DNA of 64,000 nucleotides from the NCBI GenBank assembly GCA_963843275.1, contig CAWJJM010000011.1, forward strand, positions 133,756 to 197,755. The letters are read 5' to 3'. Below, one piece after another: positions 1 through 64,000 of this stretch. Each line of letters begins with the position of its first letter. Position 1 is the first letter of the stretch. A program made the translations under genes and the position numbers. The notes under the pieces are model-generated. The model had not been told where the DNA came from. It saw only the letters and a list, made by a program, of their open reading frames with translations, and ran no database searches. The DNA comes from an uncultured Acidobacteriota bacterium. Lineage in GTDB: Bacteria > Acidobacteriota > Thermoanaerobaculia > Multivoradales > JBCCEF01.

Positions 1-2059
1 GCAGGCGGCGGGCTTCGCCGAGGGCCTCGCGCAGGTCCTCGCGCTCGCCGTCGTCGAGCTCCTCGCCGCCGAAGCTCTCGCGCAGGTAGAGCCCCATCAG
101 CCGACGGGTGGGATCGGCCGCCGCCGCGAAACGGGCGGCGAGCCGGTGCTCGAAAGCGAGCGGGCCGGTGGCGTCGCCCACCGGCACGCCCGTCCCCTCG
201 ACGGTCTCGCGCAGCAGCCGGTAGGCGCGGGTGGCGGTCAGCGGGGCGCGGTAGCGCCGCCAGAGCAGCGCCGCGAGGACCAGCGCCGACAGCACCAGCG
301 CCAGGGTCAGGGTCCAGCGGCCGCGGCGGGGGACGGCGGCGGGCGCCGCGGCGGCGCCGCCGGCGGGGGTGGCCGGCGTGCTCTCCACCGCGCCGCCGGC
401 CGGCTCGTCCCGGTGGCGGAAGCTGCGCCACAGGTGCAGCACCGCCCCGAGCGAGCGGCGCAGGACCTCCCACTGGTCCTCGACGCCGTAGGTCAGCACG
501 TAGCGGTCCCAGCCGAACGACAGCGAGTCGTAGAGCTGGCGGGCCAGGGCCAGCGCGCCGGCGTCGCCGACCCCCGGACGGCCCGCCGGCGGCGTCGGGT
601 CGAGGGTCGCCCAGCCCTCCGGCGGCAGGTACGCCTCCACCCAGGCGTGGGCGTTGGACTGGCGCACCGCGTAGTAGCCGAGCGGGTTCTTCTCGGCGCC
701 CAGGAAGCCGGCGACGAGCCGCGCCGGGATGCCTTCGGCGCGCAGCAGCAGCACCAGCGCGGTGGCGAAGTACTCGCAGTGGCCGCGGCGGTGCACGAAC
801 AGGAAGTCGTCGATCGGGCGCTCGCTGGCGCCGCCCACCAGGTCGAGGCTGTACTCGTAGTTCTGGCGCAGGTAGCGCTCCAGCCGGCGCGCCCGCTCGG
901 GGGCCGGGCCGGAGCCGGCCACCCGCCGCGCCAGCGCCGCCATCCGCGGGGTGACGCCGGTGAGGTCGAGGCTCGGCGTGTCGAGCCCCTGCGCCGGCGC
1001 CGCCGCCCCCGACACCGGCCGGCCGGTCACCGCCACCTCGTAGCGCAGGCGCTCGTGCACCGGGTGGGTCAGCCGCACCGCGCCGCCGCGGTCGACGCGC
1101 AGCCCGCGGCGCGGCACTTCGAGGCGGACCGTCTCCACCGGCAGCGGCAGCCCCAGGGCGTCGAGCGGCTGCAGGAAGATCTCCACCCGCCCGACCGCCG
1201 CGTCGCCCGGGACCAGCCGCAGCGAGCCGCTGCGCAGGTCCCCGACGGCGGCGGCGCGGCGCCAGGAGCGGCCGTCGTAGTGGTCGAAGGCGCCGCCCTT
1301 GAGGCGGATCTCCGGCGGCGGGCCGTTGACATCGTACTGCAGCCGCAGCGCCACGTCGTGGTTGCTGCGGACGCGGCCGATCGAGTCGAGGCTGACCTCG
1401 TCCGAGAAGCCGGTGGCGGTGATCTCGGTGCCCAGGCCGCGCCCGCCGACGCCGTAGATGTAGGGGCTGCGCACCCGCGGCAGGACGGCGAACAGGGGCA
1501 CCGCCAGCACCACCGTCACCAGCACCGCCGACGTCAGGAAGGCGGCCAGCGGCACCCCGAGGCCGGCGCTGTCGCGGCGGCCGAAGCCGATCAGCAGGTG
1601 GAACAGGGCGAAGCGCGACAGCAGCAGCAGGGCGACCGCCAAAAAGACGACCAGGAAGAGCGCCACCGACAGGTGGACGCTTGTCGCCACCGCGGCCAGG
1701 AAGACGAAGAAGATCCCCAGCACCGCCTGCCACTTGTCGCGCTCGCGGCGCAGCGAGAAGAGCTTCACCACCAGGGCGTACAGCCCGAGCCGCACCACCG
1801 GCCCGACGAGGACGCCGCGGCTGAACAGCAGCAGGTCGGCGGCGAAGACCGGCAGGTAGGCGACCGCGGCGACGTTCGCCGCCCAGGGCGGCAGCCAGCG
1901 CTCCTCGCCCGGGCGCCAGGCGCGCCGCAGGAAGGCCGCGACCGCCAGCGCGTAGACGGCCGCCACCGGCCAGCCGACGACGTCGTTGAACGGCAGGGGC
2001 AGCGGCGCGAGCAGCGCCAGGAGGCCGAGCAGGAGGCGCTTCTCGCGACCGAAGCTCAC
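1..2059 (-). CDS. Transglutaminase-like membrane protein (TgpA/DUF3488 type), C-terminus cut by window edge
   Basis: My own minus-strand translation from GTG at 2059; the ORF is absent from the track because it has no stop inside the window. It has a multi-TM N-terminal region, then ...DDFLFVHRRGHCEYFATALVLLLRAEGIPARLV...QSNAHAWVEAYLPPEGWATLDPTP, a Cys/His/Asp transglutaminase core. GTGA overlap with the DUF58 stop. The + ORF 146..2392 is an Arg/Gly-rich antisense artefact. Confidence 0.8.
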   Translation of the reverse strand, partial: MSFGREKRLLLGLLALLAPLPLPFNDVVGWPVAAVYALAVAAFLRRAWRPGEERWLPPWAANVAAVAYLPVFAADLLLFSRGVLVGPVVRLGLYALVVKLFSLRRERDKWQAVLGIFFVFLAAVATSVHLSVALFLVVFLAVALLLLSRFALFHLLIGFGRRDSAGLGVPLAAFLTSAVLVTVVLAVPLFAVLPRVRSPYIYGVGGRGLGTEITATGFSDEVSLDSIGRVRSNHDVALRLQYDVNGPPPEIRLKGGAFDHYDGRSWRRAAAVGDLRSGSLRLVPGDAAVGRVEIFLQPLDALGLPLPVETVRLEVPRRGLRVDRGGAVRLTHPVHERLRYEVAVTGRPVSGAAAPAQGLDTPSLDLTGVTPRMAALARRVAGSGPAPERARRLERYLRQNYEYSLDLVGGASERPIDDFLFVHRRGHCEYFATALVLLLRAEGIPARLVAGFLGAEKNPLGYYAVRQSNAHAWVEAYLPPEGWATLDPTPPAGRPGVGDAGALALARQLYDSLSFGWDRYVLTYGVEDQWEVLRRSLGAVLHLWRSFRHRDEPAGGAVESTPATPAGGAAAAPAAVPRRGRWTLTLALVLSALVLAALLWRRYRAPLTATRAYRLLRETVEGTGVPVGDATGPLAFEHRLAARFAAAADPTRRLMGLYLRESFGGEELDDGEREDLREALGEARRL

Positions 2060-3060
2060 GCCGCCGCCGCCCCCTCGAAGCCGAGGCGCAGGCGCGCCGC
2101 GCGCGGGTCGCCGGCCACCAGCGCCGACCGCTTGCGCGGCCCCGGCTCCAGCCGCGCCAGCGTCTCGAGGATGGCCAGCCGCTGGCGCCGTCCCGAGCCG
2201 AAGGCCTCGATGCCGTCGCGGGTGACCAGCTCCACCTCGAAGCCCCGCGCCAGGTGGTCGAGCGCCGCCGTCGCCGCCTCGCTGACCAGGGCCTCGAAGC
2301 GCTCGCGATCGCCGCTGGCGTGGAGTGGCCCGACCCCGTTGTCGAGCAGGATCGACAGCCGCTGCCCGCCCTCCTGCTCGCGCTCGATGTAGATCAGGTC
2401 GCCGGTGCGGGCGCTCTGCTTCCAGTGGATGCCGCGCGGGTCGTCGCCCTTGCGGAAGCCGCGCAGCGAGTGGAGCTCGTGCCCCCAGGGGGCGCGCCGC
2501 GACGGCCCCGGCCCGCGGTCGCCCGCCGCCTCCGGCCGGCGCCGCGACGCCGCGAAGATCTCCGGGAAGACCAGCGCCTCGAGGTCGACGCGGTGGCGCG
2601 TGCCCTTGCGGAACAGGCCGAACGGGAACAGGCTCGACAGGTGGCCGTGGCCGAAGTGGTGCGGGCCCCGCCGCGGCAGGATGAGCTCGATCATCCCCTC
2701 GCTGGTGCCGTGCGGCGGCAGGTAGGGGATGAACAGCGGCTGGCCGCGGCGCTCCAGCCCGAAGAGCAGGAACCAGCGCGGCAGAAGCCGCCCGCGGTTG
2801 TGCAGCCGGAAGCGGACCCGGAACGGCCGGTTGGCGAAGATCTCCGGAGGCGGCTCGATCTCCAGCTCCAGGGCGCGCACGTTGTGCCGCGAGGCGAAGC
2901 CCGAGACCAGCAGCGCCGCCAGCATCAGCGCCAGCACCATGTAGAGGGCGTTGTTGCCGGTGTTGGTCGCCGCCACCGCCACCACCACGGTGAGCAGCAC
3001 GTACCACAGCCCCACCTTGGTGATGCGGATGCCCTCGGGAACGACCTTGCGCCCGCGCAC
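2056..3060 (-). CDS. DUF58 domain protein (MoxR-associated)
   Basis: Track ORF, GTG start preceded by GAGGG. Two N-terminal TM helices, then ...FRKGDDPRGIHWKQSARTGDLIYIEREQE, typical of DUF58. Sits between the MoxR and transglutaminase genes. Confidence 0.85.
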   Translation of the reverse strand: MRGRKVVPEGIRITKVGLWYVLLTVVVAVAATNTGNNALYMVLALMLAALLVSGFASRHNVRALELEIEPPPEIFANRPFRVRFRLHNRGRLLPRWFLLFGLERRGQPLFIPYLPPHGTSEGMIELILPRRGPHHFGHGHLSSLFPFGLFRKGTRHRVDLEALVFPEIFAASRRRPEAAGDRGPGPSRRAPWGHELHSLRGFRKGDDPRGIHWKQSARTGDLIYIEREQEGGQRLSILLDNGVGPLHASGDRERFEALVSEAATAALDHLARGFEVELVTRDGIEAFGSGRRQRLAILETLARLEPGPRKRSALVAGDPRAARLRLGFEGAAAA

Positions 3061-3076
3061 CGGGATCCGCCCTCGC

Positions 3077-4048
3077 CTAGACGGGCACCGGGATCGAGGC
3101 CACCAGGCGGGTGACCGCCTCGCGGGCGGCGGCGAGGTCGGTGCCCGCCCGCCGCACCACCACGCGGTGGGCGAGGACCGCCGGCGCCAGGGTCTGGACG
3201 TCGTCGGGCACCGCGTACGGCCGGCCCTCGGCGAGGGCGAGCGCCTGGGAGGCGCGGTAGAGGTCCTGCACCGCCCGGGTCGACACGCCGAGCACGAAGT
3301 CGCCCCCGTGGCGGGTCGCCTCGGCGATCGAGAGCATGTAGTCGGCGAGCTTCTCCGCCACGCGCACCTCGGCGACGCGCGCCTGCAGCTCGGTGAGCTG
3401 CCGGTGGTCGAGCACCGGCTCGAGGGCGGCGAGCTCGTCCTCGACGCCGCCCGACAGCAGCAGCTCGCGCTCCTCGCGCCGCGGCGGATAGCCGATGGCG
3501 AGCGACATCAGGAAGCGGTCGAGCTGCGACTCGGGCAGCGGGAAGGTGCCCTGGTACTCGAGCGGGTTCTGGGTGGCCAGCACCACGAAGGGGCGCGGCA
3601 GCGTGTAGCGCTTGCGCTCCACCGACACCTTGCGCTCGCTCATCGCCTCGAGCAGGGCCGACTGGGTCTTCGGCGTGGCGCGGTTGATCTCGTCCGCCAG
3701 CACGACGTTGGCGAACAGCGGTCCGGGGACGAACTCGAACGCCTGGCTGCGCTGGTTGAAGATCGACACCCCGATGATGTCGGACGGCAGCAGGTCGGAG
3801 GTGAACTGGATGCGCTGGAAGGCGAGCCCCAGCGAGCGGGCCAGCGCCTGGGCCAGGGTGGTCTTGCCGACCCCGGGCACGTCCTCGATCAGCACGTGGC
3901 CGCGCGCCAGCAGCGAGATCGCGGCCAGCCGGATGACCTGCGGCTTGCCGCGGATCACCCGGGCGACGTTGGCCTCCAGCGCCTGCAGCGCGGCGTGGGC
4001 TTCGGGCAGCGGCGGGCCGGCGGCGGCGCGGGGCTCGGTGGTGGTCAT
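3077..4048 (-). CDS. MoxR-family AAA+ ATPase
   Basis: Track ORF 3077..4315 trimmed to the internal ATG at 4048 (MTTTEPRAAAG...). Walker A GVGKTTLA, Walker B VVLADEINRATPKTQSALLEAM, ...VLATQNPLEYQGTFPLPESQLDRF. The upstream 89 codons are Arg/Ser/Thr-rich and not protein-like. Confidence 0.92.
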   Translation of the reverse strand: MTTTEPRAAAGPPLPEAHAALQALEANVARVIRGKPQVIRLAAISLLARGHVLIEDVPGVGKTTLAQALARSLGLAFQRIQFTSDLLPSDIIGVSIFNQRSQAFEFVPGPLFANVVLADEINRATPKTQSALLEAMSERKVSVERKRYTLPRPFVVLATQNPLEYQGTFPLPESQLDRFLMSLAIGYPPRREERELLLSGGVEDELAALEPVLDHRQLTELQARVAEVRVAEKLADYMLSIAEATRHGGDFVLGVSTRAVQDLYRASQALALAEGRPYAVPDDVQTLAPAVLAHRVVVRRAGTDLAAAREAVTRLVASIPVPV

Positions 4049-4109
4049 CTCGTCGGTCGTCCTCGAGGGCCCCGGTGCGGCGCGGACCGACCGCGCCCTC
4101 CCGTGGCGG

Positions 4110-4682
4110 TCAGCCCTGATCGGCGGCGGCTTCGAACTCCTTGTACTGGTCGCGCTCCTCCGGCGGCACCGCCTGGCGCAGCTCGACGTTGAAGCGGTCG
4201 CCGGGGGCGAAGTCGACGTCCTCGAGCATGTAGGTGACCGAGTTGCGCGAGCCCGGCGGCACCTTGCTCGTGTCCACGTAGATCTTGTAGGTCGCCTTCG
4301 GGTTCTCCGCGGCATCGGCCTGGGTGACGTCGAGGGTCAGGCCGGGCAGGCGGTCTCCGGTCTTGTTCTTGTTGCGCAGCATGATGTCCAGAGCCACGTC
4401 CTGGCGCACCGGCACCGGCGCCGGCTCGGCCGTCTCCGCCGCCTGCGGCGTCGTCGCCGTGTCGACGGCCTCGCCCGGCGCGGCCGCCACCACCGTGGAG
4501 TCCACCGCCACGGGCGTCTCGTGGACGTTGAAGCTGTTGAGATTCGCCTCGTAGTTGGCGCGCAGCCGCGCCACCCGCTGCTCCGGGGCCTCCCGGGCGC
4601 AGGAGACCACGACCAGCGCCGCGGCAAGAGCCATGCCTGCCAGGACGATGCGGGATGCGGCGGGGCTCGATGGGCGACGCAT
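4110..4682 (-). CDS. Hypothetical lipoprotein, first gene of the MoxR operon
   Basis: Signal peptide with lipobox ...AAALVVVSC. Strong SD (GAGGAGGAGG) upstream of the ATG. No family recognised. Confidence 0.7.
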   Translation of the reverse strand: MRRPSSPAASRIVLAGMALAAALVVVSCAREAPEQRVARLRANYEANLNSFNVHETPVAVDSTVVAAAPGEAVDTATTPQAAETAEPAPVPVRQDVALDIMLRNKNKTGDRLPGLTLDVTQADAAENPKATYKIYVDTSKVPPGSRNSVTYMLEDVDFAPGDRFNVELRQAVPPEERDQYKEFEAAADQG

Positions 4683-4722
4683 GACGACCTCCTCCTCGAG
4701 GGGATTTGTAGACGGTAAATCC

Positions 4723-5430
4723 TTACGATAGAAGATTGTAGCGGAGAATCGACCAGATCGCCGCGATGCCGTCCTTCCAGCCGATCTTCTTGCCCTCGGC
4801 GTAGGTGCGGCCGCGGTAGGAGATCGGCACCTCGTAGATCCGCGCCCCGCTGCGCGCCATCCGGGCGGTGAGCTCGGGCTCGATCCCGAAGCGGTTCGAG
4901 CGCAGCCGGACGCCGTCGAGGACCTCGCGGCGGAAGACCTTGTAGCAGGTCTCCATGTCCGACAGGTTGAGGTCGGTGAACATGTTCGACAGCGTGGTCA
5001 GCGCCCGGTTGCCCAGCGAGTGCCAGAAGAACAGCACCCGGTGCGGGCCGCCGAGGAAGCGGGAGCCGAACACCACGTCGGCCTCGCCTTCGAGGATGGG
5101 GCCGAGCAGCCGCGGGTACTCGCGCGGGTCGTACTCGAGGTCGGCGTCCTGGATCAGCAGGATGTCGCCGCTGCCCGCCGCCAGGCCGGTGCGCACGGCG
5201 GCGCCCTTGCCGCGGTTGACCTCGTGGCAGAGCAGCCGGAACGGCGCCGGGTCCGAGCGCTCCGCCAGCTCGCCGAGGAGCTCGCGGGTGCCGTCGGCCG
5301 AGCCGTCGTCGACCACCACGATCTCCCGCTCCACCCCCGGGGGCAACGGCGCCGCGGCGACGCGCGCCAGGAGCTCGCGCACGGTGTCGCGTTCGTTGTA
5401 CGCCGGAACGATGATCGACAGAGTGGTCAT
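4723..5430 (-). CDS. Family 2 glycosyltransferase (polyprenyl-phosphate sugar transferase-like)
   Basis: [17 protein letters not shown]...[11 protein letters not shown]...[11 protein letters not shown] motifs. The track start at 5439 is a TTG; I prefer the ATG at 5430, which lies 9 nt downstream of a TAGACT -10-like hexamer. Confidence 0.88.
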
Positions 5431-5439
5431 CGGCGGCAA

Positions 5440-5445
5440 AGTCTA
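5440..5445 (-). promoter_or_regulatory. Candidate -10 element (TAGACT) for the GT2 gene, leaderless-type geometry
   Basis: The minus strand reads ctgcagTAGACTttgccgccgATG. No SD between the hexamer and the ATG. Confidence 0.3.
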
Positions 5446-5506
5446 CTGCAGCCGCCCGCCGCGCCCGCCGCCGGAGCGAGGCGGACGGCGGCTTTTCGTT
5501 TAGAGT

Positions 5507-5584
5507 GGAGTGCTCCCCCCAGGGACGCCCGCCGCGGCGCCCGCCCCCCGGCCCCCCGAGGCGGTGACGGGGCGGGAGCACTCC
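5507..5584. promoter_or_regulatory. Pair of 11-nt boxes GGAGTGCTCCC / GGGAGCACTCC in the GT2-recA intergenic region
   Basis: 5507..5517 and 5574..5584 are perfect reverse complements. Each box is itself a near-palindrome (GGAG-NN-CTCC). The right box lies inside the spacer of the predicted recA promoter; the left box directly follows a second -10-like TAGAGT (5501..5506). Confidence 0.45.
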
Positions 5585-5592
5585 GCTAGAAT
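5564..5592 (+). promoter_or_regulatory. Candidate sigma70-type recA promoter (GTGACG-17 nt-TAGAAT)
   Basis: -35-like GTGACG 5564..5569, 17-nt spacer, -10 TAGAAT 5587..5592. AGGAG SD at 5608..5612, ATG at 5625. Confidence 0.45.
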
Positions 5593-5624
5593 GAGCGAGA
5601 ACCGACCAGGAGTGAGCGATTCCC

Positions 5625-6698
<1,074 letters not shown>

Positions 6699-6708
6699 GA
6701 GCGATCGG

Positions 6709-7827
6709 ATGCGCGACCCCCGCTACGGAGACCTCGCCCGCCTGCTGGTGGGCTACTCGTGCGCCCTCCAGCCCGGCGACAAGGTGCTGATCGAGGCGAT
6801 CGACGTCCCCCACGAGTTCGTCCAGGTGCTGGTGGCCGAGGCCGCCTCCGCCGGCGCCCGTCCCTTCGTGACGCTGAAGAGCCAGGCGATGTGGCGGGCG
6901 CTGATGCAGGCCGCCGACGCCGAGCAGATGCAGCTCATCGGCGAGGCGGAGGCCTTCCGCATGGGGCGGATGGACGCCTACGTGGGGCTGCGCGGCAACC
7001 CCAACGTCTCGGAGTGGTCGGACGTGCCGCCCGACAAGATGAAGCTCTACGAGAGCCTGGTGTGGAAGCCGGTGCACCAGGACATCCGGGTGAAGAAGAC
7101 CCGCTGGGTGGTGCTGCGCTGGCCCAACCCGTCGATGGCGCAGCTCGCGCAGATGTCGACCGAGGCGTTCGAGGACTTCTACTTCCGCGCCTGCACGCTG
7201 GACTACGCGCGGATGTCGGCGGCCATGCAGCCGCTCAAGGAGCTGATGGAGGCCACCGACCGGGTGCGCCTGGTGGCGCCCGACACCGACCTCGCCTTCT
7301 CGATCCGCGACATCCCGGCGGTGCCCTGCGACGGCAAGCTCAACATCCCCGACGGCGAGGTGTTCACCGCGCCGGTGCGCGACTCGATCGAGGGCACCAT
7401 CCACTACAACTCGCCCACCCTCTACCAGGGCGTCACCCACGAGGACGTGCGCCTGACCTTCGAGAAGGGGAAGGTCGTCGCCGCCACCTCGTCCGACAGC
7501 GACCACCTCAACCGGGTGCTCGACACCGACGAGGGGGCGCGCTACGTGGGCGAGTTCGCCATCGGCTTCCACCCCTATATCCACAAGCCGATGAAGGACA
7601 TCCTCTTCGACGAGAAGATCGCCGGCTCGATCCACCTCACCCCCGGGCAGGCCTACGAAGAGGCGTGGAACGGCAACACCAGCCAGATCCACTGGGACCT
7701 GGTGCTGCGCATGGGCCCCGAGGCCGGCGGCGGCGAGATCTGGTTCGACGACCGCCTGGTGCGCAAGGACGGCCGCTTCGTCCTGCCCGAGCTCGAGGGC
7801 CTGAACCCGGAACAGCTCACCGCCTGA
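6709..7827 (+). CDS. M29-family (AmpS/PepS-type) aminopeptidase
   Basis: Motifs ...[13 protein letters not shown]..., ...GEFAIGFHP..., ...[18 protein letters not shown]... and the length fit thermophilic-metalloprotease M29 aminopeptidases. Confidence 0.85.
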
Positions 7828-7912
7828 CCGCCGCCGGCGGCGGCCGAACCGACGCCACGACCGCGATGCGCCTCCCGACGCCCGCCACCCCCCGCCGCCG
7901 CCGGAGTGCGCC

Positions 7913-9967
<2,055 letters not shown>

Positions 9968-10180
9968 GCGGACGCGGGCGCGGCGGCGGCGGCGCGCCTG
10001 CCCGCTCGCAGTGCGGGCGTCCCCCTGGACGCCTCCGTCGCCGCCAGCGCAAGCTCCCCGCGTCCCCACCCGTCTCCGCGCCCCGGCGCGGTAGTGTCGG
10101 TCTCCTGCGGTCGCAACGGGGGGCCGAGACACACTCCCGGGCCGGCGGAGCCCGCCTGCGGGAGCGACACAGGAGGACGC

Positions 10181-10885
10181 ATGGACGAGCCGCTGCGGCA
10201 GAGACTGCTGACCCCGGCCGGGGTGCTGGCCACCGCCGCCGCCCTGACCGCGGTGGCGTGGCTGGAGAACGGCCTCGCCCCCTGGTCGCCCTACTACGGG
10301 GTCTACGCGCTCTCGGCGACGCTGCTGCCGCTCGCCCTGGGCACCTACCGCTTCGGGCCGCTCTCGCGGCTGCGCTGGTGGCACTGGCCGGGGCTGTTGG
10401 TCCTGGCCGCCCTGCTCCAGGTCGTCGCCGGGGTGTTCGTCTCCACGGTGTGGCCGGCCCTGCTCGACCTCGTGGGAGTCGCGGCGGCAGCGGACTTCCC
10501 CACCGCGCTGGGCCGGATGTTCGCGGCCGCGGCCGCCCGCCTGCCGGGCGACGCCGCCCTCCACCAGAAGCTCTACCTCGGCGCCATCCTGGCGTGGGCC
10601 GGCCTCGGCGAGGAGCTCTTCTACCGCGGCTACGTCCAGGGCACTCTGCGCCGGCGCTGGGGCCGCTGGCCGGCGCTGGTGACCGCCACCTTCCTCTTCG
10701 CCGTCCGCCACGCCACCCAGCTCGCCCTGGTCTCCCCCTACCCCTGGGCGGCCGCCGCCTCCTGGGTCGTCTTCGCCTTCCTCGTCGGCCTCGCCCTCGG
10801 CCTCCTCTACGAGCGCACCGGCTCGCTGTGGCAGCCGGTGATCGTGCACTACGCCTTCAACCTCCTCCCACTGGTCGCGGGCTGA
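10181..10885 (+). CDS. CPBP-family (CAAX-type) intramembrane metalloprotease
   Basis: Track ORF 10094..10885 trimmed to the ATG at 10181, preceded by AGGAGGA. Polytopic, with motifs EELFYRGY, FAVRH, HYAFN. Confidence 0.8.
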   Translation: MDEPLRQRLLTPAGVLATAAALTAVAWLENGLAPWSPYYGVYALSATLLPLALGTYRFGPLSRLRWWHWPGLLVLAALLQVVAGVFVSTVWPALLDLVGVAAAADFPTALGRMFAAAAARLPGDAALHQKLYLGAILAWAGLGEELFYRGYVQGTLRRRWGRWPALVTATFLFAVRHATQLALVSPYPWAAAASWVVFAFLVGLALGLLYERTGSLWQPVIVHYAFNLLPLVAG

Positions 10886-11053
10886 GGCCGGGGCTCCTCG
10901 CGAACGCCGGCGAGCCGACGGACCGTTCCGCCTCGGCCGGATCGCCTCCTGGCCCCCGGAGCCTTCCCGTGGGGAGGGCCGACGACCGCCTGCGGCGCTG
11001 CTTCTGCGGACCAGCGCTCGCGGCGACGGGACGACGCCACGTCGACGATCCGT

Positions 11054-11084
11054 CGTTGCGCAACAAAATCCGTTGCGCTAAGAT
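11054..11084 (+). promoter_or_regulatory. Candidate promoter/operator of the RES-Xre module (TTGCGC-17 nt-TAAGAT; direct repeat CGTTGCGC x2; palindrome TTGCGCAA)
   Basis: -35-like TTGCGC 11056..11061, 17-nt spacer, -10 TAAGAT 11079..11084; the ATG follows 6 nt later with no SD (leaderless geometry). CGTTGCGC occurs at 11054..11061 and 11071..11078. Locally AT-rich. Confidence 0.5.
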
Positions 11085-11090
11085 GACGCC

Positions 11091-11420
11091 ATGCCGGTGG
11101 CGACGCGGGACAAAGTGCAGGCCTTGAGCCGCGACTTCGGATCGCAGCGGCGGGTCGCCGCCCTGCTCGGGGTGAGCCCCTCGCAGGTCAGCCGCTGGAT
11201 CCGCAGCGGGGGTGTGGATCCGGACAACGCCGAGCGGGTCGACGCGCTCGAGCATGCGATGGCGAGCCTGCTGCGCCTGTACGCGCCCGAGGCGGCCGAG
11301 GCCTGGCTGGTCGGTTTCAACCCCCACCTCGGCGCCCGGCCGCTCGATCTGGTCCGCGCCGGGCGGACGAGCGAGCTGCTGCGGGCGGTGGCCGTCGAGC
11401 GCGCCGGCTCGTTCGCTTGA
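11091..11420 (+). CDS. Xre-type antitoxin with C-terminal toxin-binding DUF2384 domain (MbcA/ParS-like)
   Basis: HTH ...RRVAALLGVSPSQVSRWIRSG..., then ...EAWLVGFNPHLGARPLDLVRAGRTSELLRAVAVERAG, typical of DUF2384. Stop overlaps the toxin start (TTGA). Confidence 0.85.
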   Translation: MPVATRDKVQALSRDFGSQRRVAALLGVSPSQVSRWIRSGGVDPDNAERVDALEHAMASLLRLYAPEAAEAWLVGFNPHLGARPLDLVRAGRTSELLRAVAVERAGSFA

Positions 11421-11971
11421 TCTGCTGGCGCGTCGCCGTCGTCGACGCCGCGGCGGCGTCCCGAGAGCGGGGCGGCATGCTCTGGTTCCCGCGCCCTCTT
11501 CAGGGCGATGGCCGCCACGACAACCCCGACCTCTACGGCTGCCTCTACGTCTCCACCGAGCCTGCCGGCGCCGTCGCCGAGGCCTTGGCGCCGTTCCGTG
11601 GCTCGGGGCCCCTGCTCGACGCGATGCTCGAGCGCGGCGGGCGGCCGCTGAGCCTGGGCGAGCTGGTGCTGGCGGACGACGCCGAGGTCGTCGACCTGGA
11701 CGATCCCGCCGTCCTGGTCCGCGAGTCCCTCCATCCGTCGGAGGTGGCGACCCGGCGCCGGGCCCTGACCCAGGGCCATGCGGAGCGCCTCTTCCGCGAC
11801 CACCCCGAAGCGGTCGGGCTACGCTGGTGGTCGACCCTCGAGTCGACCCTGCTGCATCTGACCCTGTTCGACCGGGCCGCCCCCCGGATCACGCTCGCCG
11901 GCCACCATCCCCTCACTCCCGACCACCCCGCCGTCGTCGCCGCCGCCGGGCTTCTCGGGTTGGTGGCGTGA
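11417..11971 (+). CDS. RES-domain toxin (NAD-targeting toxin family)
   Basis: Positioned immediately after the DUF2384 antitoxin. ...GDGRHDNP..., ...LYVSTEPAGAVAEAL..., ...WWSTLES... fit the Arg/Glu/Ser RES pattern. TTG start at 11417; an internal ATG (MLWFPRP) is an alternative. Confidence 0.75.
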   Translation: MICWRVAVVDAAAASRERGGMLWFPRPLQGDGRHDNPDLYGCLYVSTEPAGAVAEALAPFRGSGPLLDAMLERGGRPLSLGELVLADDAEVVDLDDPAVLVRESLHPSEVATRRRALTQGHAERLFRDHPEAVGLRWWSTLESTLLHLTLFDRAAPRITLAGHHPLTPDHPAVVAAAGLLGLVA

Positions 11972-12005
11972 GTCGGCGGGCCGCCGGCGACGGCCACCGC
12001 CCCGG

Positions 12006-12011
12006 TAGAAT
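12006..12011 (+). promoter_or_regulatory. Candidate -10 element TAGAAT upstream of the tricorn-like protease gene
   Basis: cggTAGAATggc lies 52 nt upstream of the ATG at 12064. GGAGG SD at 12051..12055. No convincing -35. Confidence 0.3.
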
Positions 12012-12063
12012 GGCCGCCCGCAAGCGACTTCCCGTGTCTTCTGTCCGAACGGAGGCGATCTTG

Positions 12064-15000
12064 ATGAAGGCTCCCCTGGCGAGCAGGCTCCTCGCCGTCG
12101 CGCTGCTCGGCGCGGCGCTGGCGACCATCCCCACCCCCCCGGCGCACGCCGACAGCCGGCTGCTCGAGATGCCGGACGTCGGGGCGCACCACATCGTCTT
12201 CGTCTACGCCGGCGACATCTGGGTGGCCGACCGGGACGGCGGACATCCGCGGCGGCTGACCGTCCACCCGGCGCGGGAGACGGAGCCGCGGCTGTCGCCG
12301 GACGGACGCTGGGTGGCCTTCACCGGGGAGTACGACGGCAACCCGGACGTCTACGTGGTCTCCGTCGACGGCGGCCAGCCGGTGCGCCTGACCTGGCACC
12401 CGGGCCCCGACCGGGCGATCGGCTGGAGCCCGGACGGCTCGCAGGTGCTCTTCGACTCGCCGCGCGACCTGACCTACCAGCGCGGCGGAGCGCTGTTCCT
12501 GGTCTCGACCCGGGGCGGCTTCCCCGAGCGGCTGCCCATGCCCTACGCCTGGGACGGGGCGTTCTCCGGCGACGGCGCGCGCATCGCCTACCAGCCGTTC
12601 CCCTCCGGCTACGGCGGCATCTCGGGGTGGCGGCACTACCGCGGCGGCACCACGCCGCCGATCTGGCTCTTCGACCGGGCGAGCCACGAGATCGAGCGCG
12701 TGCCGCACGACGGGGCCAACGACTCGCATCCGATGTGGGTCGGCGACCGCGTCTACTTCGTCTCCGACCGCGCCGGCACCTCCAACGTCTTCGTCTACGA
12801 GGACGGGGCGGTGCGGCAGGTGACCCGTCTCGAGGACTGGGACGTGCGCTGGGCGAACGCCACCGGCGACGCCCTGGTCTTCGCGGCCGGCGGCCGGCTG
12901 CACGTCGTCGACCTCGCGACCGAGCGGGTCGAGACCCTGGCGATCGACCTCCAGGCCGACCTTCCCGCGACCCGGCCGCACTGGGCGCCGGTGGCGGAGA
13001 CGATCACCGACGACGGCATCTCCCCGAGCGGCGCGCGGGCGCTGTTCGCGGCGCGCGGCGAGATCCTGACCGTGCCCGCCGAGAAGGGCGACGTCCGCAA
13101 CCTGACGCGCACCCCGGGCAGCCACGAGCGCACGCCGCTGTGGTCGCCGGACGGCACCGAGGTGGCGTGGGTCTCCGACGCCTCCGGCGAGTACGAGCTG
13201 GTGATCGGCCCGCACGACGGGATCGGCGCCACGCGGACGATCCGGCTCGGGCCGCCCGACTACTACTCGCTGCGCGCCTGGTCGCCGGACGGCGGGCGCA
13301 TCGTCTACACCCACAGCGGGTTGAAGCTGTTCTCGATCTCGACCTCGGGCGCCTCCGGCCCCGAGGTGATCGACGAGAGCTCGACGCGGCTCTTCGCCGG
13401 CGGCTTCGACGTCGCCTTCTCCCCCGACGGACGCTGGCTCGCCTACACCAAGATCCTGCCGAACCGCTTCCGCGTGCTGATGCTCCACGACTTCGCCGGC
13501 GGCGGGAACCACCAGGTGACGTCGGGCCTCGGCGAGGTCGCCTCGCCGGTGTTCTCCCGCGACGGCAAGGTCCTCTACTTCACGGCGAGCACCAACATCG
13601 GGCCGGCCAAGGTGGGGCTCGACATGACCACCCAGGAGCGCCCGGTGCGCCGCGGCATCTACGCCGCGGTGCTGGCCGCCGGCGGCGAGACCCCGCTGCC
13701 GCTCGAGAGCGACGACGAGCCGGCGGTGGCGGAGAACGAGCTCGACGCGGGCGGCGGCGGCGCGGGCGCGGCGCAGGGGAAGGAGGCGAAGGGGAAGAAG
13801 ACGAAGGAGAAGGAGGAAGGCGACGCCGGCGACGAGCCCGGAGCGGAGGAGAAGGCGCCGGCGCCCACCCGCATCGACCTCGACGGCCTCGCCGGGCGCA
13901 TCGTCGCCCTGCCGGTCCCCGAGCGCGACTACGACACGCTGGCGGTCGCGGCCGGCGGCGACCTGTTCTACGTCGAGCGGCGCCCGCCCGGCGTCAGCGA
14001 AGAGCCCCCGGGCGGCGAGGGGCAGGCGGTGCACACGCTGCTGCGCTTCGACCTGGAGAAGCGGCACCAGGAGACCTTCCTCGACGGGGTGGCCGGCTTC
14101 GCGATGAGCCGCGACGGCAAGAAGTTGCTGGTCTCGCTGCCCCACCACGCCTGGTCGATCCTCGACGCCGGCGAGAAGGCCGAGGGCGCCGGCAAGCCGC
14201 TGCCGCTCGCCGCGGTCCGGGTGCGGGTGGTGCCGCGCGAGGAGTGGCCGGAGGTCTTCGAGGAGGCGTGGCGCCTGTACCGCGACTTCTTCTGGGACCC
14301 GAACATGCACGGCGCGGACTGGCAGGCGGTCCACGACAAGTTCCGCCCGCTGGTGGACGAGGCCGGCTCGCGCGAGGACGTCGACGACCTGCTGGTCCAG
14401 ATGGTTGCCGAGGTGGTGTCGAGCCACGCCCGGGCGGCCGGCGGCGACACCGTCGAGGCCGAGGGCGCGCCGGTGGGCCTGCTCGGCGCCGACTTCGCGG
14501 TCGAGGACGGCCATTACCGGATCCGGCGCATCTACACCGGCGAGAGCTGGAACCCGTTCCTGCGGGCGCCGCTGGCGGTGCCCGGGCGCGACGTCCACGA
14601 GGGCGACTGGCTGGTCGCCGTGAACGGCCGGCCGCTGCAGGGCTCCGACAACGTCTACGCCTTCTTCGAGGGCACGGTCGGCAAGCAGACGGTGCTGGGG
14701 ATCAACGACCGGCCGGCCCTGGAGGGGGCGCGGCGGGTGACGGTGGAGCCGATCGCCGACGAGCGCATGCTGCGGCGCTGGAGCTGGATCGAGGACAACC
14801 GGCGCAAGGTCGACGCGGCGACCGGCGGGCGGGTCGGCTACGTCTACCTGCCGAACACGGCCGGCCAGGGCTTCGAGTACTTCAACCGCTTCTACTTCTC
14901 CCAGGTCGACAAGGACGCCGTCATCCTCGACGAGCGCGGCAACGGCGGCGGCCAGGCGGCGAACTACATCCTCGAGGTGGTCACCCGCCCCTACCTGTCC

Positions 15001-15438
15001 TCGTGGAAGAACCGGTACGGCGACCTGTTCACCACGCCGGCCGGCGCCATCTTCGGGCCCAAGGCGATGCTGATCGACCAGTTCGCCGGCTCCGGCGGCG
15101 ACTACATGCCCTACATGTTCCGCTACCTGGGGGCCGGGCCGCTGATCGGCACCCGCACCTGGGGCGGCCTGATCGGCGGCGGCCCGGTCGCCCCGCTGAT
15201 CGACGGCGGCTTCCTCAACATCCCCGTCTTCCGGTTCCTCGATCCCCACGGCGGCTGGTCGGTCGAGAACGAGGGCGTCGCCCCCGACATCGAGGTCGAG
15301 CAGACGCCGAAGGAGGTCATCGCCGGCCATGACCCGCAGCTCGAGCGCACCATCGCCGAGATCGAGAAGGCGCTCGAGGGCTACACGCCCCCGAACCCCG
15401 CGGAGGCGCCGCCCATCCCGACGCCGGCGAAACCCTAA
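12064..15438 (+). CDS. Tricorn protease homologue (beta-propellers, PDZ, S41-type C-terminal peptidase domain)
   Basis: Track ORF 11212..15438 trimmed to the ATG at 12064 (signal peptide MKAPLASRLLAVALLGAALA...). ...HHIVFVYAGDIWVADRDGG...RLSPDGRWVAFTGEYDGNPDVYVV... Tol/tricorn propeller repeats; C-terminal ...DERGNGGGQAANYIL... The upstream part of the track ORF overlaps the TA genes out of frame. Confidence 0.88.
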   Translation: MKAPLASRLLAVALLGAALATIPTPPAHADSRLLEMPDVGAHHIVFVYAGDIWVADRDGGHPRRLTVHPARETEPRLSPDGRWVAFTGEYDGNPDVYVVSVDGGQPVRLTWHPGPDRAIGWSPDGSQVLFDSPRDLTYQRGGALFLVSTRGGFPERLPMPYAWDGAFSGDGARIAYQPFPSGYGGISGWRHYRGGTTPPIWLFDRASHEIERVPHDGANDSHPMWVGDRVYFVSDRAGTSNVFVYEDGAVRQVTRLEDWDVRWANATGDALVFAAGGRLHVVDLATERVETLAIDLQADLPATRPHWAPVAETITDDGISPSGARALFAARGEILTVPAEKGDVRNLTRTPGSHERTPLWSPDGTEVAWVSDASGEYELVIGPHDGIGATRTIRLGPPDYYSLRAWSPDGGRIVYTHSGLKLFSISTSGASGPEVIDESSTRLFAGGFDVAFSPDGRWLAYTKILPNRFRVLMLHDFAGGGNHQVTSGLGEVASPVFSRDGKVLYFTASTNIGPAKVGLDMTTQERPVRRGIYAAVLAAGGETPLPLESDDEPAVAENELDAGGGGAGAAQGKEAKGKKTKEKEEGDAGDEPGAEEKAPAPTRIDLDGLAGRIVALPVPERDYDTLAVAAGGDLFYVERRPPGVSEEPPGGEGQAVHTLLRFDLEKRHQETFLDGVAGFAMSRDGKKLLVSLPHHAWSILDAGEKAEGAGKPLPLAAVRVRVVPREEWPEVFEEAWRLYRDFFWDPNMHGADWQAVHDKFRPLVDEAGSREDVDDLLVQMVAEVVSSHARAAGGDTVEAEGAPVGLLGADFAVEDGHYRIRRIYTGESWNPFLRAPLAVPGRDVHEGDWLVAVNGRPLQGSDNVYAFFEGTVGKQTVLGINDRPALEGARRVTVEPIADERMLRRWSWIEDNRRKVDAATGGRVGYVYLPNTAGQGFEYFNRFYFSQVDKDAVILDERGNGGGQAANYILEVVTRPYLSSWKNRYGDLFTTPAGAIFGPKAMLIDQFAGSGGDYMPYMFRYLGAGPLIGTRTWGGLIGGGPVAPLIDGGFLNIPVFRFLDPHGGWSVENEGVAPDIEVEQTPKEVIAGHDPQLERTIAEIEKALEGYTPPNPAEAPPIPTPAKP

Positions 15439-15478
15439 GCGAGAGGGCGGAGGCGGGCGCGTCCGCGGCGCCGTCGGC

Positions 15479-18400
15479 TCAGGTCGGGGGCACCGGCACC
15501 TCGCCGGTGGAGACCAGCTCGAGCTTCCAGCCCTCGGCCGCGGTGCCTGCCAGGTCGACGTGCCCGGCGAGGAACTGCAGGCGCCCGGTGTCGGGGCCGC
15601 GGGCGGTGCAGAAGCGGTCCTGGAGGAAGAACGGCGGGGTGGCCTGGTAGAAGAGGGTGGCGCGGACCGCGGCGGGCGGCGCCGGGAGCTCGGCGAGGTC
15701 GACCGCGTAGACCAGCGAGTCGCCGCCCCCGGTGACGTAGTCGGGGTCGTCGCCGACCCCGAAGGCCCCCGCCTCCGCCGCCAGGTCGGGACCGGCGCCC
15801 AGCGCGGCGGCGATGGCGGCGCGGTCGGCCTCCGGCAGGGTCCCGTGCGGCAGGATGCGGTTGTCCTTGGCCTTGGTGCAGATCGACAGGAAGCTGGTGG
15901 TCAGCGGCGGCCGCGCCGGGACGTCGACGCCGCACTCGGGGTGGCGGCCCGGCGGCGGAGCGGTGACCAGCTCCTGGTAGACCTGCGCCTGGTCCTGGCG
16001 CTCGATCACCTGGTGGTGGGGCTGGAACACCAGCTCGTCCGGGTGCAGCCGGGCCGAGCAGTCCGGCATCCACCACAGCTCGCCGGGGAGCGGCCGGCCG
16101 GCCGCGTCCACCAGCACGCCGGCGCCGTCGCTGCGCCCCGAGGCCCACACCACGGCGCCGCGGCCGTCGAGCACCTCGAGGCGCAGGAAGGCGCGCCGGA
16201 AGCCGACCCCCGACGGGAACTTGTGCCCCACCCGGCTGGTGACCGTCACCGGCACGCGCAGCCGGCCGCCGGCGCGGCGGATCTCACCCACCTCCACCTC
16301 CGCGGTGGTCGCCGCGGCCTGGTCGAGCATCGCCCGCTCGGTCCACAGCAGCGGGTCGAGGCCGAGCGACACCAGCATCGGGTCCTGGGTGCGGATGCCG
16401 AGCACGTCGGGGAACTGCTGCGCCATCTTGACGAAGAAGAGGTTCAGGCCCACCAGCGTGTGGCGGGCGTAGGCGTCACGCACCTCGAGGTCGATGTCCG
16501 CCGCCGGCAGGGCGTGCTCGGCCTGGGGGAAGCTCGAGTGCTCCTGGATGCCGGCGATCTTCGAGCGGTAGGGCGTGCCGGCGGCGTCGGCGCTCGGCAT
16601 GTGGCAGCCCTGGCACGACTGCGCGCGCTCGCCCGCCCCGAACGGCAGCGGCCCCTGCGGCGTGGTCCCGACGCGGTAGGAGCTGAAGGCCCACTCCGGG
16701 TAGGTGGTCTGCTCGTAGACCTCGCCGAGGCGCTCGCCGGCGCGGGTGAAGACCGGCAGGTGCACGGTGTGGCAGCTCCCGCACAGCTCGGAGCTGCGCA
16801 CCGCGGCGCTCTCCACCGCGGTGATCCCGAGAGCGTTCTCCATCGGCTTGACCTTCGGCGCGGCGAACGGCCCGTAGAGCTCCTCCGGCGGACCCACCAG
16901 GAAACTGCCGGTAAAGGTGCGGGCGAAGCCGCGGGCCCCCGGGTTGAGGAACTCCTGCCGCTCGCGGACGCAGCGGTTCTCCGGCCGGTCGAGGGCCGGG
17001 CCGTCGCCCTCGCCGACCAGCATGTGGTGACAGGCGGTGCACGAGATGCCGTCGCGGGCGAGCGCCCCGTAGGCGGCCAGCCGGGCCCCGGGGTCGTCGT
17101 CCGGCCAGGGCACCGCGTCGGCGACCTCCCGCAGGAAGGGCGTGCAGTCGTCGCCCGCGCCCGCCCCGCCGCCCCGCCGGTGCGCCGCCAGCGGCCGCAC
17201 GCCGTCGACGTGGAACTGGCGCTGCCCCGTCACCCCGTGGCAGCCCAGGCAGGTGTCCTGGACGACGGGCGAGATCGTCGGGTGGAAGGTCTGGGTCTCG
17301 CTGGCGAGCTGGGCGTAGAAGATCGGATCGCGTCCGCCCAGGCCCATCGGCGAGGTGCGCCAGGTGGCGTAGGGGGACAGGTTGAGCAGCAGATCCCCGC
17401 TCTGCGGGTCGGGCGCGGTCATGTCGAACTGCAGGCCCGTCCCGCCGGCGTCGTGGCAACCGATGCACTGGTCGGAGGTGACGAACTGGCTGGCGGCGGT
17501 GAGCGCGCCGGCGTGCGCCCAGACGTTGTCGTAGGTCTCCGACGGCAGCGCTTCGACGGTCTCCCGGCCGGGGGCCGGCTGGCGGCCGGACGCCAGGGCG
17601 GCCACCGCCGGGTCCGCCACCACCCGGGGGCTGCCCAGCCGCTCGGCGTCGTCGCCGGGCAGCGAGACCAGGCGATGGTGGCTGGGGATCGCCTTCGGGG
17701 TGAAGAAGTGCTGGCTGAGGAAGACCAGCGGCCGCCCCGGCTCGCCCTCGACGTTGACCAGGCTGGCGAAGGTGAAGTCGGCCTCCGCGGAGGCGTGGCA
17801 GTTGGTGCAGTACTGTCCGAAGCCCATGTACGGGTAGCGGTTGGGCGGACCGGCGGGCCAGTCCGGGTCCCAGCCGCTCCAGCCGAACCAGCCCCAGAAC
17901 CAGCCGTCCTGCGAGGCCTGGCGGTCGCGCACCATCACCGCGGCGCCGCTGGTCGGCAGCAGGTGGGTGGGGTCGACGCCGGCGCAGGCGGCCGCCGGCG
18001 CCGGGTACATCTCCTTGACCATCACGGCCCCGTCGGGGATCGGCTCCGGCGCCGCCGGCGGCGGGGCATCGACCGGCCGGTTGGCGTGCAGCCAGTCGAT
18101 CATCTCCGGCGAGTACCAGATCACCACCGGCGCGTGGGTGCCGTGGTACCGGCCCACCCAGGCGCCGTCCTCGAGCGTGGCGGTGAACGGCCCGGTGTCG
18201 CGGACCCCCTTGTCCCGCTTCCAGCCGTGGGCGGCGTCGCGGTGGCAGAAGTCGCGCAGAAACTCCCCGAGGAGCTCCTCGTAGCGGTCGAGCGGCAGCG
18301 CGGCGGGGTGCCGGATCCCCTCCGCCAGCGCCGCGCAGCGGGCGGGATCGCGCGGCAGCAGGGGCTCGGGCCGCGCGGCGGAGCACTCGAGCTCGCCGCG

Positions 18401-18481
18401 GGCCGGCACGGCCCCCAGGGCGAGCGCGACCGCGGCGGCGACGGCGGCGCGGCGGGCGCGCCCGGCGTGGATCGAGGACAT
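15479..18481 (-). CDS. Secreted multihaem c-type cytochrome (six CXXCH motifs, 1000 aa)
   Basis: Track ORF trimmed to the ATG at 18481 (SD GGAGGGA; signal peptide MSSIHAGRARRAAVAAAVALALGAVPARG). CXXCH motifs: CTNCH, CIGCH, CLGCH, CTACH, CGSCH, CQGCH. About 250-aa Trp-rich N-terminal region (DGWFWGWFGWSGWDPDW) before the first haem site; about 350-aa haem-free C-terminal region (...GHKFPSGVGFRRAF...). Confidence 0.85.
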   Translation of the reverse strand: MSSIHAGRARRAAVAAAVALALGAVPARGELECSAARPEPLLPRDPARCAALAEGIRHPAALPLDRYEELLGEFLRDFCHRDAAHGWKRDKGVRDTGPFTATLEDGAWVGRYHGTHAPVVIWYSPEMIDWLHANRPVDAPPPAAPEPIPDGAVMVKEMYPAPAAACAGVDPTHLLPTSGAAVMVRDRQASQDGWFWGWFGWSGWDPDWPAGPPNRYPYMGFGQYCTNCHASAEADFTFASLVNVEGEPGRPLVFLSQHFFTPKAIPSHHRLVSLPGDDAERLGSPRVVADPAVAALASGRQPAPGRETVEALPSETYDNVWAHAGALTAASQFVTSDQCIGCHDAGGTGLQFDMTAPDPQSGDLLLNLSPYATWRTSPMGLGGRDPIFYAQLASETQTFHPTISPVVQDTCLGCHGVTGQRQFHVDGVRPLAAHRRGGGAGAGDDCTPFLREVADAVPWPDDDPGARLAAYGALARDGISCTACHHMLVGEGDGPALDRPENRCVRERQEFLNPGARGFARTFTGSFLVGPPEELYGPFAAPKVKPMENALGITAVESAAVRSSELCGSCHTVHLPVFTRAGERLGEVYEQTTYPEWAFSSYRVGTTPQGPLPFGAGERAQSCQGCHMPSADAAGTPYRSKIAGIQEHSSFPQAEHALPAADIDLEVRDAYARHTLVGLNLFFVKMAQQFPDVLGIRTQDPMLVSLGLDPLLWTERAMLDQAAATTAEVEVGEIRRAGGRLRVPVTVTSRVGHKFPSGVGFRRAFLRLEVLDGRGAVVWASGRSDGAGVLVDAAGRPLPGELWWMPDCSARLHPDELVFQPHHQVIERQDQAQVYQELVTAPPPGRHPECGVDVPARPPLTTSFLSICTKAKDNRILPHGTLPEADRAAIAAALGAGPDLAAEAGAFGVGDDPDYVTGGGDSLVYAVDLAELPAPPAAVRATLFYQATPPFFLQDRFCTARGPDTGRLQFLAGHVDLAGTAAEGWKLELVSTGEVPVPPT

Positions 18482-18567
18482 GGTCCCTCCGCTCCGCGCC
18501 CGCACCGCCGGCCGCGCGACCTCTCTCGAGGACGCCCCCCCGTCGCGCCGCCGCCGGTACCGAGCGC

Positions 18568-18583
18568 GCGTAATTGCGTAATT
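18568..18583. repeat. Tandem 8-mer GCGTAATT x2 inside an AT-rich loop flanked by a GCGCGCG/CGCGCGC inverted repeat (18564..18594)
   Basis: gcgcgcgTAATTGCGTAATTcaatcgcgcgc. It is the most AT-rich spot of the S9-cytochrome intergenic region, about 85 nt upstream of the cytochrome start. Confidence 0.6.
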
Positions 18584-18694
18584 CAATCGCGCGCCATCAG
18601 ACCAGAACCCGCCCCACCGGTCAACCCGCGCCGCCGTCCCGGGCTCCGCCGGCGCCGCGCCCCCCGACCGGAGAGAGGTACCCGCCACCTCGTT

Positions 18695-19786
18695 CTAGGG
18701 GGCGGCGAGGCCGGTCCAGGACACGCCCAGCTCCACGTCCGGCTTCGGGGGGTGGAGGTAGCGGGCCAGGTAGCGGTAGATGTCGCGGCGCACCTTCCAC
18801 GCTTCCGGGGTGTCGAGGCGGTCGAAGCTGTGGCCGCCGGGCAGGTCGTAGATCTGGACCTCGAAGTCCTTCCCCGCCGCCTTCAGCGCCTGCACCAGGT
18901 GCTCGACCTCGATCACGTTGACGTCCTCGTCCGACCGGTTGCCGTGGATGCGCACCGGGCGCGTCAGCTTGTCGACGTTCCACACCGGGCTGCGCCGCTT
19001 GTACTCGGGGAGGTTCTCGTTGGCGCTCTGGCCGAGGAAGTAGTCGGCGGCGTAGAGGTCGCGGTAGCCCTGGTCGGAGTAGCCCATGCGCAGGACGAGG
19101 TCGGACACCGGCACGCCGGCGAAGCCGACGACGTAGCGGTCGGGGTGGTCGAACAGGCTCATCAGGGTGATCAGCCCGCCGTGGCTCCAGCCGATCAGGC
19201 CCACCCGGTCGGGATCGACCCGCGGGTGGTTGGCCACCGCCCAGTCGCGGGCGGCGAGGACGTCGCCGACCTCGCGGCCGCCGTAGTCGATGTCCTCGTA
19301 CGTGCCGCGGCCGTAGCCGGTCGAGCCACGGTACTCCGGCGCCACCACGATGTAGCCCTGCGCCATCAGCTCGCGCACCACGTGCGTGTAGTAGGTGTCG
19401 AAGTCGCCGTGCACGCCGCCGTGGGGGAAGACCAGCAGCGGCAGCTTCTGGCGCCCGAAGTCGGCCCTCGGGGTGAACAGGTAGGCGTAGAACTTCACCG
19501 GGTTGCCGGCACCGATGCCGGTCGGGTTGGCCTCCCGCCACTTCGGCGGCCCGTAGATCCGCACCTTCTCGACGACGGCCACGTCCCCCACCCGCTCGAA
19601 CCACAGGTCGTCGTCGATCTTCTTGGCGAGCTCGTCGAGCCGGTGGCGCAGCGCGACGCCGAGCTCGCCGAGCTGCTCGGCGCCGGCGGGCGGCGCGGCC
19701 GGCTGCTGCGCCGCCGCGGCCGTCGCCGCCAGCGTCAGGGCGGCGCACAGCGCCGCCGCGGTTCCCCTTGGTGAAAGCAGTCGCAT
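18695..19786 (-). CDS. S9-family serine peptidase / alpha-beta hydrolase (prolyl oligopeptidase-type catalytic domain)
   Basis: Signal peptide. Nucleophile elbow GLIGWSHGG, Asp in ...NRSDEDVNV..., His in ...LPGGHSFD. Confidence 0.85.
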   Translation of the reverse strand: MRLLSPRGTAAALCAALTLAATAAAAQQPAAPPAGAEQLGELGVALRHRLDELAKKIDDDLWFERVGDVAVVEKVRIYGPPKWREANPTGIGAGNPVKFYAYLFTPRADFGRQKLPLLVFPHGGVHGDFDTYYTHVVRELMAQGYIVVAPEYRGSTGYGRGTYEDIDYGGREVGDVLAARDWAVANHPRVDPDRVGLIGWSHGGLITLMSLFDHPDRYVVGFAGVPVSDLVLRMGYSDQGYRDLYAADYFLGQSANENLPEYKRRSPVWNVDKLTRPVRIHGNRSDEDVNVIEVEHLVQALKAAGKDFEVQIYDLPGGHSFDRLDTPEAWKVRRDIYRYLARYLHPPKPDVELGVSWTGLAAP

Positions 19787-19897
19787 CGGATCCGTCCCCC
19801 ACGCTCTGGAGTCGATCGGAGTGGCCTCGGGCGAGGCCGTCGGACCCGTCGACTGTATCGGAACGTCGCCGGCCCGCCCCGGGTGGGAGCCGCGGAC

Positions 19898-19934
19898 GGA
19901 AAACGCCCCGGACCGGCGGGACCGGCCCGGGGCG
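19898..19934 (-). terminator. Candidate intrinsic terminator of the BON-domain gene
   Basis: On the minus-strand RNA, an 8+4 bp GC-rich hairpin (19904..19934, one A/C mismatch, 5-nt loop) is followed by UUUUCC. It starts 26 nt after the stop codon. Confidence 0.45.
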
Positions 19935-19960
19935 GGTGGTTCCGGGCGACGCTCGCCCGC

Positions 19961-20413
19961 TCAGTGCACGGCGGGCTGCGCGCCGCCGGTCTCGAGCCGG
20001 TTCTCGACCCCGGCGACGCCGCGCACCGCGGCGACCCGCGCGATCAGTCGTGACACCTCGTCGGGCTGCACCGGGCCGGTGAGGGTGACGTGGCCGCCGG
20101 CCGCGGTGACCCGCACCGCCGACGGCTCTTCGATCACGTGCCCCATCTCGGAGCGGACGCGGTCGACGAGGACGCCGTCCGGGATGCGCTCGCCCTCCAT
20201 GCGGCGGCGCGCCTCCAGCGCCCGGCCGCGGGCGCGGTTGGCCACGTCGCGGCCGACGGCGCGCAGGGCACGGCCGCCGCGACGCCCGTAGTGGGCCAGC
20301 TTGTCGCGGCTCAGGGCGCGGCGGCGCCGGCCCTGCTGCGGATCGAGCAGGTAGGTGAGGCCGGCCCCGAGGGCGGCGCCGGCGGTGAGGAGCAGTGCTG
20401 TGGACTTGCGCAT
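19961..20413 (-). CDS. BON-domain protein with N-terminal membrane anchor
   Basis: Trimmed to the ATG at 20413 (AGGAGG 12 nt upstream); the track start at 20437 is a GTG inside that SD. TM helix STALLLTAGAALGAGLTYLL. C-terminal ...VLVDRVRSEMGHVI...VRVTAAGGHVTLTGPV...IARVAAVRGVAGVENRLE matches the BON pattern. Confidence 0.75.
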   Translation of the reverse strand: MRKSTALLLTAGAALGAGLTYLLDPQQGRRRRALSRDKLAHYGRRGGRALRAVGRDVANRARGRALEARRRMEGERIPDGVLVDRVRSEMGHVIEEPSAVRVTAAGGHVTLTGPVQPDEVSRLIARVAAVRGVAGVENRLETGGAQPAVH

Positions 20414-20613
20414 CTCGAGAGGTTGCCTCCTTTCCACGGCGCCCGGGAGCGCCGGATGGTTCGTCGAAAACGTGAGCGCGACAACTCGCGATGCCCCGAG
20501 GAGAAAAGGGAAGCTCCGGGACGGCCAGTTGCCGCGCTCCCACCCCGTTGTTTCTGCAAGAGGTGTTCCGCGACCCGCCTCGCGGCGCGCGGCGACCGCC
20601 GCGGGCCTTCGGC

Positions 20614-20619
20614 TACCAT
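20614..20619 (+). promoter_or_regulatory. Candidate -10 element TACCAT, 6 nt upstream of the ilvA ATG (leaderless geometry)
   Basis: ggcTACCATtgccgcATG. No SD present. Confidence 0.3.
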
Positions 20620-20625
20620 TGCCGC

Positions 20626-21873
20626 ATGGTCGGCCTGGACGACATCCGCGCCGCCCGCCGGCGCCTCGCCGGCGCCGTGGGCGACACCCCGTGCCGCCCC
20701 GCCCACCGGCCCGACCGGCTCGGTGGCGGCGAGATCCACCTGAAGTTCGAGAACCTCCACCCCACCGGGTCCTTCAAGGAGCGCGGCGCGCTCAACAAGC
20801 TGCTCTCGCTCGGTGATGACGAGCGCGCCCGCGGGGTGATCACCGCCAGCGCCGGCAACCACGCCCAGGCACTCGCCTACCACGCCCACCGCCTGGGGAT
20901 CGCCACCACCGTGGTGATGCCCGAGGCGACGCCGCTGGTGAAGGTCTCCAACACCCGCCGCCACGGCGCCGAGGTCGTGCTCCACGGCGCGACCTTCGAC
21001 GACGCGGTCGACGAGGCCGTGCGGCGTCGCGACGCCTCCGGCAAGGTGCTCGTCCACGCCTTCGACGACCCGGTGGTGATCGCCGGCCAGGGCACCCTCG
21101 GTCTCGAGCTCGCCGAGCAGGTGCCGGACATCGCGACCGTGGTGGTGCCGGTCGGCGGCGGCGGGCTGATCTCGGGCACCGCGGTGGCGCTGAAGTCGCT
21201 CCGCCCGACGGTCAAGGTGATCGGCGTCGAGGCGGCCGCGGCGCCGTCGGCCCGCGCCTCGCGCGACGCCGGCCAGGTGGTGCGGATCGAGAGCTCCGAG
21301 ACGCTCGCCGACGGCATCGCCATCAAGCGCATCGGCGACCTCACCTTCCCGCTGCTCGAGCGCTGGGTCGACGACCTGGTGACGGTCGACGACGAGGAGA
21401 TCGCGGCCGCCATCCTGCTCCTGCTCGAGCGCGAGAAGACCCTCGTCGAGGGCGCCGGGGCGGCCGGCGTCGCCGCCCTGATGGCGGGCCGCGTCGAGCG
21501 CGCCGAGGGGCCGCTGGTGCTGGTGCTCGCCGGCGGCAACATCGACGTCAACATCCTCTCGCGCATCATCGACCGCGGCCTGGTCGAGGACGGGCGGCTG
21601 GCGCGGCTCGTCGTGACGGTGCGCGACCGGCCGGGGATGCTGGCCCGCATCACCGCCGCGGTCGCCCGCCACGGCGCCAACGTCCTCGACAGCTCGCACA
21701 GCCGCGCCTTCGCCGACATCTCGGTGGGCGAGGTGGCGATCGTGCTGACGCTCGAGACCCGCGGCCGGCCGCACGTCGAGGAGATCGTCGCCGCGCTGGA
21801 GGCCGACGGCCACCGCGTGGAGGAGGAGGTCGGCCCCGCGCCGCGCGGCGCCGGCGCCACCGCCCCGGGCTGA
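20626..21873 (+). CDS. ilvA: Threonine ammonia-lyase (threonine dehydratase) with C-terminal ACT-like domain
   Basis: Track ORF 20491..21873 trimmed to the ATG at 20626. ...[20 protein letters not shown]... (PLP lysine motif), ...[16 protein letters not shown]..., ...GGGGLISG...; C-terminal ...[29 protein letters not shown]... Confidence 0.9.
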
Positions 21874-21982
21874 GCCGCCCGGCGGGCGTGCTAGCCTCGA
21901 CCCGTCACGCGCTCCGCGCCGCCGCCCCGCCGGCGCCCGCGGAGCGCCCGACCCCGACCCGGCAGCGAAAGGACCCTGGACG

Positions 21983-22474
21983 ATGAGCGACGCGGCGCCC
22001 CTGGTCAGCGTCATCATGGGCAGCACCTCCGACTGGGAGACGCTGCGCCATGCCGACGAGGCCCTGACCGAGCTCGGCATCCCCCACGAGTGCGAGGTGG
22101 TCTCCGCCCACCGCACGCCCGAGCGCATGCGCGAGTTCGCCCGCGGCGCCGAGGGGCGGGGCATCGAGGTGATCATCGCCGGGGCCGGCGGCGCCGCACA
22201 CCTGCCGGGGATGGTGGCGGCGCAGACCCTGGTGCCGGTCCTCGGCGTGCCGGTGGAGAGCCGCGCCCTCTCCGGGCTCGACTCGCTGCTGTCGATCGTC
22301 CAGATGCCCGGCGGGGTGCCGGTCGGCACGCTGGCGATCGGCCGCTCCGGGGCGAAGAACGCGGCGCTGCTGGCGGCGGCGATCCTCGCCACCACCCGCC
22401 CCGAGCTGCGCGAACGGCTGCGCGCCTTCCGCGACGCGCAGGAGCGTCGCGTGCGGGAGTCGAAGCTGGGGTGA
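21983..22474 (+). CDS. purE: N5-carboxyaminoimidazole ribonucleotide mutase
   Basis: ...[14 protein letters not shown]..., ...[11 protein letters not shown]..., ...[17 protein letters not shown]... Confidence 0.96.
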
Positions 22475-23604
22475 GCGGAGATCCGATCCTCCCGGGGGCG
22501 ACGATCGGCGTCCTGGGCAGCGGGCAGCTCGGCCGCATGCTGGCCCTGGCGGCGCGCCGCATGGGCTACCGCGTCCACGTCTTCTCGCCCGGCACCGACA
22601 CGCCCACCGGCCAGGTCGCCGATCACGAGCACGCGGCGCCCTACGAGCACCTGGCGGCGGTGCGTGCCTTCGCCCGCCGGGTCGACGTGGTGACCTTCGA
22701 GTTCGAGAACGTCCCCGCCGCGACCGCCGAGGCGGCCGCCGCCGAGGCGCCCGTGCGCCCCGCCGGCGAGGTCCTCCACGTGGCGCAGAACCGGCTGCGC
22801 GAGAAGCGGTTCCTGTCGGCGCGCGGCTTCCCGGTGGCGCCCCACCGCGAGGTGTCCTCCGCGGCGGAGCTCGCCGCCGCCCTCGACGCCGTGGGCACGC
22901 CGGCGGTGCTCAAGACCGCCGGCTGGGGCTACGACGGCAAGGGCCAGGAACGCATCGACGACCGGTCGCAGGCCGAGGCGGCGTGGCGGCGTCTCGACAC
23001 CGACCAGGCCGTGCTCGAGGGCTTCGTCGACTTCGAGCGCGAGCTGTCGGTGGTCGCCGCGCGCGGCCTCGACGGCACGGTGGCCCACTACGGCCTGTTC
23101 GCCAACGACCACGTCGACCACATCCTCGACGTCAGCGTGGCGCCGGCCCCGGTGGAGGCCCGCCTCGTCCACGAAGGCGCCGAGATCGCCCGCGGCATCC
23201 TCGAGGCGCTCGACGTGGTGGGGGTGCTCTGCGTCGAGCTGTTCCTGACCCGCGACGGGCGCCTGCTGGTCAACGAGATCGCCCCCCGGCCCCACAACTC
23301 CGGCCACCTGACCGTCGACGCCGCCGTGACCAGCCAGTTCGAGCAGCAGCTCCGCGCCGTCTGCGGCCTGCCGCTCGGCGCCCCCGCCCTGCTGCGCCCG
23401 GCGGCGATGGCCAACCTGCTCGGCGACCTGTGGCGCGACGGCACCCCGGACTGGCCGGCCGCCCTCGCCTTTCCCGGCGTCAAGCTCCACCTCTACGGCA
23501 AGGCCGACCCCCGCCCCGGCCGCAAGATGGGCCACCTCACCACTCTCGCCCCGACCGTCGAAGAGGCCCGCGCCACCGTCCTCGCCGCCCGCGCCGCGCT
23601 CTGA
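22471..23604 (+). CDS. purK: N5-carboxyaminoimidazole ribonucleotide synthase (ATP-grasp)
   Basis: Track ORF 22090..23604 trimmed to the GTG at 22471, overlapping the purE stop (GTGA). ...[14 protein letters not shown]..., ...[16 protein letters not shown]..., ...[12 protein letters not shown]... Confidence 0.93.
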
Positions 23605-23727
23605 CGGCCCGCCGGCGTGAAGCGTCGAGCGGTCACTCCGGCCCGCCCCGCGGCTCCGCGGCGCGCCGCGGGCAGCGGGTCGGGTAGCATCCGGCCCCAC
23701 ACCGAGACGAACGACAGGGAGGAAGCG

Positions 23728-24564
23728 ATGCGACGAACTGCGAGGAGCGCGGCGATCTTCGGACTGACGGCGATGCTGGCGGCGGCGACGGCGGGCGCGC
23801 AGGGGACGATGCCCCGGGTGAGCCAGCGCGCCAGCGTCACCCAGCGGATCGGGATCACCGACGTGACGGTCGACTACCATCGGCCGGGGGTGAAAGGGCG
23901 GCAGGTCTGGGGCGGGCTGGTGCCCTACGACCAGCCGTGGCGGATGGGGGCCAACGACCGCACCAGGATCACCTTCTCGTCGGCCGTCCGTGTCGGCGAG
24001 CAGAAGCTCGACGCCGGCAGCTATGGGCTGGTGGCGATCCCGGGCGAGGAGACCTGGACGATCGCCTTCAGCAAGGTCGCCGAGTCGTGGGGGACGTTCA
24101 GCTACGACCCGGCCAACGACGCGGTGCGCCTGACCGTCACCCCGCGGGCCGCGCCACACACCGAGTGGATGCGCTTCGACTTCGAGAACCTCGGCCCCTC
24201 GTCGGCCGACGTGGTGCTCTCGTGGGCCGATCTGGCCGTGTCCTTCCCGATCGCCGTCGACACCGACGCGCTGGTCGTCTCGCGGGTCAACTCCGCGCTC
24301 GCCGGCGGCGCCGAGTACTGCAGCGGTTCGGAAGGCTGTGCCGCCGACGCCCTGCCCTGGGCCGACCTCGCGGCGTCCGCCTCGCCGACCTTCTGGAACT
24401 GGCGCCTGAAGGCGCGGATCCACGCCGCCAACCAGCAGTGGGCGGAGGCCGTGGCGGCCGGCGACAAGGCCCTGGAGATCGCGGCGGGAATGGACGACCC
24501 GCCGCCGGCGAACTACCTCGACGAGGTCGCGGCCTGGATCGCCGACTGGAAGGAGCACGGCTAG
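23728..24564 (+). CDS. Secreted DUF2911-domain protein with C-terminal helical-repeat region
   Basis: Trimmed to the ATG at 23728 (SD AGGGAGGAAG; signal peptide MRRTARSAAIFGLTAMLAAATAGA). ...ITDVTVDYHRPGVKGRQVWGGLVPYDQPWRMGANDRTRITFS...LDAGSYGL... matches DUF2911 by recollection. Confidence 0.75.
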   Translation: MRRTARSAAIFGLTAMLAAATAGAQGTMPRVSQRASVTQRIGITDVTVDYHRPGVKGRQVWGGLVPYDQPWRMGANDRTRITFSSAVRVGEQKLDAGSYGLVAIPGEETWTIAFSKVAESWGTFSYDPANDAVRLTVTPRAAPHTEWMRFDFENLGPSSADVVLSWADLAVSFPIAVDTDALVVSRVNSALAGGAEYCSGSEGCAADALPWADLAASASPTFWNWRLKARIHAANQQWAEAVAAGDKALEIAAGMDDPPPANYLDEVAAWIADWKEHG

Positions 24565-24670
24565 CCCGGACGTCTCACGACGTTCCGTCGCGAAGCCGTG
24601 GCGAGGGCTGCGGAGGCGAGGAATGCGACCGGAAGGGGTGCCTCTCCCCCGCCTCGGGCTGCGACGGTGT

Positions 24671-25465
24671 TCAGGCGGAGCGCTCGTCGTCGCCCGGGGT
24701 GGGGTGGCCGAGGTCGCGGGACATTTCGCTGCGGAGGCGGGCGGCGAGGCGCTTGCGGTCGGCCTCGGTGACCGGCGCGGTGCCGAAGCTCACCCGGCCG
24801 CGGAAGCCGGGGAGGGAGAGCAGGTGCACCAGGTGCCGGACCAGCGGCGCGCCGCCGGTCCAGGCGACGGCGCGGTCCGCCGGCGGCAGGCCGGGGGCGG
24901 TGGCGTAGGCCACGGTGGCCCAGTGGACCGGGCGCGCCGCGGCGGCGGCGCCGGCCAGCAGCGAGGGCCGGAAGGGCAGCAGGCGCTGGCCGTCCGCGGT
25001 GGTGCCTTCGGGGAACAGGACCACCCCGAGGCCACGCCCCAGGGCGCCTTCGATCTGCCGGCCGACGCGGAGCAGATCGCGCTTCGCCTCGCGGTCGACG
25101 AAGACCGTTCCCACCAGCCGACAGAGGTGACCCATCACGGGCCAGGAAGCGATCTCCCGCTTGGCCACGAAGACGCCCCCCGCGGCGCCGCCGAGCAGCA
25201 GGATGTCGGCGTAGCCCACGTGGTTGGCGACCAGCAGGAAGGGCCGGCGGGGCGGCCGCCCGACGACCTCCACCCGCATCCCGGCGATGCGCCCCAGCAG
25301 GCGCGACCACACCCGGAACACGCGGTTGCCCCAGGCGAGCCGCCGCGCCGGCCACGGGGCGAGTAGCAGCCAGCCGGCGAGCAGCGGCAGATAGCAGCCC
25401 AGGGTGGCCAGCGCCACCGTCGGCGGGCGCACCAGGACGCGGAGGAGGCGCAGGAGGGGGTTCAT
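24671..25465 (-). CDS. plsC: Lysophospholipid (1-acyl-sn-glycerol-3-phosphate) acyltransferase family protein
   Basis: Track ORF 24671..26917 trimmed to the ATG at 25465 (MNPLLRLL...). HX4D box ANHVGYAD, ...VLFPEGTT... Confidence 0.82.
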   Translation of the reverse strand: MNPLLRLLRVLVRPPTVALATLGCYLPLLAGWLLLAPWPARRLAWGNRVFRVWSRLLGRIAGMRVEVVGRPPRRPFLLVANHVGYADILLLGGAAGGVFVAKREIASWPVMGHLCRLVGTVFVDREAKRDLLRVGRQIEGALGRGLGVVLFPEGTTADGQRLLPFRPSLLAGAAAAARPVHWATVAYATAPGLPPADRAVAWTGGAPLVRHLVHLLSLPGFRGRVSFGTAPVTEADRKRLAARLRSEMSRDLGHPTPGDDERSA

Positions 25466-25553
25466 GGCGGGGTGGCCGAGTATAGTCAGCCGCGCCCGCC
25501 GACGAGGCTCCGGAGGGAGCCCGCCACCGTCACCACCGAAGGAGGAACGCGAG

Positions 25554-25919
25554 ATGCCGAAGCTCGAGATCGAAGGGTTCGGGAGCTGCGAGGTCGAGGC
25601 GGGCAAGCGCCTCGTGCTGGCCGTCGAGGACTGCGGCGCCGACATCGGGCACCGCTGCGGCGGCTTCGCCCGCTGCACCACCTGCCGGGTCGTCTTCGCC
25701 GCCGGCGAGCCGAGCCGCATGACGGTCGCCGAGCGCGACAAGCTGGCCTCGCTCGACCTGCTGGGGAAGGTGCGCCTGGCCTGCCAGTCCCGCGTCGAGG
25801 GCGACATGACCGTGCGTCCGCTGATGCGCGTCTCCACCGAGGGTTGGAGCGATCCCGGCCCCCGCCCCGCCGACGACATCACGCCACCGGCCGAGTGGGT
25901 GGAGGCACCGCCGCGGTGA
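25554..25919 (+). CDS. [2Fe-2S] ferredoxin-like protein
   Basis: Trimmed to the ATG at 25554 (SD GAAGGAGGA). Cys pattern C-X5-C-X2-C-X32-C (HRCGGFARCTTCRV ... LACQS). Confidence 0.8.
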   Translation: MPKLEIEGFGSCEVEAGKRLVLAVEDCGADIGHRCGGFARCTTCRVVFAAGEPSRMTVAERDKLASLDLLGKVRLACQSRVEGDMTVRPLMRVSTEGWSDPGPRPADDITPPAEWVEAPPR

Positions 25920-27007
25920 GCCGCCCCTGGATCCTCTACGGCGCCAACGGCTACACCGGGCGCCTGGTGGCCCGCGAGGCGGTGCGGCGCGGCCTGTCGC
26001 CGGTGCTCGCCGGGCGCGACGCGGCGGCGGTGGGCGCCCTGGCGGACGAGCTGGGCCTCGAAGCGCGCGCCTTCCCGCTGACCGATCCGGGGAGCCTGCG
26101 CGCCCACCTCGCCGGCGCCGCCGCCGTCCTGCACTGCGCCGGGCCCTTCGCCGCGACCAGCCGGCCGATGATGACCGCGTGCATCGACACCGGCACCAGC
26201 TACCTCGACATCACCGGCGAGATCGAGGTCTTCGAGCAGGTCCTGGCGCGCGCCGAGGCGGCGCGGCGGGCCGAGGTGGCGATGGTCCCCGGGGTGGGGT
26301 TCGACGTCGTTCCCACCGACTGCCTGGCCGCCCGGCTCGCCGCCGCGCTGCCGGGGGCGACGCACCTGCAGCTCGCCTTCGTCAACCTCGGCGGCGGCAC
26401 CAGCCGGGGCACCGCGCGGACCGCCCTGCGCCACCTCCCGGCCGCCGGCGCCGAGCGGCGCGACGGTCGCATCGTGCCGCTGCCGGCGGCCCACGAGGCG
26501 ATCGAGATCGAGGTGCCGCTGCCCGGCGGCGAGACGGCGCCGCGCTGGGTGGTCTCCATCCCCTGGGGCGACGTGGCCACCGCCTGGCACTCCACCGGCA
26601 TCCCCAACATCCGCACCTACGTGGGGATGCATCCCCGCACCATCCGCCGCCTGCGACGCTGGCGCTTCCTGCTGCCGCTCACCGCCCTGGGTCCCGTGCG
26701 GCGGGCGCTCGAAGCCGCCCTGGAACGGCGCTTCGCGGCGGCTGCCGGCCCCGACGCCGAGACCCGCCGGCGCGCCCGGGTGGCGGTGTGGGGGCGGGTG
26801 CGGGACGGCGCCGGCGGCAGCGCCACGGCCACCCTGCTGACCCCCGAGGGCTACGAGCTGACCGCCCGCTCCTCCGTCGAGTGCGTCCGGCGGGTGCTGG
26901 CCGGAGAGGTCCCGCACGGCGCCTGGACGCCGTCGCAGGCCTTCGGCGCCGACCTGGTGGCAGGGCTCGAGGGGGTCGAGGTGGGGCCGGTGCGGACGGC
27001 CGGCTGA
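25916..27007 (+). CDS. Saccharopine dehydrogenase-like NAD(P)-binding oxidoreductase
   Basis: GTG at 25916 overlaps the ferredoxin stop (GTGA). Rossmann start ...ILYGANGYTGRLVA..., ...HCAGPF..., ...SYLDITGE..., ...PGVGFDVVPTDC... Confidence 0.8.
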   Translation: MSRPWILYGANGYTGRLVAREAVRRGLSPVLAGRDAAAVGALADELGLEARAFPLTDPGSLRAHLAGAAAVLHCAGPFAATSRPMMTACIDTGTSYLDITGEIEVFEQVLARAEAARRAEVAMVPGVGFDVVPTDCLAARLAAALPGATHLQLAFVNLGGGTSRGTARTALRHLPAAGAERRDGRIVPLPAAHEAIEIEVPLPGGETAPRWVVSIPWGDVATAWHSTGIPNIRTYVGMHPRTIRRLRRWRFLLPLTALGPVRRALEAALERRFAAAAGPDAETRRRARVAVWGRVRDGAGGSATATLLTPEGYELTARSSVECVRRVLAGEVPHGAWTPSQAFGADLVAGLEGVEVGPVRTAG

Positions 27008-27031
27008 GGTCCGCCCGGCGCCCGCCCGCGC

Positions 27032-28882
27032 TCAGTCCCGCGCCCGCGGGGTGAGCGTCACCTCGTGGCGCTCGCCGTCGCGGACGAAGACGACCTTGGC
27101 CGGCTCGCCGATCTTCACCGCGTCGAGCGCGTAGGTGTAGTCGTAGACGTTGGCGATGGTCTGCCCGGCCAGCTCGACGATCACGTCGCCCTCGCGCAGG
27201 CCGGCCTGGTCCGCCGGCCCGCCGCCGACCACCCCCGACAGGCGCATCCCCTCCACTTCGGCGGTGTAGTCGGGGATCGTGCCGGTGAAGGCGCGGCGGG
27301 TGTCGCCGCCGCCGCCCTGCGGGTGGCTGGGCGCCACCTCGACGAACTCCGGGGGGCTCTCCTGCACGGCGAGGGCACGGCCCACCAGGGCACCGAGCCG
27401 GGCGATCCGCTCGAGGCCCGCGTAGTCGATCTTGTCGGCGGTGTCGCTCGGCCGGTGGTAGTCCTCGTGGCTGCCGGTGAAGAAGGCCAGGGTGGGCACC
27501 TTCACCCGGTTGAAGCTGGTCGAGTCCTGGGGCAGGTAGGGATCGTCGGAGAGCACGACGTCGAGGCCCACCGGCACGTTGGCGCGCTCGATCAGGCCGG
27601 GCCAGGCGGCCGACGAGGCCACCGCCTCGAGCGCCACCGGCTCGTCTCCCAGCCGTCCCACCATGTCGAAGTTCAGGTAGCCGGCGATCTGCTCCGGTGG
27701 CAGCACCGGCGCGTCGACGAAGGCGCTCGAGCCGAGCAGCCCCAGCTCCTCGCCGGAGAAGAAGACCAGCGCCACCCGGCGCCGCCGCCCCTCGAAGGCG
27801 GCCAGCCCGCGCCCGGCGGCGAGCACCGCCGCCACGCCCGAGGCATCGTCGTCGGCGCCGTGGTGGATGCCGCCGGCCTCCTCCTTGCGCGCCAGCGAGT
27901 TGCCGCTCTGGCCGCGCCCGAGGTGGTCGAGGTGCGCCCCGAGCACCACCCACGGGCGCTCCGCCGCCGGCTCGCCGTCGGCGGGCAGGTAGCCGGCGAC
28001 GCTGTGGCCGGTGCGCCGCTCGCGAGCCACCGCCGCGGCCACGGTGGCTCCGACCCCGGGCAGCGGGAAGCCGGCGACGTGCGGGTTGGCGTCGTCGAGC
28101 GCGGCCTGCACCGTCTCCAAGTCCTTGCCGACGGCGGCGAACAGGTGCGCCGCGGCGTCGCCCCCGAGGCTGACCGCGACGATCCCGGAGCCGGAGATGG
28201 CGGTGTCGAAGCTCATCGGGACGGTCTCGCCGGCGTTGGGCGAGCGCGGCCCGGCCACCACCACCAGGGCGGCGGCGCCGCGCTGCCGCGCCTGCATCGC
28301 CTTGTAGCGCAGCCCCGAGTAGCGCGACAGCACCTTGCGGGCGTCGCCCTCGGAGTCCTCGGGGAAGTAGCGCAGCACCACGACCACCTTGTCGGTGACG
28401 TCGAGCCCGGCGTAGCTGTCGTAGGGGAAGCCCTGCCCGTCGGGGACCACGATCCCGTAGCCGGCGAACACCACCGGCCCCGAGACGGTCGCCGAGTCGG
28501 AGAACGACAGCGCCTGCACCACCTCCGCGCCGGCGAGCTCGAGGGGCGTCTCGCCCATGCCGCGCAGCTCCAACGTGGAGCCGGCGTCGTGGGTGCCGGC
28601 GGTGAACTCGAACGGCAGCAGGTAACCGTCGTGGCCGGGCAGCGGCCGGGCGCCGAGCTCCTCGAGCCGGGCCGCCAGGTACTCCGCGGCGGCGAGCTCG
28701 CCCGGGGTCCCGGTCAGCCGCCCCTCCAGGGCGTCGGAGGCCAGGAACTCGACCACCTGCCGCGAGGTCGGCGGGGCCGGCGCCGCGGCCCCCGCCGCGG
28801 CGGTGAGCAGGGCGGCGAGCACGATCCCGGCCACGGCGCCGGGCTGTACGACGGGGAAGGGCCTCTCGTGGACGCGGCTCAT
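27032..28882 (-). CDS. Secreted M28-family aminopeptidase with PA-like insert and C-terminal PDZ domain
   Basis: Trimmed to the ATG at 28882 (ATGA overlap with the upstream gene's stop). ...HHGADDDASGVAAVL..., ...FFSGEELGLLGS..., ...HEDYHRPSD...; PDZ ...GGPADQAGLREGDVIVELAG... Confidence 0.88.
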   Translation of the reverse strand: MSRVHERPFPVVQPGAVAGIVLAALLTAAAGAAAPAPPTSRQVVEFLASDALEGRLTGTPGELAAAEYLAARLEELGARPLPGHDGYLLPFEFTAGTHDAGSTLELRGMGETPLELAGAEVVQALSFSDSATVSGPVVFAGYGIVVPDGQGFPYDSYAGLDVTDKVVVVLRYFPEDSEGDARKVLSRYSGLRYKAMQARQRGAAALVVVAGPRSPNAGETVPMSFDTAISGSGIVAVSLGGDAAAHLFAAVGKDLETVQAALDDANPHVAGFPLPGVGATVAAAVARERRTGHSVAGYLPADGEPAAERPWVVLGAHLDHLGRGQSGNSLARKEEAGGIHHGADDDASGVAAVLAAGRGLAAFEGRRRRVALVFFSGEELGLLGSSAFVDAPVLPPEQIAGYLNFDMVGRLGDEPVALEAVASSAAWPGLIERANVPVGLDVVLSDDPYLPQDSTSFNRVKVPTLAFFTGSHEDYHRPSDTADKIDYAGLERIARLGALVGRALAVQESPPEFVEVAPSHPQGGGGDTRRAFTGTIPDYTAEVEGMRLSGVVGGGPADQAGLREGDVIVELAGQTIANVYDYTYALDAVKIGEPAKVVFVRDGERHEVTLTPRARD

Positions 28883-30126
28883 GGCGTGTCTCCTGCGGTG
28901 GCGCCGGGGGCGGCGGCCGGGGTCGTGGGGTCGCCGGACGGCGGCGGCGTCTCGCCGGACGGCACCTCCGGCGGGCCGGGCGGACCGTCCGGGGCGGGTG
29001 CGCCGGCGCCGGCGCGCCGCGGCGCCCGCGCCAGGGCCGCCCGCGCCGCCGCGTCGTTCCAGCGGCCGATGAAGATCTGTCCCTTGCCGCCGCGCCGGCT
29101 CGAGGTCCAGGCCAGGGTGCCGCCGTCGGGCGAGAAGACCGGCAGGCCGTCGAAGCCGTCGGTGGTGGTCACCCGGACGGGCTCGCGGGTCCCCGCGGCG
29201 TCCACCAGGTAGAGCTCGAAGTTGCCGAAGCCCAGCTTGTTGGAGGCGAAGATCACGTAGTCGCCGGAGGGATGCGGGTAGGGTGCCCAGCTCATCGCCC
29301 CGAAGTCGGTGAGGCGGCGGACGTCGCTGCCGTCGGGGCGCATGGTGTAGATGTCGGCCAGCAGCCCGTCGGGGGTGAAGCGGCGCCAGACGATCCGCGA
29401 GCCGTCGGCGAAGAAGAACGGACCGCCGTCGTAGCCGGGCGTGTCGGTGAGGCGCTCGACCCCGGTGCCGTCGGCGTGCATGCGGTAGATCTCGGCGAAG
29501 TAGGAGGGATCGGCCTCCAGCCGCCGGGCGTCCTCGGCGCCGAGCTCTCCCGCGTAGGCCTGGCGCGTGGAGGTGAAGACGATCCACCGCCCGTCGGGCG
29601 AGTAGCTGCCCTCGGCGTCGTAGCCGCGGGCGTGCGTGAGGCGGCGCAGCTCGCCCCCGGGGCCGGAAGCGGCGTAGAGCTCCATCTCCGGGTCGTAGTC
29701 CCAGGCGTAGCGGCGCTCGGTCCCCGCCGCCCGCGCCGCGAGCTCCTCGCGCTGGTGCTCGGCGCTGAGCGGGTCGTGGTGGGTGGAGGCGAAGAGGATC
29801 TCGTCGCTGCCCGGGCGGAAGAACGAGCAGGTGGTCTTGCCGGCGCCCGTCGACACCCGGCGGGTGTCACCGGTCTCGAGGTCGAGCACGTAGATCTGGA
29901 AGAACGGGTTGCCCTCCTCGCGCTCGCTCTGGAAGACGAGGCGGGTGCCGTCCGGCGAGAAGTAGCCCTCGCCGGCGCGCCGGCCCTCGAAGGTGAGCTG
30001 GCGCACGTGGTCGAGGAAGTCCGACTCGTCGGGGGCGGGGGCGTCGCCCGCCGGCCGGGCGGCGACGGCGAGCGGCAGGACCGCGCCCAGCACGGCTGAC
30101 AGGGGGACGACGAAGGGTCTGCGCAT
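28879..30126 (-). CDS. Secreted TolB-like / WD40-like beta-propeller repeat protein
   Basis: Trimmed to the ATG at 30126 (signal peptide MRRPFVVPLSAVLGAVLPLAVA). Repeated ...YFSPDGTRLVFQS..., ...SYSPDGRWIVFTS..., ...FFADGSRIVW..., ...VFSPDGGTLAWTS... Pro-rich C-terminal tail. Confidence 0.82.
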   Translation of the reverse strand: MRRPFVVPLSAVLGAVLPLAVAARPAGDAPAPDESDFLDHVRQLTFEGRRAGEGYFSPDGTRLVFQSEREEGNPFFQIYVLDLETGDTRRVSTGAGKTTCSFFRPGSDEILFASTHHDPLSAEHQREELAARAAGTERRYAWDYDPEMELYAASGPGGELRRLTHARGYDAEGSYSPDGRWIVFTSTRQAYAGELGAEDARRLEADPSYFAEIYRMHADGTGVERLTDTPGYDGGPFFFADGSRIVWRRFTPDGLLADIYTMRPDGSDVRRLTDFGAMSWAPYPHPSGDYVIFASNKLGFGNFELYLVDAAGTREPVRVTTTDGFDGLPVFSPDGGTLAWTSSRRGGKGQIFIGRWNDAAARAALARAPRRAGAGAPAPDGPPGPPEVPSGETPPPSGDPTTPAAAPGATAGDTP

Positions 30127-30569
30127 GCGATCGACCTCGGAACTCCGGCCGGGCGGCAGGCTCCGGCCGCGCCGAGGATATCGCCTCCGGGGGCCGGCGC
30201 GGCGCTCCGGCGGAAGCGCGGCGGCCCCGCCCCGGCCACCCGCCCGCGCACCTCGCCCGCCACCGCCGGCACGTCGACGAAGCGCGACGCGGCCGGCAGG
30301 CCGACGCGCGCCGCTGGGCGGCGACCAGGTCATCCGTGGGGGTCATAGTGCCTTCTCGCCGAGCCGGTGCGGTGGGCTGGGGTCCCCCTACCCTACCCGG
30401 GGTCCCGCGGGGATCGTCCCCAGCCTCCCGGGCGCAGGGCACCGGGTGCCGAGGCGCGCGGTGATCGACGCTCGCGCCGTGAGAGGATCGGGGGCCGAAT
30501 GTCGCTCCGCACCGCACGTCCCGACGGCCCCGGCCGGCGCACCGGCGCCGCGCCAGCTCCCGGAGCCGG

Positions 30570-32261
30570 ATGACGCACGACTCGACGCCGCGCGACCCGG
30601 ACGCGGGGCGGCGCCTCCTCCGGGCGGCGCTCCTCGGCCTCACGATCAGCGCCTGGGGCCTGCTGGTGGGGATCGTCGTGTGGCGCGCCTGGGTCTGCGA
30701 CGACGCCTACATCACTTTCCGCGTGGTCGACAACTTCCTTCACGGTCACGGACTGCGTTGGAACGTCGACGAGCGGGTGCAGGTCTACACGCACCCGCTG
30801 TGGATGCTCTTGCACATCCCGCTGGTCGCGATCTTCGGCAACGTCTTCCTGGTCACCGTCGCCCTGTCGGCGACCTGCAGCGTCGCCGCGGTGGCGGTGG
30901 CCCAGGGGACCTTCCGCGACCGCCCCTGGGCCGCCCTGCTCCTGCTCCTGGTCCCGCTCCTGACCTCCCGGGCCTTTCTCGACTACACGACCAGCGGCCT
31001 GGAGAACCCCCTGAGCTACCTGTTGTTCGCCCTCTTCGCGTGGCTGGTGGTGCAACCGCGCCGGCGATGGGGCCTGCTGATCCTGGTCGCGTCGCTGGCG
31101 ACGCTCAACCGCCTGGACTGCGTCCTGCTCTATCTGCCGGTGCTCACCTGGATGCTCGTGCGCGGTCCGACCAGGCCCCGGCTGCGCAGCTGGCTGGGGA
31201 CCGCGCCGCTGGTGCTCTGGATCGGCTTCGCGACCTTCTACTACGGCACGCCGGTGCCCAACACCTTCTTCGCGAAGCTCTCGGCGGGGCTGCCGCGGTC
31301 GCTCTATCTGCGGCAGGGACGCCTCTACTTCACCGACCTGCTGATGACCGACGCCCCGACGCTGATCGCCGTTGTGGTGGCGGTGACGCTGGCCCTCGGC
31401 AGCGCCCTGCGGGACCGGGAGGCCGACGGCTCGGAACGACGGTTCGAGACGGGGATGATCGCCGCCGGCGTCCTCCTCTACGTCGGGTACGTCTTCTCGG
31501 TGGGCGGCGACTTCATGTCGGGCCGCTTCCTGGCGGTGCCCCTGTTCGCCGCGGCCTGGCTGCTCTACGCGATGGCCCCGAAGCTGCCGGACGCGCAGCG
31601 GGCCACGATCGTGGCCCTGCTGGTCGTCGGCTTCTTCCTGAAACCCCCTTACCACCCGTTTCTGGCGACGTATCTCGGCGATCAACGCGGTCTCTACGCC
31701 CGCGCCTACTCGCTGTTCACCGTCAGCCCCGAAGGCGGCCTGGGCCTGCGCACGGGCCTCTCCGACCATCCCTACGTGCACGAACACGGTGATTTCCTGG
31801 CCCGGCGCGGCGACCGGCCCGCCCTCGTCATCCGCGGCGCGATCGGGATCTTCGGGTACTACGCGGGCCCGGACGTGATCGTGATCGACAACTACGCGCT
31901 CTCCGACGCGTTGCTCGCGCGGCTTCCCTGGCACGCCCGGCAGAACTGGACGGTCGGGGTGCCGGTGGGCCACCTGCCGCGCGGCAAGCCACGGGGCTTC
32001 GTCGAGGCCCGGCTCACGGGCTCGAGCGACGGGATGTCGCCCCTGCTCCGACCGTACTACCGTGCGCTGCGGCGCCTCACCAGCGGCCCCCTGGGGAGCT
32101 GGGGGCGCCTGCGCACCCTCGTCGCCTTCCAGCTCGGCGCTTGGGACGACGATCTCGCGGCCTACGTCGCGCGCGAGTACGCGCAGACCGAGGAGAAGCC
32201 CGGAGGCCACGCCGTCTGGATCCGGACGGCCCGCGGGGTGGAGCCGGACCCCGGTCCCTGA
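30570..32261 (+). CDS. Polytopic membrane protein, candidate GT-C-fold glycosyltransferase
   Basis: More than 10 predicted TM helices. Conserved acidic motif after TM1 (...AWVCDDAYITFRVVDNFLHGHGLRWN...), reminiscent of arabinofuranosyl-/mannosyl-transferase-like GT-C enzymes. The functional call is by recollection only. Confidence 0.55.
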   Translation: MTHDSTPRDPDAGRRLLRAALLGLTISAWGLLVGIVVWRAWVCDDAYITFRVVDNFLHGHGLRWNVDERVQVYTHPLWMLLHIPLVAIFGNVFLVTVALSATCSVAAVAVAQGTFRDRPWAALLLLLVPLLTSRAFLDYTTSGLENPLSYLLFALFAWLVVQPRRRWGLLILVASLATLNRLDCVLLYLPVLTWMLVRGPTRPRLRSWLGTAPLVLWIGFATFYYGTPVPNTFFAKLSAGLPRSLYLRQGRLYFTDLLMTDAPTLIAVVVAVTLALGSALRDREADGSERRFETGMIAAGVLLYVGYVFSVGGDFMSGRFLAVPLFAAAWLLYAMAPKLPDAQRATIVALLVVGFFLKPPYHPFLATYLGDQRGLYARAYSLFTVSPEGGLGLRTGLSDHPYVHEHGDFLARRGDRPALVIRGAIGIFGYYAGPDVIVIDNYALSDALLARLPWHARQNWTVGVPVGHLPRGKPRGFVEARLTGSSDGMSPLLRPYYRALRRLTSGPLGSWGRLRTLVAFQLGAWDDDLAAYVAREYAQTEEKPGGHAVWIRTARGVEPDPGP

Positions 32262-32263
32262 GC

Positions 32264-32286
32264 GGGGCGCGCCCGGCGCGCGCCTC
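32264..32286 (+). terminator. GC-rich hairpin directly after the GT-C gene stop (no U tract)
   Basis: GGCGCGC (32266..32272) / GCGCGCC (32278..32284), 5-nt loop, extendable by a G-U pair and a G-C pair. Followed by gtcgccc, so rho-independent function is doubtful. Confidence 0.25.
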
Positions 32287-32399
32287 GTCGCCCGCTCTCC
32301 CGGGCGCCGTCCGAGGGCCGTCCCCGCGGGCGGGCCGCCGCCCGCGGACCCCCGGGCCGCGCCTTTCCGGCACCCCCGGCGTGAGAAGATGGAGGCTCG

Positions 32400-33344
32400 A
32401 TGTGGCGCCGCATCCCAGCCGCTCACCGTCCCCGCCGGGCGAGCGCCGTCGCCTCCGCCGCGCTCCTGCTGGCGGCGCTCGCCGCCTGCGGCCCGCCCAC
32501 CAACCCGGACTCCGGGACCGCCGCGCCGCGGCTCGAGGTGGCCGTGTCGGTGCCGCCGCTCGCCTACCTCGTCGACCGCGTCGGCGCCGAGCGGGTCGCC
32601 GTGGAGGTGATGATCCCGCCGGGCTTTTCGCCGCACGATTTCGAGCCGTCGCCGCAGCAGATCGCCGGGCTCTCCGACGCGGCGCTCTACGTCGCCGTCG
32701 GCCATCCCGACTTCAGCTTCGAGAAGCGCTACATCGACCCGGTGCTCGCCGACCGGCCCGAGCTGCCGATCGTGCGCCTGACCGACTTCGCCGACGAGCT
32801 GCCGCCGGCCGGCGACGAGGACGACCCCCACCTGTGGCTGTCGCCGGCGGTGATGACCGCGGCGGCGGGCGCCGTGGCCGAGGTGCTCGAGCACCGCGAC
32901 CCGGCCCACGCCGACCTCTACCGGCACAACCTCGACGCCTTCCGCGCCGACGTGGTGAAGCTGGACGCCGAGATCCGCCGCCAGCTCACCGGTCTGGCGG
33001 GCCGCGCCTTCTTCATCTACCACCCCGCCTGGGGACCGTTCGCCGCCGAGTACGGCCTCGAGCAGGTGGCGATCGAGCGGGCGGGCAAGGAGCCGAGCCC
33101 GCGCCAGCTGGCGCGCCTGATCGAGCGCGCCCGCGCCGAGGGCGCCACGACGATCTTCGTGCAGAAGGGGGCCGCCGCCCGCCCCGCCCGGGCCCTGGCC
33201 GCCGAGCTCGGGGTCGAGGTGGTCCCGCTCGACCCGCTGGCCTACAACTGGCCCGACGCCCTGCGCACCGCCGCCAGCGACCTGCACGACGCGCTCGCGG
33301 CCGCGGCGGACGGTGCCGCGGCGCCTGCCGACCATGGAACCTGA
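32400..33344 (+). CDS. Metal (Zn/Mn-type) ABC transporter substrate-binding lipoprotein (cluster A-I, ZnuA/TroA family)
   Basis: Lipobox ...LLAALAAC. ...MIPPGFSPHDFEPSP..., ...DDPHLWLSP..., ...IYHPAWGPF..., ...PSPRQLARLIERARAEGATTIFVQ... Confidence 0.88.
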   Translation: MWRRIPAAHRPRRASAVASAALLLAALAACGPPTNPDSGTAAPRLEVAVSVPPLAYLVDRVGAERVAVEVMIPPGFSPHDFEPSPQQIAGLSDAALYVAVGHPDFSFEKRYIDPVLADRPELPIVRLTDFADELPPAGDEDDPHLWLSPAVMTAAAGAVAEVLEHRDPAHADLYRHNLDAFRADVVKLDAEIRRQLTGLAGRAFFIYHPAWGPFAAEYGLEQVAIERAGKEPSPRQLARLIERARAEGATTIFVQKGAAARPARALAAELGVEVVPLDPLAYNWPDALRTAASDLHDALAAAADGAAAPADHGT

Positions 33345-34152
33345 CCGTCCCGCCCCCGCCGCCGGGCCGGCCGCCGGTGCCGCCGCACCGCGGCCGTTGC
33401 TCGAGGTCGACCGGGTCACCTTCGGCTACGACGACCGGCCGGTGCTCGAGGACGTCAGCTTCGTCGTCCGCGAGGGGGACTTCCTGGCCGTCCTGGGCCC
33501 CAACGGGGGCGGCAAGACGACCCTGCTGAAGATCCTCCTCGGCCTGCTGACGCCGTGGTCGGGCACGGTGCGCCGACATCTCTCGGGGCGCCGCGGCGCG
33601 CTGGGCTACGTGCCGCAGTTCGCCGGCTTCGACCGCAGCTTCCCGCTGCGGGTCGAGGACCTCGTGCGCATGGGCCGGCTCGGGCTGCGCGGCCCCGTCG
33701 TCCCCTACCGGCGGAGCGACCGTACGGCGGCGGCGCGGGCCGTCGAGCGCATGGGGCTGGCGGCGCAGCGGCGCGCCCACGTGTCGGAGCTCTCCGGCGG
33801 CCAGCTCCAGCGCGCCCTGATCGCCCGCGCCCTGGCCGGGGACCCCGAGCTGCTGCTGCTCGACGAGCCGCTCGCCTCGGTCGACGCCGAGGCACGCCTG
33901 TCGCTGGTGGACCTGCTGCGCGAGCTCCACCACGACATCCCGGTGCTGGTGGTCACCCACGACCTCACGCCCTTCGCCGGCGCGGTCCGCCAGATCGCCT
34001 GCGTCAACCGGCGCCTCCACTACCACGCCGAGGGCCGCCTGACCAGCGCCATGCTGGAGGAGGTCTACGGCTGCCCGGTCGAGCTGATCGCCCACGGCGT
34101 CCCCCACCGCGTCCTGGCGCCCCATGCCGACCCGGCCGAGCCGCCGCGGTGA
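33334..34152 (+). CDS. Metal ABC transporter ATP-binding protein
   Basis: ATG at 33334 (11-nt overlap with the substrate-binding gene); the track start at 33313 is a GTG. Walker A GPNGGGKTT, signature LSGGQLQR, Walker B LLLLDEP. Confidence 0.9.
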   Translation: MEPDRPAPAAGPAAGAAAPRPLLEVDRVTFGYDDRPVLEDVSFVVREGDFLAVLGPNGGGKTTLLKILLGLLTPWSGTVRRHLSGRRGALGYVPQFAGFDRSFPLRVEDLVRMGRLGLRGPVVPYRRSDRTAAARAVERMGLAAQRRAHVSELSGGQLQRALIARALAGDPELLLLDEPLASVDAEARLSLVDLLRELHHDIPVLVVTHDLTPFAGAVRQIACVNRRLHYHAEGRLTSAMLEEVYGCPVELIAHGVPHRVLAPHADPAEPPR

Positions 34153-35024
34153 TCCACGACTTCCTGACCCACGACTTCCTGCGCCACGCCCTGGCGGCGG
34201 GGCTGCTGGCCAGCGTCCTGTGCGGCGTCGTCGGCACGCTCGTGGTGGTCAAGCGCCTGGTCTTCCTGGGGGCGGGGATCAGCCACGCCTCGTTCGGCGG
34301 GCTCGGCGTCTGCTACTACCTGGGGCTCGACCCCTTCCTCGGCGCCGCCGCGGTGGCGGTGCTGTCGGCGCTCGCCCTGGGCGCCGCCAGCGGCCGCCCG
34401 GGGGCGGCGCGCGGCCACGACGCCCGGATCGGGATCCTGTGGGCGGTGGGGATGGCGGTCGGCGTGGTCTTCGTCCACTGGACGCCGGGTTACGCCCCGA
34501 ACCTGATGGCCTACCTGTTCGGCAACATCCTCACCGTCGGCAGCCGCGACGTGCTGCTGGCGGCCGCCCTGGTGGTCGCCGTGGTGGCCGGCTTCGGCGT
34601 CTTCTACAAGGAGACCGTGGCGGTGGCGTTCGACGAGGAGTTCGCCGCCGTGCAGGGGCTGCCGGTGCGGCTCGCGATGACCCTCATCCTGCTGCTGACG
34701 GCGCTGTCGGTGGTCTTCCTGATCCAGCTCGTCGGCATCATCCTGGCGATCGCCCTGCTCACCATCCCCCCGGTGGCGGCGCTGATGGTCTTCCGCCGCT
34801 TCCTGGCGGTGGTCGTCGCCTCGACGCTGCTGGGGGCGGCGATGACCGTCGGCGGGCTGGCGCTGTCGTACGCCTGGGATCTGCCGTCGGGACCGGCGAT
34901 GGTCCTGCTCGGGGCGGCCGGGCTGGCGCTGCTCGCCGGCGCCCGCCGGCTGGCGCGACACCCCGCCAGGGCTACATCCGCAGCAGCACCGATCCCCAGT
35001 GCAGCCCCGCCCCCAGGGCGGTGA
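34149..35024 (+). CDS. Metal ABC transporter permease (ZnuB/TroC family)
   Basis: GTG at 34149 overlaps the ATPase stop (GTGA), in the frame of track ORF 33555..35024. ...FLRHALAAGLLASVLCGVVGTLVVVKRLVFLGAGISHASFGG... The last 53 nt overlap the convergent fabH 3' end, so the exact C-terminus is uncertain. Confidence 0.85.
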   Translation: MIHDFLTHDFLRHALAAGLLASVLCGVVGTLVVVKRLVFLGAGISHASFGGLGVCYYLGLDPFLGAAAVAVLSALALGAASGRPGAARGHDARIGILWAVGMAVGVVFVHWTPGYAPNLMAYLFGNILTVGSRDVLLAAALVVAVVAGFGVFYKETVAVAFDEEFAAVQGLPVRLAMTLILLLTALSVVFLIQLVGIILAIALLTIPPVAALMVFRRFLAVVVASTLLGAAMTVGGLALSYAWDLPSGPAMVLLGAAGLALLAGARRLARHPARATSAAAPIPSAAPPPGR

Positions 35025-36042
35025 GGGCGACCAGCGCGCCGGGCGGGGCCTTGCCCTCCAGCCGCGCCTCGTGGAAGGCGAGCGGCAGGGTGGCCGAGGT
35101 CGTGTTGCCGTACTTCTGGATGTTGTTGTGCACGCGCTCATCGGGGAGGCCGAGCGCCCGCTGCGCCACCTGGTTGATGCGCAGGTTGGCCTGGTGCATG
35201 ACCAGCAGGTCGACGTCGTCGATCCCCAGACCGTGGCGCCCCAGCAGCTCGCGCGTGACCTCCGGCATGCGGGTCACCGCGAGCTTGAACACCTGCCGCC
35301 CGTCCATCACCGGCACCGACTCGCCGGCCGTCACCATCTCGGCGGTGACGAAGGGGCGCCGCGCCGAGCCCAGCCCCGGGACGTAGAGGATGTCCTTGTG
35401 GCTGCCGTCGCCGTACAGCGCGGAGCCCAGGATGCCGCGGCCCTCGGCGGCGTCGCCGGCGCGGAACACCATGGCGCCGGCGGCGTCGCCGAACAGCACC
35501 ACCAGGTGGCGGAACCGCGAGTTCCAGGCGAAATCCTCCTCGCCGAGCGTCCCCTCGCCCCCCTCGAGCAGCTCCCAGGTGGCGGGGGAGAACGGCATCA
35601 GGGAGGTGTGGACGTCGGTGCCGATCACCAGCACGGTGCGGGCCGTGCCGCTGCGGATCAGCGCGTCGGTGGTCTGCAGCGCGTAGGCGAAACCGGCGCA
35701 CTGCTGGCGCAGGTCGAGCGCCGGCAGGGGCGGCAGGCCGAGGCGCTCCTGGATCAGGGTGCCGCAGCCGGGGAAGTAGTGGTCCGGGGTCATGGTGGCG
35801 CAGACCAGGTAGTCCACCTCCCCCGGCTCGACGCCGGCGTCGGCCAGCGCCGCGCGCCCCGCCACGGCACCGAGGTCGGCCGACGTCGTGCCGCGCTCGA
35901 CGAAGCGCCGCTCCTCGATGCCGCTGCGCTCGCGGATCCACTCGTCGGACGTCTCGAGGACGCGGGACAGGCGGTGGTTGTCGACCACCCGGTCGGGCAC
36001 GGCGATGCCGCTGCCCGCGAAGACGGCACGAGGCTCGCTCAT
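34972..36042 (-). CDS. fabH: 3-oxoacyl-ACP synthase III (FabH family), long variant
   Basis: Trimmed to the ATG at 36042. Catalytic Cys (...LRQQCAGFAYAL...), His (...VMHQANLRI...), Asn (...YGNTTSATL...). About 24 extra residues relative to E. coli FabH between ...GTDV and LFGDAAGA. Confidence 0.88.
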   Translation of the reverse strand: MSEPRAVFAGSGIAVPDRVVDNHRLSRVLETSDEWIRERSGIEERRFVERGTTSADLGAVAGRAALADAGVEPGEVDYLVCATMTPDHYFPGCGTLIQERLGLPPLPALDLRQQCAGFAYALQTTDALIRSGTARTVLVIGTDVHTSLMPFSPATWELLEGGEGTLGEEDFAWNSRFRHLVVLFGDAAGAMVFRAGDAAEGRGILGSALYGDGSHKDILYVPGLGSARRPFVTAEMVTAGESVPVMDGRQVFKLAVTRMPEVTRELLGRHGLGIDDVDLLVMHQANLRINQVAQRALGLPDERVHNNIQKYGNTTSATLPLAFHEARLEGKAPPGALVALTALGAGLHWGSVLLRM

Positions 36043-36080
36043 GGTCGTTGCACCTCCACAGCCAGGGCGCCCGGGCGCCG

Positions 36081-36695
36081 TCAGAAGGGCCGGACCGGGG
36101 TGGGCGGCGCCGACCCGGGCCGCGGGATGTAGAACTCGGTCAGGTCGCCGCGCCGGACGAAACGGTAGACGCGGTCGGGGCGCTTGCCGTCCAGGCCGGG
36201 CGGCGCGTCGGCCGGGTACTTCCACACCGTCACCGGCGGGTCGCGGGGGTCGGCCGCGATCTCGTGGTCGACGTCCTCCGGCTCGCCGTAGAGGACGTAG
36301 ACCGTGCCGCGGGCGGTGCGCCGACCCCGGTAGCCGGCCTCGCCGTAGCGCCGGTCGGCCTCCGCGACGCGCTCGTCGAAGAGGTTGCGCAGCGGGTTGT
36401 CGGGCCGGTTGGGGGCCGGGTTGCGCCGCGCCCAGAAAGCGTCGATGAACGCCTCGGCCGCGGCGTCGCCGTCGAGCGCCAGGTAGCGGTCGATCTCGTC
36501 CTCGCTGGCCATCCGCGCCACCGGGCCGACCAGCCACTGCGAGTAGGCCGGCGACAGCCGTGCGTTGGTGAGCTCGGCCGCGTCGGTGTGGCGCAGGCCG
36601 ACGGCGCCGCCGGAGGCGCAGCCGGCGGCGGCGAGGGCCAGGGCGGCGAGGGCGAGGCGAGCGCGGCGGAGGTCAGCTACGGCGCAGAAGGTCAA
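36081..36695 (-). CDS. GWxTD-domain lipoprotein
   Basis: Lipobox ...LALAAAGC. ...EAFIDAFWARRNP... and ...GYRGRRTARGTVYVLYGEPE... fit the GWxTD family pattern (degenerate GWxTD). The 5' end overlaps the folE 3' end by 23 nt. Confidence 0.7.
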   Translation of the reverse strand: MTFCAVADLRRARLALAALALAAAGCASGGAVGLRHTDAAELTNARLSPAYSQWLVGPVARMASEDEIDRYLALDGDAAAEAFIDAFWARRNPAPNRPDNPLRNLFDERVAEADRRYGEAGYRGRRTARGTVYVLYGEPEDVDHEIAADPRDPPVTVWKYPADAPPGLDGKRPDRVYRFVRRGDLTEFYIPRPGSAPPTPVRPF

Positions 36696-37335
36696 GGAAC
36701 TCCTCTCGCACGGGGCGTTGGTGGAAGATGCCCCGGATCGCCGAGGTGGTGGTCAGCGCGCCCGGCTTCTTGACGCCGCGCATCTCGACGCACAGGTGGC
36801 GTGCCTCGATGACCACCACCGCGCCCAGCGGGCGCAGGTGCTCCTCGAGGAAGTTCACCACCTGCTCGGTCAGCCGCTCCTGGAGCTGCGGCCGCTTGGC
36901 GTAGAACTCGAGGATGCGGGCGAACTTCGACAGCCCGAGGATGCGGTCGCGCGGGATGTAGGCGATGTGGGCGTGGCCGTAGAAGGGGACCAGGTGGTGC
37001 GCGCACATGGAGTAGAAGGGGATGTTCTTCTCCATCACCATGTGGCTGTACGACTCGTCGTTGGGGAAGGTGGTCACCTTCGGCTCGGCGCCCTGCTCGA
37101 GGCCCTGGAACATCTCCAGGTACATGCGCGCCACCCGGCGGTCGGTGTCGCGCAGGTTGGGATCCTCGAGGTCGAGGCCGAGCTCGGTCAGGATGCCGCG
37201 GACGTGGCGGGCGAGGCGCGTCTCGCGCTCGTCGCGGAAGGGGCGGGGCCGTAGCGACGCCCCGTCGTCGTCCGCCTCCGCCTCGAAGTCGGCGGGCGGA
37301 GCGGTGTAGGTCTCGAGGCTGTCGGGATCGGTCAT
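36673..37335 (-). CDS. folE: GTP cyclohydrolase I
   Basis: ...FYSMCAHHLVPFYGHAHIAYIP..., ...GLSKFARILEFYAKRPQLQERLT..., ...VVIEARHLCVEMRGV... Confidence 0.95.
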   Translation of the reverse strand: MTDPDSLETYTAPPADFEAEADDDGASLRPRPFRDERETRLARHVRGILTELGLDLEDPNLRDTDRRVARMYLEMFQGLEQGAEPKVTTFPNDESYSHMVMEKNIPFYSMCAHHLVPFYGHAHIAYIPRDRILGLSKFARILEFYAKRPQLQERLTEQVVNFLEEHLRPLGAVVVIEARHLCVEMRGVKKPGALTTTSAIRGIFHQRPVREEFLDLLRRS

Positions 37336-37347
37336 GGATCGACTATC

Positions 37348-37896
37348 TTAGCAGCGCCGGGGGTCGGTCCCCGGGGGCTTTCCACCGTGCTCCGGGCGGC
37401 GCGCCTGGGCCACCAGATGGCCCGCCTCCGGCAGGATGAGCCGCTCGCAGGCCAGCTCCACGGCGCGCGGCGAACCGGGCAGCGCGAACAGCGCCCGGCC
37501 GCGCGCCACCCCGCCGACCGCCCGCGACAGCATCGCCGCCGCCCCCACCTGCTCGAAGGACAGCAGCCGGAACAGCTCGCCGAAGCCGGGCAGCACGCGC
37601 TCGAGCAACGGCTCGACCGCCTCCAGCGTCACGTCGCGCGGCGCCACCCCGGTCCCGCCGGTCAGCACCACCACGTCCACCTCCGACCGCGCCAGCAGGC
37701 CAGCGACCAGCGGCCGGATCGCGGCCACCTCGTCGCGTACCCGCCGCGCTTCGACGACCCGGTGTCCGGCCGCCTCCACCAGCTCGCGGGCCCGGCTCCC
37801 GGAGACGTCGTCGGCGGCGCCGCGGGTGTCGGACACCGTCACGAGCGCGAAGCCGAGGCGGGCCGGCGCCTGGCGCAGATGCTCGTCGCGTGCCAT
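37348..37896 (-). CDS. moaB: Molybdenum cofactor biosynthesis protein B (MoaB/MogA family)
   Basis: ...FALVTVSDTRG..., ...VVLTGGTGVAPRDVT..., ...LPGFGELFR..., ...ALPGSPRAV... Confidence 0.88.
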   Translation of the reverse strand: MARDEHLRQAPARLGFALVTVSDTRGAADDVSGSRARELVEAAGHRVVEARRVRDEVAAIRPLVAGLLARSEVDVVVLTGGTGVAPRDVTLEAVEPLLERVLPGFGELFRLLSFEQVGAAAMLSRAVGGVARGRALFALPGSPRAVELACERLILPEAGHLVAQARRPEHGGKPPGTDPRRC

Positions 37897-37937
37897 GGGC
37901 GGCAGGCTAACACCGTCGCGGGGCGGCCGCCGGCCGC

Positions 37938-37943
37938 TAGAAT
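37938..37943 (+). promoter_or_regulatory. Candidate -10 element TAGAAT, 8 nt upstream of the GTG of the nuclease-helicase gene
   Basis: ccgcTAGAATgccgccccGTG. Same CGCTAGAATG context as the recA -10. No SD. Confidence 0.35.
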
Positions 37944-37951
37944 GCCGCCCC

Positions 37952-40432
37952 GTGGCCCCGCGCTTCGACGGCGAACGCCTGACCCTCGAGCTTTCGGTGG
38001 CCGACCTGTTGGAGGGGTCGGCGCAGCGCCACCTCGGGTTCGCCCACCGCGGCGGCTACGAGCGGCTCTGGCTGGGGCAGGCCATCCACAGCCGCTACCA
38101 GGAGCAGGCGCTGGCGGCGGACGGCAGCTACCGCCGCGAGGTGACGCTCGACCTCACCTTCGGCCACCGCGGCTGGGAGGTGACCCTGTCGGGCCGCGCC
38201 GACGGCCTGCGCCGCGACCCCGACGGTGTCGCCGTGGTGGAGGAGATCAAGTCGGTGCGCCGCGGCGGCGAGCTGGCGCCGGCGGTGCGCGACCTCTACG
38301 AGCAGCAGGCGCGCCTCTACGCCTGGCTCCTGCACCGGCGCGACGGCGCCCCGGTGCGCGCCGAGCTGGTGCTGATCGAGATCGGCGGCGACGGCCTCGA
38401 ACGCCACCCGGTGGAGCTGCCGCTGGCCGCGGTCGAGGGGGCCGTCAAGCGCCGGCTCAACGCCCTGATCCGCGGCTTCGAGGCGTGCCGCATGGCGGCG
38501 CTGGCGCGGCGCGAGGCGGCCGCACGGCTGACCTTCCCCTACCCCGAGCCGCGCCCCGGCCAGGAGGAGATCGTCGCCGCCGCCGAGACGGCGCTCGAGC
38601 ACGGCGAGCACCTGCTGCTCGAGGCGCCGACCGGCATCGGCAAGACGGTCGCCGCCCTCTACCCCGCCCTGCGCCACTGCCTGACCCACGACCGGCGGCT
38701 CTTCGTGCTCACCGCGAAGACGCTGCAGCAGGAGATGGCCGAGACGGTCCTCGGGCTGCTCAACCGCGACCGCGCCTTCCACTCGCTGACCCTGCGCGCC
38801 AAGGCGAAGATGTGCGCCAACGACCAGGTCATCTGCCACGAAGAGTACTGCCCGTACGCCCGCGACTATTACGGCAAGCTGGCGTCCAGCGGCCTGCTGC
38901 GCCGCCTGCTCGGGGAGAACGCCGGGCTCGACCCCGACGCCATCTTCGACGCGGCGCGCGCCACCGAGGTCTGCCCCTTCGAGGTGAGCCTCGAGCTCGC
39001 CGGCCGGGTCGAGGTGGTGGTCTGCGACTACAACTACGCCTTCGACCCGTACGTGGCGCTGTCGGACTTCGGGGCCGACACCGACCTGGCGGACACCGTG
39101 CTGGTGATCGACGAGATCCACAACCTGGTCGACCGCGGGCGCGGCTACTACAGCCCGGCGCTCTCCGCCGATGCCGCCCGCCACGCGGCCGAGGTGCTGG
39201 CGCGCGGCGGCCAGGCGATCCACCGGCGGATCGCCGAGCTCTGCCTGCGGGTGGCGGAGCGGGTGGAGGCGTTCGTCGCCGAGGCGCTCGACGAGGTCGG
39301 CGAGGCGCGGCCGGGCGGCGCCGGCGACGCGTCCTCCCGCGCCGTCGAGGTGCCGCTGCCCGAGGACGACCTGTGGAACCTGCGCCGCGAGCTCGACGCC
39401 GCCTTCGTCGACTACCTGGAGCACAACCGGGAGCACCGCACCTTCCGCGCCGACGACCCGTTCGTCGCCCTCTACTTCGATTTCCTCAAGCTGCTCGACG
39501 GCATCGCCGTCGCCGACCACGCCTTCAGCCAGTGCGCCGAGCGCATCGCACCCGAGGGCCCCGGGGGCACCGGGGCGCGCCTGCGGGTGTTGTGCAAGGA
39601 CCCCAGCCGCTTCCTCGGCGCGGTGCTCAACCGCGCCCACGCCACCATCGGGCTGTCGGCGACGCTGTCGCCGCCGGAGTTCTACCGCGACCTGCTCGGC
39701 TTCGACCGCGGGCGCACCGCCGCCGTCCACGTCCCCAGCCCGTTCCCGGCGGCGCACCGGCGGGTGGTGATCGACGCCACCGTCGCCACCCGTTACCGCG
39801 AGCGCCCGGCCTACGCGCGGCGCATCGCCGAGCGCCTCGCCGCCTTCGCCCAGGCGGTGCCCGGCAACTGCCTCGCCCTGTTCCCGAGCTACGGCTTCCT
39901 CGCCCAGGTGGCGGCCGAGCTGCCACCGTCGGGCAAGCGCGTGCTGGTCCAGGAGGCGGCGAGCGGCGACCGCGAGCGCAACCGCATCCTCGAGGCGCTG
40001 CGCGGCACGCTGTTCGGCGACGTGCTGCTGCTGGCGGTCGCCGGGGGCGTCTTCGCCGAGGGGGTGGACTACCCCGGCGACGCGCTGAAGGCGGTGGCGG
40101 TCGTGGGTCCCTGCCTCCCCGGGCTCAGCCTCGAGCAACAGCTCCTGCGCGGCTTCTACGACGAGCGCTTCGAGCGCGGCTTCGAGTACGCCTTCGTGGT
40201 GCCGGGGATGACCCGGGTGGTGCAGGCCGCCGGCCGCCTGATCCGCTCGGCGGAGGACACCGGGGTCATCGCCCTGCTCGACCGCCGCTTCCTCGAGCGC
40301 CCCTACCGCGACCACCTGCCCGCGGACTGGCTGCCCGCCGAGGGCGCCGGCGCGCTGGCCGGCGACCCCGCCGAGGTCGCCGCGGCGTTCTTCGCGCCGC
40401 CGCGGCGCCGGGCCGGGGGCGGCGACGGTTGA
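37952..40432 (+). CDS. Fusion protein: N-terminal PD-(D/E)XK (RecB/Cas4-like) nuclease domain plus XPD/DinG-family Fe-S DNA helicase
   Basis: In the frame of track ORF 37436..40432. Start taken at GTG 37952, because the in-frame ATG at 37895 overlaps the divergent moaB start codon. Nuclease motifs GRADGL, VVEEIKS, YEQQARLY. Helicase: Walker A EAPTGIGKT, four Cys (MCAND, ICHEE, YCPYA, VCPFE), DEAH-like VIDEIHNL, C-terminal ...VPGMTRVVQAAGRLIRS... Confidence 0.85.
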   Translation: MAPRFDGERLTLELSVADLLEGSAQRHLGFAHRGGYERLWLGQAIHSRYQEQALAADGSYRREVTLDLTFGHRGWEVTLSGRADGLRRDPDGVAVVEEIKSVRRGGELAPAVRDLYEQQARLYAWLLHRRDGAPVRAELVLIEIGGDGLERHPVELPLAAVEGAVKRRLNALIRGFEACRMAALARREAAARLTFPYPEPRPGQEEIVAAAETALEHGEHLLLEAPTGIGKTVAALYPALRHCLTHDRRLFVLTAKTLQQEMAETVLGLLNRDRAFHSLTLRAKAKMCANDQVICHEEYCPYARDYYGKLASSGLLRRLLGENAGLDPDAIFDAARATEVCPFEVSLELAGRVEVVVCDYNYAFDPYVALSDFGADTDLADTVLVIDEIHNLVDRGRGYYSPALSADAARHAAEVLARGGQAIHRRIAELCLRVAERVEAFVAEALDEVGEARPGGAGDASSRAVEVPLPEDDLWNLRRELDAAFVDYLEHNREHRTFRADDPFVALYFDFLKLLDGIAVADHAFSQCAERIAPEGPGGTGARLRVLCKDPSRFLGAVLNRAHATIGLSATLSPPEFYRDLLGFDRGRTAAVHVPSPFPAAHRRVVIDATVATRYRERPAYARRIAERLAAFAQAVPGNCLALFPSYGFLAQVAAELPPSGKRVLVQEAASGDRERNRILEALRGTLFGDVLLLAVAGGVFAEGVDYPGDALKAVAVVGPCLPGLSLEQQLLRGFYDERFERGFEYAFVVPGMTRVVQAAGRLIRSAEDTGVIALLDRRFLERPYRDHLPADWLPAEGAGALAGDPAEVAAAFFAPPRRRAGGGDG

Positions 40433-43114
40433 TCAGTCGTCGCCGCGGCCGGCGCCCGACGCCGGCGTCGCCTTGAGCACCGGCCCGAAGAACAGCGCGT
40501 TGACGAGCAGCTTCTCGGTACCCCGCCAGTAGGCGCGGAACACCGGGTCGTCGGCGAAGCGCACCAGGGTGCCGCGCCCCACCCGGCCCGCCACGACGGC
40601 GGCGCTGCCGGCGAGCGCCGCCGTGTTCCGGGCCGAGGCGTAGCCGGCGAGCAGCGGGCGCTCGGTGTAGAGCGCCACGTTCTCGTACGGGTCCGGGGAC
40701 GGCGCCAGCGGCCGGGCGCGGTCGCGGAACACCGGCAGCGACGGGTCCCGGATGCCGAAGGCGAGTGGGTGGGTGAGGTCGAGGCGGACCTGGAAGATGG
40801 CGCCGCTGATCTCGTCGACCGCCCGTTGGTGCTCGTAGTCGGCGTAGGCCGCCTGCGCCGGGGGCGCGCTCTCGGCGGTGCCGCCGGGCGCGGCCGGGGA
40901 CACCGGGGCGGGGGCGCCGGCCGGCTCCGCGTCGGTGGCCAGGAGCGTCTCCGCGGCCCACTCCGCGGCCGTCTCGGTGGCGATCAGGGTGCCGCCTCCG
41001 TGCAGCCACCGCCGCAGGGCCTCCCCCACGCCCTCGGGCAGGTCGTCCCCGGCGCCGCCCACCATCACCACGTGCGTGTAGGGGCGCAGATCCACCCGCC
41101 CGAGCCGGTCCTTGTCGACCAGGGCGACCGGCACGCCGACGCGATGGTCGAGCACGTACCACACCTCGCCGGCCTCGCTCGGCGCGACGCCGCGGCCGAC
41201 CACCAGCAGGGGGTGCGGCGCGGTCAACGGGCGCAGCGACGGGCTGCCCAGGTCGGCGCCCTCCTCGGTGAGGCCGCTGGCCAGCGCCCAGACGTCGACG
41301 CCGTCCTCGGCGGCGGCGGTGGCCAGCAGCTCGGCCAGCGCCGGCGGCGCCACCTCCTGGCCGGCCGCCGGCACCACGATCGCGCCCGCCGCGAAGGCGT
41401 GCCGCCCGCCGTCGGTGGCGGCGGTGAACGGGCGCGTCGCGACGCGCGCCGACACCCCCGCGGCGAGCAGCCGCTCGAGGGCCCGCGGCGCCCCCAGCTC
41501 CCGCCACTCGAAGGCCCAGGCGTAGGGTGACGCGGCGGCCGGCAGGCGTCCCGCCGCGGCGGCGGGCGCCCCGGCGGCCTCCCCCACCAGGCCAGGCACG
41601 AGGGCGGCGCGCGGCAGCTCCGCCGCCGGGAGTCCGAAGGCGAGCGGCAGGGTCCAGGCGGAGACGTCGTAGAAGGTCTCGTCGGCGAAGGTGGTGCGGC
41701 GCTCGAACAGCGCCTCGGCCAGGCGCGTCTGGCGCTGGTCCGCGGGCACCACCCAGGCGGCGCCGGGGACGAAGCGGTGCCCGCCGAGCTCCACCGGCCG
41801 TCCGAGGGGGCGCGCCTCGATGCCGTGCGCCGCCAGCAGCCGCAGCAGCTCGGCCGCCCGCGCCGGGTCGCCGCCGTCGCCCACCACCCAGCCGGCGCGC
41901 GGCCCGGCCGCCGCCGCGGCGCGCGCGTCGCGGTAGGCGTCGCGCTGGTACGCGAGCAGGGCCGGGCGCTCGGCGGCGGCCGCCGCCAGCATCGACAGCG
42001 AGGTCAGGACGTGGCCGCCGACGGCGTCGGCGAAGGTCAGCCGCCCGTTCTCGGTGGCGCGCACCAGGCCGCGGGCGCTCGCCTGCTCGAAGAGCACGCC
42101 CACCGCGCCCTGGACGTCCGGGTAGGTCGAGCCCTTGCCGTAGTAGAAGTCGTCGTAGTTCTCCTCGGTGTAGTAGAGACGGCCGGCGCGGTCGAAGGCG
42201 GCGGCGTGGAAGCGGGCGATGGCGCGCGTCAGGGCCAGGTTGAGCGCCGGGGTGAGCGGGTTCTGCCGCGACGGCACGCCGGGCTGGAAGAAGTAGGTCG
42301 AGTCCGAGCCCATCTCGTGGAAGTCGCCGAGCAGGTTGGGCCGCCAGCGCTGGAAGGTGGCCACCCGGGCGCGGCTCTCCGGCTGCTGCAGCAGCAACCA
42401 GTCGCGGTTGAGGTCGAACCAGTAGTGGTTGGTCCGCCCGGAGGGCCAGCCCTGGGCGTGCTCGCGGTGGTCGGGGTCGGCGACCGGTACTTCGCCACGA
42501 TGGCTCTCCACCCAGCCGGCGAAGCGGGCCAGGCCGTCGGGGTTGAGGGCGGGGTCGATGAGCACCACCGCGTGCTCCAGGAGGGCCTCGACCTCCGGCC
42601 CCCGGCCCGCCGCCAGGTGGTAGGCGACCAGCATCGCCGCGTTGGCACCGCTCGCCTCGTCGCCGTGGATCGAGTAGCCCAGCCACACCACCACCGGCAT
42701 CGCCGCCAGCGCCGCGTCGTCGGGGTACGGCGGCTCCGAAAGCGCGCGGTGGGCGGCACGGATCTCGTCGATCCGCGCCAGGTTGGCCGGCGACGACACC
42801 ACCAACAGCACCTGGGGCCGCCCCTCGAAGGTCTCGCCCTGCACCTCGAGCTGCACCCGGTCGGAGGCCGCGGCGAGCCGGCGCGCCACCGCGACGATCT
42901 GGTCGGGCCGCGCGTGGCGGGTGCCCACCTCCCAACCCAGCACCTGCGCCGGCGTCGGGACGGCCGGGTCGTAGGGGGTCCCCGCCGGCAGCAGGGCGGG
43001 GGGCGCGGCGGCGGCCCGCCCGGCGGCGAGCCCGGCGGCAGCGAGGACGAGCAGGGCGACGCGGGCGGCGGCGCGGCGGCGCCCGCCGGCGAAACGGCAC
43101 GGTCGGTCGATCAT
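40433..43114 (-). CDS. Secreted M14-family zinc carboxypeptidase, large multidomain form
   Basis: Signal peptide. ...VVWLGYSIHGDEASGANAAM... (HxxE zinc site), ...IDPALNPDG..., ...NRDW... Its stop codon abuts the helicase stop with no spacer. Confidence 0.85.
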   Translation of the reverse strand: MIDRPCRFAGGRRRAAARVALLVLAAAGLAAGRAAAAPPALLPAGTPYDPAVPTPAQVLGWEVGTRHARPDQIVAVARRLAAASDRVQLEVQGETFEGRPQVLLVVSSPANLARIDEIRAAHRALSEPPYPDDAALAAMPVVVWLGYSIHGDEASGANAAMLVAYHLAAGRGPEVEALLEHAVVLIDPALNPDGLARFAGWVESHRGEVPVADPDHREHAQGWPSGRTNHYWFDLNRDWLLLQQPESRARVATFQRWRPNLLGDFHEMGSDSTYFFQPGVPSRQNPLTPALNLALTRAIARFHAAAFDRAGRLYYTEENYDDFYYGKGSTYPDVQGAVGVLFEQASARGLVRATENGRLTFADAVGGHVLTSLSMLAAAAAERPALLAYQRDAYRDARAAAAAGPRAGWVVGDGGDPARAAELLRLLAAHGIEARPLGRPVELGGHRFVPGAAWVVPADQRQTRLAEALFERRTTFADETFYDVSAWTLPLAFGLPAAELPRAALVPGLVGEAAGAPAAAAGRLPAAASPYAWAFEWRELGAPRALERLLAAGVSARVATRPFTAATDGGRHAFAAGAIVVPAAGQEVAPPALAELLATAAAEDGVDVWALASGLTEEGADLGSPSLRPLTAPHPLLVVGRGVAPSEAGEVWYVLDHRVGVPVALVDKDRLGRVDLRPYTHVVMVGGAGDDLPEGVGEALRRWLHGGGTLIATETAAEWAAETLLATDAEPAGAPAPVSPAAPGGTAESAPPAQAAYADYEHQRAVDEISGAIFQVRLDLTHPLAFGIRDPSLPVFRDRARPLAPSPDPYENVALYTERPLLAGYASARNTAALAGSAAVVAGRVGRGTLVRFADDPVFRAYWRGTEKLLVNALFFGPVLKATPASGAGRGDD

Positions 43115-43148
43115 GGCGCCGGGATCCTAGCAGCGGGGGCGCCGCGCC

Positions 43149-44444
43149 TCAGGCCGCCCGCCGCAGGCGTCGCAGCCGGCGGGTCAGCGGCAGCGCCAGC
43201 AACAGGCCGGCCCCGGCGGCCACCGCCAGCAGCGTCCCCTCCCCCACCGCCGGCAGCCCGGCCGCGGCGGCGGCCGCCCGCAGCACGTTGCCGGTGCCGA
43301 GCACCAGGGTCACCGCGACGACCGCCGCCATCGCCGCGTTCGACAACGGCCCGTTGAGCCCCGCCGCCCCCATCAGCCGGCGGTCGTTGACCGCCAGCAG
43401 CAGGAACGCCGCCACCCAGGGGAGCAGGACGCCGTTGGCGGCCTGGGCGAGGAGGATCACCGGGATCGGCTTGACCCCGGACAGCCCGAAGGCGACGCCG
43501 GTGGCGAGCACCGCCCCCCACACCGCCCGGTACCGCGGCGAGCGCGGCGCCCAGCGCTCGGGCCGGTCGGGATCGGCGAACAGGCCGCGGGCGGTGATCG
43601 CGGCGGCGAGCGGCGCCGTCACCGCCGACGACAGGCCGGCGGCGGCGAGGCCGGCGGCGAACAGGGGCGCCGCCCAGGCGCCCAACCGGGCGGCCAGGAC
43701 CGCCGCCACCGCCGGGAAGGAGAACGGTCCGTGGACGGCGCTGCCCACCACCAGCACCCCCATCGAGATCAACCCGCCGAGCAGCACCGACACGGTGAGG
43801 CCGAAGCGCACCTCGGAGAGCGCCTGCCCGCCGGCGACGCCGGAGCCGAGGAAGAGGTTGTAGGGCACCACGGTGGTGCCGATCAGACCCAGCACCAGGA
43901 AGGCCGAGCCGGCGGGCAGCGACGGCACCAGGGCGCCGGCGGCGAGCTCGCCCGCGGGCGGGGCGAGCAGGGCCGCGCTGAGCAGGAACGCCGCGCCCAT
44001 GACGGCGACGGTCGCCGCCAGGATCCGCGCCACGGTCGACGGGTTGCCGAGCCACAGCAGCAGCGCCGCCAGCGCTCCGGAGACGAGCGTCAGGACACGC
44101 GCCGGCAGCCCGACGGCCAGGGCCAGGCCGGCCACTCCGCCGAGGATGTTGCCGGCCTCGTAGGCGGCGCAGCCGAGCAGGATGGCGACCAGCACCAGGA
44201 GCACGCCGCCGGCGCCGCCGCCGTGGCGCCGCGACAGGGCGCTCGCCAGGTCGCGCCCCGAGACGGCGGTGAGCCGCGCCGCGGCCTCCTGCAGCACCAG
44301 CGTGGCGACGGTCGAGAAGACCAGCGCCCAGAGCAGGGACAGCCCGAAGCGCGAGCCCGCGGAGGCGGCGGTCGTCACCGTCCCGGGCCCCAGGAAGGCG
44401 GCCGCGATCACCGACCACAGCAGGACCGCGAGCAGCCGTTTCAC
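43149..44444 (-). CDS. NRAMP-fold (SLC11-like) transporter lacking the canonical metal-binding residues
   Basis: GTG at 44444 overlaps the hyuB stop (GTGA), in the frame of track ORF 43149..46274. ...AAAFLGPGTVTTAASAGSRFGLSLLW... aligns residue-for-residue with the NRAMP ...DPGN...G..FGY.LLW; ...GTTVVPYNLFLGS... aligns with ...MPHNLYLHS; ...AAAGLSSAVT... is conserved. Confidence 0.8.
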   Translation of the reverse strand: MKRLLAVLLWSVIAAAFLGPGTVTTAASAGSRFGLSLLWALVFSTVATLVLQEAAARLTAVSGRDLASALSRRHGGGAGGVLLVLVAILLGCAAYEAGNILGGVAGLALAVGLPARVLTLVSGALAALLLWLGNPSTVARILAATVAVMGAAFLLSAALLAPPAGELAAGALVPSLPAGSAFLVLGLIGTTVVPYNLFLGSGVAGGQALSEVRFGLTVSVLLGGLISMGVLVVGSAVHGPFSFPAVAAVLAARLGAWAAPLFAAGLAAAGLSSAVTAPLAAAITARGLFADPDRPERWAPRSPRYRAVWGAVLATGVAFGLSGVKPIPVILLAQAANGVLLPWVAAFLLLAVNDRRLMGAAGLNGPLSNAAMAAVVAVTLVLGTGNVLRAAAAAAGLPAVGEGTLLAVAAGAGLLLALPLTRRLRRLRRAA

Positions 44445-46042
44445 GGCGGGCCCCAGCCGCCGCCGCCCGGCGTCTCGAGGACCAGGCGGTCGCCCGGCGC
44501 GACCTCGCAGCCGTCCACCGCGCCCAGCTCGACCACGGCGCCGTCGGCCCGCACGAGGCGCTGGCGGCCGGGGGCGCCGGGCCCGCCGCCGGCGCCGCCG
44601 CGCGGCCCCGCGGCGCGGTGCTGGGTGAGCAGCGACAACGACATCGGCGCCAGGAACTCGATCTCCCGCACCACGCCGTCGCCGCCCCGCCAGCGGCCGG
44701 CGCCCCCCGAGCCGCGGCGCACCGCGAAGCGCCACAGCCGCACCGGGTAGCGCAGCTCGAGCACCTCGGGGTCGGTGGCGCGGGTGTTGGTCATGTGGCT
44801 GTGCACCGCCGAGGCGCCGGCGAAGCCCGGCCCGGCGCCGCAGCCGCCGGCCACCGTCTCGTAGTAGCCGAAGCGGTCGCTGCCGAAGAGCACGTTGTTC
44901 ATCGTCCCCTGGCTGCCGGCGGCGAGGCCGAGCGCCGCCAGCAGGACGTCGACCAGGCGCTGGCTGGTCTCCACGTTGCCGCCGACCACGGCCGGACAGC
45001 GCGCCGGGTCGTCGGGGAACGGCGGGTCGAGGAAGCTGCCCGGCGGCACCACCAGCTCGACGGGCCGCGCCAGCCCCTCGTTGAGCGGCAGCGGCTCGCC
45101 CACCAGGAGGCGCAGGACGTAGAGCACCGCGGACCGCACCACCGCCGGCGTGGCGTTGAGGTTGCCCGGGTGCACCGGGCCCGAGCCGGTGAAGTCGATG
45201 CGCGCCGCCGGGCCCCCGGCGTCGGGGCGTAGCTCCACGGCCACCCGCAGCGGCGTGCCGTCGTCGAGCCGGTCCTCGGCGGTCCGCGCTCCGGCCGGCA
45301 GGCGCTCCGCCAGGCGTCCCAGCGCGGCACGCAGCAGGCTCTCGGCCCGTACCTCCAGGCCGGCCATCGCCGCGGCCACGGTGTCGGCGCCCGCCGCTCC
45401 GGCCAGCGCCCGCAACGCCTCGGCGCCACGCCGGTTCGCCGCCACCGCCGCGGCCAGATCGGCGAGGTTCTCCTCCACCGCCCGCGAGGGCCACGGCGGC
45501 GCCTCGAGGCGGCCCCGCACCTGCTCCCACCGCGCCACGCCCGCCCGGAACAGGTGCACCGGCGGCAGGACCACGCCCTCGTCGGCCAGGCGCCGCGCGT
45601 CCGGCGGCATCGAGCCGGGACGGCTGCCGCCGATCTCCGCGTGGTGGGCGCGGCTGGCCGCATAGCCGAGCAGCTCCCCGGCCGCGGACCCCGCCCCGGC
45701 GCCAGCGGCGAACACCGGCGTGATCACCGTCACGTCGGGCAGGTGCGAGCCGCCATACCCGGGATGGTTGGTGACCACCACGTCGCCCGGCTCCAGCGGG
45801 ACCGTCGCCGCCACCCGGCGCACGCAGAGGCCGAGGGCGCCGAGGTGCACCGGGATGTGGGGGGCGTTGACCACCAGCCCGCCGGCCGGGTCGAGCAGGG
45901 CGCAGGAGAAGTCCAGCCGCTCCTTGACGTTGGTCGACAGCGCGGTGCGCCGCAGCATCTCGCCCATCTCCCGGGCGATGGCGGCGAAGCGGTTGGTGAA
46001 CAGCTCCAGCCGCACCGGGTCGGCGAGGGGTGGCGCCGTCAT
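44441..46042 (-). CDS. hyuB: Hydantoinase B / oxoprolinase family protein
   Basis: Trimmed to the ATG at 46042 (ATGA overlap with the upstream gene). ...[44 protein letters not shown]..., ...[18 protein letters not shown]-like segment ([23 protein letters not shown]). Confidence 0.9.
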
Positions 46043-46545
46043 CCCGGCTCGATCGGCTGCGGAGCGGCCACGGCCGCCGGGGCAGGCAGCTCGCGCGCCC
46101 GTGGCCAGCCCAGGGCCATCCCCACCCAGGCCGCGGCGCCGAACAGGACGGCCCACCGCGGGCTCCCGCTGGCCAGGGCGAGGACCAGCCCGACCACGGC
46201 GGCGGCCTCGCGCAGCGCGAAGCCGACCAGCTTCGCCGTCCGGTAACGGTCCAGCCGATCGGCCGCCGTCGCACCCCCGGGGGTCTGCCGCTGCCGCGCC
46301 AGGAGCCGGCGCTCGACGAGCGGCGCGGCGACCAGCAGCAGCGCGCCCGTGGCGGCGAGCATCCCGGGCAGGGGAGACGGCAGGACGGCCCGCGGAAACC
46401 CGCCGAACCGACCGGAGGTCAGGGCCCAGGCGACGGCGACGTACGCGGCCACCGCGGCGGCCAGCGCACCGGCCACGACCTGCACGGCGAGCAGGCGGGG
46501 GGCACCGGGGCCGACGGCCGGCGTCTGCGGGTTCCCTGTGGTCAT
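46039..46545 (-). CDS. Hypothetical 4-TM membrane protein, translationally coupled to hyuB
   Basis: Trimmed to the ATG at 46545 (SD GGAGGAAGG). Four hydrophobic helices. No family recognised. Confidence 0.6.
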
Positions 46546-46747
46546 CCCGACCCTTCCTCCCCCGCGGACCGCGGCCCTCGGCCGGCGCGGCACCGCGCCG
46601 CCGGTCCCTCCCATCCTCGTCCTCCCGCGTCCGCGTGGAGCGGCGCCATGATGGGACGGCGCCGGAGCGCTGTCAAGACGGCGCGGCGCCCCGCCCGGCA
46701 CCCACCGGGCTGGTAGGATCGCGCGCCACGGCGCTCCGGACCATCGC

Positions 46748-47314
46748 ATGCAGCAGCCGACCATCATCGGTGAGGATCCCGGCGAAGGCGACGCGCTCCC
46801 GGACGTTTCCGAGCGCTCCGCCGAGCTCGCCCGCCGCTACTCCCGCCTCATCCACTCCGCCGTCGCCACGGTCGCCGGAGGCGACGCCGCGCGGCTCGCC
46901 GACGACGTCGAGCAGCACGTGCTGATCCAGCTCTTCCGCCAGCTCGCCGGTGAGCAAGAGATCCGCCATCCGGCCTCTTATCTATACCGGGCGGCCGTGC
47001 GCGAGACCGTTCGGGTGCTGCGCCTCGAGGCGCGGTACGAGCGCGGGCGGGCGGCGGCCGGCGAGCTGCCGTCCACCGCCGGGCCCGATCCCGAGCGGGC
47101 GCTCGCCGCCCGCGAGCTGCGCGAGAAGGTGTCGACGGCGCTCGGCAGCCTGACCGCCGCGCGCCGGCGGGCGGCCCGGGCCCACCTGGCCGGGTTCGAC
47201 GTGAGGGAGATCATGGCGATGTATGGCTGGACCTACAACCGGGCCCGCAACCTGATCGCACGGGGCATGGCCGACCTGCGGCGGGCCCTGCGTTCCCGAG
47301 GCGTCGATGGCTGA
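46748..47314 (+). CDS. ECF-type RNA polymerase sigma-70 family factor
   Basis: Region 2-like ...[13 protein letters not shown]...[15 protein letters not shown]; region 4 HTH ...[45 protein letters not shown]. Confidence 0.85.
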
Positions 47315-47975
47315 GCCGCCGCTGCTGCCGGGGCCCGCCTGGCAGACCTCCGCCGGCGAGCACCCGTCCGCCGAGGCGTGGGAGCACCTCGCCTGCGGCG
47401 AGCTGGCGGCCGCCGAACGCCGCCGTCTGCTCGACCACGTGGCGGGCTGCACCGAGTGCACGCGCATCTACCGCGCCCTCGGCATCCTGGAGCGCGGCGC
47501 CCGCGCCTTCGACCCCGGCGTCCCGCGACGGGGGCTGGCGCTGCCGGCGCGGCCCGGGCCGGTGGCGTGGCGCTGGGGTGCGGCGGCCGCCCTCGCCGCC
47601 GCCGCGGCCGCGGTCGTCCTGTGGATCGGCGTCCGCCCGCCGGCGCCGGCCGTGCCCCCCGCCGCCGGCGTCGTCCGCTCCGGACCGGCGGCGGCGGTCC
47701 CGGTCCTGCGTTCGCCGCTCGGCACGGTCGCCGGGCCGGTCGCCTTCGCCTGGGAGGCGGTGCCCGGAGCGGTGCGCTACCGCCTCGAGCTGCTCGACGC
47801 CGACGGAGAGGTCCTCGGCGCGGTGGTGACCGGCGGCACCGGGGCGGCCTGGCCGGCCGCCGTCCCGGCCCGTCCCGGCCGCTACTACTGGCGGGTCGTC
47901 GCCGATCTCGAGCGCGGCGGCACCGCCGCCTCGCCGTTGGCCGACTTCGAGCTCACCGGTCCGCCGACCCGCTAG
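47307..47975 (+). CDS. Anti-sigma factor (zf-HC2 type), single TM helix, extracytoplasmic domain of about 110 aa
   Basis: 8-nt overlap with the sigma gene. H-X3-C...H-X3-C-X2-C (WEHLACGE...LDHVAGCTECTRIY). TM helix WGAAAALAAAAAAVVLWIG. C-terminal domain ...FAWEAVPGAVRYRLELLDADGEVL...GRYYWRVVA... Confidence 0.78.
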   Translation: MAEPPLLPGPAWQTSAGEHPSAEAWEHLACGELAAAERRRLLDHVAGCTECTRIYRALGILERGARAFDPGVPRRGLALPARPGPVAWRWGAAAALAAAAAAVVLWIGVRPPAPAVPPAAGVVRSGPAAAVPVLRSPLGTVAGPVAFAWEAVPGAVRYRLELLDADGEVLGAVVTGGTGAAWPAAVPARPGRYYWRVVADLERGGTAASPLADFELTGPPTR

Positions 47976-48154
47976 ACACCGGATGCGCCCTACATCCACG
48001 CCGGTCTCCAGCTCCGCCCCCGGCCGGAGTCGCCGGACGCCCGCGCCGGGGAAGCTCGCCCCGCCGGCGACGCGCGCCGCGCCGCGCCGCCGGGTCACGC
48101 CCGACGAGGAACGCAACTCGAGCCGCCCCACCCCCCTGCGAGCGGGCGTGAGCG

Positions 48155-49273
48155 TCACGCGGCGGGACGCCGGGGTAGCGTGAACACCGGCACCACCCAG
48201 CCCGCCTCGAGGTCGATTCCCAGGACGACCACGTGGAGGAGCAGCGTCCACGAGATCCTCTCCGCCGGCGAGCGCCACACGGTCGGCCGGCAGCCGCTCG
48301 GGATGTCGAAGGCGACCGGCACGGCGGCACCGCGCGGCCCGAGGTAGAGGTCGGCCGGCGGCACCGAGCGTTCCGCGGACCAGAGCTCGGAGTGCCCGAT
48401 GCGGCGGCTCGCTCGGCCGCTGGAGCCGGGTGGTGGAGGGTCCAGGGCCCATCGCGTGCAGACCAGGCGGAGGCGGATGGCCTTCGGCGCGCTGCCCAGG
48501 CCGGTGAGGATGCGACCCTCGAGCCGGCCTCCGATCGCCCCGGGCAGCGTGCTCATCTCGAAGGTCGAGGCGCCGAAGCGCCAGCGGACGAGCCACAGGC
48601 GCAGTGCCAGGCCGGCGAGCAGGAGCGCGGGGACGAGCCACGCGGCGCTGGGCAGCAGCGCCCGGGCGAGCCCGGCGGGGTCGTCGCGCCAGCGCGCCAG
48701 GTCCGGGGGGGAGCTCCGCCAGACGACGAGGACCATCGGCAAGGCCAGGGCCGCAGCGCCGGCTGCCGCCAGGGCGAAGAGGGCCGAGGTCGCTCCCACC
48801 CGCCCGCGCAGCCGGCCGGTCGCCCACTCCTCGTTCCAGCGCCACGGCTCGTCCGGAGAGGCCTGTCGCAGCACCTCGGAGGCGTCGGGCTCCCGCAACC
48901 CGCCGTGCCGGAGCCCTGCGCCGTCGGGCATCGCCCGGAACAGCGCGGTGAGGGCCACCAGCCCGCCGAGCAGCGAGGCGGCGCCCAGCGACCCCATCGG
49001 CTCCCAGCCCGGCTCCCCGAAGGCCCATCGCACCACCGCGACCGACAGCGCGGCGAGCCCCAGCACCTGCGCCAGTCCCGAGATCGCCAACCCCGCGCAG
49101 GCGAGCCCGCCGCGGCCGACGACGGCGAGCGCGCCGCGCAACTCCGCGTCCGAGGGCAGCCCGGGGTTCGTGGCGGGCTCCGTCGCGGTCTCCGAAACGG
49201 GGCTGAAGTCCTCCAGAGGGACGAGCGCGGCGGCCTCCCGGCGGCCCTCGTCGTCGCCGGCGAGCCGGCTCAC
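48155..49273 (-). CDS. Hypothetical membrane protein: 4 TM helices plus a C-terminal soluble domain of about 150 aa
   Basis: GTG start with GGGGGAGGGG upstream. Protein-like composition, unlike the overlapping + frames. The C-terminal pattern (...FEMSTLPGAIGGRLEGRI...IRLRLVC...VPVAFDIPSGCRPT...ISWTLLLH...GIDLEAGWVVPVF) looks like an all-beta sandwich. Last gene of the minus-strand unit 51797->48155. Confidence 0.6.
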   Translation of the reverse strand: MSRLAGDDEGRREAAALVPLEDFSPVSETATEPATNPGLPSDAELRGALAVVGRGGLACAGLAISGLAQVLGLAALSVAVVRWAFGEPGWEPMGSLGAASLLGGLVALTALFRAMPDGAGLRHGGLREPDASEVLRQASPDEPWRWNEEWATGRLRGRVGATSALFALAAAGAAALALPMVLVVWRSSPPDLARWRDDPAGLARALLPSAAWLVPALLLAGLALRLWLVRWRFGASTFEMSTLPGAIGGRLEGRILTGLGSAPKAIRLRLVCTRWALDPPPPGSSGRASRRIGHSELWSAERSVPPADLYLGPRGAAVPVAFDIPSGCRPTVWRSPAERISWTLLLHVVVLGIDLEAGWVVPVFTLPRRPAA

Positions 49274-49334
49274 CCCCTCCCCCTGGCGGCCGGTCGGCCT
49301 CCGGCGAGGACGAGGCGGCAGGCGAGGGGGCCGC

Positions 49335-50999
49335 TCACCGGTGAGCGGACCGGGCCGGAGGCACCCCGCCTTCGCCGCGCCGCCGCAGGGCCCAGGCCGC
49401 AGCGGCCGCCAGGACGAGGGCGAGCGCGACCAGGCCCGACCGCCCGAGCGCCGGGATCTCGAGGACCGACGCTGCCGTCACCACGACGCAGGCGGAGAAC
49501 TCGGAGCTGTCGCCGGTGGGGTCGGAGACGCTGGCCACGGCGGTGACGAACCAGCCGGGGGGCACGGCCGGAAGGGAAACGTCGATCGGCCCGCTGCCGG
49601 AGCCGTCGGTGGAGACCTGCGCGAAGCCCAGGTACTGCTCGCCCTCGCCGAAGCCGGACGGATCGCAGGCGGAGCTGGCGTAGAAGGAGACCAGGAAGGG
49701 ACGGCCGGGATCCGACTCGAGGAGGCCGGTGACGGCCGTGACGCCGCCGCTCGCGACGGCGCTCGCCAGCTCCGGGTAGTTCTGGAGGTGGTTGTGGCCA
49801 CCGTCGCCGTCGCCCGGGTCGTTCGCCGTCACGCCGTCGTCGCCGAGGTCGATCCCCAGCCCGTCGTTGGCGAAGATGCGGTTGCCGCGGAAGGTGTTCT
49901 GGAGGTTGTCGACGGCGCCGGCGACGGCGATGCCGGCGCCGTGGTTGAAGGCGATGACGTTGGCCTGCTCGGGCTGCAGGCCGCCGACGACGTTGCCGTC
50001 GCAGCTGCCGCCGCTGGTGCCGATGTGGACGCCGTCGGAGCCGTTCGGGATCGGCACGGTCCCCGTCGCATCGGTGCCGATGAAGTTGCCCTGGATGACG
50101 GCCGAATCGGCGCCGAGGCCGATGAGGATCCCGCGCGAGGCGTTGCCGGAGATGACGTTCCCCTCGCCCGCCGCGCTCCCCCCGACGAGGTTGTACGCCG
50201 AGGCGAGACCGTCGATGCTGAGACCGACGAAGTTCGGCAGCGCCGTGAGCCCGTCGGCGCCGACGCCGATGAAGTTGCCGAGGACCCGGTCGTCGCTCGT
50301 GTTGCTGGCGAGCGACACGCCGTGCTGCGGGCTGCCGGCGAGGAGGTTGCGATCGGCCGGGTCGGCGCCGCCGATCCGGTGGCCCGACCCGCCGAGCACC
50401 GCGACGTTCGAGCCCCCGTTGCCGAACGCCGTGGTCCCGGCGGGATCGGTGCCGAGGAAGTTGCCGGCGATCACGCAGTCGTCGGCACCGTCGAGGACGA
50501 TGCCGGCGCCGCCGGGGCTCGAGCCGCCGAAGACGAAGCGGTTGATCACCAGCCCGCGCAGGGTGCTGCCGCTGCCGCCGGCATCGACCGACAGGCCGAC
50601 GCTCCCGGACCCCGCCGCCGAACCGTCGATCTCGATCAGCAGCACCGCGTCGTCGCTCGCCGACCGGGTGTTGGCGCTCGCCCCCGGCTGGCTGGTGCCG
50701 TCGATCGTCATCGGCACGCTGACCGCCGGCAGCGGGCTGGCGGGCTGCAGGGTGTGGACGCCGGCGCCGGGGATGGCGAACTCGATCCGGTCGTCCGTGC
50801 CGTAGGCCCCGACGGCCACGACGTCCGGGTCGACCGCGCTGCCGAGGTCGAGCGACAGCAGCGCCTCGCGCAGGGTGACGACGCCGTCGGTCGCGACGCC
50901 GTCGCCGCCGCTGGTCACGGTGACCGTCGCCGCCCGGGCGCCGATGCCCCCGAGAAGCGCCGGAAGAACGAGCAGACCTGCGAGCACCGCCCGCCTCAT
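49335..50999 (-). CDS. Secreted right-handed parallel beta-helix repeat protein (CSLREA-like N-terminus) with IPTL-CTERM-like sorting signal
   Basis: Trimmed to the ATG at 50999 (SD GAGGAGG; signal peptide MRRAVLAGLLVLPALLGGIGARA). ...GVVTLREALL..., repeated GNF(I/L)G(T/V)(D/G)..G units, ...NHLQNYPEL.... C-terminus ...VLEIPALGRSGLVALALVLAAAAAWALRRR... Confidence 0.82.
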   Translation of the reverse strand: MRRAVLAGLLVLPALLGGIGARAATVTVTSGGDGVATDGVVTLREALLSLDLGSAVDPDVVAVGAYGTDDRIEFAIPGAGVHTLQPASPLPAVSVPMTIDGTSQPGASANTRSASDDAVLLIEIDGSAAGSGSVGLSVDAGGSGSTLRGLVINRFVFGGSSPGGAGIVLDGADDCVIAGNFLGTDPAGTTAFGNGGSNVAVLGGSGHRIGGADPADRNLLAGSPQHGVSLASNTSDDRVLGNFIGVGADGLTALPNFVGLSIDGLASAYNLVGGSAAGEGNVISGNASRGILIGLGADSAVIQGNFIGTDATGTVPIPNGSDGVHIGTSGGSCDGNVVGGLQPEQANVIAFNHGAGIAVAGAVDNLQNTFRGNRIFANDGLGIDLGDDGVTANDPGDGDGGHNHLQNYPELASAVASGGVTAVTGLLESDPGRPFLVSFYASSACDPSGFGEGEQYLGFAQVSTDGSGSGPIDVSLPAVPPGWFVTAVASVSDPTGDSSEFSACVVVTAASVLEIPALGRSGLVALALVLAAAAAWALRRRGEGGVPPARSAHR

Positions 51000-51098
51000 G
51001 TCGCGCACCTCCTCACACACCGGTTCGAGACAGAGAGAGGGCTGCGGAGCGCGACTTGCTCACCTCCCGTCGCCGGTCCCGGGGCGGAGGAGTCCTCG

Positions 51099-51797
51099 TC
51101 ATCGGGGTGCCGGCGCCCGCGATCCGACGAACCGCCGGCGACGCCCGCGCAGGCGGAGCAATCCGTGCCCGGCGAGCAGGCTCACCAGAGCGAGCAGGCC
51201 CCAGGGGCCGACGGCGGGGACCGCCGCCGCCAGGGCGGGGGAGCCGGGCTCGACCCCCAGGCGGTACGGTGGAGGAAAGCTGGCGCCGAACCCGGGGTCG
51301 ACCGGCACCCCGACCAGCAGGTCCGCCGTCACCGGGAACAGGATGCAGCTCTGGGTCGAAACCTGCCAGGCGTAGGACACCGTCAGCAAGCTCGGCGGCA
51401 CGGTCGGGTCGATGCGGTAGAGCGTCTCTCCGCCGCCATCGGTGAGGAAGAAGGGCGTCGAGGAGAACTTGAGCTCGGGAGGCCCGCTCTGGGTCAGCAG
51501 CGAGGGGAAGACGTGGGGGGGACCGACGCAGTCGCTCTCTGCGTAGAAGGACTCGAAGGTCAGGTTCTCGTTGCGCACCGCAGCGATGCCGGTCTCGCCG
51601 TCGACGCTCAGGGTGGTGAGCGCCAGCGACGCGCTCATGATGGTGCTGGTCGGCGAGTCCTCCCGTTCGAAGTCGACGACCCGCCCGAGCGTCTCTCCGT
51701 TCGACGCCCGGACGACCGCGCTGCCCGCCGGGAGAACCTGTGCCGTGGCGCCCCCGCCCCACAGGGCGAGCACCGCCAGGATTGCGACCCTCTTCAT
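51099..51797 (-). CDS. Small secreted hypothetical protein with IPTL-CTERM-like sorting signal
   Basis: Trimmed to the ATG at 51797 (SD AAGGAGG; signal peptide MKRVAILAVLALWGGGATA). C-terminus ...AAAVPAVGPWGLLALVSLLAGHGLLRLRGRRRR... Confidence 0.72.
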   Translation of the reverse strand: MKRVAILAVLALWGGGATAQVLPAGSAVVRASNGETLGRVVDFEREDSPTSTIMSASLALTTLSVDGETGIAAVRNENLTFESFYAESDCVGPPHVFPSLLTQSGPPELKFSSTPFFLTDGGGETLYRIDPTVPPSLLTVSYAWQVSTQSCILFPVTADLLVGVPVDPGFGASFPPPYRLGVEPGSPALAAAVPAVGPWGLLALVSLLAGHGLLRLRGRRRRFVGSRAPAPR

Positions 51798-51938
51798 TGC
51801 AGCCTCCTTTCTCACCCGCGATCCCGGGACGGCGGCACCGACCGCCGGCAGGACGGCCAGCCATCCGGGCTCCGGCTGGCTCGTGAGCCCTCGCGGGCAC
51901 CCGCTCCTCGGCAGGTCCCGTCTCCGAGAGAGGGGGGT

Positions 51939-51964
51939 GGAGCCCGACCTGCTCACCTCACGTC
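51939..51964 (+). promoter_or_regulatory. Candidate ECF-type promoter (GGAGCC-16 nt-CGTC) upstream of the CHAT gene
   Basis: tGGAGCC cgacctgctcacctca CGTC, ending 14 nt before the ATG at 51979. Resembles the generic ECF GGAAC-N16/17-CGTC architecture. There is no SD and no TAnnnT element here. Confidence 0.25.
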
Positions 51965-51978
51965 GCCGCCCCACCGGG

Positions 51979-54900
51979 ATGAGATACTGGGAGCCACCCT
52001 TGAAGGCCTCGCTCCAGACGGTCGTCCGCGCCGCCCTGGCGGCTCTGCCGGGGCTCGGCCTGGCCCTGGCGCTGAGCGCCTGCGGCGGCGGTTCCGAGGG
52101 ACTGCTCGTCACCGCTTGCGAACCCTGGGGAGCGGCGAGCCGGTCGGGGGTCGAGATCGGCGATCGGTTGGTCGGTTGGCGGAGCGGCGGCCAGGTCGGC
52201 CGGCTGCGCACGCCACTCGATCTCTTCGTCGTCGAGATCGAGCAGGGCCTGGACGGCCCGGTCACGCTCGAGGTCGACCGCCGTGGTCACCGCCGCCTGC
52301 TCCGCCTCGACGGCGGAGCCTGGGATCTCGAGACCCGAACGGGCGGTGGCGACGCCGACCCTCCCGGGGAGGGCTCGGATCACACCCTCCGGCGGCTCCG
52401 CGCGCAGGCCGCCGCCGCCGCGGCGGCGGCCGACCCCCGGCTCGCCGCCTGGTGGCACGTGGCCGAGGGCGACCTGCTGACCGGGGCTGGGCGCTTCGCC
52501 GAGGCGGGGCGCGCCTACGCCCAGGCCCGGCACGAGAGCGCCGGACCGGCGGCGAGGGCGGCCGTCGACGACTGGCAGGCCCGGCGGCTGATCGCCGCCG
52601 GCAGGCTCGACGACGCGGCGGCGGCGGAGCGCCGCGCCCTCCACCTGCGCGCGGGGCGGGACCCCGGCGGCGCCGCGGTCGCGGTCTCCCTCTACCAGCT
52701 CGGCCGCATCGCCGCGCGCCGCCAGCGCTGGGACGACGAGGCGAAGCTGACCCGTGCCGAAGCGATCCTCCTTGCGATGCCGCGCGGCCGCGAGCTGCTG
52801 GCCGAGGTCCTCAACCTGCGCGGCATGATGGCCTGGGGCCGGCGTGACCTCGACGCGGCCGCCGGCCACTACCGGGCGGCCGCGTCGCTCCTCGCCGGCC
52901 TCGGCCGCGAGAACCCGCTGCGCGCCAATCTCCTGGGCAACCTCGGGCTCGTCGCCGAGCTGCGCGGCGACATGGGCGAGGCGGCCGGGTTGTTCGCCGC
53001 CGCGGCGGCCCTGCACGCCCGGGTCGACCCGGAGAGCGTCGACGCCGCCTACGCGTACAACTACCTCGGCATCCTGGCCAAGCAGAAGGGCGACCTGGCC
53101 GCCGCCGAGCACTGGTACCGGCGCGCCGAGGCGGTCTTCGAGGTGGCGCTTCCCGACGGCGTGGAGACCGCCGGGATGCTCAACAACCTGGGCAACCTGG
53201 CCCTGCGACGCGGCGAGCTGGCCGCCGCGGAGCGCCTCCACCGTCGGGCGCTGGCGGTTCGCCAGCGAATCGTGCCGGGAACGGCCGACCACGCGGCGAG
53301 CCTGCAGAACCTCGGTCAGGTGCTGGAGCTCGAGGGCGAGACCGAACGCGCCGAGCCCTACCTGGTCGAGGCCCGGGCGATCAAGGCCCGGGTGGTCCCG
53401 GACAGCCTCGACTACTCCAACGCCCTCACCGCCCTCGGCCGTCTGCGCCAGGACCAGGGGCGGCTCGACGAGGCCGAGTCCCTCCACCGCGAGGCGCTGG
53501 ACCTGCGCCGCGCGGTGGCGGAGGGGCGCTGGGAATGGGCGGAGAACCTCTTCTTCCTCGGGGAGATCGCCCTCGCCCGCGGAGACCGGGGCGACGCCGA
53601 GAAGCTCTGGCGTCAGGCGGTCGACGGGATCGAGCAGAACCGCGAGCGCCCCGAGTGGGACCCGGAGGAGCGCTCCGGCTTCGCCGCCCCCTTCCAGCGC
53701 TACTACCGGCGGCTGGCGGCGCTGCTGGCGGCCGGCGGCCGTGCGCGCGAGGCCTTCGAGCTGCTGGAGAGCGCCCGCGCCAGGGCGCTGCGCAGCCTGC
53801 TCGCGGCACGCCGGCTACGCCACCCCGCCGGTCTGACGGCGCCGCGGGCGGCACGGCGCGACGCCCTCCGGGAGGCGCAGGGCAGGCGGCTCGACGAGAT
53901 CGCGGCCGCGCTCGGCGAGGGCGCGGTGCTGCTCGCCTACTCGGTGGCCGAGGACGGCACCCTGCTCTTCGTCGTCGCCGGTGGGACGGCCCGTGCGCCG
54001 CAGGTCCACCGCATCCCGGCCGGGGAGGAAGAGCTGCGCTCGCGGGTGGCGATCTTCCGCGCCCTGGTCGAACGCGGGCGCCGGGGCGGCGCGGTGGTCG
54101 AGCCGGCGCTCCTCGCCCAGGGCCGCTGGCTCTACGAGCGCCTCGTCGCTCCCGCCGAGAACGCCCTCGCCGGCGCCGAGCGCATCGTGATCGTCCCCGA
54201 CGGGCCGCTCTTCTCGCTGCCCTTCGCCGCCCTGGTGCGCCGCCGCCGGCCGACGGTGGCCTGGCTGGGGGGCTGGCGGCCGCTCAGCATCGTCCCCGCG
54301 GCCGGTGTCCTGGTCGAGCTCGGCCCGGCCGGCCGCAGGGCCCGCCCGCCGCGCCGGCTCGTCGCCTTCGCCGACCCGGTCTACCCGCCGGGCGGGCTGG
54401 CGCCCCTGCCGGGGACGCGCTCGGAGGTCTCCCGCCTCGCGCCCCTCTTCCCGGGCAGCCTCGTCTACCTGGGGCGCGACGCCACCGAGGACCGCCTGGG
54501 GGCCTTGCCGTCGTCCCCGCTCATCCTCCACCTCGCCGTCCACGGACTGCTCGACGAGCGCTTCCCGCTGGAGTCGGCGCTGGCGTTCTCGACCCCCGCG
54601 GCGGCGGCGCCGGCGCGTGAGGACGGTCTGCTCCACGCCTGGGAGGTGCCCGAGCGGCTCGATCTCGACGCCGACCTCGTGGTGCTCTCCGCGTGCGATT
54701 CGGGCCGTGGACGCGAGCTGCCGGGGGAGGGGATCCTGGGGCTCGCCCGCGCCTTCCAGATCGCCGGCGCCCGCGCCGTGCTGGCCTCCCAGTGGGCGGT
54801 CGCCGACCGCTCGACCGGCGAGCTGATGGTCCGCTTCTACCGCCACCTCGCGGCCGGCCGGTCCGCCGCCGCCGCCCTCGCCGCCGCACAGCGCGAGCTG

Positions 54901-54990
54901 GCCGACGGCGACGCCGACGGCGCCGGCCTCGCCGCGGCCCGGCACCCCTTCGCCTGGGCCGGCTTCCAGCTCGTCGGCGACGGCAACTGA
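51979..54990 (+). CDS. Lipoprotein with PDZ-like domain, TPR repeats and C-terminal CHAT (caspase-like, clan CD) peptidase domain
   Basis: Track ORF 51571..54990 trimmed to the ATG at 51979. Lipobox ...GLALALSAC. PDZ-like ...GVEIGDRLVGWRS...VTLEVDRRG. At least 7 TPR-like units (e.g. NYLGILAKQKGDLAAAEHWYRRAEAVF, NNLGNLALRRGELAAAERLHRRALAV). CHAT His ...ILHLAVHG... and Cys ...LVVLSACDSGRG... Confidence 0.85.
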   Translation: MRYWEPPLKASLQTVVRAALAALPGLGLALALSACGGGSEGLLVTACEPWGAASRSGVEIGDRLVGWRSGGQVGRLRTPLDLFVVEIEQGLDGPVTLEVDRRGHRRLLRLDGGAWDLETRTGGGDADPPGEGSDHTLRRLRAQAAAAAAAADPRLAAWWHVAEGDLLTGAGRFAEAGRAYAQARHESAGPAARAAVDDWQARRLIAAGRLDDAAAAERRALHLRAGRDPGGAAVAVSLYQLGRIAARRQRWDDEAKLTRAEAILLAMPRGRELLAEVLNLRGMMAWGRRDLDAAAGHYRAAASLLAGLGRENPLRANLLGNLGLVAELRGDMGEAAGLFAAAAALHARVDPESVDAAYAYNYLGILAKQKGDLAAAEHWYRRAEAVFEVALPDGVETAGMLNNLGNLALRRGELAAAERLHRRALAVRQRIVPGTADHAASLQNLGQVLELEGETERAEPYLVEARAIKARVVPDSLDYSNALTALGRLRQDQGRLDEAESLHREALDLRRAVAEGRWEWAENLFFLGEIALARGDRGDAEKLWRQAVDGIEQNRERPEWDPEERSGFAAPFQRYYRRLAALLAAGGRAREAFELLESARARALRSLLAARRLRHPAGLTAPRAARRDALREAQGRRLDEIAAALGEGAVLLAYSVAEDGTLLFVVAGGTARAPQVHRIPAGEEELRSRVAIFRALVERGRRGGAVVEPALLAQGRWLYERLVAPAENALAGAERIVIVPDGPLFSLPFAALVRRRRPTVAWLGGWRPLSIVPAAGVLVELGPAGRRARPPRRLVAFADPVYPPGGLAPLPGTRSEVSRLAPLFPGSLVYLGRDATEDRLGALPSSPLILHLAVHGLLDERFPLESALAFSTPAAAAPAREDGLLHAWEVPERLDLDADLVVLSACDSGRGRELPGEGILGLARAFQIAGARAVLASQWAVADRSTGELMVRFYRHLAAGRSAAAALAAAQRELADGDADGAGLAAARHPFAWAGFQLVGDGN

Positions 54991-55136
54991 GCCGGCGGCG
55001 CGGCCGCACCCGGCTCGGCCGGCGGCGGCCGGTGAGCAAACCGCGCCGCCCCCGCCTCTACCGGGGATGGACCCACCGCTTCGCGGGCCGGCCGCCGCCG
55101 GTCGCGCGAGCCGTGGCGAACCGACGAGGAGCGCCC

Positions 55137-57176
55137 ATGGACCGCCGCCGACAGATCCCGGAGCGACGAGGCCGCGGGGAGCGCCGCCGCCGCCCGCGGC
55201 GGGTCGGCTGCGCCGTCGCCGCCCTGGCGCTCGCCGGGGCCGGCCTCCCGCGCAGCGCCGCCGCCGACACCGTCTACGCCGATCCCGCGGGCGCCTGCGC
55301 CACGCTCACCCCCTGTTTCACCACCCTGCAGGCGGCGATCGACGACGTCCACGCGCCCGGCACGGTGGGGCTCTTCCCGGGCACCTACGCCGAGAGCGTC
55401 GACCTCGACACCATGGGCTCGTCCGTGGGTGGCGGGCCCGGCGACCTGACCCTGCAGGCGCTCGACGCCGGCGGTTCGCCGGCCACCGGCGGGGTGACGA
55501 TCGATCCCGGCGCGTCGGGCGGACCGGGGACCGGACGAGCGATCCACGGCGGGCTGCTGGTCGCCTTTCCCGGCGACCTCGTGGTGCACGGGATCGGACT
55601 GACGTCTCCCGACAGCGGCGGCGTGGTGGTGGTCACCGACGGCGGCGTGGAGCTCGCCGACGTCGTGATCCAGAGCTGCGCCGACAACGGTGGAACGCTC
55701 CTCGCCCAGGGTCCGGTCTCCCTGACGCGGCTGGTCGCCTTCCTCAACGCCGGCTCAGGCCTGGGCGCCCTCGGCTCCGCGGTCACGGTGGACGACGCCA
55801 CGGCCGACCGCAACCAGGGGACCGGCCTGGTGGTCGCGAGCGACGGAGCGGTGGTCGCCCACGGCATCCATGCCGCCGGCAACGGCGGGAGCGGCCTCTC
55901 CACCCTCTCCTGCACCTCCGTCGAGGTCGAGGACGTGGTCACCGACGACAACGATCTCAACGGCACCGAGGTCGTCGTCGATGCGGGGAGCGGTTGCACC
56001 CCGGGCGGGCTCGCCGCCAGCGCCGCGGCCTCACAGGTCGGCCGCACCCCGGGCTTCGCCGGCGCGCTCGGCGCCGTCGGAACCGCGCCCCGCAGGGTCT
56101 CGGCGCCTGCCAGCGTCGTGGTGGTGGCGTCGATCCACCACCTCTCGGCGACCGGCAACGGCGGGGTGGGAGCCGGGGCCCAGGCGGTCTCCGGCGGCGA
56201 CCCGCTGGGCGGCATCGAAGCCGACGACGTCACGGCGGCCGGCAACGCCAGCCGGGGGCTCGTCCTGGTGGGCGACGACGTCCGGCTCTCGAACGCCACC
56301 CTGACCGGGAACCTGACCGGCACCCTGGTCGCCGGCGTCACGGTGACGGTCTCCCAGGTCGTGGCGAGCGACAACGCCCCGGGGACCTACACGCCCCCGG
56401 ACGAAGGGTCCGGCCTGGCGGTCGCCACCTCCGGCGCCGCCGAGCTCAACGACGTGGTGGCCGAGCGCAACGCCTTCGCGGGCCTGGTGCTGAGGACCTT
56501 CGACGGGCCCTCACCGGCGGGCCCCTACCGGATCGCCGGTGGCCGCTTCGCCGCCAACGCGGTCGGGATCGGCTCGTTCGGAGACGGCGAGGTCGTCGTC
56601 GCGATCGACGGCAGCGAGGTCGCCGACAACGGTGCGGCCGGGATCGCGCTGCCCAAGCTGCGGAGCGGGATCGTGCACGCCACCCTCGCCACCGGCAACG
56701 TGGCCGGGATCACCGCCGGCGTCGAGGGCCTCCTCGACGTCCGTGCCTCGGAGGTGTCCGGCAACCAGGAGGGTCTCGTCCTGGCGGTGCAGCCCGACGC
56801 CGTCGCCCGGATCCTGTGCTCGAACGTGCGCGACAACGTCCCCGGTGCCGGTCTCGAGCTGTTCGATGGGAGCGCGGTCGACGCCCGCGCCGACTTCTGG
56901 GGCGACCCCTCCGGGCCGACCCATCCGGACAATCCCGGAGGCGTCGGCGACGAGGTGGTGGACGGCGCCAACGGCGGCGTCGGCAGCGTCGACTTCTCCG
57001 CCTTCCTTGGGGCGGCGGCCACGGCGGACGACTGCCCCGCGATCTCCGCCGTCGAGATCCCCACCGCGGGCGCCTCCGGGCTGCTGGCGCTGGCGGGGCT
57101 GCTGGCGCTCGCCGGGCTCTCCGTCCTCGCCGGGCACCGCCGCCGGACGGGGGCCGAGGGGCGCGGCGCGCCCTAG
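55137..57176 (+). CDS. Secreted right-handed beta-helix repeat protein with IPTL-CTERM-like sorting signal
   Basis: Track ORF 54693..57176 trimmed to the ATG at 55137 (SD GAGGAG; Arg-rich n-region plus VGCAVAALALAGAGLPRSAAA). ...CFTTLQAAIDDVHAPGTVGLFPGTYAESVDL..., many ...N.G.GL.V... coils. C-terminus ...SAVEIPTAGASGLLALAGLLALAGLSVLAGHRRR... Confidence 0.8.
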   Translation: MDRRRQIPERRGRGERRRRPRRVGCAVAALALAGAGLPRSAAADTVYADPAGACATLTPCFTTLQAAIDDVHAPGTVGLFPGTYAESVDLDTMGSSVGGGPGDLTLQALDAGGSPATGGVTIDPGASGGPGTGRAIHGGLLVAFPGDLVVHGIGLTSPDSGGVVVVTDGGVELADVVIQSCADNGGTLLAQGPVSLTRLVAFLNAGSGLGALGSAVTVDDATADRNQGTGLVVASDGAVVAHGIHAAGNGGSGLSTLSCTSVEVEDVVTDDNDLNGTEVVVDAGSGCTPGGLAASAAASQVGRTPGFAGALGAVGTAPRRVSAPASVVVVASIHHLSATGNGGVGAGAQAVSGGDPLGGIEADDVTAAGNASRGLVLVGDDVRLSNATLTGNLTGTLVAGVTVTVSQVVASDNAPGTYTPPDEGSGLAVATSGAAELNDVVAERNAFAGLVLRTFDGPSPAGPYRIAGGRFAANAVGIGSFGDGEVVVAIDGSEVADNGAAGIALPKLRSGIVHATLATGNVAGITAGVEGLLDVRASEVSGNQEGLVLAVQPDAVARILCSNVRDNVPGAGLELFDGSAVDARADFWGDPSGPTHPDNPGGVGDEVVDGANGGVGSVDFSAFLGAAATADDCPAISAVEIPTAGASGLLALAGLLALAGLSVLAGHRRRTGAEGRGAP

Positions 57177-57255
57177 ACGGACCCTCTCCGCCGTCCGGCG
57201 GCAGCCGTGGTGAGCGCCGGTCCGGAGCGCGCACCCGGGTGGCGGGTGGCCGCGG

Positions 57256-59523
57256 TCAGCCGCCCGCGGGAGGGTCCCGCCGTTCCAGGAGCAGGGCGCC
57301 GGCCGCGTCCACCCGGACGTCCCAGCCGGGCGGCACCACCACGGCGCCGTGGGCCTCGAAGACGAGCGCCGGACCGCCGCAGCGGGCGCCCGGCGCAAGG
57401 CGCGAGCGGTCGTGGACCGGCACCCGCCGCCAGCCGCCGCCGAACCAGGCGCGGCGGTGGGCGGCCGGCGGCGGCGCCGTGCTCTCCTCGACCGGCTCCG
57501 GGGCCGGCTCGGGTGCCGCGCGCGACGAGGCCACCACCCGCAACGACTCGACCTCGATCCCCCGGTCGGCCGGCACGTAGCCGTAGCGCTCCCGGTGGGC
57601 GCGGGTGAAGAGCTCGCCGAGCCCGGCGCCGGCGACCGGCTCGACCTCCAGCGTCGACTCCTGCCCGGAGAAGCGCAGGTGCACGAGGCGCCGCCGCACC
57701 GCGACCTCCTCCCGCGCGATCCCCTCGGCGGCCACCGCCGTGGCGGCCTCCTCCCCGAGGTCCGCGAGCCAGGCGGCGAGCCGGTCCTCCACCGCCGCCA
57801 GCGGCGCCAGCACCTGGCGCTGCGCGAAGCGCTCGACCACCGCCGCCCCCAGCCCCCGCGCCGAGAGCAGCCCGGCGTCGCGGGGCACGAGCACGGCGGG
57901 GACGCCGAGCAGCGCGGCCACGGCGCAGGCGTGCTGTCCCCCGGCGCCGCCGAAGGCGACCAGCGTGTGCTCCGCCGGGTCGTAGCCGCGGCGTACCGAC
58001 AGCGTGCGGATGGCGTCCGCCATGCGCTCGTCGGCGATCGCCGCGAAACCCTCGAGCAGGGCCTCGCGGCCGGGGGGCGGGTCGCCGCGGCGGGAGGCGG
58101 CCGCGGCGACCCGCCGCGCCACGGCCTCGAACGCCGCCGCCGCCGCCGCCGGCTCGACCGGGATCCCGAAGCGCTCGGGATCGAGCCTGCCGAGCAGCAG
58201 GTTGACGTCGGTGAGCGCCAGCGGTCCGCCCGCGCCGTAGCAGGCCGGCCCGGGGCGGGCACCGGCGCTCTCGGGTCCGACGGTGAGGGCGGCGCCGTCG
58301 AAGCCGCACACCGAGCCGCCGCCCGCCGCCACCGTCTCGATGGCCAGGGCGGGAGCCACCAGGTGGGCGTCCCCCACCCGGTGCTCGAAGAGGTACTCGA
58401 AGTCGCCGTCCCAGCGCGCCACGTCGGTCGAGGTGCCGCCCATGTCGAACGACAGCAGCCGCCGGTGACCGGAGCGGACGGCGGCCCGCGCCGCCCCCGC
58501 CACGCCGCCGGCCGGGCCGGAGAGCAGGGCGTCGGTGGCGCGCAGGTCGGGCCGCCGCACCAGGCCGCCGGCGCTGGTCATCACGTGCAGGGTGCCGCGC
58601 GCCTCGGGGAGGGCGGAGCCCACGGCGTCGAGGTAGCTGTCGAGGACCGGCGCCAGGTAGGCCTCGACCACCGCCGTCTCGGCGCGCGGCACGTAGCGCG
58701 CCAGCGGCGCCAGCTCGGCCGAGGCGACCACGCGGGTCAGCCCGCCGCGGCGCAGCGCCGCCGCCACCGCCCGCTCGGGCGCCGGGTTGCGGTAGCTGTG
58801 CAGCAGCGCCACCGCCACCGCCTCGATCCCCTCGTCGCGCAGCTCCCGGGCCACCGCGCCGAGGCCGTCGAGCGCCGGCGCCCGCAGGGTCGAGCCGTCG
58901 GCGGCGAGTCGTTCGTCCACCTCGACGACGCGGCGGTGCAGCGGGCGCGGCTTGACCACCTCGAGGGCGAACAGGTCCGGCCGCTGCTGGTCGCGGATCT
59001 CGAGCAGGTCGGCGAACCCGCGGGTGACGACCAGGGCGGTGGCGGCACCGCGGCGCTCGAGCAGGGCATTGGTGCCGCGGGTGGTGGCCAGCCGCAGCGC
59101 CATGGGCGGCAACGGCTCGCCGGCGGCGGTGCGGGTGACCAGCCGCGCCGCCAGCACCGGCGCCTCCTCGGCGAAGCGCAGCTCGACCCGGTCGCCGCGG
59201 CGCAGCGCCGCCGGCGGCGCGCCCTGCAGCGTGAAGGCGCCGCGGCCGGCGTCGTAGCCGGCGACGCCGCTCCCCGCGTCCGCCGGCGCGCCCAGCCGGT
59301 GCAGCGCCGCGCCGGCGAAGAACCCGGGGGGCACCGTCCAGCGCGGCTCCACCTCGACGCGGTCTCCCGCCGCCACCCGCACCACCCCGCGCAGGGCGCT
59401 CGACGACAGCACCTTGGCGCGGTGCACGACGCCGTCCGGGGCCACCGCCAGACAGTCGGTGAAGGTGCCCCCGGTGTCGATCCACACCCGCCAGCGCGGG
59501 CCGCTGGTACCGTCGCCGCTCAC
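57256..59523 (-). CDS. hyuA: Hydantoinase A / oxoprolinase family protein
   Basis: GTG start with GGGAGGGAG SD. ...RVWIDTGGTFTDC..., ...ATTRGTNALLERRG..., ...SFDMGGTSTDV..., ...AFGGAGGQHAC... Confidence 0.9.
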   Translation of the reverse strand: MSGDGTSGPRWRVWIDTGGTFTDCLAVAPDGVVHRAKVLSSSALRGVVRVAAGDRVEVEPRWTVPPGFFAGAALHRLGAPADAGSGVAGYDAGRGAFTLQGAPPAALRRGDRVELRFAEEAPVLAARLVTRTAAGEPLPPMALRLATTRGTNALLERRGAATALVVTRGFADLLEIRDQQRPDLFALEVVKPRPLHRRVVEVDERLAADGSTLRAPALDGLGAVARELRDEGIEAVAVALLHSYRNPAPERAVAAALRRGGLTRVVASAELAPLARYVPRAETAVVEAYLAPVLDSYLDAVGSALPEARGTLHVMTSAGGLVRRPDLRATDALLSGPAGGVAGAARAAVRSGHRRLLSFDMGGTSTDVARWDGDFEYLFEHRVGDAHLVAPALAIETVAAGGGSVCGFDGAALTVGPESAGARPGPACYGAGGPLALTDVNLLLGRLDPERFGIPVEPAAAAAAFEAVARRVAAAASRRGDPPPGREALLEGFAAIADERMADAIRTLSVRRGYDPAEHTLVAFGGAGGQHACAVAALLGVPAVLVPRDAGLLSARGLGAAVVERFAQRQVLAPLAAVEDRLAAWLADLGEEAATAVAAEGIAREEVAVRRRLVHLRFSGQESTLEVEPVAGAGLGELFTRAHRERYGYVPADRGIEVESLRVVASSRAAPEPAPEPVEESTAPPPAAHRRAWFGGGWRRVPVHDRSRLAPGARCGGPALVFEAHGAVVVPPGWDVRVDAAGALLLERRDPPAGG

Positions 59524-59656
59524 TCGCTCTCCCTCCCGGCGGGGGCCGGGACCGGGGGGAATCTACCGCAGCGCGGCGCCGTGCCCGGAGCGGTGGCGCA
59601 GCTCGCTCCGGAGGCGGAATCCGGCGGGTGGCGGCGACGTTGTCGTCTAGCGCCCC

Positions 59657-64000
<4,344 letters not shown>

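Follow-up and report, generated by a model that had tools for sequence, protein, structure and literature searches.

Results

Gene content of the block

The window analysed here, a 64,000-nt stretch of DNA from an uncultured Acidobacteriota bacterium, carries the genes for both subunits of a hydantoinase/oxoprolinase, hyuA and hyuB, on the same strand and separated by 11,213 nt (Table 1). Within this interval lies a block of 10,710 nt (46546-57255). The gene map, built from GC3 frame analysis, ORF reading and Pfam/NCBIfam scans, places seven genes in the block; these genes, hyuA and hyuB lie where the initial annotation had put them and carry the domains it had named, and its estimates of ~11.2 kb between the hyu genes and ~10.7 kb for the block hold on measurement. 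The remainder of the window is housekeeping in character (recA, NAD synthase, purE, tricorn protease).

Table 1. Genes and promoter-like elements between the NRAMP-like transporter gene and hyuA
Feature	Position	Strand	Remarks
NRAMP-like transporter gene	43149-44438	-	comes after hyuB
hyuB (B subunit)	44441..46042	-	Hydantoinase_B E 7e-180
Small TM protein	46039..46545	-	stop overlaps hyuB start; translationally coupled to hyuB
Sigma-70-like promoter TTGACA-17-CATCAT	46648..46676	-	faces smallTM-hyuB-nramp, at left edge of insert
ECF sigma	46748..47314	+	divergent; TIGR02937 42.2 bits (cut-off 42.9)
Motif GGTGAGCA-N17-CCTCT	46949..46978	+	inside sigma gene; rare AT-ending codons
Anti-sigma, single-pass zinc-finger (ZAS-type)	47307..47975	+	zf-HC2 19.2 bits; H-x3-C-x2-C; one TM
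4-TM protein	48155..49273	-	four TM helices and C-terminal arrestin-N/Spo0M-like beta sandwich
Weaker motif copy	49311..49339	-	2 mismatches; 37 nt upstream of 4-TM gene
Beta-helix-like secreted repeat protein 1	49335..50999	-	signal peptide and IPTL-CTERM-like tail, read from sequence
Motif GGTGAGCA-N16-CCTCT	51036..51064	-	exact; 36 nt upstream of beta-helix gene 1; in 43-nt direct repeat D5
Small secreted protein with IPTL-CTERM-like tail	51099..51797	-	PF18203 19.7 bits (cut-off 20.8)
Motif GGTGAGCA-N16-CCTCT	51929..51957	-	exact; 131 nt upstream of small secreted protein gene; divergent from CHAT gene
PDZ-TPR-CHAT lipoprotein (caspase-like cysteine protease), exported	52000..54990	+	CHAT E 6e-64; lipobox LSAC
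Motif GGTGAGCA-N16-CCTCT	55031..55059	+	exact; 77 nt upstream of beta-helix gene 2
Secreted right-handed beta-helix protein 2 with IPTL-CTERM-like tail	55137..57176	+	Beta_helix E 5e-12
hyuA (hydantoinase/oxoprolinase A subunit)	57256..59523	-	Hydant_A_N, Hydantoinase_A and Hydant_A_C all match

Insertion into the hyu operon

Comparison with 80 related hyuB loci bore out the expectation that hyuA and hyuB are normally adjacent: in 69 of them hyuB is immediately preceded by hyuA, with a median gap of 42 nt and a gap of at most 200 nt in 66 of the 69. In the two closest relatives (L025 and L033) the order is hyuA-smallTM-hyuB, with small TM homologues of similar topology between the two subunit genes, and the order hyuA-hyuB-nramp was found in 20 related loci. 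The small TM protein, for which an alternative start at 46614 would give a 191-aa product as called on L093, belongs to the ancestral operon and not to the insert. None of the 80 loci, L025 and L033 included, carries any of the block genes. These comparisons support the insertion that had been suggested earlier, in which an operon contiguous in the relatives was interrupted by the 10.7-kb block, landing between hyuA and the smallTM-hyuB-nramp part. The sigma-70-like promoter that faces the latter part is the sole such match in 11.8 kb, with 0.0 expected from shuffled sequences.

As the initial annotation had stated, neither an integrase nor a genuine tRNA was detected at the block, and no repeats were seen to flank it. 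ARAGORN made two tRNA calls (96 and 89 nt), each within coding sequence, the first (47075-47170) in the sigma gene inside the block; since Rfam finds no tRNA in 44-60 kb, both were treated as false positives. The compositional shift, which had not been apparent by eye, is slight (GC3 0.931 vs 0.958, p ~0.009), and tetranucleotides are unremarkable.

The sigma, anti-sigma and CHAT proteins

A profile of seven orthologues of the divergent sigma factor matches E. coli RpoE (1or7) with an E value of 1.4e-25 over positions 19-183. The anti-sigma gene overlaps the sigma gene by 8 nt, and the linker of its product is rich in Ala and Pro, while the extracytoplasmic domain is small and FN3-like. Conserved across 18 anti-sigma homologues are H44, C48, C51, P137 and a YYWRV motif, and 12 of the 18 end in a C-terminal Arg. 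Matches to the PDB are weak, and are to RslA (3hug_B) and an FN3 protein.

For the CHAT gene, the TTG at 52000 is the likelier start, giving 996 aa as in the database protein P0172, with the ATG at 51979 as the alternative. The encoded protein is exported and looks catalytically competent: it has a lipobox, most of its homologues have signal peptides, and H851, H855 and C906 are invariant in 40 homologues (29-43% identity), 17 of which match PDZ_6. Its AF2 model (pLDDT 86.6, pTM 0.80) has as best PDB match the periplasmic TPR-CHAT part of DdvA (8rw5, 8rot; E 1e-14, TM 0.45-0.51), with separase and Craspase Csx29 ranking behind. The likeness to DdvA is at the level of the fold only (16% identity), and the CHAT domain has no sequence-level PDB match.

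It is these three genes (ECF sigma, zinc-finger anti-sigma and exported PDZ-TPR-CHAT protease), and not all seven, that form the conserved core. The trio is present in every anti-sigma context read, a sample that was found by anchoring on the anti-sigma and is thus not unbiased, and in about half of the CHAT-anchored contexts. The CHAT gene adjoins sigma/anti-sigma genes in L001, L094/L095/L099, L098, L100, L101/L102 and L106; in L094/L095/L099 the pair beside it is that organism's second, more distant one. In the Gemmatimonadales loci L006, L007 and L012 an anti-sigma of the same family lies upstream of the CHAT gene. The nearest orthologue (67%) is located elsewhere in its genome. No sigma/anti-sigma was found within the flanks of the CHAT homologues P0174, L002, L004, L005, L009 and L010, and P0186 is near a kinase-linked ECF sigma instead. 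Co-occurrence of all seven families as a set, proposed earlier as a check on the block, was found nowhere else; beyond the trio, L001 shares beta-helix 2, and L099 has a gene resembling that of beta-helix protein 1.

The surface proteins and the 4-TM protein

All three secreted proteins end in a tail of the IPTL-CTERM/PEP-CTERM type (TIGR04174, PF18203), that is, a motif, a hydrophobic helix and an Arg cluster. The shared sorting signal seen by the initial annotation is present, with scores slightly under the curated IPTL-CTERM cut-offs (for beta-helix protein 1, TIGR04174 20.2 bits vs 20.5). The gene of beta-helix protein 1 is confirmed, and its beta-helix nature is read by eye from GNxIG-type repeats only, with no Pfam match. 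Its C-terminal region is 80% identical to the product of a gene adjoining the orthologous anti-sigma in L099. An orthologue of beta-helix protein 2 (52%) is encoded directly after the CHAT gene in L001, and for the small secreted protein none of the loci compared yielded a homologue. The window contains no exosortase-like gene, and the only paper found on such a tail, on a Methylomirabilis surface S-layer protein, merely reports it.

The 4-TM protein (AF2 pLDDT 83) gives Foldseek matches to arrestin N-lobes and Spo0M (E 2e-6). The family to which it belongs counts 1,424 representatives, its core is not covered by a Pfam model, and the contexts read show no link to sigma or CHAT genes. The 4-TM gene, a member of this large unrelated family, is probably accessory cargo.

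A promoter-like motif shared by the surface-protein genes

The bipartite motif GGTGAGCA-N16-CCTCT has exactly three matches in the 64 kb on both strands and none in 100 shuffles, and each exact copy precedes, in sense orientation, a different one of the three surface-protein genes with IPTL-CTERM-like tails. An exact copy occupies the same position upstream of the beta-helix-2 orthologue in L001 (4644-4672), another lies upstream of an IPTL-CTERM gene in L099, and in L100 a gene for a secreted protein is preceded by a copy with one mismatch. Across ~0.9 Mb of hyuB loci the motif has no exact match. Since the motif stands at three genes and recurs in three orthologous loci, the three tail-bearing surface-protein genes are probably the regulon of the sigma factor. 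We infer that the motif is the promoter of the block's sigma factor, an assignment made by position and co-conservation only. Because each surface-protein gene carries its own copy, there are probably more promoters than the three transcription units described earlier.

The N17 variant inside the sigma gene is conserved at synonymous sites in both the L094 and the L100 sigma gene, and might serve the anti-sigma gene as an internal feedback promoter. Upstream of the CHAT and sigma genes the GGTGAGCA-N16-CCTCT motif is absent, and these genes instead carry conserved housekeeping-type -10-like boxes (TGAGATACT, TAGGAT), which fits their being sensor rather than target genes. With its own regulator, its envelope location, its C-terminal sorting-type tails and the motif common to the tail genes, the block has the functional coherence that had been proposed for it.

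Discussion

The earlier statement that none of the seven genes has a specific known function proved too strong, as a fused relative of the trio has been characterised, namely DdvA-DdvS of Myxococcus xanthus (PMC11506125; PDB 8rot, 8rw5). Both systems comprise an ECF sigma, a zinc-finger (CHCC/ZAS-type) single-pass anti-sigma and an extracytoplasmic TPR-CHAT unit with a His/Cys dyad, and the same logic, a signal-activated CHAT cut followed by RseP, is proposed for both. DdvA itself was put forward as its own site-1 protease ahead of RseP, still as a hypothesis, and mutants of its dyad had no phenotype in the absence of a known signal (PMC11506125). In DdvA the TPR-CHAT part is fused to the anti-sigma, whereas in the window it forms a lipoprotein of its own, extended at the N-terminus by a PDZ domain, and the anti-sigma has only an FN3-like ectodomain of ~85 residues. 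Fused homologues were found by the authors' search in Myxococcota and one Comamonas only (PMC11506125). The host of the block, in contrast to the myxococcal host of DdvA, is a high-GC member of the Acidobacteriota (Thermoanaerobaculia), and the presumed regulon consists of surface proteins rather than CBASS/CRISPR genes.

In the DegS-RseA-RpoE-RseP system of E. coli, a PDZ-bearing periplasmic protease acts with a single-pass anti-sigma and the ECF sigma RpoE. The block resembles it in having a PDZ-bearing periplasmic protease, a single-pass anti-sigma, an RpoE-like ECF sigma and a bipartite promoter with a 16-nt spacer, but its protease, with a putative site-1 role, has a caspase (clan CD) fold and a long TPR array where DegS has the HtrA serine protease fold. 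Release of an ECF-type sigma through cleavage of its inhibitor, by a TPR-CHAT or another protease, is also known from type III CRISPR cascades: Craspase Csx29 (TPR-CHAT) cuts Csx30, which is bound to RpoE, and CalpL-CalpT-CalpS forms a protease-anti-sigma cascade (PMC10028731; bioRxiv 10.1101/2023.06.23.546230). Those cascades operate in the cytoplasm, with RNA or cyclic oligoadenylate as activator; the system in the block is extracytoplasmic, and there are no CRISPR genes near it. ECF54 neighbourhoods carry carboxypeptidase, subtilase and CHAT genes (PMC8999054, PMC7826278), much as CHAT, S8 and M14 genes adjoin ECF sigma genes in L094, L099 and L102; ECF54, however, is actinobacterial and was described without an anti-sigma (PMC8999054, PMC7826278), while the block's kind always has a cognate one.

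The reading to which we give somewhat better than an even chance is a split DdvA-like switch in which, as we infer, the CHAT lipoprotein controls proteolysis of the anti-sigma. The sensing part would consist of the ECF sigma, the single-pass zinc-finger anti-sigma with its FN3-like domain, and the exported PDZ-TPR-CHAT lipoprotein with its intact caspase-type His/Cys dyad. On sensing a periplasmic signal through its PDZ and/or TPR parts, the CHAT protease would become active and make the site-1 cut in trans, in the linker or ectodomain of the anti-sigma. The remainder would then be removed by an intramembrane protease of the RseP type and by cytoplasmic proteases. The freed sigma would use GGTGAGCA-N16-CCTCT promoters to transcribe the genes of the three tail-bearing proteins and perhaps also that of the 4-TM protein. 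The action on the anti-sigma, the nature of the signal and the role of the surface proteins are all putative here.

The CHAT lipoprotein may instead be an output or partner of the surface proteins, for example a peptidase that matures or sorts them by removing their IPTL-CTERM-like tails, or a protease acting on the beta-helix proteins. The clan-CD peptidases PorU and GPI8 act on other C-terminal signals, a PDZ domain would suit C-terminal peptide binding, and we know of no sorting enzyme assigned to IPTL-CTERM. In the same direction, the CHAT gene of the window and that of L001 are each immediately followed by an IPTL-CTERM-like beta-helix gene, and IPTL-CTERM-like genes also flank the orthologous anti-sigma in L099. 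We nevertheless hold this to be unlikely: the constant neighbours of the CHAT gene are the sigma and anti-sigma genes and not the tail-bearing proteins, the trio in L098, L100, L101 and L106 has no IPTL-CTERM gene read beside it, and the regulon motif is missing from the CHAT gene. Most IPTL-CTERM proteins are found in Proteobacteria, a group not seen among the matches to the window's CHAT family. A somewhat smaller likelihood attaches to control without cutting, in which the TPR-CHAT protein would be a periplasmic co-receptor or scaffold that shields the anti-sigma from another site-1 protease by binding the FN3-like ectodomain or, through its PDZ domain, the C-terminal Arg in which 12 of 18 anti-sigma homologues terminate. 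Other proteases (S8, M14, tricorn/S41, M1) do lie beside the trio in L094, L101, L102 and L106, and in DdvA the bulky TPR-CHAT domain blocks RseP while the resting dyad is misaligned (PMC11506125), but the invariant H851, H855 and C906 argue for retained catalysis.

That the module regulates anti-phage defence, as DdvA/DdvS does, is very improbable in our view, even though DdvA, its closest structural relative, controls a CBASS/CRISPR island (PMC11506125) and a McrBC-like pair lies ~3 kb downstream of the module in L001. PADLOC models match nothing in the block besides generic TPR, the motif-carrying genes encode secreted surface proteins, and the rest of the window is housekeeping. Least credible of all is the reading that unrelated genes without a shared function accumulated here and that local duplication left the motif behind. 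Two of the three motif copies do fall within a 43-nt direct repeat (86% identity), L001 lacks the minus-strand unit, and the 4-TM family is unrelated to the other block genes. Yet the third copy shares the two boxes and their spacing only, the motif keeps its positions in three further organisms, with protein identities of 50-67%, and the trio recurs in many contexts.

Read as a split DdvA-like switch, the block is a split relative of one recently described system and not a new kind of system: it appears to be an envelope signalling switch together with surface proteins apparently switched on by it.

A conserved hyuA-hyuB operon is split by seven genes

Because the window is about 75% G+C, genes were called by third-position GC and frame, and the calls were checked against Pfam and NCBIfam. 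The resulting map agreed in its coordinates with that of the initial annotation; minor corrections concerned the starts of the CHAT and small membrane protein genes, repeat protein 1 (which has no Pfam match) and the C-terminal tails of the secreted proteins, which scored under the cut-offs. For the CHAT gene, the TTG at 52000 is the more likely start, since it gives a protein of 996 aa, the same as the database copy, which begins at this codon; an exact database look-up with the protein starting at the ATG at 51979 was empty. The remainder of the window is ordinary chromosome (including recA, NAD synthase, purE and tricorn protease genes), and an Lhr-type helicase gene, outside the block, is divergent from hyuA.

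Genes of the block between hyuA and hyuB and of its immediate flanks (positions in the window)
Gene	Coordinates	Strand	Remarks
NRAMP-like transporter	43149-44438		after hyuB
hyuB	44441-46042	-	full length (Pfam)
Small membrane protein (smallTM)	46039-46545	-	stop overlaps hyuB start; possible start 46614
ECF sigma	46748-47314	+	
Anti-sigma	47307-47975	+	222 aa; 8-nt overlap with sigma
4-TM protein	48155-49273	-	
Repeat (beta-helix-like) protein 1	49335-50999	-	no Pfam match
Small secreted protein	51099-51797	-	
PDZ-TPR-CHAT lipoprotein	51979/52000-54990	+	996 aa
Beta-helix protein 2	55137-57176	+	
hyuA	57256-59523	-	full length (Pfam)

A metagenome scan with HyuB as the query returned 80 loci. 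In 69 of them hyuA lies upstream of hyuB on the same strand, with a median gap of 42 nt between the aligned ends, and the gap is at most 200 nt in 66 of the 80; the initial annotation was therefore right that the two genes are normally adjacent, and this adjacency is broken here. An upstream hyuA was absent from the other 11 loci, three of which have less than 220 nt of upstream sequence, the remaining eight being different paralogue contexts; among these eight, L014 and L015 have CoxE-like and molybdopterin dehydrogenase genes upstream of hyuB. The order hyuA-hyuB-NRAMP-like is widely conserved in metagenomes (20 of the 80 loci have the NRAMP-like gene after hyuB; 43149-46042, minus strand, in the window, and L016-L080 among the loci), and a distant M14 carboxypeptidase gene, which in the window occupies 40433-43114, is often found further downstream. 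In two relatives of high GC content, L025 and L033 (HyuB 73-74% and HyuA 60% identical to those of the window), the hyuA-hyuB gap is 0.9-1.1 kb and encodes a small membrane protein whose topology matches that of the window's protein. Together, the adjacency in 69 of 80 loci, the position of the NRAMP-like gene and these two relatives indicate an ancestral order hyuA-smallTM-hyuB-nramp, and the window has an insert of 10.7 kb that separates hyuA from smallTM. The 80 HyuB loci contain none of the seven block genes.

Pfam and NCBIfam scans found no integrase or transposase in the block, and searches of the block ends found neither credible direct or inverted repeats that pair them nor credible Rfam families. 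ARAGORN called a tRNA-Asp of 96 nt inside the sigma coding sequence (47075-47170, minus strand) and a tRNA-Ala of 89 nt inside the Lhr coding sequence (60274-60362, minus strand), both over-long and without Rfam support, and likely false positives in GC-rich DNA. The earlier report that integrase, tRNA and flanking repeats are absent thus stands. Its impression by eye that composition does not shift was borne out by the tetranucleotide profile of the block, which shows no anomaly, but not fully by GC3, which is slightly lower in the block (0.931 vs 0.958, Mann-Whitney p ~0.009), by only ~0.03. The integrase or transposase, flanking tRNA, end repeats and clear compositional shift that define a genomic island or mobile element are all missing from this block. 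At its left edge, a near-consensus sigma-70-like promoter (TTGACA-17-CATCAT, 46676 to 46648, minus strand) faces smallTM-hyuB-nramp; it is the sole such match in 11.8 kb, with 0 in shuffles, and could maintain expression of the operon half that was displaced. In L025 and L033 the space between hyuA and smallTM holds another conserved element, CCATATACTTAGACC.

Sigma factor, anti-sigma and CHAT protein recur as a trio

Apart from the anti-sigma itself, searches detected only 18 members of its family, all of them in metagenomes or MAGs, and the contexts of several of these were read. In L098, L100 and L101/L102 the sigma gene precedes the anti-sigma gene, and a gene for a TPR-CHAT protein of 900-1,000 aa adjoins the pair; L094/L095/L099 represent a single organism with two sigma/anti-sigma pairs and the CHAT gene beside the second, more distant pair; and in L001 the CHAT gene is co-directional with the anti-sigma gene. 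Anchoring on the CHAT protein (genome scan, look-ups and local HMM searches), we found a family anti-sigma nearby in L001, L006, L007, L012 and L106, a sigma-like match only in L003, L008 and L011, and a kinase-linked ECF sigma near the database homologue P0186; no sigma or anti-sigma was found in the flanks of the CHAT homologues of L002, L004, L005, L009 and L010 or of the database homologue P0174. Judged from both sets of contexts, the trio of sigma, anti-sigma and TPR-CHAT protein is the conserved core, tight in close relatives and looser with distance. The initial annotation had suggested a check for genome-wide co-occurrence of all seven families; the complete set was found nowhere else, and the conserved core is confined to the trio.

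The closest orthologous module is that of L001, a Thermoanaerobaculia MAG, with 67% identity for the CHAT protein, 63% for the anti-sigma and 52% for beta-helix protein 2. It lies away from hyu genes, and the whole minus-strand unit is absent. In L099, two genes converge on an orthologous anti-sigma gene: an IPTL-CTERM gene, and one whose product resembles beta-helix protein 1 (80% identity in the C-terminal region). Extra proteases (S8, M14, tricorn/S41 and M1) and other secreted proteins differ between the trio loci.

The loci L094, L095, L096, L097 and L099 come from one metagenomic population that has two paralogous sigma/anti-sigma pairs in rearranged variants; in some of its contigs the first sigma gene is cut to its last ~27 codons, directly after a 397-aa gene, which suggests recombination between module copies. 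Several secreted proteins adjoining these modules share the C-terminal motif GFESGD..(A/C)W(S/N)..P-COOH (L001 392-1342, minus strand; L001 about 6971-8500, plus strand; L094 3299-3877, plus strand), a different recurrent C-terminal tag in Thermoanaerobaculia-like MAGs.

The sigma and anti-sigma pair

A profile built from seven orthologues of the sigma factor matched RpoE (1or7; E 1.4e-25, positions 19-183), and also SigW, SigH and CnrH. This profile places the protein among the ECF (group IV) sigma factors; the single sequence scores just under the curated cut-offs (TIGR02937, 42.2 vs 42.9 bits; Sigma70_r2, 20.1 vs 24). Its cognate anti-sigma gene lies directly downstream, and the same pairing is seen in L094, L098, L100, L101 and L106.

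The anti-sigma combines an N-terminal H-x3-C-x2-C motif with a single TM helix and a C-terminal domain that is extracytoplasmic. Among the 18 homologues C51 is invariant and H44 and C48 nearly so, and an Ala-rich TM segment is common to them. The zf-HC2 score is 19.2 bits, under the cut-off of 22.2, and there is a weak match to RslA (3hug_B, E 0.026). By these features the protein is a transmembrane anti-sigma of the ZAS type (class I) with a putative zinc motif. Arg stands at the C-terminus in 12 of the 18 homologues, often as ...PR-COOH, and in the family alignment the linker carries conserved RSG and PVLxAPLG stretches and an invariant P137; the Arg C-terminus could be a PDZ ligand and the RSG/PVLxAPLG linker the cleavage region.

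The CHAT protein resembles DdvA in fold

The CHAT domain of the lipoprotein matches PF12770 with an E of 5.8e-64, and 40 homologues, mostly from Acidobacteriota and Gemmatimonadota, align with the protein over its full length. H851, H855 and C906 are invariant in all 40, within the HxxxHG and SAC motifs of a caspase-type dyad (H855 in HG, C906 in SAC). Most homologues have a signal peptide, accompanied in the window copy by the lipobox LSAC, and the N-terminal PDZ domain has the consensus GVVVExVxPGxAAxxAGLxxGD (PDZ_6 matches 17 of 40 members).

The AlphaFold model of the protein is confident (pLDDT 86.6, pTM 0.80) and is laid out as a PDZ domain (42-121), ~13 TPR-like helical pairs (133-610) and the CHAT domain (640-1000). 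Its best Foldseek match in the PDB is the periplasmic TPR-CHAT region of DdvA (8rw5 and 8rot; E 1e-14, TM 0.45-0.51), the anti-sigma of the Myxococcus xanthus ECF sigma DdvS, followed by separase and Craspase Csx29. At 16% identity, the likeness to DdvA is at the level of the fold only. Sequence searches of the PDB with the CHAT protein, the CHAT domain alone or the single sigma sequence gave TPR matches or nothing, so that informative PDB comparisons were limited to the fold comparison and the sigma profile. With a putative His-Cys dyad and a predicted caspase-like fold, the protein qualifies as a CHAT peptidase (clan CD).

A probable promoter motif marks a small candidate regulon

A 43-nt direct repeat led us to the bipartite motif GGTGAGCA-N16-CCTCT, which matches perfectly at exactly three places when both strands of the 64-kb window are scanned, and at 0 in 100 shuffles. 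The three matches all read in the sense direction and precede the three genes for proteins with IPTL-CTERM-like tails, one each: 131 nt before the start codon of the small secreted protein, 36 nt before that of protein 1 and 77 nt before that of beta-helix protein 2. A copy with two mismatches is found 37 nt upstream of the 4-TM gene. Elsewhere, the perfect motif precedes the beta-helix-2 orthologue of L001 and the IPTL-CTERM gene of L099, a copy with one mismatch stands before a gene for a secreted protein in L100, and no perfect copy occurs across ~0.9 Mb of hyuB loci. The 16-nt spacer and the TCTC-type -10 box resemble RpoE-type promoters; given this resemblance and the RpoE-like sigma profile, the motif is probably the promoter of this sigma factor, as its position and co-conservation also suggest. 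A plus-strand reading of the 43-nt repeat (D5), as a GGAGC-N17-CGTC promoter for the CHAT gene, was dropped because the minus-strand boxes are common to the third site (beta-helix protein 2) and to the orthologous loci.

The motif is absent upstream of the sigma and CHAT genes, where other conserved boxes are found: TAGGAT, ~35 nt ahead of the sigma gene, in the window and in L094 and L098 (TAGAAT in L100), and TGAGATACT upstream of the CHAT gene in the window and L001. Both look like housekeeping -10 elements, which would fit genes needed before the signal arrives. Inside the sigma gene (46949-46978, plus strand), GGTGAGCAAGAGATCCGCCATCCGGCCTCT contains both boxes of the regulon motif with a 17-nt spacer. 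It is composed of rare AT-ending codons (GGT, CAA, CAT and TCT, with TAT and CTA directly after) in a gene with a GC3 of ~0.9, and the orthologous sigma genes in L094 and L100 retain it at synonymous positions; it may be an internal sigma-dependent promoter giving feedback onto the anti-sigma gene.

Secreted proteins and the 4-TM protein

A candidate for the shared sorting signal described in the initial annotation is the C-terminal tail of the three secreted proteins, whose best scores (20.2 and 19.7 bits) lie just under the respective cut-offs of 20.5 bits (TIGR04174) and 20.8 bits (PF18203) for the IPTL-CTERM domain, which consists of an IPTL-like motif, a TM helix and a basic cluster. The higher score is that of the protein 1 tail with TIGR04174, with which the tail of the small secreted protein scores 13.6 and that of beta-helix protein 2 has no match; the other is that of the full-length small secreted protein with PF18203, with which the beta-helix 2 tail reaches 12.0. 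The neighbour in L099 passes the IPTL-CTERM cut-off at 22.0 bits. Since one IPTL-CTERM protein is a surface S-layer protein, a cell-surface location of the tail-bearing proteins is a reasonable expectation by analogy. No relationship between beta-helix proteins 1 and 2 was detected, and PDB sequence searches found no solved relatives of either.

In the 4-TM protein, the four TM helices lead into an arrestin-N/Spo0M-like beta sandwich (pLDDT 83). Its family has 1,424 representatives at E<=1e-3, typically of 480-600 aa, with a core that has no Pfam model and an invariant P143, W144 and W150 (PWxWxxxW motif); some members add an N-terminal DUF3592 or C-terminal HEAT repeats. The two homologue contexts that we read are not linked to sigma or CHAT genes. 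A role as sorting enzyme was rejected in view of the large family, the unrelated contexts and the arrestin-like soluble domain, and we take the protein for accessory cargo that the regulon may have recruited. Upstream of the closest 4-TM homologue, L104 encodes (85-1089, plus strand) a secreted protein whose N-terminal domain is weakly like the FN3-like ectodomain of the anti-sigma (BLASTP E 0.02).

Discussion

In DdvA, a zinc-finger anti-sigma domain, a TM helix and the TPR-CHAT region form one polypeptide, whereas the window has two separate genes ~4 kb apart, one for the 222-aa anti-sigma and one for the 996-aa TPR-CHAT protein, and the two are separate in every related locus. What the two systems have in common is a periplasmic TPR-CHAT architecture, indicated here by the fold match, the signal peptide and the lipobox. 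ECF54 sigma factors are actinobacterial, without an anti-sigma, and have CHAT, subtilase and carboxypeptidase neighbours (PMC8999054, PMC7826278). The protease-rich neighbourhoods are similar, but the window has an anti-sigma and its closest homologues are in Acidobacteriota and Gemmatimonadota, so that ECF54 is set apart by its description. In the literature searched, no ECF anti-sigma is described as having a periplasmic TPR-CHAT protein as a separate partner. We lean towards a module that works like DdvA-DdvS, and in outline like DegS-RseA-RpoE, while standing outside the DdvA family as defined by the fusion.

Regulated proteolysis in a split DdvA-like system is the best-supported model, and we give it slightly better than even chances. 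The anti-sigma would keep the sigma factor at the membrane; a periplasmic cue would be sensed by the exported PDZ-TPR-CHAT lipoprotein, which would cut the anti-sigma in its linker or ectodomain; intramembrane and cytoplasmic proteases would complete its removal, and the freed sigma factor would switch on the surface-protein genes. The locations of the parts are predicted from signal sequences and topology. A more specific version, which we hold to be rather unlikely, casts the CHAT lipoprotein as a trans-acting caspase-fold site-1 protease, a functional analogue of DegS with another fold, whose PDZ domain would read C-terminal peptides in the periplasm, for instance IPTL-CTERM-like tails left unsorted or the anti-sigma's own C-terminus with its conserved Arg, so that the module would monitor and adjust the export of its own regulon.

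The analysis shows the parts and that they recur together, as well as the fold, the dyad and the motif; we infer that the CHAT protein acts on the anti-sigma, what kind of signal it reads and that the motif belongs to this sigma factor. The CHAT protein might instead process the tail-bearing surface proteins, which we regard as unlikely, or regulate without cutting, for which the prospects are poorer still. A role as defence regulator like DdvA is improbable: DdvA controls a phage-defence island, whereas the motif-bearing genes here encode surface proteins, and PADLOC matched no defence model in the block apart from a generic TPR. It would be most surprising of all if the block, with its recurrent trio, were a mere accretion of unrelated genes.

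Bacteria rely heavily on ECF sigma/anti-sigma pairs for signalling, and the way in which an anti-sigma is switched off is known for only a minority of them. DdvA is the only studied anti-sigma linked to a caspase-like domain; there the domain is fused, and its site-1 protease role is still a proposal (PMC11506125). The split arrangement recurs in uncultured Acidobacteriota and Gemmatimonadota; in the window it is accompanied by a promoter motif that can be recognised and by a regulon that is small and defined. With the protease apart from its presumed substrate, and with this motif and regulon, cleavage assays, reporter assays and the prediction of regulons are easy to design. If the more specific version with a trans-acting site-1 protease is true, the family would, thanks to this separation of protease and substrate, allow the first direct test in trans of a site-1 role for a CHAT domain. 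The locus also illustrates cleanly how a regulatory module can be inserted into a conserved operon, with a new sigma-70-like promoter before the displaced genes. The insertion into hyuAB is in itself a neat but ordinary event of genome evolution; the useful part is the split architecture with its motif-defined regulon, since it makes the idea of a caspase-like site-1 protease directly testable.

Follow-up and report, generated by a model that had tools for sequence, protein, structure and literature searches.

Three exported proteins with divergent IPTL-CTERM-type tails in a GC-rich Acidobacteriota genome, probably members of one ECF-sigma regulon

Three proteins ending in a tail of the IPTL-CTERM type were found in the 64-kb window (the whole stretch of DNA analysed here, out of a contig of 212,378 bp), and these tails are conserved by their orthologs. 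Judged by sequence similarity, the tails are classed as divergent members of the IPTL-CTERM class, and the three carriers are probably Sec-exported surface proteins that are served by an XrtH-type enzyme encoded elsewhere and that belong to one ECF-sigma regulon. The tails are an instance of an already described sorting tag, the finding being real but ordinary.

The genes for the three carriers (C1, C2 and C3) were called by GC3 frame analysis, and they agree with the independent public gene calls for a Logan contig (9.1 kb) of identical sequence. The source is a very GC-rich genome (about 75-76% GC) of the Acidobacteriota, Thermoanaerobaculia-like. The carriers, from translation and the public gene call, are:

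49335..50999, minus strand: C1 (554 aa), exported, beta-helix (CSLREA-like), IPTL-type tail
51099..51797, minus strand: C2 (232 aa), exported, fold unknown, IPTL-type tail
55137..57176, plus strand: C3 (679 aa), exported, right-handed beta-helix, IPTL-type tail

C1 is an exact match to a public 554-aa protein (P0001). The description of two of the carriers as beta-helix proteins in the first-pass annotation holds, as C3 matches Pfam Beta_helix (PF13229, 46.3 bits) and parallel beta-helix or CSLREA protein is the name given to the homologs of C1. The passenger of C2 is a 170-aa domain without a recognised fold. N-terminal signal peptides, also claimed there for all three, are plain on reading the sequences of C1 (MRRAVLAGLLVLPALLGGIGARA) and C2 (MKRVAILAVLALWGGGATA), while C3 begins with a long Arg-rich n-region followed by a hydrophobic core. 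All three carriers combine signal peptides with unrelated passenger domains, as do proteins of the IPTL-CTERM class.

Our translations reproduce exactly the three C-termini given in the first-pass annotation, whose intervals extend as far as the stop codons. From the motif to the Arg cluster, the tails are:

49377..49460, minus strand: C1 sorting tail, EIPALGRSGLVALALVLAAAAAWALRRR
51132..51224, minus strand: C2 sorting tail, AVPAVGPWGLLALVSLLAGHGLLRLRGRRRR
57054..57146, plus strand: C3 sorting tail, EIPTAGASGLLALAGLLALAGLSVLAGHRRR

A tripartite layout is present in all three, namely the motif [IV]-P-x-x-G-x-x-G-L lying 38-42 residues from the stop, a helix of 18-23 hydrophobic residues and an Arg cluster (RRR or RRRR), beyond which 9-13 more residues precede the stop codon. 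No other ORF of the window, in any frame, was found to have such a tail. The expression [IV]P[ATVG].G..GL, made post hoc from the same three tails, has three matches in the six-frame translation of the window (115,677 residues) where 0.25 are expected, and each match is 38-42 residues short of a stop, with a hydrophobic stretch and RRR behind it. With an HMM built from the ortholog tails of other genomes, C1 (25.2 bits) and C2 (15.6 bits) rank at the top of the 531 six-frame ORFs, the next window ORF reaching only E=4. The tail is kept in orthologs of 52-65% identity, examples being EIPALGPLGLLAL in P0002-P0005, EIPAAGGAGLALL...RRR in the C3 ortholog of a Thermoanaerobaculia MAG locus (L005), and EIPTVGGAGLALL and EIPVLSGLGLAVL in the C1 and C3 orthologs of a 9.3 kb contig (L017).

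The closest NCBIfam model for all three tails is NF033207, 'midcut-by-XrtH protein', with 21.8 bits for C1, 22.5 for C2 and 16.2 for C3 (E 1e-4 to 8e-3), and the region matched is the sorting-signal part of the profile (positions ~31-67). On TIGR04174 (cut-off 20.5), C1 scores 20.9 bits for the tail alone and 14.6 for the full-length protein, the C2 tail alone scores 14.3 bits, and C3 gives no match. On Pfam PF18203, C2 scores 19.7 bits against a cut-off of 20.8, and C1 and C3 give nothing at E<=0.01. The tails are called divergent members because their scores lie at the curated cut-offs or under them, and none of the three full-length carriers reaches these cut-offs.

The HMM that the first-pass annotation had proposed building from the three tails (40 positions, these tails only) was searched against 1.84e9 proteins at E<=1e-3. 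It retrieved 86 proteins, the best being C2 itself (P0121), and the 85 non-self matches are almost all of the C-terminal form 'EIPTLGEWGLxALAxLLAxAG...RRRR'. TIGR04174 is matched by 66 of these 85 (E<=0.01) and NF033207 by 70, and nine of the ten matches scanned individually exceed the TIGR04174 cut-off. The similarity is therefore reciprocal, with a profile of the window tails bringing up canonical family members almost exclusively, and a phmmer search with C2 also reaches canonical IPTL loci through the tail. The reading of the tails as IPTL-CTERM-like tripartite sorting signals agrees with the profile search and with the NF033207 matches, and the TIGR04174 and PF18203 scores are borderline to sub-threshold.

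As in IPTL-CTERM proteins (TIGR04174/PF18203, paired with XrtH, TIGR04177), the signal lies at the extreme C-terminus, [IV]-P-x-x-x-x-x-G-L abuts the hydrophobic helix ahead of the Arg cluster, and the exported passengers are unrelated and include 'choice-of-anchor' beta-helix proteins. The host, an Acidobacteriota bacterium (Thermoanaerobaculia-like) of about 76% GC, is a point of difference. Another is the motif IPTLxxWG, whose Thr, Leu and Trp are variably replaced in the window (IPALGRSGL in C1, VPAVGPWGL in C2 and IPTAGASGL in C3); [IV]-P and G-L do not vary among the three tails and keep their register with the helix. The Trp is absent from C1, C3 and most orthologs, and the IPAL, VPAV and IPTA variants all occur among the profile matches.

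The statement in the first-pass annotation that IPTL-CTERM has no assigned enzyme does not stand. NCBIfam holds entries for exosortase H (TIGR04177), an exosortase H-associated membrane protein (NF041730) and the midcut-by-XrtH protein, and xrtH was found next to IPTL genes in four metagenome loci. In locus L086, the gene at 10193-10864 reaches 86.6 bits on TIGR04177 exosort_XrtH, where the cut-off is 86. An IPTL tail precedes this gene by ~110 bp, a weak match to the XrtH-associated membrane protein comes after it, and JGI annotates its homologs as 'exosortase H (IPTLxxWG-CTERM-specific)'. The XrtH HMM places xrtH directly downstream of a canonical IPTL tail in 4 of the 60 canonical loci whose downstream DNA extends for 1.2 kb or more, the four loci being independent. 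Since xrtH is adjacent in only four of the 60, its absence beside any one carrier is the norm, and the window resembles most canonical loci in this respect. The pairing of XrtH with IPTL tails is itself assigned by bioinformatics, and no experimental paper on it was found in our literature search.

The earlier statement that no cognate sorting enzyme is in view holds for the 64-kb window. NCBIfam or Pfam scans of its GC3-supported ORFs turned up no exosortase, whatever the subfamily, and the XrtH HMM gave nothing at E<10 in the six-frame translation. An exosortase or archaeosortase (TIGR04178, PF09721) among the window genes was rejected, as none of the GC3-supported ORFs matches an exosortase model; the polytopic ORFs are a TgpA-like protein, a CPBP protease, a glycosyltransferase, a Zn permease, a 3-TM ORF and a 4-TM protein. 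XrtH was not found in the loci of relatives (L001-L020), and the XrtH homologs retrieved are mostly Planctomycetota-like, none being evidently from a 75% GC acidobacterium. A match of the tails to an exosortase-type model, one half of what the first-pass annotation had named as telling against its reading, was found.

The lack of a processing enzyme in the window would also suit tails that serve as permanent inner-membrane anchors facing the periplasm, with no cleavage and with the motif used for packing or positioning. Four orthologs (P0006, P0008-P0010) have lost the Arg cluster and retain the helix, ending in ...LLSSTKLFS, as such anchors might. However, no part of the C-terminal region in C1, C2, C3 and the orthologs is as well conserved as the motif E-[IV]-P-x-x-[GS]-x-x-G-L, which borders the outer end of the helix. 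It is conserved across unrelated passengers and 52-65%-identical orthologs, and it fits a class found repeatedly beside xrtH. Large beta-helix adhesin-like passengers would also seem implausible if bound in the periplasm, and permanent anchoring is judged unlikely.

Cleavage by another known class of enzyme (a CPBP/myxosortase-type protease, a rhombosortase or a sortase) is very improbable. The CPBP protein (9968-10882) has a Pfam Rce1-like match and scores 40-45 bits on MrtS, MrtJ and Mrt_core, below their cut-offs of 75-130, and the C3 tail scores 15.6 on LPXTG_anchor against a cut-off of 15.9. However, the CPBP gene lies 38 kb from the carriers, generic CPBP genes are common, and both sortase and rhombosortase are absent from the window. 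A GlyGly motif is also absent, GlyGly_CTERM being matched by C3 alone and only at E=3.7. In every known myxosortase signal the motif contains an invariant Cys (bioRxiv 10.1101/2023.06.07.544157), whereas no Cys occurs in or near the motif of any of the three tails. Membership in the myxosortase (CPBP) substrate classes MYXO-, JDVT-, Synerg- and CGP-CTERM was rejected, as the required Cys is absent from all three.

If the carriers are processed by a distantly encoded XrtH-type enzyme, as we consider probable, the tail would keep each exported carrier in the inner membrane with its Arg cluster inside. A small polytopic exosortase with Cys, Arg and His residues would recognise [IV]-P-x-x-G-x-x-G-L at the membrane face and cut off the helix, probably exchanging it for an unknown anchor, which would bring the carriers to the cell surface. 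The PEP-CTERM and exosortase A (XrtA) system has in common with the window tails a three-part layout whose motif directly adjoins the helix, the enzyme superfamily expected for them, and an arrangement of many substrates to one enzyme that is usually encoded elsewhere. Unlike PEP-CTERM proteins, the window tails have no PEP motif and match no PEP-CTERM model at E<=10, and both an EPS locus and a PEP-CTERM-box regulator are absent from the window.

Four further genes lie around the carriers:

46748..47314, plus strand: ECF sigma factor (TIGR02937 sigma70-ECF, 42.2 bits, cut-off 42.9)
47307..47975, plus strand: single-pass zinc-finger (zf-HC2) anti-sigma factor, 222 aa (translation; PF13490, 19.2 bits, sub-threshold)
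48155..49273, minus strand: orphan 372-aa membrane protein with four TM helices and a C-terminal arrestin-N-like beta-sandwich
52000..54990, plus strand: TPR-CHAT lipoprotein, 996 aa (Pfam CHAT, 216 bits, and TPR_12)

The ECF sigma factor, matched by many other ECF models as well, is the probable regulator of the module. A promoter-like motif, GGTGAGCR-N16-CCTC, was found in four exact copies, one ahead of each of C1, C2, C3 and the 4-TM gene and in the same orientation as that gene, and in no further exact copy in the 64-kb window; at up to one mismatch there are nine matches against 2.1 expected. The exact copies are:

49312..49339, minus strand: upstream of the 4-TM gene, overlapping the C1 stop codon
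51037..51064, minus strand: upstream of C1
51930..51957, minus strand: upstream of C2
55031..55058, plus strand: upstream of C3, GGTGAGCA-N16-CCTC

In L005, the C3 ortholog is likewise preceded by this motif (4645-4671). As the motif is common to the three carriers and the 4-TM gene, their clustering is read as co-regulation, and C1, C2 and C3 would together form one regulon of the adjacent unit of ECF sigma, anti-sigma and periplasmic TPR-CHAT proteins. The first-pass annotation had taken the clustering to suggest dedicated machinery among the neighbours; with the neighbours being the four genes above, it appears better explained by this shared motif than by local sorting machinery.

A new sorting enzyme in the module, either the TPR-CHAT lipoprotein acting as a membrane-tethered transpeptidase or the co-regulated 4-TM protein, is very improbable. 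The CHAT gene lies between the carriers and adjoins the tail-bearing C3 ortholog in L005, and its product has a lipoprotein signal peptide (lipobox LSAC) and caspase-like His/Cys motifs (HG..., SACDSG); we take it to be of the clan CD Cys protease type, like GPI transamidase and PorU. However, CHAT homologs occur in ten other loci without a tail-bearing neighbour, and in L017 the tailed C1 and C3 orthologs lie beside a histidine kinase on a contig with no CHAT gene. For the 4-TM protein, the carriers' promoter-like motif is the point in favour. Nothing matched it in NCBIfam or Pfam, it has only two homologs among 5.8e9 proteins whereas the tail class is widespread, and the upstream neighbour of its ortholog in L002 has no tail. 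In its AF2 model (pLDDT 67), Foldseek matched the soluble domain to arrestin, VDUP-1 and Spo0M N-lobes, a predicted fold that is arrestin-like and not protease-like, and the protein is not considered credible as a sorting enzyme. There is a very slim chance that the lineage lacks XrtH and that a module-encoded factor, for instance TPR-CHAT as a clan CD transpeptidase, processes the Trp-less 'EIPxxGxxGL' tails, and the module would then be a sigma-factor-controlled cassette joining surface display and processing.

A signalling role for the CHAT protein is suggested by DdvS/DdvA of Myxococcus xanthus, an ECF sigma factor and a transmembrane anti-sigma factor bearing a periplasmic TPR-CHAT (PMC11506125). 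An ECF sigma, a one-TM zinc-finger anti-sigma and a periplasmic TPR-CHAT with a His/Cys dyad are likewise encoded together in the window, and an anti-sigma homolog lies near the CHAT homolog in 4 of 12 CHAT loci (L005, L010, L011 and L016), which fits such a role and argues against a local sorting enzyme. Unlike in DdvA, the TPR-CHAT is a separate 996-aa lipoprotein, and the apparent regulon comprises three surface proteins and a membrane protein in place of a CBASS/CRISPR defence island. Membership of the 222-aa anti-sigma in the DdvA type was rejected, as it has no TPR-CHAT of its own; by analogy, the anti-sigma and TPR-CHAT unit may work like DdvA. Homologs of the two occur together without tail-bearing genes in Gemmatimonadota loci, and L005 holds a 63%-identical fragment of the anti-sigma ortholog.

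Translation of the window reproduced exactly the three C-termini claimed in the first-pass annotation, and the three-tail observation is real. The carriers, termed C1, C2 and C3, were called by third-position GC (GC3) and were confirmed by an independent set of calls on an identical 9.1 kb Logan contig; C1 is also identical to a public protein. The GC content of the window is 75-78% and spurious frames therefore crowd mechanical ORF lists. The tails listed run from the motif through the Arg cluster.

49335-50999, minus strand: C1 gene, a beta-helix (CSLREA-like) protein
49377-49460, minus strand: C1 tail
51099-51797, minus strand: C2 gene, a 232-aa protein
51132-51224, minus strand: C2 tail
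55137-57176, plus strand: C3 gene, a beta-helix protein
57054-57146, plus strand: C3 tail

The remaining gene content is that of chromosomal housekeeping (recA, nadE, purEK, ilvA, folE, moaB, fabH, a Zn ABC transporter and helicases). Within the GTDB representatives, the closest genome is that of an uncultured Thermoanaerobaculia (Acidobacteriota) MAG, whose homolog of the TPR-CHAT protein encoded between C2 and C3 is 67% identical. Cytochrome P460-like motifs, together with several c-type haem (CXXCH) motifs, were seen in a 1069-aa protein at 15479-18688 (minus strand), which has no NCBIfam match.

The pattern [IV]P[ATVG].G..GL occurs three times among the 115,677 six-frame residues of the window against 0.25 expected, and all three occurrences lie 38-42 residues from the stop and are followed by a helix and RRR. 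An HMM built from the ortholog tails of other genomes alone placed C1 and C2 at the top ranks among the 531 six-frame ORFs of the window. The pattern E-[IV]-P-x-x-[GS]-x-x-G-[LI] is kept in the orthologs of C1 (P0002-P0010) and of C3 (loci L005 and L017) at 52-65% identity, and the linker preceding the E-[IV]-P motif is variable among them. Given the rarity of the motif, the ortholog-tail HMM and this conservation, the tails are not a mere product of the Ala/Leu/Arg-rich composition of high-GC translations. The C3 tail was not recovered from the six-frame ORFs by the HMM of C1-ortholog tails; its tie to the class comes from a match to NF033207, the joint three-tail profile and its own tailed orthologs. 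C3 also begins with an unusually long Arg-rich stretch followed by a hydrophobic signal core (55137-55270, plus strand; MDRRRQIPERRGRGERRRRPRR...), as does its L005 ortholog, and such a start might indicate a Tat-like or an atypical signal.

All three tails had their top NCBIfam match in the sorting-signal segment of NF033207 ('midcut-by-XrtH protein'). With TIGR04174 IPTL_CTERM (cut-off 20.5), the isolated C1 tail scored 20.9, full-length C1 14.6 and the isolated C2 tail 14.3, and C3 gave no match; C2 scored 19.7 with the Pfam model PF18203 (cut-off 20.8). Models of PEP-CTERM gave nothing at E<=10 for the three tails and GlyGly-CTERM reached E=3.7 at best, with the C3 tail. We also searched in reverse with a 40-position profile built only from the three window tails, which retrieved 86 proteins at E<=1e-3 from 1.84 billion representative proteins. 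Almost all matches other than C2 itself carry a C-terminal 'EIPTLGEWGLxALAxLLAxAG...RRRR', with TIGR04174 found in 66 of the 85 non-self matches and NF033207 in 70. Each window variant (IPAL, VPAV, IPTA and the replaced W) recurs among these matches, and phmmer with C2 reached canonical IPTL loci through its tail. On these sequence comparisons the window tails are divergent members of the IPTL-CTERM class, and the IPTL-CTERM-like label of the first-pass annotation was right. Curated IPTL-CTERM models overlook such divergent tails of very GC-rich Acidobacteriota, and the surface proteomes of these MAGs are therefore under-annotated; the practical value of this result is modest.

Scanning metagenome contigs for [IV]PTL[GS]EWGL retrieved 80 loci, and 82 of the 90 matches lay at most 45 residues from the stop. 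Exosortase H (XrtH) was located by scanning the polytopic ORFs adjoining canonical tails. In one locus (L086), an ORF at 10193-10864 scored 86.6 bits on TIGR04177 'exosortase H' (cut-off 86), starting about 110 bp past an IPTL tail, and the next ORF is a weak match to NF041730 'exosortase H-associated membrane protein'. The homologs of this XrtH contain the Pfam domain Exosortase_EpsH; JGI calls them 'exosortase H (IPTLxxWG-CTERM-specific)', and NCBI uses 'exosortase H'. The XrtH found contains 'RGCDAVEP' rather than a 'CSG' exosortase motif. Sixty loci extended 1.2 kb or more beyond the tail, and in four of them (L086, L029, L083 and L076) an HMM of 112 XrtH proteins found xrtH directly 3' of the tail; carriers normally have no adjoining xrtH. 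As far as annotation goes, it was thus wrong that IPTL-CTERM has no assigned enzyme, as comparative genomics already assigns it to exosortase H. A full-text literature search for IPTL-CTERM and XrtH gave one incidental use, for a Methylomirabilis S-layer protein, and no experimental paper. The assignment is in silico, and the compact three-substrate set in the window could serve as test substrates. No high-GC acidobacterial XrtH was evident in a homolog search restricted by a word pre-filter to proteins closely related to a Planctomycetota-like seed. IPTL-type signals were also observed internally, or repeated within very large proteins, with three matched stretches in proteins of 1104-1463 aa (P0130, P0139, P0142, P0133, P0144, P0165, P0206; loci L021, L022, L027, L029, L040). 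In L029, such a 'midcut' gene is followed directly by xrtH.

The absence of a cognate sorting enzyme holds for the window itself, where no exosortase, rhombosortase or sortase turned up when the GC3-supported ORFs were scanned with NCBIfam or Pfam. No frame of the window, or of the loci from relatives, had an XrtH HMM match at E<10. The only polytopic proteins encoded are a TgpA-like transglutaminase, a CPBP protease, a glycosyltransferase, a Zn permease, a 3-TM ORF (46042-46767) with no family match and a 4-TM protein. The transglutaminase is encoded consecutively with a DUF58 protein and a MoxR-like AAA ATPase (5-4315, minus strand). The genes bearing on the candidates are as follows.

9968-10885, plus strand: CPBP (Rce1-like) intramembrane glutamic protease
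46748-47975, plus strand: ECF sigma and zinc-finger single-pass anti-sigma (model scans, translation)
48155-49273, minus strand: 372-aa 4-TM protein downstream of C1
52000-54990, plus strand: 996-aa TPR-CHAT protein (CHAT 216 bits; lipoprotein signal)

The CPBP protein is the sole intramembrane protease of the window, 38 kb from the carriers, and has sub-threshold matches to myxosortase-family (Mrt) models. It is a generic protease on these matches; known myxosortase signals require Cys, whereas the window tails contain none. A type II toxin-antitoxin module, an Xre-family antitoxin with a RES-domain toxin, lies at 11082-11971 (plus strand).

The 4-TM protein has four predicted helices and a C-terminal beta-sandwich, for which Foldseek matched the N-lobes of arrestin, VDUP-1 and Spo0M (model pLDDT 67; 80-90 in that domain). 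It also has a conserved EEPWRWNEEWA loop. Only two homologs of this protein exist among 5.8 billion proteins, and the gene upstream of its ortholog lacks a tail. A widespread tag cannot have its dedicated enzyme in this orphan, arrestin-like family.

A periplasmic lipoprotein is predicted for TPR-CHAT; it has His and Cys motifs of the caspase-like kind, with the His/Cys dyad intact. Anti-sigma homologs adjoin its homologs in the Gemmatimonadota loci L010, L011 and L016 and in L005, and no tail-bearing gene was found in the CHAT loci examined apart from L005. The only characterised relative, M. xanthus DdvA, is an anti-sigma with its own periplasmic TPR-CHAT domain that may be the site-1 protease (PMC11506125), whereas the window unit resembles a split architecture with TPR-CHAT encoded apart from the anti-sigma. 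Since the anti-sigma/CHAT pairing recurs without tails and DdvA joins both in one protein, the sigma, anti-sigma and TPR-CHAT genes are read as one signalling unit, and the TPR-CHAT protein is judged regulatory. Were the genome to lack an XrtH-like exosortase, the Trp-less tails of this lineage would be processed by another enzyme, the periplasmic CHAT protease being the first candidate, which we regard as very improbable. Nothing nearby resembles a new sorting enzyme, and the suggestion of dedicated machinery among the neighbouring genes was not borne out.

The regions upstream of C1, C2 and C3 share CGGCGAC-N3-5-GGTGAGCA-N16-CCTCTCTC. Searched on both strands of the 64 kb, its core, GGTGAGCR-N16-CCTC, is matched perfectly at four sites only, each a short way upstream of one gene and co-oriented with it.

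49312-49339, minus strand: copy before the 4-TM gene
51037-51064, minus strand: copy before C1
51930-51957, minus strand: copy before C2
55031-55058, plus strand: copy before C3

Nine matches occur with at most one mismatch against 2.1 expected, a number attained in none of 100 shuffles, and the motif also precedes the C3 ortholog in the Thermoanaerobaculia MAG locus L005 (4645-4671, plus strand). With two conserved blocks 16 bp apart it looks like an ECF-type -35/-10 pair, and the 4-TM gene is predicted from its copy to be co-regulated with the carriers. Such co-regulation would account for the clustering of the three carriers. The adjacent ECF sigma probably recognises the motif, a link that we infer; no copy precedes the sigma gene or the CHAT gene, and L017 and L002 (the 4-TM ortholog locus) lack the motif. 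The signalling unit, the four like promoters and the three sorted surface proteins would form a small testable regulon.

The sigma/CHAT/carrier module, of about 11 kb, separates two hydantoinase/oxoprolinase subunit genes, a B-like gene (44441-46156, minus strand; caprolactamase beta model) and an A-like gene (57256-59523, minus strand; caprolactamase alpha model). In L005 and L017, the surroundings of the module contain no hyuA or hyuB homolog. Such subunit genes usually adjoin each other, and the module may be an insertion because it splits them.

What the first reader, a model, noticed from the sequence alone, without database searches (positions are those of the whole stretch)
51979..54990. 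Periplasm-facing PDZ-TPR-CHAT lipoprotein: candidate C-terminal-signal peptidase or DegS-like site-1 protease
Seen: a lipobox (LALALSAC), a PDZ-like segment, at least 7 TPR-like repeats, and a CHAT domain with an intact His (LHLAVHG) / Cys (LSACDSG) dyad. The gene is flanked on both sides by genes whose products carry the shared C-terminal signal, and it sits 4 kb from an ECF sigma/anti-sigma pair. Established: CHAT is a clan CD caspase-like peptidase. Other clan CD enzymes act as C-terminal-signal transpeptidases (GPI8 in GPI anchoring, PorU in type IX secretion). PDZ domains bind free C-terminal peptides. The PDZ protease DegS senses C-termini of misassembled outer-membrane proteins and cleaves the anti-sigma RseA. 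Inference, two models: (a) the CHAT lipoprotein removes or transfers the [IV]P[AT]xG tail of its neighbours; (b) it monitors unsorted tails via PDZ/TPR and cleaves the extracytoplasmic domain of the adjacent anti-sigma factor. I know of no CHAT protein for which either role has been described.
Basis: inference. Interest (0 to 1): 0.8.

Follow-up and report, generated by a model that had tools for sequence, protein, structure and literature searches.

The report
Exported caspase-like protease partnered with anti-sigma factor
The gene encodes an exported caspase-like (PDZ-TPR-CHAT) lipoprotein that, in many unrelated bacteria, sits directly beside the same sigma/anti-sigma pair found 4 kb away here, so it most likely belongs to that signalling switch, probably as the protease that cuts the anti-sigma factor, and is not a tail-removing sorting enzyme.

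Summary
Window 52000-54990(+) encodes a 996-aa protein with a lipobox, a divergent PDZ, about 11 TPR hairpins and a CHAT domain with an invariant His/Cys dyad. Three flanking genes carry IPTL-CTERM-like tails. An ECF sigma/anti-sigma pair lies 4 kb upstream.

Orthologues of this sigma and anti-sigma (zinc-finger domain, TM helix, FN3-like periplasmic domain) abut a TPR-CHAT gene in 11 of 15 distinct loci, with gaps of -19 to +42 bp. Four of these CHAT genes encode lipobox-PDZ forms. The best CHAT homologue found (45% identity) is one of the 11. The closest solved structure is DdvA, an anti-sigma factor with a fused periplasmic TPR-CHAT that has been proposed to cleave itself.

The best reading is therefore a two-polypeptide ("split") DdvA-like module. 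The CHAT lipoprotein is the candidate site-1 protease or sensor for the anti-sigma factor, whose disordered periplasmic linker carries a conserved Arg-Ser/Gly.

The sorting-peptidase model is poorly supported. No tails occur beside 80 other CHAT loci. Tail-bearing proteins accompany the module only in this organism's near relatives and are more likely its output.

This is a new variant of a known kind.

The parts
46748..47314 (+). ECF-type sigma factor, 188 aa
   Evidence: TIGR02937 scores 42.2 bits against a cut-off of 42.9, and Sigma70_r2 is weak. Orthologues at 30-73% identity lie next to TPR-CHAT genes elsewhere.
47307..47975 (+). Anti-sigma factor, 222 aa. Cytoplasmic zinc-finger anti-sigma domain (about residues 22-68), TM helix (about 87-109), disordered Pro/Ala linker with the conserved Arg124-Ser125 (nt 47676-47681), and an FN3-like periplasmic domain (residues 134-217).
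   Evidence: zf-HC2 is weak. The profile hits the ChrR anti-sigma domain (9e-4) and an Fn3-like protein (7e-4). The AF2 model has pLDDT 81, with the FN3 part above 93 and the linker below 50. The Foldseek top hits are FN3 modules. Arg-[S/G/A] conservation is shown.
48155..49273 (-). 372-aa predicted membrane protein of unknown family, between the anti-sigma gene and the tail-bearing genes
   Evidence: No Pfam, NCBIfam or PADLOC hit. No homologue in any fetched locus.
49335..50999 (-). 554-aa secreted parallel-beta-helix protein with an IPTL-CTERM-like tail (EIPALGRSGLVALALVLAAAAAWALRRR)
   Evidence: Regex scan. TIGR04174 scores 14.6 bits, sub-threshold. Homologues at 70-81% identity, with the same tail, abut the orthologous anti-sigma gene in L096 and L100-L102.
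51099..51797 (-). 232-aa secreted protein with an IPTL-CTERM-like tail (VPAVGPWGLLALVSLLAGHGLLRLRGRRRR), divergent from the CHAT gene
   Evidence: PF18203 scores 19.7 bits against a cut-off of 20.8. The start codon was corrected and matches the gene call in L001.
52000..54990 (+). PDZ-TPR-CHAT lipoprotein, 996 aa. Signal peptide and lipobox at 52000-52083 (Cys28). PDZ-like domain at 52102-52341. TPR superhelix at 52375-53805. CHAT domain at 53917-54987. Catalytic His848 at nt 54541-54543 and Cys899 at nt 54694-54696.
   Evidence: AF2 model with pLDDT 86 and pTM 0.78. Foldseek hits in order: DdvA, separase, Csx29.
55137..57176 (+). 679-aa secreted right-handed beta-helix protein with an IPTL-CTERM-like tail (EIPTAGASGLLALAGLLALAGLSVLAGHRRR), downstream of the CHAT gene
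   Evidence: PF13229 Beta_helix scores E=5e-12. Tail found by regex.
44441..46156 (-). Hydantoinase B/oxoprolinase gene. It marks the left boundary of the 11-kb block.
   Evidence: PF02538 scores E=9e-180.
57256..59523 (-). Hydantoinase A/oxoprolinase gene. It marks the right boundary of the 11-kb block. Its usual partner, hyuB, lies on the other side of the block.
   Evidence: PF01968, PF05378 and PF19278.

Best explanation
The gene encodes an exported, lipid-anchored caspase-like protease. It is the third component of a conserved ECF sigma signalling module, a two-polypeptide ("split") counterpart of the Myxococcus anti-sigma factor DdvA.

Shown:
- The protein has a lipoprotein signal, a PDZ domain, a TPR superhelix and a CHAT domain with an intact His/Cys dyad.
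- Its sigma and anti-sigma neighbours have orthologues that are packed directly against TPR-CHAT genes in many unrelated contigs.
- The anti-sigma factor has a cytoplasmic zinc-finger anti-sigma domain, one TM helix, a disordered periplasmic linker and an FN3-like domain.

Inferred mechanism:
1. In the resting state the anti-sigma factor holds the sigma factor at the membrane.
2. A periplasmic or envelope signal is read by the PDZ/TPR part of the lipoprotein. The signal could also act through binding of the anti-sigma FN3 domain.
3. The signal activates the CHAT protease, which cuts the anti-sigma factor in its juxtamembrane linker. The candidate site follows the conserved Arg124. This is a site-1 cleavage.
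4. An RseP-type site-2 protease then releases the sigma factor.
5. The sigma factor switches on its regulon. In this lineage the regulon probably includes the adjacent IPTL-CTERM-like surface proteins.
For: Synteny, CHAT side. Five of 80 CHAT-centred genome loci carry orthologues of this sigma and anti-sigma immediately adjacent: L004, L012, L021, L055 and L067.

Synteny, sigma side. In a reciprocal metagenome scan with the sigma alignment, all four loci with DNA beyond the anti-sigma gene have a convergent TPR-CHAT gene there: L086, L087, L089 and L092.

Synteny, anti-sigma side. Contexts of anti-sigma homologues L097, L098 and L099 show the same triad.

Together these give 11 of 15 distinct loci, with gaps of -19 to +42 bp.

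Orthology and co-inheritance.
- The best CHAT homologue found (45% identity, L097) is in such a triad.
- The triad CHATs in L004, L086, L099 and L012 share the lipobox and PDZ.
- Sigma identity and CHAT-domain identity to the window co-vary across triads (Spearman 0.82, p=0.002), consistent with co-inheritance.
- A paralogous sigma2/anti-sigma2/CHAT2 triad occurs in L094 and L096.
- Other ECF-like sigmas abut CHAT genes in L017, L028, L037 and L081.

Structure. The Foldseek top PDB hit is DdvA (8rw5/8rot, E=1e-14, about 935 aligned columns), followed by separase and craspase Csx29.

Literature. DdvA has a periplasmic TPR-CHAT proposed to clip its own linker before RseP acts (PMC11506125).

Candidate site. 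The anti-sigma linker is disordered and carries hydrophobic-Arg-[S/G/A]. The motif is present in all 6 synteny-linked anti-sigmas and essentially all 18 closer homologues.

Block structure. The seven genes lie as one block between hyuB and hyuA.
Against: - No cleavage has been shown. Synteny proves a functional link, not its direction.
- The usual convergent orientation means the CHAT gene is not co-transcribed with the sigma operon, except probably in L012.
- In this window, and in its nearest relatives (L094, L096, L100), the CHAT gene is not adjacent to the pair. It is 4 kb away here, on the same strand.
- Many PDZ-TPR-CHAT homologues have no sigma pair nearby. Examples are the P0002/3/6/10 clade, which has an alpha/beta hydrolase upstream, P0004, and P0011, which sits with a CHASE2 kinase. 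The family is therefore not dedicated to anti-sigma factors.
- Even for DdvA, proteolysis is still only a hypothesis.
- The apparent fusion of the anti-sigma FN3-like domain to P0011 is weak evidence. That domain is a very common repeat module, with 48,546 representatives.
- No shared promoter motif was found.
- The compartment (inner or outer membrane leaflet) is unknown.
Confidence: 0.45

Rival explanations
1. The CHAT lipoprotein is an output of the sigma factor, not its activator. The sigma factor drives expression of an exported protease, and in this lineage of the tail-bearing surface proteins too. The protease matures, sheds or remodels envelope or surface proteins, possibly the neighbouring beta-helix proteins.
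For: - The conserved neighbours of ECF pairs are often their main targets (general knowledge of ECF systems).
- The convergent orientation gives the CHAT gene its own promoter.
- Secreted proteins of varying kinds flank the triads: Calx-beta proteins in L094, signal-peptide proteins in L098 and L086, and S8 peptidases in L094, L096 and L103.
- Tail-bearing proteins abut the pair in L096, L099 and L100.
- PDZ-TPR-CHAT homologues also occur without sigma pairs.
Against: - No sigma-type promoter motif could be found upstream of the CHAT or tail genes.
- This reading does not explain why the partner is so consistently this anti-sigma family with 3' ends touching.
- It does not explain why the nearest structural relative is itself an anti-sigma ectodomain.
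- It does not explain the conserved Arg in the anti-sigma linker.
Confidence: 0.25
2. The CHAT lipoprotein is the sorting peptidase or transpeptidase that removes or transfers the IPTL-CTERM-like tails of its neighbours, in the way the clan CD enzymes GPI8 and PorU act on C-terminal signals.
For: - All three credible tails in the 64 kb flank this gene.
- In L099 a lipobox-PDZ-TPR-CHAT orthologue (40% identity) is divergently adjacent to a protein ending in AIPTLGGWGLLILIGLL..IRR.
- Tail-bearing proteins sit by the orthologous sigma pair in L096 and L100.
- The one paper in the searchable library that mentions IPTL-CTERM names no sorting enzyme for it.
- The clan CD precedents are recalled from general knowledge, not tested here.
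Against: - There are 0 tail-bearing ORFs in 1.2 Mb around 80 CHAT loci.
- There are none beside the closest sequence clade or beside the triads in L004, L086, L097 and L098.
- The conserved partner of the protein is the sigma/anti-sigma pair, not a tail carrier.
- In L094 and L096 a TPR-CHAT protein itself carries such a tail, so it is cargo there.
- Known enzymes for tripartite motif-TM-basic signals are membrane-embedded (general knowledge).
- The tails do not reach the curated IPTL-CTERM thresholds.
Confidence: 0.08
3. The CHAT lipoprotein is a non-proteolytic co-sensor. Its TPR/PDZ surface binds the FN3-like ectodomain of the anti-sigma factor, or a ligand, and gates access of another protease. 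This would resemble the way RseB protects RseA. The dyad would serve only for self-processing, or not at all.
For: - In DdvA the bulky TPR-CHAT blocks RseP, and catalytic mutants showed no phenotype under the conditions tested (PMC11506125).
- TPR and PDZ domains are protein-binding modules.
- The synteny fits any physical partnership.
Against: His844, His848, Cys899 and many surrounding residues are invariant across 30 homologues at about 38% mean identity. That argues for a retained catalytic function.
Confidence: 0.12

Closest known systems
[quoted passage not shown]
   Same: - A periplasmic TPR-CHAT with a His/Cys dyad is tied to an ECF sigma factor and a zinc-finger anti-sigma domain.
- DdvA is the best structural match to the window protein.
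- The proposed logic is the same: CHAT acts as site-1 protease on a flexible juxtamembrane linker before RseP.
   Different: - In DdvA the TPR-CHAT is fused to the anti-sigma factor. It forms a dimer and is proposed to cut itself in trans.
- Here the protease is a separate lipoprotein with an added PDZ domain, and the anti-sigma factor carries only a small FN3-like ectodomain.
- Sequence identity is only 17-18%.
- There is no CBASS or CRISPR context and no PADLOC defence hit.
- The paper reports DdvA-like fusions as restricted to Myxococcota and one Comamonas. The split module appears in Acidobacteriota and other phyla.
Craspase: type III-E CRISPR TPR-CHAT protease Csx29, which cleaves Csx30 (PMC10028731)
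   Same: - A TPR-CHAT protease whose regulated cleavage of a partner protein is linked to an ECF-type sigma factor.
- Structural match at E of about 1e-13.
   Different: - Craspase is cytoplasmic, RNA-activated and bound to Cas7-11.
- It has no signal peptide and no PDZ.
- No cas genes occur here.
DegS-RseA-sigmaE of E. coli
   Same: The logic is the same: a periplasmic PDZ-bearing protease performs site-1 cleavage of a single-pass anti-sigma factor in response to an envelope signal.
   Different: - DegS is an S1 serine protease, unrelated in fold and catalysis.
- Only the PDZ is homologous. The family PDZ profile hits the DegS PDZ at E of about 4e-4.
- The activating ligand here is unknown.
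Clan CD C-terminal-signal enzymes (GPI8, PorU)
   Same: They share the caspase-like fold class. PorU and GPI8 act on C-terminal sorting signals (recalled, not tested here).
   Different: - The families are different (C13 and C25 against CHAT/C50-like).
- No conserved co-occurrence of this CHAT family with tail carriers was found.
IPTL-CTERM sorting domain (TIGR04174 / PF18203)
   Same: The three neighbours' tails have the same tripartite layout and an [IV]P[TA]xxxG start. They are the best matches to these models.
   Different: All scores fall just below the curated cut-offs. Extra residues follow the basic cluster.

Membership tests
CHAT domain (PF12770; caspase-like, clan CD) | Match to the family profile above the curated threshold | tested here: met
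   216.8 bits against a cut-off of 24, E=6e-64, covering the full profile 3-289.
CHAT domain (PF12770; caspase-like, clan CD) | Catalytic His and Cys present and conserved | tested here: met
   His844, His848 (LHLAVHG) and Cys899 (LSACDSG) are invariant in a 30-sequence alignment.
CHAT domain (PF12770; caspase-like, clan CD) | Separase/craspase-type TPR-CHAT fold | tested here: met
   AF2 model with pLDDT 86. Foldseek hits to DdvA, separase and Csx29 at E from 1e-14 to 1e-12.
CHAT domain (PF12770; caspase-like, clan CD) | Peptidase activity | not testable with these tools
   Needs biochemistry.
PDZ domain | Match to PDZ profiles | tested here: inconclusive
   The window copy alone gives no Pfam hit. 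The homologous family domain hits the DegP, RseP and DegS PDZ domains (E down to 4e-11), and 21 of 23 members hit PF17820. The model shows a PDZ-like beta/alpha unit at residues 35-114.
Bacterial lipoprotein | Signal peptide ending in a lipobox [LVI][ASTVI][GAS]C | tested here: met
   LALALSAC with Cys28 was read from the sequence. Lipoboxes are also present in the orthologues in L004, L086, L099 and L012. No predictor was run, and export and acylation are untested.
DdvA-type anti-sigma factor (fused ZAS-TM-TPR-CHAT) | Anti-sigma domain, TM helix and TPR-CHAT in one polypeptide | tested here: not met
   The CHAT protein starts with a lipoprotein signal. The anti-sigma factor is a separate 222-aa protein.
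DdvA-type anti-sigma factor (fused ZAS-TM-TPR-CHAT) | Genetic coupling of a periplasmic TPR-CHAT to an ECF sigma factor and a zinc-finger anti-sigma domain | tested here: met
   Conserved triad in 11 of 15 distinct loci.
Site-1 protease of an anti-sigma factor (functional class, e.g. DegS, PrsW) | Cleaves the extracytoplasmic part of the anti-sigma factor on a signal | not testable with these tools
   There are only indirect indications: the synteny, and a conserved Arg-[S/G/A] in a disordered linker.
Dedicated sorting enzyme for a C-terminal signal (sortase, exosortase or PorU type) | Co-occurrence of enzyme and signal-bearing substrates across genomes or loci | tested here: not met
   At locus level there are 0 tails around 80 CHAT loci (1.2 Mb) and none beside most triads. 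Tails occur only in the window, L096, L099 and L100. Genome-wide profiles could not be computed.
IPTL-CTERM (TIGR04174 / PF18203), for the neighbours' tails | Score at or above the curated cut-off | tested here: not met
   19.7-20.1 bits against 20.8 (PF18203), and 14.6-17.4 against 20.5 (TIGR04174). The layout is the same, so they are called IPTL-CTERM-like.
Anti-phage defence system (CBASS/CRISPR-linked CHAT) | Match to defence-system protein models or cas/CD-NTase neighbours | tested here: not met
   PADLOC gives only a generic TPR hit. The neighbours are housekeeping genes.

The most novel reading that the evidence does not exclude
The module is an envelope-surveillance pathway built on a caspase-like protease. 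The PDZ-TPR-CHAT lipoprotein would sense the export or sorting state of IPTL-CTERM-type surface proteins, for example the new C-termini or unprocessed precursors. It would respond by cutting the anti-sigma factor after the conserved linker arginine. That would make a clan CD counterpart of DegS/sigmaE that also feeds back on the surface proteins encoded beside it.
Probability: 0.1. Interest if true: 0.85.

Novelty: new variant of a known kind. Interest (0 to 1): 0.6.

Why it matters
Regulated proteolysis of anti-sigma factors is a central bacterial signalling mechanism. The known site-1 proteases are serine or metallo enzymes, or the anti-sigma factor cuts itself.

A caspase-like CHAT protease in this role has so far only been proposed, for the fused Myxococcus protein DdvA, whose signal and cleavage remain unproven. 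The paper reports DdvA-like fusions as phylogenetically narrow.

A separate, soluble-domain protease paired with a small anti-sigma factor occurs in many phyla. That gives a simpler system in which to test the idea: two proteins, a predicted cleavage site, and a Cys-to-Ala control. It would also assign a first function to a large family of exported TPR-CHAT proteins.

Tried and rejected
- **Tail scan.** A regex scan for tail-bearing ORFs in all fetched loci found none around 80 CHAT loci. This counts against model (a).
- **Apparent conserved neighbours.** Gene sizes of 555, 193 and 665 aa near P0003 and P0010 suggested conserved neighbours. The sequences are unrelated and have no tails.
- **Shared promoter.** I looked for a common -35/-10 motif upstream of six orthologous sigma genes, and aligned upstream regions from close relatives. 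Nothing convincing emerged. The generic promoter/terminator scan was uninformative.
- **Domain fusion.** The anti-sigma FN3-like domain appears fused to the PDZ-TPR-CHAT homologue P0011. I downgraded this because the domain is a very common repeat module, and P0011 sits with a CHASE2 kinase rather than a sigma pair.
- **First metagenome scan.** It was repeated with four sequences.
- **Sigma against the PDB.** No hit, so no link to DdvS could be tested.
- **Other libraries.** PADLOC and Rfam gave nothing relevant.
- **ECF classification paper.** The main text does not mention CHAT, and its supplements are not held.
- **CHASE2/CHAT literature.** No paper in the library holds these terms together. 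My recollection of a CHASE2-CHAT-FecR association is unverified.
- **Organism name.** Cluster look-up gave none. An Acidobacteriota origin is inferred only from the taxonomy of the homologues.

Full report
**1. What is at the coordinates**

The window is very GC-rich, at 72-80%. It can also start at the TTG at 52000, which has a GGGAG box 6 nt upstream and is the start in the public gene call (P0001, 996 aa).

From the TTG the protein begins MKASLQTVVRAALAALPGLGLALALSAC. That is a basic n-region, a hydrophobic core and the lipobox LSAC, with Cys28.

- CHAT: Pfam gives E=6e-64 across the whole profile.
- TPR: TPR_12 scores E=1e-24 in four stretches.
- Catalytic residues: in an alignment of 30 homologues with about 38% mean identity, His844, His848 (LHLAVHG) and Cys899 (LSACDSG) are invariant.
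- Structure: the AlphaFold2 model built on that alignment is confident (pLDDT 86, pTM 0.78). It shows a signal helix, a beta/alpha domain at residues 35-114, 23 helices (about 11 TPR-like hairpins) at 126-602, and the CHAT alpha/beta domain at 640-996.

The PDZ call needs a caveat. This copy alone gives no Pfam PDZ hit. It does align with the N-terminal domain of its homologues. A profile of that domain hits the PDZ domains of DegP (E=4e-11), RseP and DegS among solved structures, and 21 of 23 members match PF17820. It is therefore a divergent member of a PDZ-bearing family.

**2. The neighbours**

Three genes end in [IV]P[AT]xG, then a hydrophobic helix, then a basic cluster:

- 49335-50999(-), 554 aa, a parallel beta-helix protein.
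- 51099-51797(-), 232 aa. I first used an internal start and corrected it.
- 55137-57176(+), 679 aa, Beta_helix at E=5e-12.

A regex scan finds no other credible tail in the 64 kb. The tails are the best matches to IPTL-CTERM models but fall just under the curated cut-offs, so I call them IPTL-CTERM-like.

An ECF-type sigma factor (46748-47314) and a zf-HC2 anti-sigma factor (47307-47975) lie upstream. The anti-sigma gene ends 4.0 kb before the CHAT start. A 372-aa membrane protein without any family lies in between.

The whole block of seven genes sits between a hydantoinase B gene (44441-46156) and a hydantoinase A gene (57256-59523). The two are normally partners, which suggests that the block entered as one unit. 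The tail-bearing genes have somewhat lower GC.

No defence-system, RNA-family or sorting-enzyme-like gene was seen near the block.

**3. The protein family**

Signal peptide-PDZ-TPR-CHAT is a recurrent architecture, mostly in Acidobacteriota and especially Thermoanaerobaculia. Some members have lipoboxes and others ordinary signal peptides.

**4. Testing model (a), the tail peptidase**

I fetched 80 genome loci with CHAT relatives, 1.2 Mb in total, and scanned every ORF for tails. None was found.

The closest sequence clade (P0002/3/6/10, 42% identity) has an alpha/beta hydrolase directly upstream, fused in P0010, and no tails. Similar gene sizes nearby were a coincidence.

**5. Testing model (b), the link to the sigma pair**

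Blasting the window's sigma and anti-sigma factors against all ORFs of those loci gave an unexpected result. Orthologues of both lie immediately next to the CHAT gene in L004 (sigma 48%, anti-sigma 37%, CHAT 37% over the full length), L012, L021, L055 and L067.

The reciprocal test agreed. A scan of metagenome contigs with the sigma alignment returned eight loci. In all four that extend beyond the anti-sigma gene (L086, L087, L089, L092), a TPR-CHAT gene lies directly downstream in convergent orientation.

A third route started from homologues of the anti-sigma factor and gave these contexts:

- L097: sigma 65%, anti-sigma 51%, CHAT 45%. This is the best CHAT homologue found anywhere.
- L098: sigma 55%, anti-sigma 49%, CHAT 37%.
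- L099: sigma 57%, anti-sigma 43%, CHAT 40%, with lipobox and PDZ.

All three have the same sigma -> anti-sigma -> <- CHAT arrangement.

Counting distinct loci, 11 of 15 have the CHAT gene touching the anti-sigma gene, with gaps of -19 to +42 bp. Four of them (L004, L086, L099, L012) have the lipobox-PDZ form. Sigma identity and CHAT-domain identity to the window co-vary across the triads (Spearman 0.82, p=0.002), as expected if the three genes are inherited together.

A paralogous triad (sigma2/anti-sigma2/CHAT2) occurs in L094 and L096. Unrelated ECF-like sigmas abut CHAT genes in L017, L028, L037 and L081.

**6. The anti-sigma factor**

Its model (pLDDT 81) shows four parts:

- a helical anti-sigma domain at residues 22-68;
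- a TM helix at about 87-109;
- a disordered Pro/Ala-rich linker;
- a confident beta-sandwich at 134-217.

The beta-sandwich matches FN3 modules. The family profile hits the ChrR anti-sigma domain (9e-4) and an Fn3-like protein (7e-4), and only faintly the N-terminus of DdvA (0.26).

Inside the disordered linker, a hydrophobic-Arg-[S/G/A] motif (Arg124-Ser125 here) is present in all six synteny-linked anti-sigmas, which are only 19-38% identical to the window's. It is also present in essentially all 18 closer homologues. A conserved arginine in an otherwise variable, flexible juxtamembrane segment is a reasonable candidate P1 residue. From the DdvA paper, separase cuts after Arg. This point is inference.

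**7. Comparison with known systems**

The best structural match in the PDB is DdvA, the M. xanthus transmembrane anti-sigma factor with a periplasmic TPR-CHAT (8rw5/8rot, E=1e-14, about 935 aligned columns, 17-18% identity). It ranks ahead of separase and the craspase protease Csx29.

The DdvA paper proposes that its CHAT domain clips the flexible linker next to the TM helix, in trans within a dimer, before RseP acts. It shows that removal of the TPR-CHAT exposes DdvA to RseP. It also states that the signal and the cleavage are unproven, and that DdvA-like fusions are confined to Myxococcota and one Comamonas.

Craspase is a cytoplasmic TPR-CHAT that cleaves Csx30 in a sigma-linked pathway.

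What I did not find in the searchable literature is the arrangement seen here: a separate exported PDZ-TPR-CHAT lipoprotein paired with a small FN3-type anti-sigma factor.

**8. Where the tails fit**

Tail-bearing genes accompany the module only in near relatives of this organism.

- In L096 and L100-L102 (anti-sigma 64-65% identical), a homologue of the 554-aa protein (70-81% identity, same tail) abuts the anti-sigma gene. L096 also has a second tail-bearing protein.
- In L099 the CHAT gene is divergently adjacent to an 858-aa BNR/sortilin-type protein. That protein ends in a textbook-looking AIPTLGGWGLL... tail.
- In L094 and L096 the second CHAT protein itself ends in such a tail.

The more distant triads have other secreted proteins nearby, or nothing conserved.

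The simplest reading is that in this lineage the tail is the usual surface-anchoring signal. The tail-bearing proteins would then be lineage-specific cargo or output of the module, not its defining partner.

Topology also argues against a periplasmic PDZ reading unsorted tails. In such tripartite signals the free C-terminus, the basic cluster, is expected on the cytoplasmic side. This rests on established knowledge of sorting signals and was not tested here.

**9. Verdict**

- The best explanation (confidence 0.45) is a split DdvA-like module in which the lipoprotein is the site-1 protease or sensor for the anti-sigma factor.
- The main rival (0.25) is that the protease is an output of the sigma factor that acts on surface proteins.
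- A non-catalytic co-sensor role gets 0.12.
- The sorting-peptidase model gets 0.08.
- Synteny establishes the partnership but not its direction. No cleavage has been shown for any member, DdvA included.
- The finding is a new variant of a known kind, and it is directly testable.

Noticed in passing
window 44441-46156 and 57256-59523: The hydantoinase B and hydantoinase A genes are normally adjacent partners. Here they are separated by the whole 11-kb block of sigma, anti-sigma, membrane protein, tail proteins and CHAT. The block therefore looks like a single insertion. The tail genes have lower GC (72-74% against 78-80%).
   Followed up: partly
L094 13690-16674 (-) and L096 2584-5568 (-): A second TPR-CHAT protein (994 aa) has its own sigma2/anti-sigma2 pair. 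It ends in an IPTL-like tail or TM anchor (AIPITLAAVAAVGGLGLLGWKLRRRRR) and is followed by an S8 peptidase gene.
   Followed up: partly
L103 824-10539: P0011, a PDZ-TPR-CHAT homologue with extra N-terminal FecR-like and FN3-like parts, overlaps the end of a CHASE2 Ser/Thr kinase gene. It is followed by an S8 peptidase with cadherin-like repeats. So exported CHAT proteases pair with other membrane receptors as well as with anti-sigma factors.
   Followed up: no
L062 100-8605: A CHAT gene is followed by a 2326-aa protein that shares beta-helix repeats (38% identity) with the window's 554-aa tail protein. That protein ends in a type IX secretion C-terminal domain instead. The passenger is the same and the anchor differs.
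   Followed up: no
L084 10001-13777; L085 525-4209; P0003 context: The closest sequence clade of the CHAT protein always has an alpha/beta hydrolase gene directly upstream. In P0010 the two are fused into one 1258-aa protein.
   Followed up: no
window 47676-47681 (anti-sigma Arg124-Ser125): A hydrophobic-Arg-[S/G/A] motif is conserved in the otherwise variable, disordered periplasmic linker of all anti-sigma factors of this family. It is a candidate protease site.
   Followed up: partly
window 47706-47957 (anti-sigma FN3-like domain): This domain belongs to a huge family of repeat modules. There are 48,546 cluster representatives at E<=1e-3, mostly giant proteins with 10-40 copies.
   Followed up: partly
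window 9968-10885 and 11176-15438: There is an Rce1-like (CPBP) intramembrane protease gene and a Tricorn-type S41 protease with its own PDZ domain. CPBP enzymes serve as sorting enzymes for some C-terminal signals (recalled from memory). No link to the tails was tested.
   Followed up: no
window 46700-46747; upstream of the sigma genes in L004, L021, L055: Sigma genes of this group have a TAnnnT box (TAGGAT, TATACT, TAAAAT, TATAAT) 15-25 nt before the start codon. This hints at a housekeeping-type promoter with a very short leader, rather than an obvious autoregulated ECF promoter.
   Followed up: no
window 48155-49273: A 372-aa predicted multi-pass membrane protein has no family in Pfam, NCBIfam or PADLOC and no homologue in any fetched locus. 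It is wedged between the anti-sigma gene and the tail-bearing genes.
   Followed up: no
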